Origin: Candidatus Thorarchaeota archaeon
GTDB taxonomy: Archaea > Asgardarchaeota > Thorarchaeia > Thorarchaeales > Thorarchaeaceae
Direction: 5' to 3'
Assembly (NCBI GenBank): GCA_016840855.1
Contig: JAEORO010000116.1
Coordinates: 1 to 34,124 of the forward strand
DNA: 34,124 nucleotides
A model generated the notes under the pieces. It did not search any database. It worked only from the letters and a program-made list of their open reading frames with translations, and was not told the origin of the DNA. The position numbers and the translations under genes are program-made. This document shows positions 1-34,124 of the stretch, one piece after another (within the stretch, counting starts at the first letter, position 1; every line of letters begins with the position of its first letter).

Positions 1-87
1 ATAGACTCAAGTCTTGCATCCCTCAAAAAAGGGTGAAAATCCCTCTTAGACTGTCGCACCACCACGCATCCGTCGGAGTTCTAAGAA

Positions 88-255
88 ATGGCTGAAACCT
101 ATGTCATCCCAATAGGCAACATTCCTTCGCGCAAGTTGAGGAAGACTGTCAAGGTCTTCATCAAAGGAGAGGATGTTTTCCTATTTGATGATGATGGGCA
201 TGAATTTGGAGTCACTCTTGAAAAGAATCAGCTTATTCTCAAGCATGATGTATAG
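88..255 (+). CDS. small hypothetical protein (55 aa), not in the ORF track
   Basis: ATG at 88 and TAG at 253-255. Translates to MAETYVIPIGNIPSRKLRKTVKVFIKGEDVFLFDDDGHEFGVTLEKNQLILKHDV, with a GGAG about 10 nt upstream and protein-like, beta-rich composition. Confidence 0.45.
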   Translation: MAETYVIPIGNIPSRKLRKTVKVFIKGEDVFLFDDDGHEFGVTLEKNQLILKHDV

Positions 256-511
256 CTAGGATACCTGGGACCCCATCTGTAGGTTTCGGCCTAAATCCGA
301 TATTTTATTCTGGTTTCTAAGTAATGTGGCAAATCTCAGCTTGCTCTTGGCTCGTCATTGCTTTCGCTCAGCCAGGGGTAACAGCTTCACAGAAATGCCA
401 CGTATTAATTGCTTATCATTTTGCTATATAGTTGTTCATTTCAAGATTCTAGGTCAACTGTCGTAAGCTTCATAGCATCGGTTTGAGGTGAAATCCTTGG
501 CGTTGTGAGTC

Positions 512-1639
512 ATGAAAAAATCCCGTATGCTAACACTGCTGAAAGAGCTCGTAGCGACGAACTCTGAAAACCCCCCTGGACATGAACTCGAAGTAGCAAA
601 AGTCTTGTGTAATCATCTTGAAGCCTATGGCATTAAGTGTACATCCATTGGTCCAGCAACGCGTCCGAACTTAATTTTCTCAAGCCATGATGGACAGAAA
701 GGCGATATCATCATGCATGGACACATGGACACTGTCCCAAGTGGTCCGATACAAAATTGGTCTCACGATCCATTCTCACCTGCGATAGTAAATGGTCGAC
801 TATACGGGCTTGGCGCTTGTGATATGAAAGGCGCAGTAGCAGCTCTTGCTGAAACCCTCATCATCTACACTGAGGAAAGACACAAAAAACCGCTCATCTT
901 TCTAGCAACTTCGGATGAGGAGAGTGGGTGTTCAGGTGCTGAAGAAGTTGCGAAGAGTGGACTTCTCAATGGGATTACATTTGGTGTCTGCGCGGAACCA
1001 ACCAACCTGCAGGTGTTAGTTGGCGAGAAAGGAATGTTTTGGTCAAAAGTCATTGCTAAAGGGAAATCTGCGCATGGATCTCGACCTGAGGACGGTATCA
1101 ATGCTATCCAAGCATGTATTGAAGCAATACATCACCTTACAGAAGAGCCCTTTCCATATGAGCCTGATGACCTCTTTGGTACTCCAACAATGAACATTGG
1201 AGTTATCGAAGGTGGCATCAAGATCAATGTTGTACCTGATAGGTGTGAGGCTCAGCTTGACATGCGGACTGTTAAAGCTCAAGAACCTGATACTCTTCTC
1301 AAGGCAATGAACGCCAGACTTGATCAGGCAGGACTATCTGACAGAGTCAGGGTGGATTATATCCATGGAAAGCCAGCGGTATTTACACCAACAGATTCTA
1401 AAATCGTTGGCTTAACAAAGACTGCTGTAGAACATATTACTGGTAAGAGTCCCTTAGTGGGAACTGCCACCTATGGAACAGATTGTTCGGTATTGCAACC
1501 AAAAATTGGTATTCTAAATGTTATCTGTGGACCCGGCTCCATTAAACAAGTTCATCAGCCAAATGAGTACATCTCGCTCGAAGAACTGTATCAATCAGTT
1601 AATGTTTATCTGGAGATTGCTCGTCATTTTGGAGATTGA
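512..1639 (+). CDS. M20 family metallohydrolase (ArgE/DapE-like deacylase)
   Basis: Motifs HGHMDTVP, GLGACDMKG, DEESG, CAEPT, GKSAHGS, GGIKINVVP and GPGSIKQVHQPNEY. Confidence 0.92.
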   Translation: MKKSRMLTLLKELVATNSENPPGHELEVAKVLCNHLEAYGIKCTSIGPATRPNLIFSSHDGQKGDIIMHGHMDTVPSGPIQNWSHDPFSPAIVNGRLYGLGACDMKGAVAALAETLIIYTEERHKKPLIFLATSDEESGCSGAEEVAKSGLLNGITFGVCAEPTNLQVLVGEKGMFWSKVIAKGKSAHGSRPEDGINAIQACIEAIHHLTEEPFPYEPDDLFGTPTMNIGVIEGGIKINVVPDRCEAQLDMRTVKAQEPDTLLKAMNARLDQAGLSDRVRVDYIHGKPAVFTPTDSKIVGLTKTAVEHITGKSPLVGTATYGTDCSVLQPKIGILNVICGPGSIKQVHQPNEYISLEELYQSVNVYLEIARHFGD

Positions 1640-1735
1640 GAACTTTGATGTCCCATCAGGAATAACCTTAAAGTTCACATTGTATGAGGAACAATAGACT
1701 GATGTCATTAAAAAACATCAGAGGGGCGATCACAA

Positions 1736-2260
1736 ATGCAAATACCAGAGCTTTTCGAAACAATCCTTGAGTTCATATTAAGCCCGATCTTTCTATTCGC
1801 TGTTGTTATGATTATTGTTGTGGTCGCTGTTCGTTATGGGACGAGATCTAAATCATCATCTGGTGTTCCGGTTTTGAAACAAATGCGTCGAATGGCTACT
1901 GAAATCGATAAAGGAAAAACCATCTCTGAGCCTAGTGTAAAATCTCGCCAAGACATAATTACACAGAAATTCAATTCCCAAATGAAAGCAATCGGTCTTG
2001 AACCAGCAACCGAAAGTGGTTATATTCCAGTTTCATACACACCTCTTGCTCGCTTTCTTAAGGAACGAGGCGTGCAAGATGATACTGTTAGTGCTATCCT
2101 TGCTGGTCTAATGGAGGAAGAAAACGAAACAGACGTTAGAGCTATAATAACTGCAGCTTCTGAAACGCCTGGTGTAGATCTTACCGGAGCTGAATTGGCA
2201 AAAGCTCAAGACTTAGCAGTGTCTGAATGGACAAACGTTAGAAGGTCCAGAAGTGTTTAG
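1736..2260 (+). CDS. small single-pass membrane protein with a cytoplasmic helical domain
   Basis: N-terminal hydrophobic helix (FILSPIFLFAVVMIIVVVAV) followed by basic residues. GAGGGG lies upstream. It shares a motif with the tail of the giant protein. Confidence 0.8.
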   Translation: MQIPELFETILEFILSPIFLFAVVMIIVVVAVRYGTRSKSSSGVPVLKQMRRMATEIDKGKTISEPSVKSRQDIITQKFNSQMKAIGLEPATESGYIPVSYTPLARFLKERGVQDDTVSAILAGLMEEENETDVRAIITAASETPGVDLTGAELAKAQDLAVSEWTNVRRSRSV

Positions 2261-2272
2261 GGGTCTTCAATA

Positions 2273-2995
2273 TTGACTGAACTTCTTCATATGAATGACA
2301 ATTACCTTAGAGAGTTTGATGCAATTGTTGAATCAGCTGGTAAGGATTACGTGGTTTTGAACAGGACTGCTTTTTATCCAGAAGGTGGAGGTCAATCCTC
2401 TGATCATGGGACTTTAACAAATGGTTCAAGAACTGTGAAAGTCTTGGATGTTCGAAAAGAAGAACGCGAAATACGGCATAAGCTCGATGGTCCGCCTTTC
2501 AAGATTGGAAGCAAAATACACGGTGAAATTGACTGGACTCGCCGATACGAATGCATGCGCTTTCATACATGCCAACATATACTCTCTCGATATCTTCAGT
2601 TAAAGTATAACGTGGAAACAGTTGGGAACATGATTAAACCTGAAGAGAGCAGGGCCGACTACTCCCCCTTAGAGGCTTTTGATGATGAGATGAAGCGTAA
2701 GGTCGAAGTAGGAGTAAATGAAATCTTAAATCAGAATATTGATGTTAAAATTCAGTTTATGCCGCGATCCGTAGCAATTGTTTTTCTTCAAGAGCGTGGT
2801 TATCAAACAAGATACCTCGAGATGGTGCCAAATTCGGTACAGGAGTTCAGAGTTTTGATAATTGGCGATTTTGATGCGGCATCATGTGCTGGTACTCATG
2901 TTAGGAACACTCGTGAGATTGGCCACATACAGATTGGAAAGTCAAAAAATGTGGGAGCTGGCAAGAGACGAATCTATTTCAAATTGATAGATTAG
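2273..2995 (+). CDS. alaX: alanyl-tRNA editing protein AlaX (AlaX-M type)
   Basis: TTG start, TAFYPEGGGQ, Zn ligands HTCQH and CAGTH, C-terminal GKRRIYF. Confidence 0.92.
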   Translation: MTELLHMNDNYLREFDAIVESAGKDYVVLNRTAFYPEGGGQSSDHGTLTNGSRTVKVLDVRKEEREIRHKLDGPPFKIGSKIHGEIDWTRRYECMRFHTCQHILSRYLQLKYNVETVGNMIKPEESRADYSPLEAFDDEMKRKVEVGVNEILNQNIDVKIQFMPRSVAIVFLQERGYQTRYLEMVPNSVQEFRVLIIGDFDAASCAGTHVRNTREIGHIQIGKSKNVGAGKRRIYFKLID

Positions 2996-3061
2996 TACTA
3001 TTCTGCATCACAGCCAACAGTTTTATGTTTCATGTGTTGAGTAGAGATAGTGTGACTCACA

Positions 3062-4357
3062 ATGAAGGCACTCGTGCTAACAGCTGGAGAAGGTAAGCGA
3101 CTTCGGCCTATTACTACAAATCGCTCTAAGTCGATGTTGATGATTGCAGGACGCCCGGTTCTTCAATACATAATCGATAGTCTTGTAGAAAATGACATTC
3201 GTGACATCGTAATTGTCGTTGGACATGGACGTGAAGAATTGATTGATCATTTTCAAATGGGTGGAGATCAGGGAGTCAGAATTCGTTATATGATTCAGCA
3301 TAAGCAAGAAGGTGCAGAACACGCAATATTGACAGCGAGAGAGGAGCTAAATGGAGAGGAGGAATTCCTGCTGGTCAATGGCGATGTCCTTGTTGAACCC
3401 GAAATGGTCACTCGTACGCTTAGCAACCACCAGACTATGGGCAGCGATGTCACAATGTTGGTCACTTTGGTTTCTAATCCTGAACAATTTGGTACTGTTA
3501 AGATTGGTCCAAATGGTATTGTTGAAAAATTGGTAGAGAAAGGTGGTCCTGAGCGATATGTTAGTAATTATGCAGTAGCTGGAGTTTCTGTTTTCAGTAC
3601 GGATGTTCTTCCACTTCTTGAAAAGCATCACGCAATGGAACTCGCTTTTGAAGAATTCATTAAAAGTGGCAATCAAGTATCCGCTACAGTGTGGGAGAAA
3701 GAGTGGGCTGAGTTCACATGGCCTTGGGATATGCTCAATGCAAATCGGATAGTCATGGATCGTCTCCTGAAGGGAAAAGGAAGCTTCATTGCGGAATCAG
3801 CAAATGTACATTCAAGTGTGGTTATAGAAGGATCGGTCTATATCGATAAGGGTAGCATCATCCGTCCTAATACAACTCTACGTGGTCCAATATATATTGG
3901 TAAGAATGTCTATGTTGGTAACAACTCTCTTGTTCGAGATTACAGCAGTCTTTGTGATGGAGTTCGTATAGGTTATGCTGTAGAGATTCGTAATAGTATG
4001 ATCTTCGAAAGAGTCAATTTAGGAAGGATGACATATCTAGCAGATTCCATCATCGGTGCTGACACATGCATTGAAGCAGGTGCTCAACTCTGGAACTGGC
4101 GTCCTGGGGGTGAACCACTTTATCTCAAACAAAAAGAGGAGACAGTAAAAGTCCCCCTTAACAAATTTGGAGTCATTGTTGGTGATAATGTTGTCATTGG
4201 CGTTAATGCATCAATATATCCTGCTACCAGGATTGGAGAAGATAGTGTAATTTCAGCAGGATGTGTGGTGCAAGAAGATATACCGCCGCGGAGTGATGTA
4301 ACACTCCAACAAAAGCTAAAGATTACAGAACGTAAGGATCTGAAAGGACGTGATTAG
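3062..4357 (+). CDS. bifunctional sugar-1-phosphate nucleotidylyltransferase/acetyltransferase (archaeal GlmU-like)
   Basis: N-terminal LTAGEGKRLRP nucleotidyltransferase motif, VNGD, and C-terminal hexapeptide (LbH) repeats. Confidence 0.88.
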   Translation: MKALVLTAGEGKRLRPITTNRSKSMLMIAGRPVLQYIIDSLVENDIRDIVIVVGHGREELIDHFQMGGDQGVRIRYMIQHKQEGAEHAILTAREELNGEEEFLLVNGDVLVEPEMVTRTLSNHQTMGSDVTMLVTLVSNPEQFGTVKIGPNGIVEKLVEKGGPERYVSNYAVAGVSVFSTDVLPLLEKHHAMELAFEEFIKSGNQVSATVWEKEWAEFTWPWDMLNANRIVMDRLLKGKGSFIAESANVHSSVVIEGSVYIDKGSIIRPNTTLRGPIYIGKNVYVGNNSLVRDYSSLCDGVRIGYAVEIRNSMIFERVNLGRMTYLADSIIGADTCIEAGAQLWNWRPGGEPLYLKQKEETVKVPLNKFGVIVGDNVVIGVNASIYPATRIGEDSVISAGCVVQEDIPPRSDVTLQQKLKITERKDLKGRD

Positions 4358-4361
4358 AGAA

Positions 4362-5072
4362 CTAGAATTCACTCAATGATAGCTTTGCTACTAAAATCTC
4401 ATCAGCATAAACATTCATTGCATTTTCACATTCAACTAACTTGATATCTGGGTTGTCCATATCTTCTGGTAAAAAGATTCGATGCCCTTCAATAATCATA
4501 CTAGTTCTGTATTCGTTATCCAGAATTATGATATCATGACTAATCCTGATTGGCGCAGATGGTTTTACTGGAATAAGTCCAACTTTGTAAAGAAGTGCAT
4601 CAAGTTGGCGAGTTTCAAGGTCTGTCAGTTGTAATCTGATTGATTCATAACCTAGGTACCTATCTTTCCCTGAACGTATTTCATGATCCTGATACTTTCC
4701 TGCAAATAATCTCTCTACTGCTAAATAAGGCCCCAGCCCTCTAGAAAGCACATCTCCATCGGTATTGAGTTCACTCATTCCTTTGTCTTTAGTTGCTGGA
4801 TGACTCAGTTCATGCGAGATTAATCCTGTCACTGCTGCATCATGCCAATCTTTCACATCTCTGCTGATTCTTATTGATATTTTATTGCTTGATTCTTCCC
4901 ACCGAATTTGCGCGAAGCTCGATGTTTTTCTCCAAGTAACATCTATTGTATATCTTTGAAGTTCTGGATATGCTAGTCTAACAAGTTTCTCAGATAATAT
5001 ACCAATATCCAGAACTTTAGTCAAAGCATTTAGAGCTCCTTCGTTATTTCTAAAAAAGCGAGCAATGAGCAT
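4362..5072 (-). CDS. hypothetical protein, putative zincin-type metallopeptidase
   Basis: 236 aa ORF with an HExxH motif (GLISHELSH) followed by a downstream E/D-containing helix. Confidence 0.6.
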   Translation of the reverse strand: MLIARFFRNNEGALNALTKVLDIGILSEKLVRLAYPELQRYTIDVTWRKTSSFAQIRWEESSNKISIRISRDVKDWHDAAVTGLISHELSHPATKDKGMSELNTDGDVLSRGLGPYLAVERLFAGKYQDHEIRSGKDRYLGYESIRLQLTDLETRQLDALLYKVGLIPVKPSAPIRISHDIIILDNEYRTSMIIEGHRIFLPEDMDNPDIKLVECENAMNVYADEILVAKLSLSEF

Positions 5073-5138
5073 CTTTAAAAGTCAATCCCGGATTTTCCGC
5101 CGTGAACCTAGTAACAGGTATCTAGGAGAGTAATTACT

Positions 5139-6020
5139 ATCAGCCGTAAAAAGTGGGGCAAAACAGCCACAAAGACCGAGAGAGTTATTCGAGATGCAAT
5201 TCCAAAACCTGATACTCAATCAGGAATCGAGGAATATCTCATGAAGGCAAAATCCGTAACATGTTATGATTTAGCTAATCGGTTCAATATTCGAATGAGC
5301 ATAGCACGTAGAATTCTAAAAGAAAAAGAGGCTGAGGGATCTGTTGTCCCTTATATCCGTGAAGGTGGATTTGTGGTCTATACTACACCCTCTGAATTAG
5401 AGAAGCGAGAAGGTGGCTCTCCAATAATGGTGGCTGATGCTCTCGAGGAAATCGCATCAAGTGTTCATAAAGAACCTGTGATTACCGAAGAGATGGATCT
5501 TGCTCTTGCTGCCGCATCAAGTCCAGAATTAGTTAAGCCAAGCAAACTTGCTTTCAAACGCAGAGAGGCTGGTGAGAAGAAGGAGCGTAAAGACACTCGT
5601 CCGGAGATTATTGTTGAGCCTTTGGAAACCCCTGCCCCTAGAGCAGAACCAAGAATGGAGAGAGAGGAAGAGGACGAGATTTCTAAGAAGAAACCAGCTC
5701 CCAAGAAAGCTCCAAGGAAAAAACCTGAGGATAAACCTGCTCCTAAGAAAGAAGCTGTAAAGAAAACTGAAGAAAAGAAGGCTGAAAAGAAAGCGGCTCC
5801 TAAAGCTAAAACAAAGAAGGACGCCGAGAAGAAGGAAGTTCCTAAGAAGACCGCTAAGAAGGAAGCCGAGAAGAAGGAAGCTCCTAAGAAGACCACTAAG
5901 AAGAAAGCTGATGAGAAGAAAGCTCCTAAGAAGACCACTAAGAAGGAAGCTGAGAAGAAGGAAGCTCCTAAGAAGACCACTAAGAAGAAAACTGATGAGA
6001 AGAAGTCTACAAAGAAATAG
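5139..6020 (+). CDS. rps25e: 30S ribosomal protein eS25 with a long Lys/Glu-rich C-terminal extension; probable non-canonical ATC start
   Basis: The frame upstream of ATG 5241 encodes SRKKWGK (eS25 KKWSK motif). The core VTCYDLANRFNIRMSIARRILKE...VVYT matches the eS25 winged helix. AGGAGAG lies at 5124-5130 and there is an in-frame stop at 5112-5114. Confidence 0.8.
   Translation: MSRKKWGKTATKTERVIRDAIPKPDTQSGIEEYLMKAKSVTCYDLANRFNIRMSIARRILKEKEAEGSVVPYIREGGFVVYTTPSELEKREGGSPIMVADALEEIASSVHKEPVITEEMDLALAAASSPELVKPSKLAFKRREAGEKKERKDTRPEIIVEPLETPAPRAEPRMEREEEDEISKKKPAPKKAPRKKPEDKPAPKKEAVKKTEEKKAEKKAAPKAKTKKDAEKKEVPKKTAKKEAEKKEAPKKTTKKKADEKKAPKKTTKKEAEKKEAPKKTTKKKTDEKKSTKK
5814..6017 (+). repeat. 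42-bp (14 aa) tandem repeat, about 5 copies, KKEAEKKEAPKKTT-type, within rps25e
   Basis: Units KKDAEKKEVPKKTA / KKEAEKKEAPKKTT / KKKADEKKAPKKTT / KKEAEKKEAPKKTT / KKKTDEKKSTKK, with recurrent gctcctaagaagaccactaagaag. Confidence 0.9.
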
Positions 6021-6100
6021 TGCAAAAATACATTCATGCGCAATCCTTTGTCTTCTTCCTAGAGTGGATGGTCACCACTTATTTTGATAAGCTGAAATAT

Positions 6101-6166
6101 AAAAAAAAGATATTTTGGTCTCGCACTCATCTATCAAAGACTGAAAGATACACTAGTGCGAGCCAA
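6101..6166 (-). terminator. hairpin plus T-tract between convergent genes
   Basis: CTCGCACT (6120-6127) pairs with AGTGCGAG (6155-6162), extended by TTGG/CCAA. The A-run at 6101-6108 gives a U-tract downstream on the minus strand. Confidence 0.55.
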
Positions 6167-6191
6167 TAATGTTGTCTTATACTGACTGATG

Positions 6192-6788
6192 TTACTTCAG
6201 AGCAGCAATCTGCTTATCAACGTCTTCTAGCTGTGTATCTAACTCGGACTCTTTGGTTTTATATTCATCTTCGGGAATGTATCCTCGCATGTAGTCAAAA
6301 CGCAAGTCAGTGAGTTGAGCTTTAAGTCTATCTTTTTGCTGAAGCAGGAAGTCCAACTGGTCACTACCTTCTGCTGGTGTAGCTTCTACAGATGCTACTG
6401 GCTCAGGTTCTACTGCAGGTTCTGGCTCAGGCTCTGGCTCAGGTTCAAGCGCCGGTTCAGGAGCCGCCTCAACTACTGGTTCTGGAGTTGGTGCGGTAGC
6501 TGTGGTCTTAATCTCCGGCGCAGGTGCAGGCTTAGCTGCAGAGGCCGGAGTCTCAACTTTTGGGGCATCTGTTTTGATGCTTTCCATTTTCTCCATATTC
6601 TGCCTCAGAGCTTCTATCTGATTGGCTATCTCTGTGAAGCTATCATTAATCGTTTTGTTGATAGACATCTTCATTTTCGTGAAGTTTTCAGCCAATTGGT
6701 CCGCAAGCTTTTTGGTTTCAGCCACGTTATCGGCGAAGTCTTCGATTTCCTTTAGTTTCTCCATTATAGCGTGAATATCAAAGGACAT
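6192..6788 (-). CDS. coiled-coil protein with a Pro/Glu linker and a SHOCT/CdvA-like C-terminal helical hairpin
   Basis: N-terminal heptad coil, PEPEPE linker, C-terminal LRFDYMRGYIPEDEYKTKESEL. GGTGA SD upstream. Confidence 0.75.
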   Translation of the reverse strand: MSFDIHAIMEKLKEIEDFADNVAETKKLADQLAENFTKMKMSINKTINDSFTEIANQIEALRQNMEKMESIKTDAPKVETPASAAKPAPAPEIKTTATAPTPEPVVEAAPEPALEPEPEPEPEPAVEPEPVASVEATPAEGSDQLDFLLQQKDRLKAQLTDLRFDYMRGYIPEDEYKTKESELDTQLEDVDKQIAALK

Positions 6789-6879
6789 GTATAGTCACCC
6801 AAGTGCGCTAGTTACGTGGTTTATCCCCGTATTTAGTTCTTAACCTTTGCCTTGACGGATACATAAAGTGATTATTATC

Positions 6880-7731
6880 TCAAGCAGCTTTTGCTTCAGC
6901 CTTACCCTCAAGAATAGCTCTTCTAATTAGCTGAATTAATCTGTCACGATATGAAATATCAATGGCTACAAGTTCATAGGTTGGAATTCCAAGAATTTGC
7001 CCAACTCTTTCTGGAGTTAAGGCAGTTGGCAGATCTTGTTTGTTTGCTATACCGAGAACCTTAGCATCAGGAACCTCGTCTTTCACAAGAGTAACTAGCT
7101 TCTTACTCCTCAATACATTCTCCAGCGTACTGTCTGTAACTATTATCACAACTTGTGCGTTAGCAATCATCTTCGCCCAGAGGATGCTAAATCGCGATTG
7201 GCCTGCCAAATCCCACAGAACTATGTTTGCATTCTCAACCTCTTCGGGTAACTTCTTGATAGACACACCTATTGTTGGATCGTGAACAAGTGGAAGTGTT
7301 TCTCCTCGAAGAAGATGCAGAGTAGTGGTTTTTCCAACACCAGCAAAACCAAGAATTGCTACTTTCACCATTGTGACCGCAATCTCATCGACTTTCTCAT
7401 CGAATCCATCCAAAGGTTGATTCGCCGCAGCTAGGTTCGCATAATCCCGCATAAATGAATCAACCAGCTGACCCATTTTTTCTTCAATTTGAGTGGCATC
7501 ATCTGCTTTGTCAGCAACAAACATGAATGTGAAATCATCCTTCTTCGCGTAGAAGATTCGTGAAATTGCAGCATTCATGAACTCTGTTTTATTTTCAAGA
7601 TCGATATTCCTCAAGAAGTGCGTGAGGTTAACTAGAAATTCAACTAAATCTGCTTTAGATTCACTCTTGGCATAATCTTTGGAATAGAGCATATTTCCCT
7701 GTTCACCAAGAACATAGACACTTCTGATCAT
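6880..7731 (-). CDS. Arf-like small GTPase with an N-terminal longin domain
   Basis: G1 GFAGVGKTT, G2 PTIG, G3 WDLAGQ, switch-II FSILW, G4 NKQDLP. The N-terminal MIRSVYVLGEQGNMLYSKDY is a typical longin/sigma-adaptin-like start. Confidence 0.88.
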   Translation of the reverse strand: MIRSVYVLGEQGNMLYSKDYAKSESKADLVEFLVNLTHFLRNIDLENKTEFMNAAISRIFYAKKDDFTFMFVADKADDATQIEEKMGQLVDSFMRDYANLAAANQPLDGFDEKVDEIAVTMVKVAILGFAGVGKTTTLHLLRGETLPLVHDPTIGVSIKKLPEEVENANIVLWDLAGQSRFSILWAKMIANAQVVIIVTDSTLENVLRSKKLVTLVKDEVPDAKVLGIANKQDLPTALTPERVGQILGIPTYELVAIDISYRDRLIQLIRRAILEGKAEAKAA

Positions 7732-8837
7732 GCTGGTTCACCACAATTTTCTATCAAGAGTTCAAGATGTCTGCGTGCAACTTGAGGTGTTATTTCTTTC
7801 TCTGATAACTTCTTTCTTATTATTGGCAGAACATATTCAGGAATGAATGATTCAATTCTTGGATTCGTGAGAAGCGCCCACACATCCTCTTCTTCGAAAT
7901 GCACAATAACTTTTTCTGATTCAAGTGTCCAGAGAACCTTTTTCACAATAGAAATAGGAAGTGCTGTCTTCAGCGATACATCGCTTGCGGAGAGTGGTTC
8001 AGCTCTTAATGAGTCGAGAACCATGTAATTTAGGCTGTCAGCAAGTAGTCGAGAAAGTTTCTCTCTATCTTCAAGAATGGGAGAGTTTGGTTCAGTTATA
8101 GGTAAGGTTGGATTATATCCCTTACCAGGTGGTGGAGGGGAGAAAAATGTAGAAACATATTCTCTGTATCTTTCTGCAATTTCCGGTATGGTATTACTAG
8201 CTTTCTTGATCGATTCTATTGGAGGTGCACGATATCCGAAGATATCCTTTACAAGAAACACCATCTCTGAAGCTTTTCCAACTAATTCTACTTTAACAAC
8301 ACCCGAATTCATTAGAGGCGTCATTGCCTCTCGCAGGTCCACTTCATCTTGAACCTGATTCTTAAGCCAAATCGAGAGTTTTGCGGCTTTCTCTACTCCT
8401 TCAGACTGCATGCGTTCAAGAATTAGTGCTGATGATGGAGTCACAAAAATGCTCGCGAGTTTCTGTTCTTCACTTGTCTTTTCTAAGATGCTTCCTGCTT
8501 TGACAATCTCCTCTAGGTTTACTAAATCGGCATCTTCATTCATTAGTGCAAGAATTAATCGTCCTGATCCTGCAAGACCATCACTTACTAAGTCGAAATC
8601 TTCATCGGCACCGAGGATTGTACAAACCATCCACTTTGGATATTCAGAGCTACCGAATATGGCTATTCTTAAGCCTTCAATCTCTGCTAAACTAAGATTA
8701 TCTCTATTCTCCTTCTGTTGCTCATAGAATATTAGATTCAGTACCTTCTCATTAAGGGTCAGTGTAGAAGGGTATCTTTGCTTAACAAGGAATCCTTGAA
8801 AGTCATCAAGATGAACCACAAATGTTGCTTCTGGCAT
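7728..8837 (-). CDS. uDENN/longin-like domain protein with C-terminal winged-helix domains
   Basis: The likely start MPEATFVVHLDDFQGFLVKQRYP resembles the uDENN/NPRL2 beta-hairpin. wHTH-like segments include LSASDVSLKTALPISIVKKVLWTLESEKVI. ATGA overlap with the GTPase gene. Alternative start at 8873. Confidence 0.65.
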   Translation of the reverse strand: MPEATFVVHLDDFQGFLVKQRYPSTLTLNEKVLNLIFYEQQKENRDNLSLAEIEGLRIAIFGSSEYPKWMVCTILGADEDFDLVSDGLAGSGRLILALMNEDADLVNLEEIVKAGSILEKTSEEQKLASIFVTPSSALILERMQSEGVEKAAKLSIWLKNQVQDEVDLREAMTPLMNSGVVKVELVGKASEMVFLVKDIFGYRAPPIESIKKASNTIPEIAERYREYVSTFFSPPPPGKGYNPTLPITEPNSPILEDREKLSRLLADSLNYMVLDSLRAEPLSASDVSLKTALPISIVKKVLWTLESEKVIVHFEEEDVWALLTNPRIESFIPEYVLPIIRKKLSEKEITPQVARRHLELLIENCGEPA

Positions 8838-8918
8838 ATGCCGTCCCACTCTAAGGAGTTGCAGTATAGACATAAATGTTTGACCCTCATGTAATGCTTT
8901 CTATGAGGTACAGAAAAA

Positions 8919-9305
8919 TCAATGAGATTCTCGGTCTTTCTCGAGATGTACAAGACATACAATGTCCCCATTTGGATTTAGAATCCAACATTTTTCACAG
9001 ACATTATGATTGCACTCAACACAAGTTCCTATTCGTTGATGAAAACTTCCGAGGTTATTCAATTCAGCACCAACACTATGTGTTTCACAATAACCAGTTC
9101 CACACTGAATACATGTGACCACCTGACTTTGCCCACAGATAGTGCATTTTTGATTTGTGTATCGTATAGCAATCTTTTTTCCATTATCAGACCCTGAACA
9201 TGATGGATTTCTACATTCCCCTACACCCTTGTATTCTCCACAGGATTGGCATACTGGAAGTAATAAAGGATCATCCCTTGTCATCTTGTTCACCTTGAAC
9301 ATCAT
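8919..9305 (-). CDS. Cys/His-rich multi-zinc-finger protein (B-box-like)
   Basis: CQSC..CRNPSC; CTIC..CIQC..CETH; CVEC..CEKC..CLVH. Confidence 0.7.
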   Translation of the reverse strand: MMFKVNKMTRDDPLLLPVCQSCGEYKGVGECRNPSCSGSDNGKKIAIRYTNQKCTICGQSQVVTCIQCGTGYCETHSVGAELNNLGSFHQRIGTCVECNHNVCEKCWILNPNGDIVCLVHLEKDRESH

Positions 9306-9396
9306 CGTTTAAGGAAGTAGCGCGCTTGAATATGCGATTGTCTCTCCATAAGAAAGTATGAAAAGCATTCCTATGACTTGAACCATAGGAATCACG

Positions 9397-11730
9397 ATGA
9401 ACCTTGACCTCTGGAATCTCATAGTACCCTCAACAGCTACGAGGAGACTTCAGTTAGCAGGCGGTCAACCTATGGAACAATCTGTGCCAGAGGATTATGT
9501 ATTAGCAGGCATGGTTCTTCGTGCTATTGAAAAACGTGATGGCCGTGAGTTCGAATTCATTCTGAAATGTTATCTACCAGTAGTTATCGCTGAATCACCC
9601 TTCCCAAATCGGAGCTTTCTTGTTGAACTACTCGGTCTAACTAGTGAAACAATAATCAGACATAAGGAATACAACACAACAGCAATTCTTGAGAAACTCA
9701 ATTCTAGTACTGAACTAGAGGCAATCTCAAGATGTGTTAAAGATGCTCGTGATTTGGTTGCCTCTTTGAGAACATCTGAACGGTCCGAGGTAATCGGCTT
9801 AATGAGTGGTTTAATGTCTCGTGGAATTGCACAGGTGCTCGAAAGACCTCTTCGTAATCAAGTTCAGGATTATGAGGTTATTCTTTCAGGTCTTCTAAAA
9901 CAAAAAGAATTCCAAAAATCAATAGATACTCTACAAGAGACTGCCATATCATTAAGTTCTGTTGAAGAATCTCTTTCCCATCTTGTCTATATGATAATCT
10001 CAAAGATTGAAACTACCGTAGAACGAAGCGAGGTGGAGTCTGAGCCAGTTCTTTCAAGATTGAATTTGAGAATTGAGTCATTGCAACGACAAATCGAGAA
10101 TCTAGAATCTGAGATAGTCAAGATAAAAGCATCAACTTCGGATACAAAACAGACTCGACTCGCAGAAGTAAAACAGGCAATAGCAGCAAGACGAGCTGCA
10201 TTTGACAGAGATACGGCTAGACGAAATGAAACTCTTTCTGATATTCAAGGAACATCTCGCTCTTTACTTATTGAACGAGATAATTTGAGTGCTGAGTTTC
10301 AGGCTGCAAATACCACTATCCATGATCAACTCGTTTCTATCATTGATATGTCAGTACCACTATCCCCCGTCAACACTGGAGAAAAAGGCGCACTTGTTTT
10401 ACTACCATTCTTCTTTGCTGGTTTCTCTAAAAAAGGGCAGTTGCAGATTGAGGTCTATCCTATCTCTCAACTGACTACAAATGGAGAGAAAGTAAGTCGC
10501 AGGCGTGATTTTGTTGATGGTTTCACAAGCCCTTCACGAGCTGTGGATGCAATAACCTCCATACTAAGTGAAAGAGCAAATAATGATGTAGCATTAAGAA
10601 AATTCATTCGCGAATCATCTCAAAACTTCAATCTTTTAGCTGTTAAAGAATCAAGAAACCTTATTCTTGAGGGGGCTGAATCCCTAAAGGGCGATGGACT
10701 TGTGAAACAGCCGCTTGTCAATGAATTACAGGCTATTCTTTCAGGAACTCCTGAATTGAAAATTAAGCCACGCATGAAACGTCGTGTGACGCCACTAGTA
10801 ACAGAAGCGGAACTTTGTCGAATACATTTTCATATTCAAAACGAAGCTGGGCGTCCTATTGAGGGAGCTGAGCTTGAGCTAGGTGCGCTCTCTGCAAAAT
10901 CTGACAATAAAGGAGTCATTGTGGTTTCCATACCGATGAGTAACTATGAAGGAGTTGTCCGTGCTCCAGGATATTTCGATAAATCAGTGGAATTTGCACT
11001 TACCTCAAAGAGCGATGCTGCAATTCCAATAATGCTTAATTCACTCTCACACGAAGACCAGCTCTCAGCACGATTGGATGAGCTTGTTGATAGATCGCGT
11101 CGTCTTGATATGATTCGAGATCGATTATGGAGTGCCTTCGAAACTCAAGGAAGTACCTTGTTGAGTATTCCTGCGTATCGATCTGCACTCTTTGAGCTTC
11201 TTGCTGAATTAGGATACGAACCCGAATCATGGATTGCTGAAGCGAAGAAGCAAAAAGGAATGGTGAAACGACTTCTTAAGAGAGATAATAGAACCGATGG
11301 ACTTCGCCGTGATATTTTAAAAATGGCTGAGGAATCTAAAACGTTTGGAGGAATCATGCTTTTCTCAGAACTCCTTGTTCGATTAGATACTGCTGGCTGG
11401 GCGACTCATGCTGACGAGATTGAGCGCATCATTGAAGATATGACAAAGGAGGGCTTAATTCAAGGTCTCTCATCTATCGAGGGAGGTGCGCTTCTAGTCG
11501 AGTTTGTTCCTGTCGCATTAACTCATGATCCACAAGAGATACTTAGCCTTGCTGCAACTCATGATGGACGTCTTAGTATAGAAGATGTTGTTGTAGGACT
11601 TGGTTGGACTGAAGAACGAGTAAGAAATGCTCTTGAGCTTCTTGTTAAGAATGGTGTAGCTAAGGAACAACGAAGTTATTCAAAAAGCACACAATATTGG
11701 TTCCCTGGACTGAGAGGGGGAAAGAAATAA
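9397..11730 (+). CDS. coiled-coil + Ig/carboxypeptidase-regulatory-like domain + ESCRT-II Vps22/36 (EAP30) winged-helix fusion protein
   Basis: The C-terminal ~220 aa mirror Vps22/Snf8 (LGYEP, FGGIMLFSEL, VEFVPVALTHD, LGWTEERVRNALELLVKNG, QYWFPGL). GRPIEGAEL..SDNKG..VRAPGY is a beta-sandwich signature. A long heptad region spans about aa 170-310. Confidence 0.82.
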   Translation: MNLDLWNLIVPSTATRRLQLAGGQPMEQSVPEDYVLAGMVLRAIEKRDGREFEFILKCYLPVVIAESPFPNRSFLVELLGLTSETIIRHKEYNTTAILEKLNSSTELEAISRCVKDARDLVASLRTSERSEVIGLMSGLMSRGIAQVLERPLRNQVQDYEVILSGLLKQKEFQKSIDTLQETAISLSSVEESLSHLVYMIISKIETTVERSEVESEPVLSRLNLRIESLQRQIENLESEIVKIKASTSDTKQTRLAEVKQAIAARRAAFDRDTARRNETLSDIQGTSRSLLIERDNLSAEFQAANTTIHDQLVSIIDMSVPLSPVNTGEKGALVLLPFFFAGFSKKGQLQIEVYPISQLTTNGEKVSRRRDFVDGFTSPSRAVDAITSILSERANNDVALRKFIRESSQNFNLLAVKESRNLILEGAESLKGDGLVKQPLVNELQAILSGTPELKIKPRMKRRVTPLVTEAELCRIHFHIQNEAGRPIEGAELELGALSAKSDNKGVIVVSIPMSNYEGVVRAPGYFDKSVEFALTSKSDAAIPIMLNSLSHEDQLSARLDELVDRSRRLDMIRDRLWSAFETQGSTLLSIPAYRSALFELLAELGYEPESWIAEAKKQKGMVKRLLKRDNRTDGLRRDILKMAEESKTFGGIMLFSELLVRLDTAGWATHADEIERIIEDMTKEGLIQGLSSIEGGALLVEFVPVALTHDPQEILSLAATHDGRLSIEDVVVGLGWTEERVRNALELLVKNGVAKEQRSYSKSTQYWFPGLRGGKK

Positions 11731-11775
11731 GACATATAGCTTGTCAGTACATGGCAATCTGACGAGGTTTGATGA

Positions 11776-12549
11776 ATGAATCGCGTTTCTCATATTGTAT
11801 TTGCTTTTGCTCTCTTTGTAGGTTTGTACTCCTTAATCTTCTCCTTTAGTGTCTGGCTCTCTGACATAGGCACCCTTAGTGAACTTCTAGAATATTATGT
11901 CATTGGTGGGATTCTAACCAGCATTATCTGTGTACCAATTCTTTACTACAAAGCACCTAACAAAGATATGAAAGCAAGAACATCGAGCAATAGAGGCGCT
12001 GTAGGTGCAATGTTCTTTGTCACATTTTGTATAGGTTCCTTGATTGGTTCGATTGTTTTCCAATGGCTCACAGGTGTGGCAATTATTGGAAACATCTCCA
12101 TCTTTATTGGTGCAATTATTACAGTTGCCGGTGCTCTAATGCCTGATTGGGATATACCATTCCTTGGAATTTCACGACATCGGAACATTATCTTTCACTC
12201 TATCGTTTTACCGATTTTTGCGGTGCTTGCAACATTATTGAATGTGGCTAGTAGAACTGGTACAATACTTGCTGCTGGAGCTGAGATTGAGTACTATATA
12301 ACAGCGCTTTTCCTTCTTGGGTATGCTTCTCATCTCTATCTTGACATCTTCCCAAGTGACGCAAATCCACTTGAAATACTATGGATTGCTTCAGATATTG
12401 ACCATAAAGCACCCACAGGCTTGAAACCATTAGGGCCTATAAAGATAAACCAAAAACATGCTCGTAGTTGGTTAGTTCTAAATGCTACAATGCTAGTGAT
12501 AATAGCTGCTATGCTCTTTGGTTGGTACTTCTTTAACCTCGGAACCTGA
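11776..12549 (+). CDS. polytopic membrane metal-dependent hydrolase (YdjM/DUF457-like)
   Basis: Multiple TM helices with motifs SH (N-term), GALMPDWD, HRNIIFHS and GYASHLYLD. Confidence 0.75.
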   Translation: MNRVSHIVFAFALFVGLYSLIFSFSVWLSDIGTLSELLEYYVIGGILTSIICVPILYYKAPNKDMKARTSSNRGAVGAMFFVTFCIGSLIGSIVFQWLTGVAIIGNISIFIGAIITVAGALMPDWDIPFLGISRHRNIIFHSIVLPIFAVLATLLNVASRTGTILAAGAEIEYYITALFLLGYASHLYLDIFPSDANPLEILWIASDIDHKAPTGLKPLGPIKINQKHARSWLVLNATMLVIIAAMLFGWYFFNLGT

Positions 12550-12587
12550 TGATGTCTTTATCCAGTCAAGCCGAATCATGACGGTCC

Positions 12588-12923
12588 TTACCAATCATCA
12601 TCGTCATCGTCGAAATCGTCATCCTCATCCTCAGTATCGAAATCGTCATCCTCATCGTCACTTGAATCGCGTTCGGGAGGAAGGCCAGTTAAATCCTCAT
12701 CCTCATCATCATCTTCAAACAAAAACGTGTCTGGGTCCACCTCAAATTGACCCTCTTGTTGTTCCTCTCCCTCACGCTTCTCTGGTTTTGTACTCTTTTT
12801 ATCTGGTACAGCCATGCAGAGGTTATCAATTGGATCAAACCATTCGCACTCAGGGCAACATTCACCTTTAGTGGTGCATGTTAAGAATGCTCCACATCTC
12901 TTGCAACATTTAAGTTCAGACAC
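12588..12923 (-). CDS. small Cys-rich metal-binding protein with a very acidic C-terminal tail
   Basis: GTG start with AGGTG upstream, 8 Cys in the first 36 aa, poly-Asp/Glu tail. Confidence 0.7.
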   Translation of the reverse strand: MSELKCCKRCGAFLTCTTKGECCPECEWFDPIDNLCMAVPDKKSTKPEKREGEEQQEGQFEVDPDTFLFEDDDEDEDLTGLPPERDSSDDEDDDFDTEDEDDDFDDDDDDW

Positions 12924-13065
12924 TATTTTTGCACCTAAACGCTGTCACTACAATATTCACCCCAAATTGTCCAAATAAGCCTAACCATGGTGCACTTTGT
13001 TATACTTTTGCACGAAATGTCTGCTGTTTCCAGTCAAAGTTAAATGAAATACTTAGACGTACCTA

Positions 13066-14817
13066 TTGGAGCTGTTTCCATTGGATGACTTGGAGCTAGA
13101 AATTCGTAAGGCTGTTCTTGATAATGCTGTAAAGTATGACGGAATACCAACTGTAAGCTCCGTGATGAGTGCGTTACTTGGGTCTAGATCAGACTTGCGA
13201 TCTCGCGCAAGTGAGGTTAAGCAACTTGTTCAAAGGCTTGTTGAAGAGATTACTAAAATGTCAAAGGAAGACCAGATTAGAGAGCTCAAGAAGTTAGCTC
13301 CAGAGCTCCTTAAGTCCCATGATAAAACTGAAACGCTTGAAGACAAAGAGCCTCCTGAACTTCCGAATGTTGATAAATGGTCAAAGATAGTCATGCGTCT
13401 TGCGCCATTTCCTTCAGGTCCATTACATGTAGGTAATGCTCGCATGGTCATTCTAAATGACTATTACGTGAAAAGATACAATGGTGAACTAATTCTTGTT
13501 TTCGATGATACGATTGGTTCAGCTGAAAAAATTGTTGAGCCTGAAGCTTTTGATTTGATACCAGAAGGTTTAGAGTATCTAGATGTGAAAATACACAAGA
13601 CTGTATACAAATCTGACAGGTTAGACCTGTTTTACAAATACGCCGTTGACTTACTGAAGAAGAAAGAAGCGTATGTCTGTGATTGCGATGCCAGAATCTG
13701 GCGTACAGAACATAAGATTAAGGGAATCCCTTGCGCTTGCCAATCTCTGAGTGTAGAGGATAATCTATCAAGGTGGGAGAAGATGCTCGATGGGACATAT
13801 CCAGAGAGAGCAGCAGCAGTTCGGCTTAAAACAGGAATGAAGAATCCCGACCCAGCGATGCGTGATCATGTGATTCTTCGGATATCAGAAACTGAACATC
13901 CTCGAGTTGGTACAAAATATCGAGTCTGGCCTTTGCTTGAATATTCTTGGGGCATTGATGACCACGAACTGGGAATTTCCCATATCATTCGCGGTAAGGA
14001 TTTAGTGAAAGAAGGCAAGATAGAACAACACATCTGGAATATATATGGCTGGAAACATCCTGAGTTGCTATACTATGGTCGATTAAAGTTTGAAGATGCT
14101 ACACTTAGTAAAAGTAAATCCAGCAAGGAAGTTCGTGAAGGTACATATTCTGGCTGGGATGACCCTCGAACTTGGAGTCTTCAGTCACTTGAAAAGAGAG
14201 GTATAGATCAAAGAGCTCTCAGAAAAGTAATGCTGGATTTGGGTCTTAGCATTGTTGATATCTCAATTTCAATGAAGTCTGTCTATTCCGAAAATAGAAA
14301 ATTAAGAGACGCGGAAACTCCTCGTGTTTTCTTTGTCCGAAACCCCGTATGGATTGAAGCTAATGGACTTCCAGCTGACATTAAGATTGCGAAAGTACCT
14401 ATCCATCCTGATTTTCCTGAACAAGGCTTTCGGGAAATTCCACTTGGAGTTCATAAGGGGAAAGCGACATTTGGGATATCTGAATCTGATCTGAAGAAGA
14501 TGACAAAAGGAAGCATGTTCCGACTCAAGGACTTAGCAAACTTTATCCTCCAGGAGTTAAACCCAGTATCCATTCAACTGCACAGTCTCGATGTCGACGA
14601 GGTCAGGAATGTTAATGGTCCCATAATTCATTGGATCCCAAAACTCAATAGCATTCCTCTTGAGCTTACAATGGTTGATGGTTCCGTGGTGACTGGTTTT
14701 GGTGAACCTAGCATAGGCCAGCTCGCTGAAGGAACGTTCGTTCAGTTTGAAAGAGTTGGATTTGCCAAGTTGAATGATATAGGTATTCCAATAAAAGCCG
14801 CTTTTGCTCATAAATGA
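13066..14817 (+). CDS. gltX: glutamate--tRNA ligase (archaeal type)
   Basis: RLAPFPSGPLHVGN (HIGH variant), FDDT, SHIIRGKD, LSKS, GWDDPR, QFERVGF, and the archaeal N-terminal domain. Confidence 0.96.
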   Translation: MELFPLDDLELEIRKAVLDNAVKYDGIPTVSSVMSALLGSRSDLRSRASEVKQLVQRLVEEITKMSKEDQIRELKKLAPELLKSHDKTETLEDKEPPELPNVDKWSKIVMRLAPFPSGPLHVGNARMVILNDYYVKRYNGELILVFDDTIGSAEKIVEPEAFDLIPEGLEYLDVKIHKTVYKSDRLDLFYKYAVDLLKKKEAYVCDCDARIWRTEHKIKGIPCACQSLSVEDNLSRWEKMLDGTYPERAAAVRLKTGMKNPDPAMRDHVILRISETEHPRVGTKYRVWPLLEYSWGIDDHELGISHIIRGKDLVKEGKIEQHIWNIYGWKHPELLYYGRLKFEDATLSKSKSSKEVREGTYSGWDDPRTWSLQSLEKRGIDQRALRKVMLDLGLSIVDISISMKSVYSENRKLRDAETPRVFFVRNPVWIEANGLPADIKIAKVPIHPDFPEQGFREIPLGVHKGKATFGISESDLKKMTKGSMFRLKDLANFILQELNPVSIQLHSLDVDEVRNVNGPIIHWIPKLNSIPLELTMVDGSVVTGFGEPSIGQLAEGTFVQFERVGFAKLNDIGIPIKAAFAHK

Positions 14818-14892
14818 AAGGCCAAACCATAAGCTAAATACAGCCAAAGAGGACAAATAGTTAACAATATTCTATCAGTGTAGTGATTCGTT

Positions 14893-15639
14893 ATGGCAAA
14901 GAAGAAGACAAAGAAAAAGCAAACAATAAGCCCTTCAATGTTCAAAGTCACAGGTGCTAATGCAAAAATGAGTACTGACAGTAGTAAAGGTAAATTATAC
15001 TACTTCGGTACAAAGATAAATCTCGACAAAGCAAAGAAGATAGCTGAAACTGAAAGCGCTGGTATTCTCGGAGTAACTCCTAGCGAGGTCAGTATCGGGA
15101 AACCCTCCATCAAATATGATTTCTATTGTATATATGATGCTGAGTTAAAAGTGGAATTCCTACGACTCAGATCTCAAGACATTGGTGTTACTGAGCAGGT
15201 AAAAGGCGCATTAGTTGGAAAGGATGTTTACACTCCCAAGAAGAAAGGAGATTTCTATTCTATCAAACTAGACATGATTGAGCTATTTGAAATTAAACGA
15301 TCTGATGGCATGATTCTGGATGGTATGACTGGAGGTCCTGCACGTGCATTTGAATCGCTTTTGAAAGGTCCAGGGAAAAAGACCGCTAGTGCATCATGGA
15401 TTAAAAAGAATAAAATTAGTTCTGGAAAATTTAATAGTCTTGAGAAGGTTGTAAAGGTCGTTTCCAAGATGGCTGGGCAAAAACCATCTGGAGCAAAACG
15501 GATAACATCACATTCACTTGTTTTTAAGAAACTAGAGGGTTACTATGTGCCTATCTATTATGTTAGTGTGAGTGCAGGAGCGAAAAAACAAACACTGAAG
15601 ATCAATGCTCTTGATGGATCTCTATCAGTATCTGTGTAG
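14893..15639 (+). CDS. basic hypothetical protein
   Basis: 248 aa, Lys-rich, GTGA SD upstream, C-terminal YYVPIYY...INALDG pattern. Confidence 0.8.
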   Translation: MAKKKTKKKQTISPSMFKVTGANAKMSTDSSKGKLYYFGTKINLDKAKKIAETESAGILGVTPSEVSIGKPSIKYDFYCIYDAELKVEFLRLRSQDIGVTEQVKGALVGKDVYTPKKKGDFYSIKLDMIELFEIKRSDGMILDGMTGGPARAFESLLKGPGKKTASASWIKKNKISSGKFNSLEKVVKVVSKMAGQKPSGAKRITSHSLVFKKLEGYYVPIYYVSVSAGAKKQTLKINALDGSLSVSV

Positions 15640-15646
15640 ATGTAAT

Positions 15647-16051
15647 CTATGTGTCTCTATAAGGAGGAGAACTCCAACCTCCTCCTCCAAGTGTTTCAAT
15701 TCTCACAATAGCTCTTTTTGGAGCTTGGATGTCCTTGGATTGCGTAACGAGCTTCCCGATCACCTCCTGTTTTCATTAAACAAGGCGCAACTACAATCAC
15801 ATCGTTCTTTGATATTGGACCAAATGATAATCTCTTTAGAGCTTGGGCCATCTCTCCTGCAATGGATGTTAGAAAATAACAGAAGAATTGATCTGATGTG
15901 CTTCAAGAATTCCAGTCAGGCCCTTCGTGACTGCCCTATCTTGGCTCTCTGGAGTTGATGGTAATCTGTGCACATATTGTTCACAGGTTTCAGAGCGTAA
16001 CAGAACTAAATCTGTGAAGGTGCCACCTACCTGAACTCCGATTACTTTCAT
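15647..16051 (-). pseudogene. remnant of hydantoinase/oxoprolinase A (N-terminus) joined to hydantoinase B (C-terminus)
   Basis: MKVIGVQVGGTFTDLV...PSTP stops after about 60 aa. Downstream, a stop-bounded fragment reads AIVRIETLGGGGWSSP* (HyuB-type IETPGGGGxG ending). Confidence 0.7.
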
Positions 16052-16138
16052 ATTGAACAATTCCTAGTAGATGGAACAGAAACATGAGCACTTGGTATTG
16101 AGGACAGTTCCTGAATACTTATATTCATCATTACAAGC

Positions 16139-17566
16139 ATGAGTTTGGTTACATCGATGAGAGCCTCCACATCACCAGCAAAACTATTGATTGTGATACT
16201 AATTGTATCCTTTCTTTCTGTTCCCTCAGTTCGAACTTTTTCTGATGTTGTATTAGTACACAACTCAACTACTGCTAGCGAAGAGCCTCTAAGTATCATT
16301 CTAATGATTGGTGATGGAATGGGTTCTGAGCACGTGGAACTGGCACGTCTTGTTGAGGTTGGTGAATTTGGGTCTTTGAATATGCAAGATTCTGATTGGA
16401 ATGCATCTGCGACTACTCATTCTGCAAATGCTGCTGTTACGGATTCTGCAGCTGCAGCCACTGCAATTGCAACTGGAAGTAAAACAAATAATGGATACGT
16501 AGCGGTAAGTCCTTCACTGGTGGACCTTGAAACAATTTTAGAATATGCTCAAACGCTAAACAAGTCCACTGGGGTAGTATCCACTAGCACTATAGCTCAT
16601 GCAACGCCAGCTAGCTTTATGACTCATGTTAATGATCGAAATGACGACACTGAAATTGTTCGTCAAATTGTAGAGGAGGCTGGTGTAGATGTATTACTTG
16701 GGGGTGGAAGTGGTTTGTTCACTGGTGCCCAAATCGCTTCAATGGCTTCCAATGGTTACTCAATTGTATATAATAGAACTGAGTTATCCACTGTGATTTC
16801 AGGAAAAGTTCTTGGACTCTTTGCAGCTTCTCATTTGGTTTATGAATATGATCGAGATTTTGCAATTCAACCATCTATTTCGGAGATGACAAACAAATCA
16901 ATTGAGCTACTCTCACAGGATCCTGATGGTTTCTTCCTTATGGTCGAAGGAAGTCAAATCGATTTTGCAGCTCATAATAAAGACAAAGTTAGGAATGCAC
17001 TCGAAACCATCGCTTTCGATGACGCTGTAGATGTTGCTATGGATTATGTAAAAGACCACAATAATACAATACTCATCGTAACTGCTGACCATGAAACAGG
17101 AGGATTAGTAGTTCTGAGTCACAATTTAAGCTCTGAACTTCCTGAAATTCTTCTTTCAGAGGAGGACAAACGAACTCTTCGAGCTGAACGTGTAAATAAT
17201 GTGACTGTCGATTGGACTACAACCTCTCACACTGATGCACATGTGCCCTTCTTTGCAACTGGTGATGCTTTCTTGAATATGCCTGAAGACCTCACTATCG
17301 ATAACACAGACATATACGATCTCATGAAGGACTTCTATTTAGGTAATCCACTCAACGAAACAGAACTCACTACTACCACAACTACCACAACTGAATCAAC
17401 AACGACAACAACCAGCGGGACTGAAACAACAACGGATACTACCTCTACAACAGAACCTACAGGTGGACCCAATGTCCCACTTGACTCATATCTGGTACTA
17501 GCAATATCAATAGCATCTGTCATAGTGATCTTGGTTGTACTCATGCAGATTAAACGGCGGCAATAA
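16139..17566 (+). CDS. phoA: alkaline phosphatase, secreted and C-terminally membrane anchored
   Basis: ILMIGDGMG, TDSAAAATA (catalytic Ser), HATPA, MVEGSQIDFAAH, TADHETGG, plus a signal peptide, a Thr-rich linker and a C-terminal TM followed by KRR. Confidence 0.92.
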   Translation: MSLVTSMRASTSPAKLLIVILIVSFLSVPSVRTFSDVVLVHNSTTASEEPLSIILMIGDGMGSEHVELARLVEVGEFGSLNMQDSDWNASATTHSANAAVTDSAAAATAIATGSKTNNGYVAVSPSLVDLETILEYAQTLNKSTGVVSTSTIAHATPASFMTHVNDRNDDTEIVRQIVEEAGVDVLLGGGSGLFTGAQIASMASNGYSIVYNRTELSTVISGKVLGLFAASHLVYEYDRDFAIQPSISEMTNKSIELLSQDPDGFFLMVEGSQIDFAAHNKDKVRNALETIAFDDAVDVAMDYVKDHNNTILIVTADHETGGLVVLSHNLSSELPEILLSEEDKRTLRAERVNNVTVDWTTTSHTDAHVPFFATGDAFLNMPEDLTIDNTDIYDLMKDFYLGNPLNETELTTTTTTTTESTTTTTSGTETTTDTTSTTEPTGGPNVPLDSYLVLAISIASVIVILVVLMQIKRRQ

Positions 17567-17572
17567 ACCAAC

Positions 17573-18562
17573 TCAGGTATCAGATGCTTTCCACGAAAAC
17601 CGTACAATCCTTGAGATTGCTTCGAACCCAAATTGCTCATAGAGCTGGACAGCTGGTACATTCATAGGGTCAACTCCGAGTGTTAGAGTCTTTGCATTCC
17701 TGCCCTGAAGCACTTCTGTTGACTTGGCAAGCAATATTTTTGCTAGCCCTCTCCGTCGATATTTTGGATGAACGCCCATAAACTCTAGATGCTCCTCATC
17801 ATCGGATCGTGTCACAATTAGAATAAATGCGACAATCTTACTATCTGATTCAATAACCAATGATGCTTCTTGATTGATATTACGAGACCTATCAAAGGTC
17901 TTATCGAATTCCTGCCTTCTTTGTTCTTTCGTCATGTCGTATATCCATCTTGCATCGCTTGTGGTGAAGGTTTCGTGGTAACACTCGAAGATTTCGTCAT
18001 TCTCATAATCTGTCATAGGTCGTATCTTATACTCCGCATTTGAGGGAGTTATCTTTAACGCATATTCCAATAGATCTTTTACCATGAAATTGGTGTCCTC
18101 AATCTTCTTCCAACCTTCTGCTTCATACCATGACTTTCTAGTATCGAATGTTGCAAGGTTTTCTTCTGATATTCCCCCAAAACCAACCTCAACTCTGGTC
18201 ATATCATTAGATATTGCGTAGTCGATCGCATTTGAAATAAGAATTCGTGCTACTCTCTCTCTATTCGTGTTGAAGTCAACGAAAGGTTGCCAACGTCCCA
18301 CATTTCCAATGCTTTTGGTTGCACGTTCAATACCCATCCACCCAACTAACTGATTGTCGTGAAAAGCTAGTATAACCACTTCAATTGGGAAACGCTCATT
18401 CATTGTTTTTAGGTGCCTTTCCATTTGCTGAGCTGTATACTTTCCCAGACCCTCTTGCTCTCTGACTCTTGCAGATAGTTCTGCTAATATCTTAATGTCA
18501 AGGTCTGCCCATTTCCAGCATACAATTTTTACATTATTCTGTTTGGTTTCTGTGTCGCTCAT
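17573..18562 (-). CDS. tandem GNAT N-acetyltransferase
   Basis: C-terminal MGVHPKYRRRGLA and NVPAVQLYEQFGF, with a degenerate N-terminal GNAT domain. Confidence 0.88.
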   Translation of the reverse strand: MSDTETKQNNVKIVCWKWADLDIKILAELSARVREQEGLGKYTAQQMERHLKTMNERFPIEVVILAFHDNQLVGWMGIERATKSIGNVGRWQPFVDFNTNRERVARILISNAIDYAISNDMTRVEVGFGGISEENLATFDTRKSWYEAEGWKKIEDTNFMVKDLLEYALKITPSNAEYKIRPMTDYENDEIFECYHETFTTSDARWIYDMTKEQRRQEFDKTFDRSRNINQEASLVIESDSKIVAFILIVTRSDDEEHLEFMGVHPKYRRRGLAKILLAKSTEVLQGRNAKTLTLGVDPMNVPAVQLYEQFGFEAISRIVRFSWKASDT

Positions 18563-18829
18563 AATATCACACTCCTAAACCTCTGAGGGGCTGACAAGTA
18601 TTTTTAATTGAGAAGGTGTCTGGATGGCTGGTTCTTGAAGCAGACAAGCTTAGAGTACATCTTGTTTTATTCATCTCACTCCAAAGATAGACCCAAGCCA
18701 ATGATGAATGTGCCTAAATCAACAATAATTTTCATCGTCTTCAGCCTACCTCCTTGTGAGTTGTAATGAAGTCACACTTGACTACATTCATAAGTATTGT
18801 CAACTGCGCGTATCTGTCAGGTGGATGGT

Positions 18830-20020
18830 ATGAGTCAGGTGAGATGTACATCTGTGATACTTCGCTTCGGAGAGATTGGTATCAAGTCAAACCAGACTCG
18901 ACGTCGCATGACTAGTCTATTGATTAGTCATGTGGAGTCCGCTCTACGAGAGAAAAAAATCCCCTTCGAGAAGATTCATTCGGTTTATGGCAGACTCTAT
19001 ATCGAAACGCGTGAAGCGGAAAAAGCTGCAATGGTTGCAGCTCGAGTATTTGGTGTAGTTTCTACATCCCCTGCTATTCAGACTTCTGCTGAAATGGATA
19101 AGATTCTTGATATCGGTGAGCAGTTAGCTCGTACTCAGTTCAAGAAAGGACTATCATTTGCAGTTGGCGCAAGAAGGATTGGGCAACATCTTTTCTCTAG
19201 TCAAGATATCAGAGAACAACTTGGCGAGAGAATTTTAGACAACCTCTCTGAACTTGAGCTTAATGTCAATCTCTCCAATCCTGAACAGTCTATCTATATC
19301 GAAGTCCGTGAAAATAAAGCACACATCTTCACTCAGACAATAAAGGGAGTAGGCGGGATGCCTACCGGGTCTCAGGGTAAAGTCGTATGTACAATTTCAA
19401 CAGGACTTGACTCCCCAATCGCTGCTTACAAAGTCATGAAACGAGGATGCATTCCTGTCTTTCTACATTTAGATAATATGCCCTATGCTGATAATCAATG
19501 TTCCGAGATTGCAGTGAAACAAGCGCAGCTACTGGCTAACTACATCCATGGCTTCGAGGTCAAACTGTATATTGTCCCTCATGCTCCCGATATCGAAGAA
19601 GCCCGTAAACATGCTCCAGAGAAAATGACTTGTCTTTTCTGCAAGCGAAACATGCTACGGATTGCTCGTGAGATTGCTATACAAGAAAATGCAGATGCCA
19701 TAGTGACTGGTGAAATCATTGGGGAGCAAGCTTCACAGACTACAGCGAATTTGCGAGTCATAGAGCAAGCAGTAACTGATTTTCCTATCCTACGACCAAA
19801 TGCTGGAGATGACAAAGTGGACATAATGCATTTGGCACAAGAGATTGGAACCTATGACTTTGCAAATGAAGGCGCATCCTGTTGCACCCTTAATCCACGT
19901 TATCCCTCTGTGCGAGCAGACCCTGATCAAGTGAAATCCTGTGAGGAACCAATGGACTTCGGAATTCTGAAGGACGAGCTCAAAAACGCTCGGATTATGG
20001 TTTTACGAGAGGGTAAATAA
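18830..20020 (+). CDS. thiI: tRNA 4-thiouridine synthase ThiI (THUMP + PP-loop, no rhodanese domain)
   Basis: RFGEIGIKS, THUMP domain, GVGGMPTGSQG, PP-loop STGLDS, CLFC, GEIIGEQASQT. ATG 18830 is preferred over TTG 18797. Confidence 0.92.
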   Translation: MSQVRCTSVILRFGEIGIKSNQTRRRMTSLLISHVESALREKKIPFEKIHSVYGRLYIETREAEKAAMVAARVFGVVSTSPAIQTSAEMDKILDIGEQLARTQFKKGLSFAVGARRIGQHLFSSQDIREQLGERILDNLSELELNVNLSNPEQSIYIEVRENKAHIFTQTIKGVGGMPTGSQGKVVCTISTGLDSPIAAYKVMKRGCIPVFLHLDNMPYADNQCSEIAVKQAQLLANYIHGFEVKLYIVPHAPDIEEARKHAPEKMTCLFCKRNMLRIAREIAIQENADAIVTGEIIGEQASQTTANLRVIEQAVTDFPILRPNAGDDKVDIMHLAQEIGTYDFANEGASCCTLNPRYPSVRADPDQVKSCEEPMDFGILKDELKNARIMVLREGK

Positions 20021-20189
20021 CGAAAGCACCTATAATTGCTATTAACGACGAAAAACCGCTAAAACATCGCTATATTCTACATTCAAGCATTGGAAGAATT
20101 CTTTCCGGTAATACAAAGTTCTTAAAGAAATATGGTCTTGAAAACGGTGTATAACGGCTGTAATTAGCAGTTAGAGGTGTAAAAAGGTC

Positions 20190-20420
20190 GTGCCGCGATC
20201 AAGAAAGGAACGAATAATCCCAGTAGCCCCGATTGATCGACTCATCCGAAAGGCTGGAGCTGGACGAGTGAGTGATAAGGGAGCAGAAAAGCTAGCAATG
20301 ATTTTGGAAGAAGTTGGAGAAACTCTCGCTCGAAGGGCTTTTGAAATAACAGAGCATACCGGACGAAAGACGATTACAGACAAGGATATTGAACTAGCCT
20401 ATAAGCAATGGAATAGGTAG
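20190..20420 (+). CDS. archaeal histone (HMf family)
   Basis: IPVAPIDRLIRKAGAGRVS...HTGRKTITDKDIELA histone fold, GTG start, GAGGTG upstream. Confidence 0.93.
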   Translation: MPRSRKERIIPVAPIDRLIRKAGAGRVSDKGAEKLAMILEEVGETLARRAFEITEHTGRKTITDKDIELAYKQWNR

Positions 20421-20496
20421 CTCTGAATCGAGGTATAAGTTTTCAAGGCGGCATTTGTATAATATTTTATTCAATCACAGATATTGGTGATTAACC

Positions 20497-21189
20497 ATGC
20501 AAAAGAGAGCTGAGACTGTAGAAGATATGACAGTACTGCTCTCTATTCATGATATTTCCCCGATTTACGAAGATGACATTGTCGCGACATATGATCGACT
20601 CTCAGATTTGAGCATATCAAAATTGACAATATTAGTGACGCCATTTTACGGTTTCAAGAAGAGCAATATGATATCGGAAGATAGTATCTTCACCAAGTTT
20701 CTCAAATCTCTTGACCTTGAGATTGCTATGCATGGCTATTCTCATTTTTCTAAATCAGGATCGTTGTTCGAGTTCGATGGACTGATGCAACCTAAGGTCA
20801 CTACTCGACTCAAGGATGGCGTTTCAATTCTCAAGAAAGCTTTCGGAATGAAACCAACGGGTTTTGTTCCCCCATCATGGGAATCTCCTTCTAAAGTAGT
20901 TAGAGCAGTCAAAGAGATTGGACTTGGATATTGCGTCAACGGGAATAGTATACATCGACTCTCCGATGGAATGATATTCAGCACCGCTGAGAAAATAATC
21001 AGTGAGGGAAAAAGAGCTCTTAATTTAGAACCATCTCTGATTGAGATCGAGCTTGGTGGCTCCCTACAGATTGGTATTCACCCTCTTGATTACTGTACAA
21101 ATGAAATCTTCGTGATTTTGGAAGATCTAAAGGACCGTCTTGGATACAAATTTCAAGCATATTCTGATTTCTTGTCATCTAAAGCATGA
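20497..21189 (+). CDS. polysaccharide deacetylase family protein (DUF2334-like)
   Basis: SIHDISP, EIAMHGYSH, GFVPPSW and IGIHP motifs of the NodB/CE4-like fold. GGTGA SD. Confidence 0.8.
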   Translation: MQKRAETVEDMTVLLSIHDISPIYEDDIVATYDRLSDLSISKLTILVTPFYGFKKSNMISEDSIFTKFLKSLDLEIAMHGYSHFSKSGSLFEFDGLMQPKVTTRLKDGVSILKKAFGMKPTGFVPPSWESPSKVVRAVKEIGLGYCVNGNSIHRLSDGMIFSTAEKIISEGKRALNLEPSLIEIELGGSLQIGIHPLDYCTNEIFVILEDLKDRLGYKFQAYSDFLSSKA

Positions 21190-21233
21190 CCCGTTCGTCA
21201 ACTCTCGAAATCCTCTTTGGTATCAATTTGGAG

Positions 21234-21266
21234 GTGCTAGTTAAACTCGACTAGCACTCTCTCTTT
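21234..21266 (+). terminator. hairpin between convergent genes
   Basis: Perfect 8-bp stem GTGCTAGT (21234-21241) / ACTAGCAC (21250-21257) followed by a pyrimidine tract. Confidence 0.5.
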
Positions 21267-21283
21267 TCATCCTCTATTCTCTC

Positions 21284-24200
21284 TCAGTCTTCTATTCCAA
21301 GACTCTTGATGAGTTCATCAACTAGCTCACGTGGTAAACGACTAGCTTGCTCAATAATCATATCGATTTCATGCAGGGGTACTCCTTTTTTGAGCAGATC
21401 TGCTTTGAGTTCCTGAAGCTCGAACTGAGAGAGTTTCTCGCCTAGTTGTTTTTCTTCAACCTCTGGTGTTTCGATTGTAACTTCTGGTTCCTTAGCCTCT
21501 TCCTCTACCAAGAATATCCGATCCTCAGGTGCTTCTTTTTCAGCTTCTGAAATCTCTTCAACTTCTTCTGGAGCAGAAACCCTTCTAGATGCTTCAATAG
21601 CTACTTCTTCAAGAATCTCTTCGACAGTCTTTCCTCTTGAACGAGCAGCACGGATTGCCTCTTGCATGATAACTTCTTTCACGAAGGCAGCTTGCTCACT
21701 CATCTTCATCTTAGATATATCAGCGTTGAATTCATCCAACTCCTCAGGACTCAAATTAGTCAATATCGATAGTTGGATGAGGAGTTCTCTGATCTCAGGA
21801 ATTTCAATTGGTACTGAAGCCTCTGGCATGTCAGTTGACACTCTTGTGATCGCGAGCTTCTGGAATGTATCATTAAATAGGTCAGCAACTAGTTGTTGTC
21901 TAGTCTTGCTATCTGTAATTGGCTTTGGAATCTTTCCTTTTTGAAGTGCTTTGATTTGACTATTTATTTGTCTCAACCGTTTTGGAATGCTGAAGTATCT
22001 TGTCCAAAGAACCCCAATCAAAAACACTAGGAACAATAGAGGAGTTGCATAAGATATCACTGTTCCCATTGTTTTTTGTTCCTCAGTAGGTATTATTGTT
22101 ACGCTTAGCTCAAGTTCTTTCTGTTCATAATTGTCAAGGCTAAGAGTTATTGTTAGGTCAACATACTGGGTATCGATACCAACAGGAACGAGTGGAGCAT
22201 CGACTCGAATGGTGAGAACATATACGCCGGGGTCTGTTGTTGATCTGTTGGATACAATCTGAACAAGGGCTCTTTCACTTGTCACTGTGAACTTCGCGTT
22301 CGTAATACCTTCACCCGGGACATTCAGCCAGCTCTCATAGTAATAGACATAGACATCAATTGTTTCTCCGTAGTACATTGATATCGTACCATCAATGATA
22401 TTATCCGAACTGAATTCGAGCACAGTTGGACGTTCGATGACTGTGATTGTAATCGGAATGTCGCTATGTGACTGTCTATTTCGCAGATCTACACTTATCC
22501 TTATGAAGAATGGACTATTGGGTAGAGCTCGAGGTACACCAGGTTGCAACTCAAATAGCTCATCTGCAGTTGAATCAAATACAAAATAGTATGTTCCATT
22601 TCCGAAGTCCATGGCATCAAAAGTGATACTTGATACTATTCCTCCGCCATATACTATCACAGTGACTGCTGCTTCCACAAGACCTCCAACATATCCATCT
22701 GAGTCATCTGTATCGTTATAGAAGAAACTAATTAAAATTGCATCACCAAATGGTATTTCCAAATCGTCTGTATGATTGTCTATTTGGTTGTCAGTTGGTG
22801 TGGATAGGGTCAACTCAGTCGGTACTTCTTCAATAATGAGAGAAATAGAGCCAGTACTGACCTGATAGTTTAGCTTATCAAAATCGATAGTGACTGGATA
22901 TCTGATACCTGTTTCCAAGTATGTTGTGTTGATTAGGATTGAATAATACCCATTCCCAAGGTCAATTGCATCACCACTAAAGGGTCCCCATTGGTATTGT
23001 GCTGTTGCATTGTTTATTCCTTTATCAAAATCGATGTCGTGATAATAGAATGTGAGGTTCCCAATCCAGCCCCAGTAAATCACACTTGGAATTGGACTTA
23101 CTACTTCTGTCTTGATTTTTCGTATTGTAATGGCAAGATCAACATAATCCTCTGCCAAGTTACTATCATCAGGTATGCCATGGAATGTCACTCCCCAAGT
23201 TCCAAAAGCCATTTTTGATGTATTAAAAGTGAGTTCCCATAGACCTGATATTGGATTGAAGGTAAAGGTTTCATTGATTTCAAATGCGGAATCAATCCAT
23301 TCAATTGTGGCATTATTAATAGTCAATCCAGATTCACTTTCAGTGAAATTCAGGTAGAATGTAGTCATGTTATTGTAGACTGCATCCATTCTAGTCATCG
23401 TGGGGGTTACAAGATAAATCGTTGTGGAAGTTGCTTGAAGATCCATTTTGAAGACTGCGCTAGCTGGATCATAATTGGTAGCTGATGCTATTACCCTAGC
23501 TGAGTAGATTATGCCTGGTTGCAAAGTAGCAGTTGCATCTGGCAGCAGGGTTGTGTACCATGTGTAATCAGTTGAGTTTTGAATAAGATCATATCTCTTA
23601 CCTAGAAACATCAAATAGACCTCCGATATTCCAGACTCAATCATGATTCCACCATTATACTCATCAGTCAGGTAGACAACAACATCAATAGGATCACCTC
23701 TTGGATGTTCAAATGCTAATTCTGGAGAGTCGATTACTAATTCACTCGGCAAAGAAAGAACAATGAGAGTGAAAGTTGTGGCCGCAATCTTGTATTTGTC
23801 TTTCTCAGCACGCACTTGAACAACTCGAGTACCTGAATCCTGAAGCGAAGTGTCGATGTATGCTTCATATGTTCCAGCTGGGATAATTTCAGAGAAATTA
23901 CCAGAAAATGGACCATAGGTCCAAGTTACAATAGCTCCCGATGTACTATTGAGGTTGAGAAGATCTCTGTAATCAACAACGATGCGTACTTGTTCGGTCC
24001 AATTAAGTGCTATTTCGGATTCTCCTATTGGTACTAAACTGGTTGAGATTCTCTCAACGGTGAATGATGGATTAACAGACATTGTTGTATAGGGGTAATA
24101 ATCGATGGTAATATTCAAGGAGTGACTACCAAATTCATTGAGATCCCCAGTACTGAACTCTATTGAATAAACACCCAACCCTAGATATTGGATAGTCATA

Positions 24201-27200
24201 GGACTGGGAACTATACTTGTTCCGTAGTAGTGGACTTCAAACACACTAATTGGTAGGTTGACTCCCTGGTCATGGTCAAGATCTGTTAGTGTCACTTCCA
24301 CTGTAACGTTACCAGTAATCTGGACTGACGAAGGCGTCGGCACTCCCGCTTGCATATTTGACCATATGAGGTCGACTCCACCGTTTAATTTAATGGGTGA
24401 CCTATTCTTGTAGTATGGCGCATTAGCTTGATTCCACTGCACCTCGAGTTCGAACACGAAGTTACCAATATCACTTGGTCCAAAAACAAGTGCATTGGTA
24501 TCAATTGATATGGTGTATTTGCCTGGTAGACTCTCAATGAGTGTATACTCGCTTCCTTCACTCAATATCCTTACTGGATTCACACAACGAAATATGATGA
24601 TGGCACCAGAAACTGGATTATCGTTATCTTCATCAGTCAAGAAGAAGGTGATATTCATTCGGTCTTTAACTGGCGTTGTTTCAATCTGTTGCGGTTCGAC
24701 AAGGATTATTCGCTGTGTTGTGGATACTTTCATAGAAGTTCCATCATCTGTGTAGAAGGGGGATGTAGTAACAGGCCAATTTACAAAGACTGTGATGTTG
24801 AAATCTTTGACCAATTTAGTAGATAGAACTGTTGAGTTAATTGACACAATAAATATTGAACCAACTGGTGTCAAGACATACTGATTTGAAGCCAGAAGTG
24901 TTCCATTTGAATAGATTAAGACATAGTTCGATGCGATGCCTGAGATCTGAAGTCCACTAATTGCATCAACATAAGCAAAAGTGAAGGTCATATTGTCTAG
25001 ATATCTTGGTTGATTTGCAGGCTCTAATATGTCAACGGACGCAGTCCTTTCTATTGATTTCACTGACACGAGCCTTTGTGCATTATTATGATACGGAGCT
25101 CCTCCAGGCCAGACTGCAGTCACATTAATACTATGGGTACCCAGTGAACCAAGAGCTGACGAATCAATGTAGATTGTATAAACTCCTGGCTCATCTTCGA
25201 CAACGAAGAAATTAACATCCAAAGTTAGCACTCCCGAATTGAGAATGAAGTCCGCACCTGATATCCCAGCTGTGACATCAGCATCCCAATAATAGACCAC
25301 GAAGCTTGCATTTTCACCAAATGGTGCTGGTATTGCAGCTTCTTGAAGATCAAGAGCTGAAGTTCTTGTCCTTATAGTGAAATGAACATAGACATCATCC
25401 CACCTATAGAACGGGTCCACATATGCATAGCTCATATTGAGCCAGAGGGCATGATCTCCCAAGGTAAGAGTTGTCTGTCCGATAGTTGTGATGACAACCA
25501 GATAATCACTGGTCGCTGGTCGCCATGTGATAGTGTAAACCCATGGAGTTCCCGTGTCATTCAGAATACTGAATGATGTAAAGGTATCATCGATATTAGC
25601 CAGCGTCAATATGTCTTGGTATGCCAGTGTGATGTCAATCTGAGTTTCATAACCAACTTGGCCTACTGGATTTGCTGAGAGAATTGTTGTTCTAAATCTC
25701 ACATTGAGTGTCCGAACTGCTGAAGCATCATTCCTGAAGTATCCACCAGTATATACTATACTTACATTGAGGTTGTAAAATCCTGGCACTGAGAAATATC
25801 CTGTGTCGAGTGAAATCTCGAAGTTGCCAAGACCGTCTGGTGTAAGAGTATAATATGCTCCTGGAATCTGGACTCCAAGATAGTAGATTGAGAGAGTGGC
25901 ATCAGGAATGCCCACCTCTGTGACACCACTAATGTCTATGTATGAAACATCGAAGGTAACAAAATCACCATATGGTGTTGGAGCTGGAGCATCGAAATTG
26001 ACTTGTGTCTGTCTCATTGTGATAGTGAAGTAGACAAGCTGAAGCGTTTTGTTCGCATAATATGGCGATCCTGCCCACGTCACATTGATGTAAAATATGG
26101 CAAGCCCAACATCACCAAACTGTGCTGTATTGAAAGACATTGTGAAGATATGGGATGCTACATCATAACTCAAAGACGGGCTTTCAGTGAGGTTGGTTAA
26201 AATCGACATCTCACTTGAAAAGACTACGAGGACCTCCGGTAGTGTCGTTGAGTCAACAAAGGAGAATGTGAAGGTTGCATTTTCACCATAAGGAGTATTC
26301 AAAGGTCTATCTACTGAAACATATGTGCTCCTCGCAATTGTAGTAGCTTTCGTTGATGATGAGTCATCTTTATAGTAATTTGGACTATCTGGCCAATCAA
26401 TTTGAACAGAAATGATTCTGTTCTTGACTAGTCCATCGCTCAAGACAGTAGAACTAATACTAATCTCATATGTATAGCCTGCACCAATTTGAGTCATCGA
26501 AAATTCAGAAGGATTAAGCATGATTAGGTCATTATAGATTGTCACCAAGTCTTTCGTCGCTTGGAGTTCTTGTCCAGTTTCAATATCAATGAAAGAAACC
26601 GTAAAAGACACATTTTCCAAGTAGGGTGTCTGAACTGGAGGTGTGATTACCTCGACATTGGTCGGTCTTCGGGTGACTGAAAGGTCGATATCAATATCCG
26701 CATCATCATGGAATGGAGCTCCTCCTATCCATTCGACTTGAACTGTAACAGTAGTTACACCAATTCCATCTAGCGCTGTTGTTTGTACAATTACTTCAAA
26801 GACTCCTCCACCAACATGAGAGTAGAAATAATCTGTTCCATAGACCAAAGGTGTAACGCCTTTAAGAATGAATATATTGGCACTTGTAATTGGTGACAGG
26901 TCATCTGCATCACTATAATACACTGTGAAGGAAACATTGTTCAAATATGGTGTTGGAACCGGAGCTTCCTGTCGCTCTAATGACGATGCGCGGCTTCTGA
27001 TTTCGAACGTAATATACGCATCATCAAATTTGTAGAAAGGCGTTGAAAAGGCATAGCTCATATTGATGTGGAGGGAATAGACTGAACCTATAGCAAGTGA
27101 GAGCTGGTTTGAAGTTTCTACTGTCAATTCGTAGTATCCCATTGAAGGGTTCCAATCAATAACATAGATCCAGCTGGAACCATTCAGGATCTCGAATGCT

Positions 27201-30200
27201 ACAAGCGATGAATCCTTTCCAATAATATCTAGAGTAGTGTTATCCTGATAGTATAGGATGGTAGTAATTGGTGAGGAATATGGTACAGAGGTGACCGGCT
27301 CAGACGATGTTATTGTTGACCTGTACCTGATTGTGAATGAACGGGTGTCTACTCTGCTCACATAGTAGAATTGTGTTGAAGTTATATTGACAATAATATT
27401 GTATGTTCCAGGATTTGTTTTGTAAGTGGTATTGAGCACAACATTGTATGCTCCTGAACCAATCTCATAGACTGTATAATAGACAGATGGGAGTAGTGAT
27501 GCTCCATCGTATAGTGTGATAGTAGCCCCTTCTATCCCTGCTGCTGTTTCTGCGACATCGGTCCAAGTGACACTGAATGTGACATTGTCAAGATACTGTG
27601 TGGGAGATGGTGTCTGATAATCCAAGACTGTCTGACGTGCTATGACTCTTACTGAAATAGCACGACCTGTTTGATTTGCATAGAAGGGAGTTCCTTCCCA
27701 TCTAACATCCAAGGTGAAACCTTGTGTTCCAAGTGCGCCAAATTGGGAAGTATCAAATGAAACAGTGAAGGTCTTGGTAGGATCATAATATGTGATGGAG
27801 TAGTCACTCAGACTGATAGTAATAGTAAGTTTGGCATCATTTGCAATCGGTACATTGAGCGCCCCTGTCACATCATCAAAAGTAAATGAAAATGTGGCAT
27901 TCACACCATATGCAGTCTGAATTGGAGGACTAATTGAAACCAAGGTGTCACGTGGGAGTATCCTAACTGAGATTGTGTCTGTTCTATTGCTATAGAATGG
28001 TTCCACTCCCTTAGCCCAGTTGATATAGACCTTCATGTAGATTAATCCAGTCTTTCCAAACAAGTCCGTGTTGAATCTGATAGAGTATTTTCCACGGTCT
28101 GTAACTGGGTTGACTTCCCAAATCTCGACCTGGTTGAGATCTACGGTTTCTCCTACGAATTCAACAAAAATATACACATGACCTGTTATGTTGGCTATTC
28201 CCGTACCATTAACAGCTGAGTAGAACAAAGTGTATGTCATGTTCTCGAGGTATGGTGTTGGCTCTGCGGTCACAACAAGTGTAAGTCTAGAATCTTCACC
28301 GAGGATGTTGGCTGCTGCGAACAGGTAGCTATCCTTGTACGTACTAACTGGTCCCGTCCAGTTGAAATAAATCGTGAAGTTCTGAAGTCCTAATCCGCCA
28401 AACTGCTGTGCTGGAACAATTATTGTGTAATATCCTGGTTGCCCAGTGACATTGAATAGGTAGGATATGACATTGACTGTCCCATTCCATACTCTGTGGC
28501 TAACATATTGAGACGCAATTCCTTCACCACTATCAATGTCGCCAAAGAATAGCGATATACTGATGTTGCTAGTGTAACTAACTGGTTCAATGGCACTGAC
28601 CAATCTAAAATCTGTATTATGAGTTCTAATTGTGATGGAGATGTTGAATAGACCAAATTGATAGTTTTCACCTTTACTAAAGTTGAATGAAACAACAAAG
28701 TTCTGACGAAGTTCATCATCATCAAATGTGATGAAAGTTACTCGATATCTCTCCTGAGCTGGTATGTATGTGATTGTCACTGAATGAATCCAAGTTGATG
28801 CAGCTAAGAATGGTGCTTCATCTGTTACTGGTAAATCATGATCGATGTCCCAGTACTCAACGTAAAATACAGGATCATCGCCAACTGGAATGTCCAAAGC
28901 GCCAACAGAAGGTATAGCGTAGGTGAAGGCTATACGAATCACCACTTTGAAGGAAATTGTCTGAGGTTCATACCCTACCTGATCTGCGGTAAGTTGGTAC
29001 AGATGTTCACCTTTTGCTAGACCACTTACATCAACCGTGACCTGATAGACGCCACTTCCAAGGTTTTGTTGATTATAGATTGTTATTCCTATTGCAGTGA
29101 TAATTGCGCCTTCTATACCTTGGTTTCTATCAATATCTAAGAAGGTCAAGGTAACGTCAAAATCGGTGTTGTATGGTGTCACTGCAGCTCTATCTGGCGA
29201 TGACAGTTCACTCCTTGCAGGTCTGTACTCGAAGATGAGAATCATGTGCGACTCCGCATATCGATTGTCAGCTGGAGTGACAGTAATGAAGATCGTATAG
29301 TCTCCTTCAGGGAAGTAGGAAGCATCGATTGTGATGTTATATCGTCCATTCGTCAGATCATGGAATTCTTTGATAGGAATAATGTGAGTAGTGTTCGCGA
29401 TTGAGAATTCTCCTTGAAGCAAACCTGTGATTGGATCTCCATATAGACTGCCTTGCTCACTTACATTCACTGTCACAATAACTTGGAAGTCATCTCCTGT
29501 CGGATACCGATAGTCTCCTGGTTCATTGATTATGTGAGTGGTTACTGACCTAATTGTAATTGTGAATACATAGTCTACTGGATCTTCATAGTTGCCTGTC
29601 ATTACTAGGGATAGTGTCACTGATACATCCTCAACTAACCAAGTACTCGTACCCAAACTATATAGCAAATCTGAAGGACTAGATTCCCCTTCAGAACCGT
29701 AGCTTGAGCTGAAGCTGAAGCTAGAAACATCAGTTGCACTAAGCGTAATTCCAGAATCTAGGTCAGTTATCACAATTGTGAGTTGTGTAAGGTTACCATA
29801 TGGTGTTTCCAAATTCCCTTTGATTGTGACAGAAGTATAGTGGTTTCTAATTTCAATATCAAAGACATAGTTAGAGGGATTATAGAAGTTTCCAGTCATC
29901 ACCACCGAGAGGGTGACTGTTTCAGTTCCAACCGCCCAAGTGCTTGTATCCAACACCACAATCAAATCTGTAGGGTTGGTTTCTTGAGTGTCCCCATAAC
30001 TTGCTGGATTGAGGATGAACCCAGACACATCGGATGCAGTCAGAGTATCTCCTGTATCGCTATCTCTAATTACTATCGTAAGAGTGGTCATCTCTCCATA
30101 TGGCGTAATCAAGTCACCAATCACTGTGACTGACGTGTAGTGATTACGAATCTGGATGTTGAACTGGTAGTTGTCAGGATTATTATAGTTCCCATTCATC

Positions 30201-33200
30201 ACCACCGAGAGGGTAACTGTTTCGGTTCCTACAGCCCACGCGCTTGTATCCAAGTCAACGATGAGGTCTGTTGGGCTCGACTCAGGATGGTCTGAGTAGC
30301 TTGCTGGATTAAGGAGGAAACTTGACACATCAGACGCGGAAAGAGAATCGCCAGTGTCTGTGTCGCGAATGATAATAGTTAGTTGCGTAGATTGACCATA
30401 GGGTGTGATGAAGTCACCGACCACAGTGACAGATGTATAGTGATTCCTAATTTGGATATCAAATTGGTAGTTGGTAGGATTGTTGTAGTTCCCACTCATC
30501 ACCACTGAGAGGGTGACTGTTTCTGTAGCAACGCTCCATAAACTAGTATCAAGTATGAAATCAAGATCACTTGGACTTGGATCGCTCTGCGAGCCATAGG
30601 TACTTGGTGTGAAAGTGAAACTTGAAACCGATGTGGATGTTAATGTCAATCCTGTATCCAAGTCAGTAATAACAAGAGTAAGAGGTGTTGATTGACCATA
30701 GGGTGTGATTAAGTCACCAATCACAGTGACTGACGTGTAGTGATTGCGAATCTGGATGTCAAACTGGTAGTTGACTGGATTATTGTAATTTCCACTCATT
30801 ACCACTGAGAGGGTAACTGTTTCAGTTCCTACAGCCCACGCGCTTGTATCCAAGTCAACGATGAGGTCTGTTGGGCTCGACTCAGGATGGTCTGAGTAGC
30901 TTGCTGGATTAAGGAGGAAACTCGACACATCAGATGCACTGAGCATAGTATCTGTATCTGTGTCAACAATTACTATTGTTAGAAACGTAGTAGTTCCATA
31001 GGGACTAATTAAATCTCCAATTACAGTGACAGATGTATAGTGGTTTCTAATTTGAATGTCAAACAGGTAGTTTAGTGGATTATGGTAAATTCCACTCATC
31101 GAAACCGAAAGTGTCACAGGTTCTGTCCCAACATCCCATCCACCAGTTGTAAGTGATACAGCAAAATCAGTTGGATTTGTTTCACTTATTGGGGAGTAGC
31201 TTGAAGTAAAGCTCCATGAATTAACATTGCTTGTAGTTGCTAATGCTAGTCCTGTGTCTGTGTCAACTATGATGACAGTCACAGGAGTTGGGTCACCATA
31301 TGGTGTAACTAGGTCGCTGACGACTGAAACTGATGTAAAGTGTTTTCGAAGTGTGAAAGTTATCGTGACAGTACTCTCTTCTAAATAGGAGCCTGCTTTA
31401 GTAGCTTTGAAAACAAATACATGATCTCCATAGCTTAGTCCTCCAGTGTTCAACGAGATATTATATCGTCCTGCTCCTTCTGCAACGACATTTACAAGGG
31501 TACCATTCTCAAATGCGATGGTTGCACCTGTTATTGGTACTCCATTATAGCTATCTTCGAAGATCAATGTCGCCGTAAAGTCAAAACCTACTGGTGTGGT
31601 ATCTACATCGGTGAAATCAAGTTCTGTTGTATGATACAATTCCAAGTCGAAGTAATCTGTTGCATTATTGTAGTATTGATGATATGAGTTGATGTTGATT
31701 CTATACTTTCCAGCAACATCTAAATCAGAAGTGTTGACTGATTTTCCATACCTGCCATTTCCTATATCGTTGAGAGTTAATTCAGTTGGCGTACCAGATA
31801 CTGACCAATTCATCTTGACAACAGCGCCTGCTATCTTGTTTGAATTTGCATCATCAGTCAGTTCCATCTCAATGTACAGGATCTCTCCAGCTACACCATA
31901 AGCTGTCTTGTCACCTACAGCATCTGCTGGATTGATAATTGTGAGCGAACTATCATGTTTTACTATGAAGTTTCTTTCAAAGAGTCCTGTCCCGTAAGAA
32001 ACTGTGCTTCCGGTGTCATTATAGTATACGGATGCTGTCCAAAGTCCTGCGGGAGCGGTAGAATCAATTATCTTTGATAATGTATGTTGAGGTGAAGTTC
32101 TTGACTCCTCTGTTCCTCTACCAATAAATGCGCCAATGTTAGCAACATTATCATACTCGACAGCGTACCATCCTACAGCTCTTGGGGTAGTAGCAATCCT
32201 CAACTCATCAACTCTACCAGTATGGAATGCCTGCGCAGTTGGAAATTCAGAGGTGTCAACATACCCACCACCAATTCCCCAGTTTCCATTAAAAGCCATA
32301 TTTATTGATGCCGCGCCTCCTGAAGAACCTGCATCAGTATTATCTGCGCCATTGATGTATATCTTGTTGTTTGATGGTGTATCTGCATCCATCACACAGG
32401 CGAAGTGATACCAACCAGCCGCCCAACTTACTCGAGTTGTCCATTTCACCCATTCTTGACCATTGATTTCAAATCCAAAAACTAGACCTCCTGCTGAAGT
32501 AAAACCCGTTTCAGTATAGTCTGACCCTGTTAACGCAATGTGGAAGTTGTAATCTCCATCAAGATATTTTGCTGCAAGTACTCTTGAGGGTGATGATGTA
32601 GCACTCCAAGTGCTAGCAATATAGAACCAACCAGAGATTGTGACATCACCTGTTGGATTAAGATTTTGAGTAGAATTGATTTCTATCCAATCATTTCCAT
32701 CAAAATTCTGACCATATCCATTTACAATGCCAGTTGTTCGGGAGTTACCAAACTGGTTTCCGATATATCCGTTAGATGTTGAGTCGAAGTGAAGCCCACT
32801 TGAACCTTCATCTGTCACATCCTCATTAAGCAGCCAGACTGCCTCATACCCATCTGACCAGAGTGTTTCTGGAGATTCAGTTGACCCAATAACCGGGTTT
32901 CCATAATATAGCAAAAGTGTATTGTCGACAGAGCTAGAAAGATTTGCTTGGACCCATGCTACTAATCTACCTGTGCTTTGATCGAATCGATCAATCTCAT
33001 GTGCCAAAACTTTACCATTTTGAACAAAGACAAAGTCATCCCCGTCAGCTTGTACCTTTGTTTGAAAATCAGTATCTGCAAAACTAACCAATAATGGGAA
33101 GTTTGAAACAGTATAATCAACTTGCGCTGCAGGTATTGTGAGTTGCATGCGATAGGCAAATGATGGAATGTCCCATGTTGTTCCAGGAACTCCTGTTGTT

Positions 33201-34123
33201 ACATAATTAGTGTACCAGATGCTGTTATCCGGAGCTGTCAACACGAGACCAGTACGTGCATTCTCTATCCATGGTGATGAAATGTTAAACTCAGCATTAT
33301 CATCGACATTGAATGTGTATGTTTCATAATTTGATTGACCACTTGGTCCCAGTTTCAAATCATAGACATAGTTCCAGCTATTGAACCCGATAGTCCAGAC
33401 TCCCCAAATATCTACAGCATCAGAATAGATAACTACACTACCATCATGAAATGTCCAGTCCGTTCCATACGTCTTTACTTGGCCAATTGGGTTCGTGACT
33501 GTAATCGGCTTCCACTCAGTCAGCGGATAGCCAATTCTTACGTTGAGCGATTCGGCATCCACAGGTGGTGAAACTAGAACATTTGCAGTCCATTCAACAA
33601 CAGTGTCATTCGCTACATAAAATGAGGTTCCTTCCTCCATATTCTCATCGAGACTTTGTCCTCCACCAACAATATCCATAGTTACAATTGGGAATATCGA
33701 AACCGGGATGGGTGATGTGGTGCTGAATCTTACAGTTGTTGATTCTGCATCTGTCCAAGTACTCTGTATTGCTCTCTCGGTTCCCACGCTCACAAATGAT
33801 GCTGGATTTGCTTGGTTATTGTATTCTGTCTCAATCCAAGCAAAGCTCCGAATACTCCGAGTTAATCGAATCTCATCAAGCATTCCGTCGAAGAATCTCT
33901 CATTCGAAGCATCTGTTGCCATGTTATTGTTTGCTATCACAAAGACGTCATTACTATCATAGAGATTGGTCCCTGTCCGAGAGACTTGTATAACTGGTAA
34001 CGCATTCATATAGCCTACAACATTAAGGTCGGAAGTGGAGGTAGAGGCATACCAACTCCATGAAATGTACTGCCAACTACCTAGAGAGAATGATGTATTC
34101 GCATTCGTCGTAATCCCACCATA
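21284..34123 (-). CDS. giant single-pass cell-surface protein (LamG, DUF2341, many Ig-like repeats, TM, cytoplasmic tail); 5' end outside the window
   Basis: The frame stays open from the window edge (YGGITTNAN...VGYM) into the 4241 aa ORF. LamG motifs FDGMLDEIRL and GRVDELRIA, DUF2341-like FAYRMQLTI..NFPLLV..HEID..LYYGN, TM at about 22000-22065, ~235 aa cytoplasmic tail. Confidence 0.9.
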   Translation of the reverse strand, partial: YGGITTNANTSFSLGSWQYISWSWYASTSTSDLNVVGYMNALPVIQVSRTGTNLYDSNDVFVIANNNMATDASNERFFDGMLDEIRLTRSIRSFAWIETEYNNQANPASFVSVGTERAIQSTWTDAESTTVRFSTTSPIPVSIFPIVTMDIVGGGQSLDENMEEGTSFYVANDTVVEWTANVLVSPPVDAESLNVRIGYPLTEWKPITVTNPIGQVKTYGTDWTFHDGSVVIYSDAVDIWGVWTIGFNSWNYVYDLKLGPSGQSNYETYTFNVDDNAEFNISSPWIENARTGLVLTAPDNSIWYTNYVTTGVPGTTWDIPSFAYRMQLTIPAAQVDYTVSNFPLLVSFADTDFQTKVQADGDDFVFVQNGKVLAHEIDRFDQSTGRLVAWVQANLSSSVDNTLLLYYGNPVIGSTESPETLWSDGYEAVWLLNEDVTDEGSSGLHFDSTSNGYIGNQFGNSRTTGIVNGYGQNFDGNDWIEINSTQNLNPTGDVTISGWFYIASTWSATSSPSRVLAAKYLDGDYNFHIALTGSDYTETGFTSAGGLVFGFEINGQEWVKWTTRVSWAAGWYHFACVMDADTPSNNKIYINGADNTDAGSSGGAASINMAFNGNWGIGGGYVDTSEFPTAQAFHTGRVDELRIATTPRAVGWYAVEYDNVANIGAFIGRGTEESRTSPQHTLSKIIDSTAPAGLWTASVYYNDTGSTVSYGTGLFERNFIVKHDSSLTIINPADAVGDKTAYGVAGEILYIEMELTDDANSNKIAGAVVKMNWSVSGTPTELTLNDIGNGRYGKSVNTSDLDVAGKYRININSYHQYYNNATDYFDLELYHTTELDFTDVDTTPVGFDFTATLIFEDSYNGVPITGATIAFENGTLVNVVAEGAGRYNISLNTGGLSYGDHVFVFKATKAGSYLEESTVTITFTLRKHFTSVSVVSDLVTPYGDPTPVTVIIVDTDTGLALATTSNVNSWSFTSSYSPISETNPTDFAVSLTTGGWDVGTEPVTLSVSMSGIYHNPLNYLFDIQIRNHYTSVTVIGDLISPYGTTTFLTIVIVDTDTDTMLSASDVSSFLLNPASYSDHPESSPTDLIVDLDTSAWAVGTETVTLSVVMSGNYNNPVNYQFDIQIRNHYTSVTVIGDLITPYGQSTPLTLVITDLDTGLTLTSTSVSSFTFTPSTYGSQSDPSPSDLDFILDTSLWSVATETVTLSVVMSGNYNNPTNYQFDIQIRNHYTSVTVVGDFITPYGQSTQLTIIIRDTDTGDSLSASDVSSFLLNPASYSDHPESSPTDLIVDLDTSAWAVGTETVTLSVVMNGNYNNPDNYQFNIQIRNHYTSVTVIGDLITPYGEMTTLTIVIRDSDTGDTLTASDVSGFILNPASYGDTQETNPTDLIVVLDTSTWAVGTETVTLSVVMTGNFYNPSNYVFDIEIRNHYTSVTIKGNLETPYGNLTQLTIVITDLDSGITLSATDVSSFSFSSSYGSEGESSPSDLLYSLGTSTWLVEDVSVTLSLVMTGNYEDPVDYVFTITIRSVTTHIINEPGDYRYPTGDDFQVIVTVNVSEQGSLYGDPITGLLQGEFSIANTTHIIPIKEFHDLTNGRYNITIDASYFPEGDYTIFITVTPADNRYAESHMILIFEYRPARSELSSPDRAAVTPYNTDFDVTLTFLDIDRNQGIEGAIITAIGITIYNQQNLGSGVYQVTVDVSGLAKGEHLYQLTADQVGYEPQTISFKVVIRIAFTYAIPSVGALDIPVGDDPVFYVEYWDIDHDLPVTDEAPFLAASTWIHSVTITYIPAQERYRVTFITFDDDELRQNFVVSFNFSKGENYQFGLFNISITIRTHNTDFRLVSAIEPVSYTSNISISLFFGDIDSGEGIASQYVSHRVWNGTVNVISYLFNVTGQPGYYTIIVPAQQFGGLGLQNFTIYFNWTGPVSTYKDSYLFAAANILGEDSRLTLVVTAEPTPYLENMTYTLFYSAVNGTGIANITGHVYIFVEFVGETVDLNQVEIWEVNPVTDRGKYSIRFNTDLFGKTGLIYMKVYINWAKGVEPFYSNRTDTISVRILPRDTLVSISPPIQTAYGVNATFSFTFDDVTGALNVPIANDAKLTITISLSDYSITYYDPTKTFTVSFDTSQFGALGTQGFTLDVRWEGTPFYANQTGRAISVRVIARQTVLDYQTPSPTQYLDNVTFSVTWTDVAETAAGIEGATITLYDGASLLPSVYYTVYEIGSGAYNVVLNTTYKTNPGTYNIIVNITSTQFYYVSRVDTRSFTIRYRSTITSSEPVTSVPYSSPITTILYYQDNTTLDIIGKDSSLVAFEILNGSSWIYVIDWNPSMGYYELTVETSNQLSLAIGSVYSLHINMSYAFSTPFYKFDDAYITFEIRSRASSLERQEAPVPTPYLNNVSFTVYYSDADDLSPITSANIFILKGVTPLVYGTDYFYSHVGGGVFEVIVQTTALDGIGVTTVTVQVEWIGGAPFHDDADIDIDLSVTRRPTNVEVITPPVQTPYLENVSFTVSFIDIETGQELQATKDLVTIYNDLIMLNPSEFSMTQIGAGYTYEISISSTVLSDGLVKNRIISVQIDWPDSPNYYKDDSSSTKATTIARSTYVSVDRPLNTPYGENATFTFSFVDSTTLPEVLVVFSSEMSILTNLTESPSLSYDVASHIFTMSFNTAQFGDVGLAIFYINVTWAGSPYYANKTLQLVYFTITMRQTQVNFDAPAPTPYGDFVTFDVSYIDISGVTEVGIPDATLSIYYLGVQIPGAYYTLTPDGLGNFEISLDTGYFSVPGFYNLNVSIVYTGGYFRNDASAVRTLNVRFRTTILSANPVGQVGYETQIDITLAYQDILTLANIDDTFTSFSILNDTGTPWVYTITWRPATSDYLVVITTIGQTTLTLGDHALWLNMSYAYVDPFYRWDDVYVHFTIRTRTSALDLQEAAIPAPFGENASFVVYYWDADVTAGISGADFILNSGVLTLDVNFFVVEDEPGVYTIYIDSSALGSLGTHSINVTAVWPGGAPYHNNAQRLVSVKSIERTASVDILEPANQPRYLDNMTFTFAYVDAISGLQISGIASNYVLIYSNGTLLASNQYVLTPVGSIFIVSINSTVLSTKLVKDFNITVFVNWPVTTSPFYTDDGTSMKVSTTQRIILVEPQQIETTPVKDRMNITFFLTDEDNDNPVSGAIIIFRCVNPVRILSEGSEYTLIESLPGKYTISIDTNALVFGPSDIGNFVFELEVQWNQANAPYYKNRSPIKLNGGVDLIWSNMQAGVPTPSSVQITGNVTVEVTLTDLDHDQGVNLPISVFEVHYYGTSIVPSPMTIQYLGLGVYSIEFSTGDLNEFGSHSLNITIDYYPYTTMSVNPSFTVERISTSLVPIGESEIALNWTEQVRIVVDYRDLLNLNSTSGAIVTWTYGPFSGNFSEIIPAGTYEAYIDTSLQDSGTRVVQVRAEKDKYKIAATTFTLIVLSLPSELVIDSPELAFEHPRGDPIDVVVYLTDEYNGGIMIESGISEVYLMFLGKRYDLIQNSTDYTWYTTLLPDATATLQPGIIYSARVIASATNYDPASAVFKMDLQATSTTIYLVTPTMTRMDAVYNNMTTFYLNFTESESGLTINNATIEWIDSAFEINETFTFNPISGLWELTFNTSKMAFGTWGVTFHGIPDDSNLAEDYVDLAITIRKIKTEVVSPIPSVIYWGWIGNLTFYYHDIDFDKGINNATAQYQWGPFSGDAIDLGNGYYSILINTTYLETGIRYPVTIDFDKLNYQVSTGSISLIIEEVPTELTLSTPTDNQIDNHTDDLEIPFGDAILISFFYNDTDDSDGYVGGLVEAAVTVIVYGGGIVSSITFDAMDFGNGTYYFVFDSTADELFELQPGVPRALPNSPFFIRISVDLRNRQSHSDIPITITVIERPTVLEFSSDNIIDGTISMYYGETIDVYVYYYESWLNVPGEGITNAKFTVTSERALVQIVSNRSTTDPGVYVLTIRVDAPLVPVGIDTQYVDLTITLSLDNYEQKELELSVTIIPTEEQKTMGTVISYATPLLFLVFLIGVLWTRYFSIPKRLRQINSQIKALQKGKIPKPITDSKTRQQLVADLFNDTFQKLAITRVSTDMPEASVPIEIPEIRELLIQLSILTNLSPEELDEFNADISKMKMSEQAAFVKEVIMQEAIRAARSRGKTVEEILEEVAIEASRRVSAPEEVEEISEAEKEAPEDRIFLVEEEAKEPEVTIETPEVEEKQLGEKLSQFELQELKADLLKKGVPLHEIDMIIEQASRLPRELVDELIKSLGIED
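29550..31350 (-). repeat. six ~300-bp (100 aa) tandem Ig-like repeat units within the giant gene
   Basis: RNHYTSVTVIGDLITPYG...DTSxWxVGTETVTLSVVMxGNYxNP recurs every 300 nt. 30225-30322 is identical to 30825-30922. Confidence 0.92.
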
Positions 34124-34124
34124 A

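Follow-up and report, generated by a model that had tools for sequence, protein, structure and literature searches.

The window, which is the whole 34,124-nt stretch of DNA analysed here, contains the genes for a small protein, an Arf-family GTPase, a paralogue of a putative adaptor family and, truncated by the contig end, a giant surface protein. The features are as follows.

1664..1675, + strand: conserved 12-mer AACCTTAAAGTT, about 60 nt upstream of the ATG of the small gene
1736..2260, + strand: small protein gene, 174 aa; its unnamed protein family is confined to a single Thorarchaeota family
1784..1840, + strand: membrane helix of the small protein (residues 17-35; AF2 helix 17-35, pLDDT about 90)
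1865..2005, + strand: juxtamembrane (JM) module of the small protein (residues 44-90), made of a helix, a KGK loop and a helix
2018..2257, + strand: compact four-helix C-terminal domain of the small protein (residues 95-174; AF2 pLDDT 86-93)
6880..7731, - strand: Arf-family small GTPase gene, 283 aa (Pfam Arf, E 1.6e-19)
7728..8873, - strand: adaptor-family paralogue, 381 aa (HMM of four adaptors, E 7.7e-37)
21284..34124, - strand: giant single-pass surface protein gene, 5' end cut by the contig end, 4,279 aa open
21287..21571, - strand: acidic disordered linker (tail residues 177-219) and terminal three-helix unit (residues 220-271) of the giant
21572..21817, - strand: helical middle domain of the giant's tail (residues about 95-176; AF2 helices 103-175, pLDDT 86-95)
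21848..21988, - strand: JM module of the giant (tail residues 38-84), homologous by profile comparison to that of the small protein
22001..22060, - strand: membrane anchor helix of the giant (tail residues 14-33; AF2 continuous helix 6-53), with the invariant P20

We infer from the acidic flank on the N-terminal side of the helix and the basic flank on its C-terminal side that the small protein has an N-out/C-in topology. In this genome it would thus be a single-pass membrane protein with approximately 16 residues outside the cell. Pro17, which is located near the outer end of the membrane helix, is kept by 90% or more of 121 sequences. The AF2 model places the two helices of the JM at residues 45-58 and 71-85, and R71 of the module is near-invariant. 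The most conserved part of the protein is the C-terminal domain and not the JM; this domain is specific to the small-protein family, and its HMM finds no paralogue in the genome.

The small protein is present in 78 of the 85 other genomes of the same family (f1); exactly one match was found in 75 of 79 genomes, this one included. Its 127 relatives are all unnamed and none carries a Pfam domain. The gene order small gene-AlaX-nucleotidyltransferase is kept in all 12 loci out of 12, and the dN/dS values of the small gene are between 0.06 and 0.18. The idea that the small protein is a decayed fragment of a giant gene was rejected on the grounds of conservation, synteny and dN/dS. The membrane helix is absent from the orthologues in G313, G329 and G383, which have the JM at their start, and about 16 of 79 orthologues look helix-less by their match coordinates. 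The fact that these orthologues keep the JM argues that the module acts in the cytoplasm, independently of the membrane insertion of its own chain. The sequence-only reading of this DNA had described the protein as a mini-receptor. It does lack an ectodomain, but the label is too narrow for a family in which at least three genera have no membrane helix and start at the JM.

Nine of 13 loci (12 genera) have the 12-mer AACCTTAAAGTT in exact form ahead of the orthologue; among the other four it has one mismatch in one locus and two mismatches in another, and it is absent from two. It is found once in the window, where 0.19 occurrences are expected, and the 3.36-Mb genome contains two exact copies, the second of which is intragenic. 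We regard the 12-mer as a promoter-like or regulatory element. A single RNA-library run contained any of the region; its cover extended over positions 1637-1837 and over a 31-nt piece near 6416, and the lack of cover elsewhere carries no meaning.

The tail of the giant is represented by a reference of 271 aa (window 21287-22099, - strand). The sequence-only reading had put the protein at more than 4,000 aa; 4,279 aa are indeed open, and the ORF leaves the contig end so that the N-terminus is missing. Across 52 tails the positions P39, K40, R43, G55, P58, R67 and N76 of the JM are invariant. In the AF2 model of the tail a helix extends up to residue 53 and is followed by a second one at 67-78, the pLDDT falls below 50 at residues 178-219, and further helices occupy residues 225-266. 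There are 187 residues beyond the JM in this giant. The middle domain occurs in Thorarchaeota-type tails and in part in family f14, while the terminal three-helix unit (LSxxELxxLxxxLxxxGVPxxEIxxII) is repeated four times in a paralogue (C195). Altogether six giants in this genome carry the JM module.

Pfam and NCBIfam contain no family for the small protein or the giant tail, and Pfam gave no family at E≤0.01 over 4,241 aa of the giant. The stray matches were below threshold: DnaB_2 (0.3), DnaD (0.21) and MHJ_0274 (0.0011; 18.7 bits against a cut-off of 80). Foldseek searches of the PDB with models of the small protein and the giant tail returned nothing at E≤1e-3. The C-terminal domain of the small protein had no significant PDB match in fold (E≥0.8), and its best VIA Z in a wide search, 6.6, is within the background for helical models. 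Sequence profiles, that of the C-terminal domain of the small protein included, found nothing in the PDB below E 0.03, and the ESM Atlas gave no usable match for the small protein or the tail. A complex prediction for residues 1-180 of the giant tail with the whole small protein, computed with alignments in two runs without controls, scored 0.00, which gives no verdict in either direction.

The sequence-only reading had drawn attention to a string in the small ORF and a similar one in the tail of the giant; both are present in the sequence, at the positions given. The resemblance might be due to chance or composition, since two basic stretches each follow a membrane helix, and single sequences fit this explanation. 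Searches with phmmer in both directions were non-significant (E 0.11 and 2.7, against 9,050 ORFs), and BLASTP of the small protein against the giant tail aligned 71 columns, membrane helix included, with 27% identity, a weak match (E 0.002). The profile results argue against it. An HMM built from the six giant-protein tails of this genome had the small protein as its top match in the other 9,050 ORFs, with E 2.4e-5; the next match had E 0.18. With hhalign, a profile of 121 small-protein relatives aligned to one of 103 tails at Prob 96.2% and E 2.3e-9. With the membrane helix removed the values were 95.2% and E 2.6e-8 over 78 columns, and reversed controls gave E 0.32 and 0.2. The JM alone reached Prob 97.4% and E 9.3e-12 over 46 columns. 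Independent evidence comes from the profile of the small protein, which by itself detects the membrane helix plus JM in long ORFs from 11 genomes of other Asgard families. Furthermore, YGLPI, a motif of the giants' own helix, is present in the small protein of one genus, and Pro17 of the small protein and P20 of the giants are conserved prolines at matching places at the outer end of the membrane helix.

The pattern P..L[KR]Q-x9-KGK-x7/8-K[ST]RQ-x6-FN, which had been proposed to fit both proteins, matches only the giant as written, because the Pro is one residue closer in the small protein. After removal of the Pro it matches both, and these are the only two matches in 9,050 ORFs or 1.50 million residues, a further point against coincidence. 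Together the six-tail HMM, hhalign and the reversed controls place the main juxtamembrane match above chance; we regard a chance or compositional origin as very improbable and close to refuted. Judged by these profile comparisons, the 174-aa protein (1736-2260) and the giant tail (21848-21988) contain a homologous 46-residue JM helix-loop-helix, a conserved module common to giant surface proteins and a small protein without an ectodomain.

Homology was not supported for other parts of the two proteins. A second, weaker match in the sequence-only reading (LARFLKERGV... versus LKADLLKKGV...) is unsupported: hhalign of the small-protein C-terminal domain against the terminal three-helix unit of the tail gave Prob 21% and E 1e-3 over 21 columns, and the reciprocal HMMs were empty. 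In searches of the genome, the HMM of the three-helix unit missed the small protein at E≤1, and that of the C-terminal domain found no giant at E≤5. Nor did the C-terminal domain show significant similarity to the middle domain of the tail (VPEIxELLxQL...KMKxSE...FVKEV; hhalign Prob 2.4%, 13 columns). The small protein has the membrane helix with the outer Pro and the JM of the giant-tail family and lacks its helical middle domain.

The module is more widespread than the sequence-only reading had suggested: it occurs in six giants of this genome and in most Asgard lineages. A profile of the membrane helix plus JM had 463 matches in 1.84 billion representative proteins; organism labels were available for five of ten representatives that were looked up, and all five are Asgard. 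Among 400 Asgard genomes, 289 contain the combination, mostly as the C-terminal anchor of large surface proteins. In most Asgard lineages, as these profile searches show, large surface proteins have the same module behind their anchor. The JM is the part of the tail that is conserved across Asgard families. Surface proteins usually have 20-750 more residues beyond it (median 134). In Loki-type proteins the tail stops about 70 residues past the membrane helix, in line with the JM as the conserved core of the tails. Searches of openly accessible full texts turned up no description of the JM motif, of the small-protein family or of a link from surface tails to an adaptor; the Liu et al. preprint may list these families in its asCOG tables.

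Such a link is suggested by gene order in other Asgard archaea. In Loki- and Odin-type genomes a gene for a putative adaptor of about 375 aa is located directly after JM-tailed genes, and in 4 of 8 loci that were read it starts at most 100 nt from the stop of the JM-tailed gene. Over five genomes, 10 out of 34 JM matches have an adaptor gene as their direct neighbor and, counted from the other side, 10 out of 22 full-length adaptor matches adjoin a JM match; in family f14 none of five JM genes adjoins an adaptor. The presence of JM and adaptor also agrees on the level of families (131/135 versus 135/135 genomes in f22, 1/31 versus 1/31 in f8 and 0/12 versus 0/12 in f10) and in odd genomes, G039 and G084 having both and G007 neither. 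Family f16 has the adaptor in 6/6 genomes and the JM in only 1/6 at the threshold used. Since related genomes are no independent cases, the co-occurrence is weaker than it looks from these counts.

This genome has three homologues of the adaptor, one of them in the window at a distance of 5.5 kb from the small gene. The HMM of four adaptors aligns with this paralogue (7728-8873) over model positions 6-364, and the next unrelated match has E 0.007. It is homologous over its full length to the adaptor family (alignment A6, six adaptor sequences with 23 invariant columns), and it does not lie directly after a JM-tailed gene. Its gene is upstream of the Arf-like GTPase gene, the start of which overlaps the adaptor stop by 4 nt, and is 12 kb away from the giant. 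Adaptor genes in Thorarchaeota are not adjacent to giants or to the small gene, and the other two copies in this genome (C21 38916-40067 and C103 547-1683) stand alone. The paralogue has no Pfam family match. Sub-threshold hints of a winged helix were seen in adaptors (WH_Rok, E 1e-3 in 2 of 6 members; RPC6, E 0.03). Fused forms of the adaptor were sought in the size range of 658-2000 aa and none was found, which is weak evidence.

What the JM does can be approached by comparing it with elements that occupy the same place in other proteins. Like HAMP domains (PF00672), it has two amphipathic helices, a connector of 11-14 residues and FN-x-M-like residues in helix 2. It might accordingly be a HAMP-like hairpin that pairs with a second hairpin of its kind into a four-helix bundle. 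In that case the small protein would assemble with the giants, or with further copies of itself, as a truncated, regulatory or spacer subunit, and the ligand would not be a separate adaptor. The layout agrees with this: both AF2 models have a helix-connector-helix of about 50 residues right after the membrane helix; helix 1 begins with a Pro, the connector with a Gly and helix 2 with a polar residue, FN-x-(M/F) comes near the end of helix 2, and both helices have hydrophobic residues at heptad-like spacing. One weak hhalign alignment also points this way, in which the giant JM is co-linear with Thorarchaeota HAMP domains over 45 columns (Prob 10%). On the other side, the profile-profile probabilities as a whole range only from 1 to 28% (small JM 1.3-1.5%, tail JM 9-10%, tail membrane helix plus JM 28%, alignment A5 2.4%). 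At E≤1 the Pfam model (25-bit cut-off) matches neither the tail nor the small protein. Its single match in a six-frame scan of this genome is a 492-aa protein on C110 without a JM, and its 28 matches in 61 family genomes are all in frames of 304-613 aa, none of them a giant or the small protein. Moreover, the JM connector is strongly basic, neither protein has a Pfam or NCBIfam domain that could act as signalling output (no kinase, MCP or cyclase) after the JM, and the module also exists in orthologues without a membrane helix. We therefore consider the HAMP-like reading unlikely.

The basic charge has another possible meaning. The JM could be a topogenic, lipid-binding hairpin on the inner leaflet, which locks very large ectodomains in place or aids insertion; the small protein would have it by descent only and do something unrelated through its own C-terminal domain. 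The extremely basic sequence directly after the helix of Loki-type proteins, e.g. KIRKLRKKIRKGKK, would suit such a role, as would the position of the JM in surface proteins, always right at the membrane, and the two-module proteins, in which both JMs are on the cytoplasmic side of a helix. Yet the spacing and identity of Pro, Gly, Pro-x-Pro, Arg-Gln/Glu and Phe-Asn are kept across Asgard classes beyond what charge would need, the JM is retained in orthologues that have no membrane helix, and JM genes are closely linked to, and occur together with, genes of a single soluble protein family. This explanation also seems rather improbable to us.

Conserved elements near membrane anchors are known from other systems. 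In PGF-CTERM/archaeosortase and LPXTG/sortase signals the motif is located in front of the helix, and the tail consists of a few basic residues at the very C-terminus. The JM is similar in that, within one genome, numerous unrelated surface proteins have it in conserved form at their C-terminal anchor. It differs in being located behind the helix, in its length of 46-50 residues, in being folded and in being usually followed by 20-750 residues; a short motif before the helix with a basic extreme C-terminus was not found in JM proteins, and no NCBIfam sorting-signal family matched them. Eukaryotic single-pass adhesion receptors have membrane-proximal docking motifs, for example in integrin beta tails and in basic juxtamembrane regions that bind FERM proteins. 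The likeness here consists of a large modular ectodomain, one membrane helix, a short membrane-proximal segment common to paralogues and a soluble adaptor genetically tied to the tails. It is a likeness by description; the JM carriers are archaeal and the partner is only a candidate.

We favor the view that the JM is a cytoplasmic docking module for the putative adaptor and that the small protein presents it without an ectodomain. From the genomic evidence this is quite possible, if somewhat short of probable. The most likely ligand would be the adaptor family of about 375 aa that is co-encoded with JM-tailed proteins elsewhere in Asgard. The small protein might then be a docking site that is membrane-tethered here and soluble in some genera, with its four-helix domain as a speculative output; whatever the giant tails recruit, it could tether constitutively, compete for or regulate. 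Further points against docking are that the strongly basic, amphipathic JM may just rest on the membrane surface, and that the best-conserved part of the small protein is its own C-terminal domain rather than the JM. As to the partners named in the sequence-only reading, nothing in the analysis shows a receptor and adaptor/decoy pair binding each other, and no link to ESCRT or the cytoskeleton was found. A link to GTPase machinery survives as circumstantial, through the adaptor family after JM-tailed genes, its phyletic agreement with the JM and the paralogue that overlaps the Arf-like gene.

A more far-reaching version, which we consider doubtful, is that in most Asgard archaea the JM hairpin of surface proteins recruits a putative longin/winged-helix adaptor and thereby acts on Arf-like GTPases, and that the small JM protein of Thorarchaeota tunes or mimics this coupling. 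The Arf-like coupling of the adaptor paralogue in the window fits with NPRL2/FLCN-type longin proteins as GTPase regulators, although the published family may differ from that of alignment A6. According to the Liu et al. preprint (10.1101/2020.10.19.343400), NPRL2-like proteins occur in most Thor MAGs; the accessible parts of this preprint and of a study in Traffic 2025 (PMC12290439) do not connect NPRL2/FLCN-type longin proteins with surface-protein tails. According to PMC9834061, Asgard archaea have no ordered S-layer and display many complex surface proteins instead. Under the receptor-tail version, the JM-tailed proteins are probably these 'complex surface proteins' of the Lokiarchaeum cryo-tomography.

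Genomes of Asgard archaea are rich in longin proteins and small GTPases of a eukaryote-like kind. Here a JM is shared by hundreds of surface proteins, is tied genetically to one adaptor family and is separately carried by a small protein. If docking by receptor tails is true, it would be a prokaryotic outside-in link from surface adhesion to eukaryote-like GTPase regulators. In the small protein the motif is free of an ectodomain of 4,000 residues, and in some genera also of the membrane, which makes this protein the easiest construct for binding and structure work. The JM thus offers a peptide-sized handle for testing whether eukaryote-like parts are wired to the cell surface.

The window is the entire 34,124-base contig C53 of a 3.36-Mb genome (259 contigs, 92% complete, bin contamination 6.3%), and relatives of its proteins carry Thorarchaeota labels. 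Two of its genes were compared:

1736-2260, forward strand: gene for a small protein of 174 aa
21284-34009, reverse strand: giant ORF, 4,279 aa, open to the contig end (34124)

The N-terminus of the giant is missing because its ORF stays open to the contig end. The sequence-only reading had proposed that the small protein shares a cytoplasmic module with the giant. Both strings that it quoted were found, that of the giant being exactly residues 38-84 of the tail reference (21287-22099, reverse strand, 271 aa). The tail is shared by six giant ORFs of the genome, on contigs C53, C248, C195, C2, C181 and C176 (E 1e-24 to 1e-164, phmmer, 9,050 six-frame ORFs). The giant (4,241 aa searched) matched nothing in Pfam at E≤0.01, yet it carries obvious internal repeats of ~100 residues (...IQIRNHYTSVTVIGDLITPYG...).

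BLASTP of the small protein against the giant tail gave E 0.002 with 27% identity over 71 columns, which partly cover the membrane helix. Single-sequence phmmer searches of all 9,050 six-frame ORFs were not significant in either direction (E 0.11 and 2.7). With an HMM of the six giant tails, the small protein ranked first among all other ORFs (E 2.4e-5; next match 0.18). The family comparison used 121 small-protein relatives and 97 further tails gathered beyond the initial set; in all 97 of these the match stops no more than 13 residues short of the C-terminus. The two families aligned in hhalign with Prob 96.2% and E 2.3e-9, and without the membrane helix with Prob 95.2% and E 2.6e-8 over 78 columns, where reversed controls gave E 0.32 and 0.2. 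The juxtamembrane helix-loop-helix (JM; residues 44-90 of the small protein, 38-84 of the tail) gave Prob 97.4% and E 9.3e-12 over 46 columns when aligned alone. The main motif match is therefore real by the tail HMM, the JM alignment and the reversed controls, and the comparisons show, at the level of sequence, that the JM is a homologous module common to the small protein and the giants. The regular expression first written for it places the proline off by one; with the proline left out it matches, within 1.50 million residues, these two ORFs and no others. A second, separate match proposed between the proteins was not borne out: hhalign gave Prob 21% over only 21 columns, and the HMMs found nothing either way. 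A contiguous alignment extends beyond the JM into two more helices (IPVSYTPLARFL vs IPIEVPEIxELL; AILAGLMEEE vs SILTNLSPEE), and this extension by itself is not significant (hhalign Prob 2.4%).

The AlphaFold2 model of the small protein (121 sequences, mean pLDDT 77.5) has an N-terminal helix (3-14), a membrane helix (17-35), two JM helices of lower confidence (45-58 and 71-85) and a compact C-terminal four-helix domain (103-173, pLDDT 86-93). In the model of the giant tail (mean pLDDT 80), a single helix (6-53) extends out of the membrane into the JM, followed by a KGKIPKP loop and a helix (67-78), four helices within 103-175, an acidic disordered linker (178-219) and a terminal three-helix unit (225-266). 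Close to its outer end the membrane helix has a proline that is kept in both families. The flanks of this helix are acidic before and basic after it in both proteins, so by the positive-inside rule the tail side of both is probably cytoplasmic. Searches of Pfam, NCBIfam, the PDB (Foldseek), VIA, PDB sequence profiles and ESM Atlas found no known fold or family for any part of the small protein or the tail.

The module reaches wider than the sequence-only reading had seen. Outside f1, the Thorarchaeota family of the window genome, the small-protein and tail profiles both match only the membrane helix and JM, near the C-terminus of long frames (385-2,310 aa). Loki-type chains stop ~70 residues past the helix, and the JM is therefore nearly the whole tail in these proteins. 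An alignment of 22 such segments from six Asgard families has one invariant Arg and keeps P-x-x-(I/V)-R-(K/Q)-(I/M), KGK-x-P-x-P and R-(Q/E)-x-(I/L). Among 1,835,955,588 representative proteins the helix-plus-JM profile has 463 matches at E≤1e-3 and 197 at E≤1e-10; organism labels, available for 5 of 10 proteins looked up, were all Asgard (Helarchaeota, Lokiarchaeota/Promethearchaeota, Hodarchaeota). The module is present in 289 of 400 Asgard genomes. It is near-universal in some family-level groups (f1 83/85, f22 131/135, f21 13/14, f14 18/19) and nearly absent from others (f8 1/31, f10 0/12, f11 0/22, f13 1/12). As traced by these profiles, the JM is shown to be a conserved core of Asgard surface-protein tails.

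Among 128 newly listed matches, the module stands at the protein start in 18, four of which belong to the small-protein family. Nine others of the list, Loki-, Hel- and related-type proteins (P0220-P0224, P0236, P0274, P0332, P0340), contain two modules ~500-900 residues apart. P0222 and P0223 have a third helix between the two, giving a three-pass topology, so both of their JMs would be cytoplasmic. Two Loki-type genomes each hold four tandem JM-tailed genes with frames of ~550-1,160 aa (G264:C19 21248-26581 and G238:C14 9449-14861); these arrays adjoin a divergently oriented paralogue of the adaptor family described below.

The small protein is the product of a genuine gene. Full-length matches to its profile occur in 78 of 85 other f1 genomes and nowhere outside f1 among the 400 Asgard genomes searched; 75 of 79 genomes, the window genome counted, have exactly one match. 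All 12 loci examined, taken from 11 other genera, have the gene directly 5' of genes for an AlaX-type editing protein and a nucleotidyltransferase/hexapeptide protein on the same strand, and 11 of them also have an M20 peptidase gene on its upstream side. Between five orthologues of one genus and of equal length, dN/dS was 0.06-0.18 (10 distinct pairs); pairs with a sixth were saturated. In at least 17 genomes (1736 vs 21287 in the window, and 16 other f1 genomes), 20-52 kb separate the small gene from the tail end of a giant gene on the same contig, with varying relative orientation of the giant. This proximity seems to reflect conserved synteny on a large scale, not an operon.

Two elements precede the gene:

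1664-1675, forward strand: 12-mer AACCTTAAAGTT, ~60 nt upstream of the ATG
1701-1726, forward strand: inverted repeat CTGATGT ... ACATCAG, arms of 7 bp around an A-rich spacer of 12 nt, 3' of the 12-mer and 5' of the start codon

Nine of 13 loci, spread across genera, have an exact copy of the 12-mer ahead of the orthologue (one mismatch in one other, two mismatches in one, absent in two), and the whole 3.36-Mb genome has only one further copy, which is intragenic. This is more specific than a general promoter consensus would be, so the 12-mer may be the site of a dedicated regulator. The inverted repeat could form a 5'-leader hairpin. One RNA-library contig is identical to 1637-1837 with zero differences, a weak hint of expression since DNA carry-over is possible.

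Orthologues from three genera (G313, G329, G383) lack the membrane helix. Their frames begin a few residues ahead of the JM, none of the upstream reading frames codes for a hydrophobic segment, and the chains (loci L032, L043 and L038, respectively) open with a short hydrophobic stub of FFG/LFG type. Judged by match coordinates and frame lengths, ~16 of 79 matches appear to be helix-less. Because such orthologues exist, the conserved core of the family is the JM plus C-terminal domain; selection retains the JM also in chains that are not themselves membrane-inserted. In the G324 orthologue the membrane helix reads ILYGLPIPVV, matching the giants' own consensus YGLPI.

A candidate partner is a family of ~375-aa proteins, here called adaptors. 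In 4 of 8 non-Thorarchaeota loci an ORF of 366-382 aa begins less than 100 nt from where a JM-tailed gene stops. Exhaustive searches of five genomes found a full-length adaptor within 350 nt downstream on the same strand for 10 of 34 JM matches (4/9, 3/8, 1/2, 2/10 and, in the f14 genome, 0/5), and 10 of 22 full-length adaptor matches occupy that position. The adaptor profile matches in 311 of 400 Asgard genomes with a family pattern that mirrors the JM, and even the exceptions agree (G039 is the sole positive in f8, G084 the sole positive in f13, G007 the sole negative in f6). In f24, f25, most of f16 and 1/22 genomes of f11, adaptors occur without the JM; no case of the opposite was seen. 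This co-occurrence is suggestive of a link rather than a statistical result, because genomes that are related do not count as independent samples and neighbouring genes would travel together on a misplaced contig. Sub-threshold hints of a winged helix were found in the family, and, as weak evidence, no fused forms among proteins of 658-2000 aa.

The window genome has three adaptor homologues, on C21 (38916-40067), C103 (547-1683) and in the window. Those on C21 and C103 (E ~1e-67) are near-identical with the same 215-aa ORF neighbour, and probably reflect strain heterogeneity or bin redundancy. The window copy and its neighbour are:

7728-8873, reverse strand: adaptor paralogue, 381 aa (adaptor profile E 7.7e-37)
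6880-7731, reverse strand: Arf-family GTPase (Pfam Arf)

The stop of the paralogue overlaps the GTPase start by 4 nt, which suggests translational coupling. The GTPase has a 120-residue N-terminal extension, and its gene also stands at the end of 5 of the 12 syntenic small-gene loci that reach far enough. No Thorarchaeota adaptor gene is adjacent to a giant or small gene. Nearby, a 777-aa protein (9397-11730, forward strand) has a sub-threshold C-terminal EAP30/Vps36 (ESCRT-II) match (E 1.6e-4, 21.9 bits against a cut-off of 26.8), and a 128-aa protein (8919-9305, reverse strand) a faint B-box-like match.

Cryo-tomography of Lokiarchaeum showed a single membrane with many complex surface proteins and no ordered S-layer (PMC9834061), and in the other cultured strain no S-layer candidates were detected by glycoproteomics (PMC11284389). 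Asgard archaea have been described to encode longin proteins of NPRL2-like and FLCN-like type (10.1101/2020.10.19.343400; PMC12290439); the accessible parts of these two sources contain no link to surface-protein tails. Full-text searches returned no description of the JM motif or the small-protein family; the asCOG supplementary tables of 10.1101/2020.10.19.343400, outside this search, may list them.

We infer that the JM acts as a cytoplasmic docking element, whose most likely ligand would be the co-encoded adaptor family. A less likely alternative is a self-pairing hairpin of HAMP type: the JM is similar to HAMP in layout, but the Pfam HAMP model matches none of the JM modules, and profile-profile comparison gives a Prob of only 1-28%. 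A lipid-binding anchor element is a similarly doubtful alternative. If the JM is a docking element, the small protein may present that site without an ectodomain and add its own four-helix domain. The adaptor/decoy role proposed for the small protein makes a reasonable hypothesis, as yet unproven; speculatively, it could tether, compete for, or regulate whatever the giants recruit.
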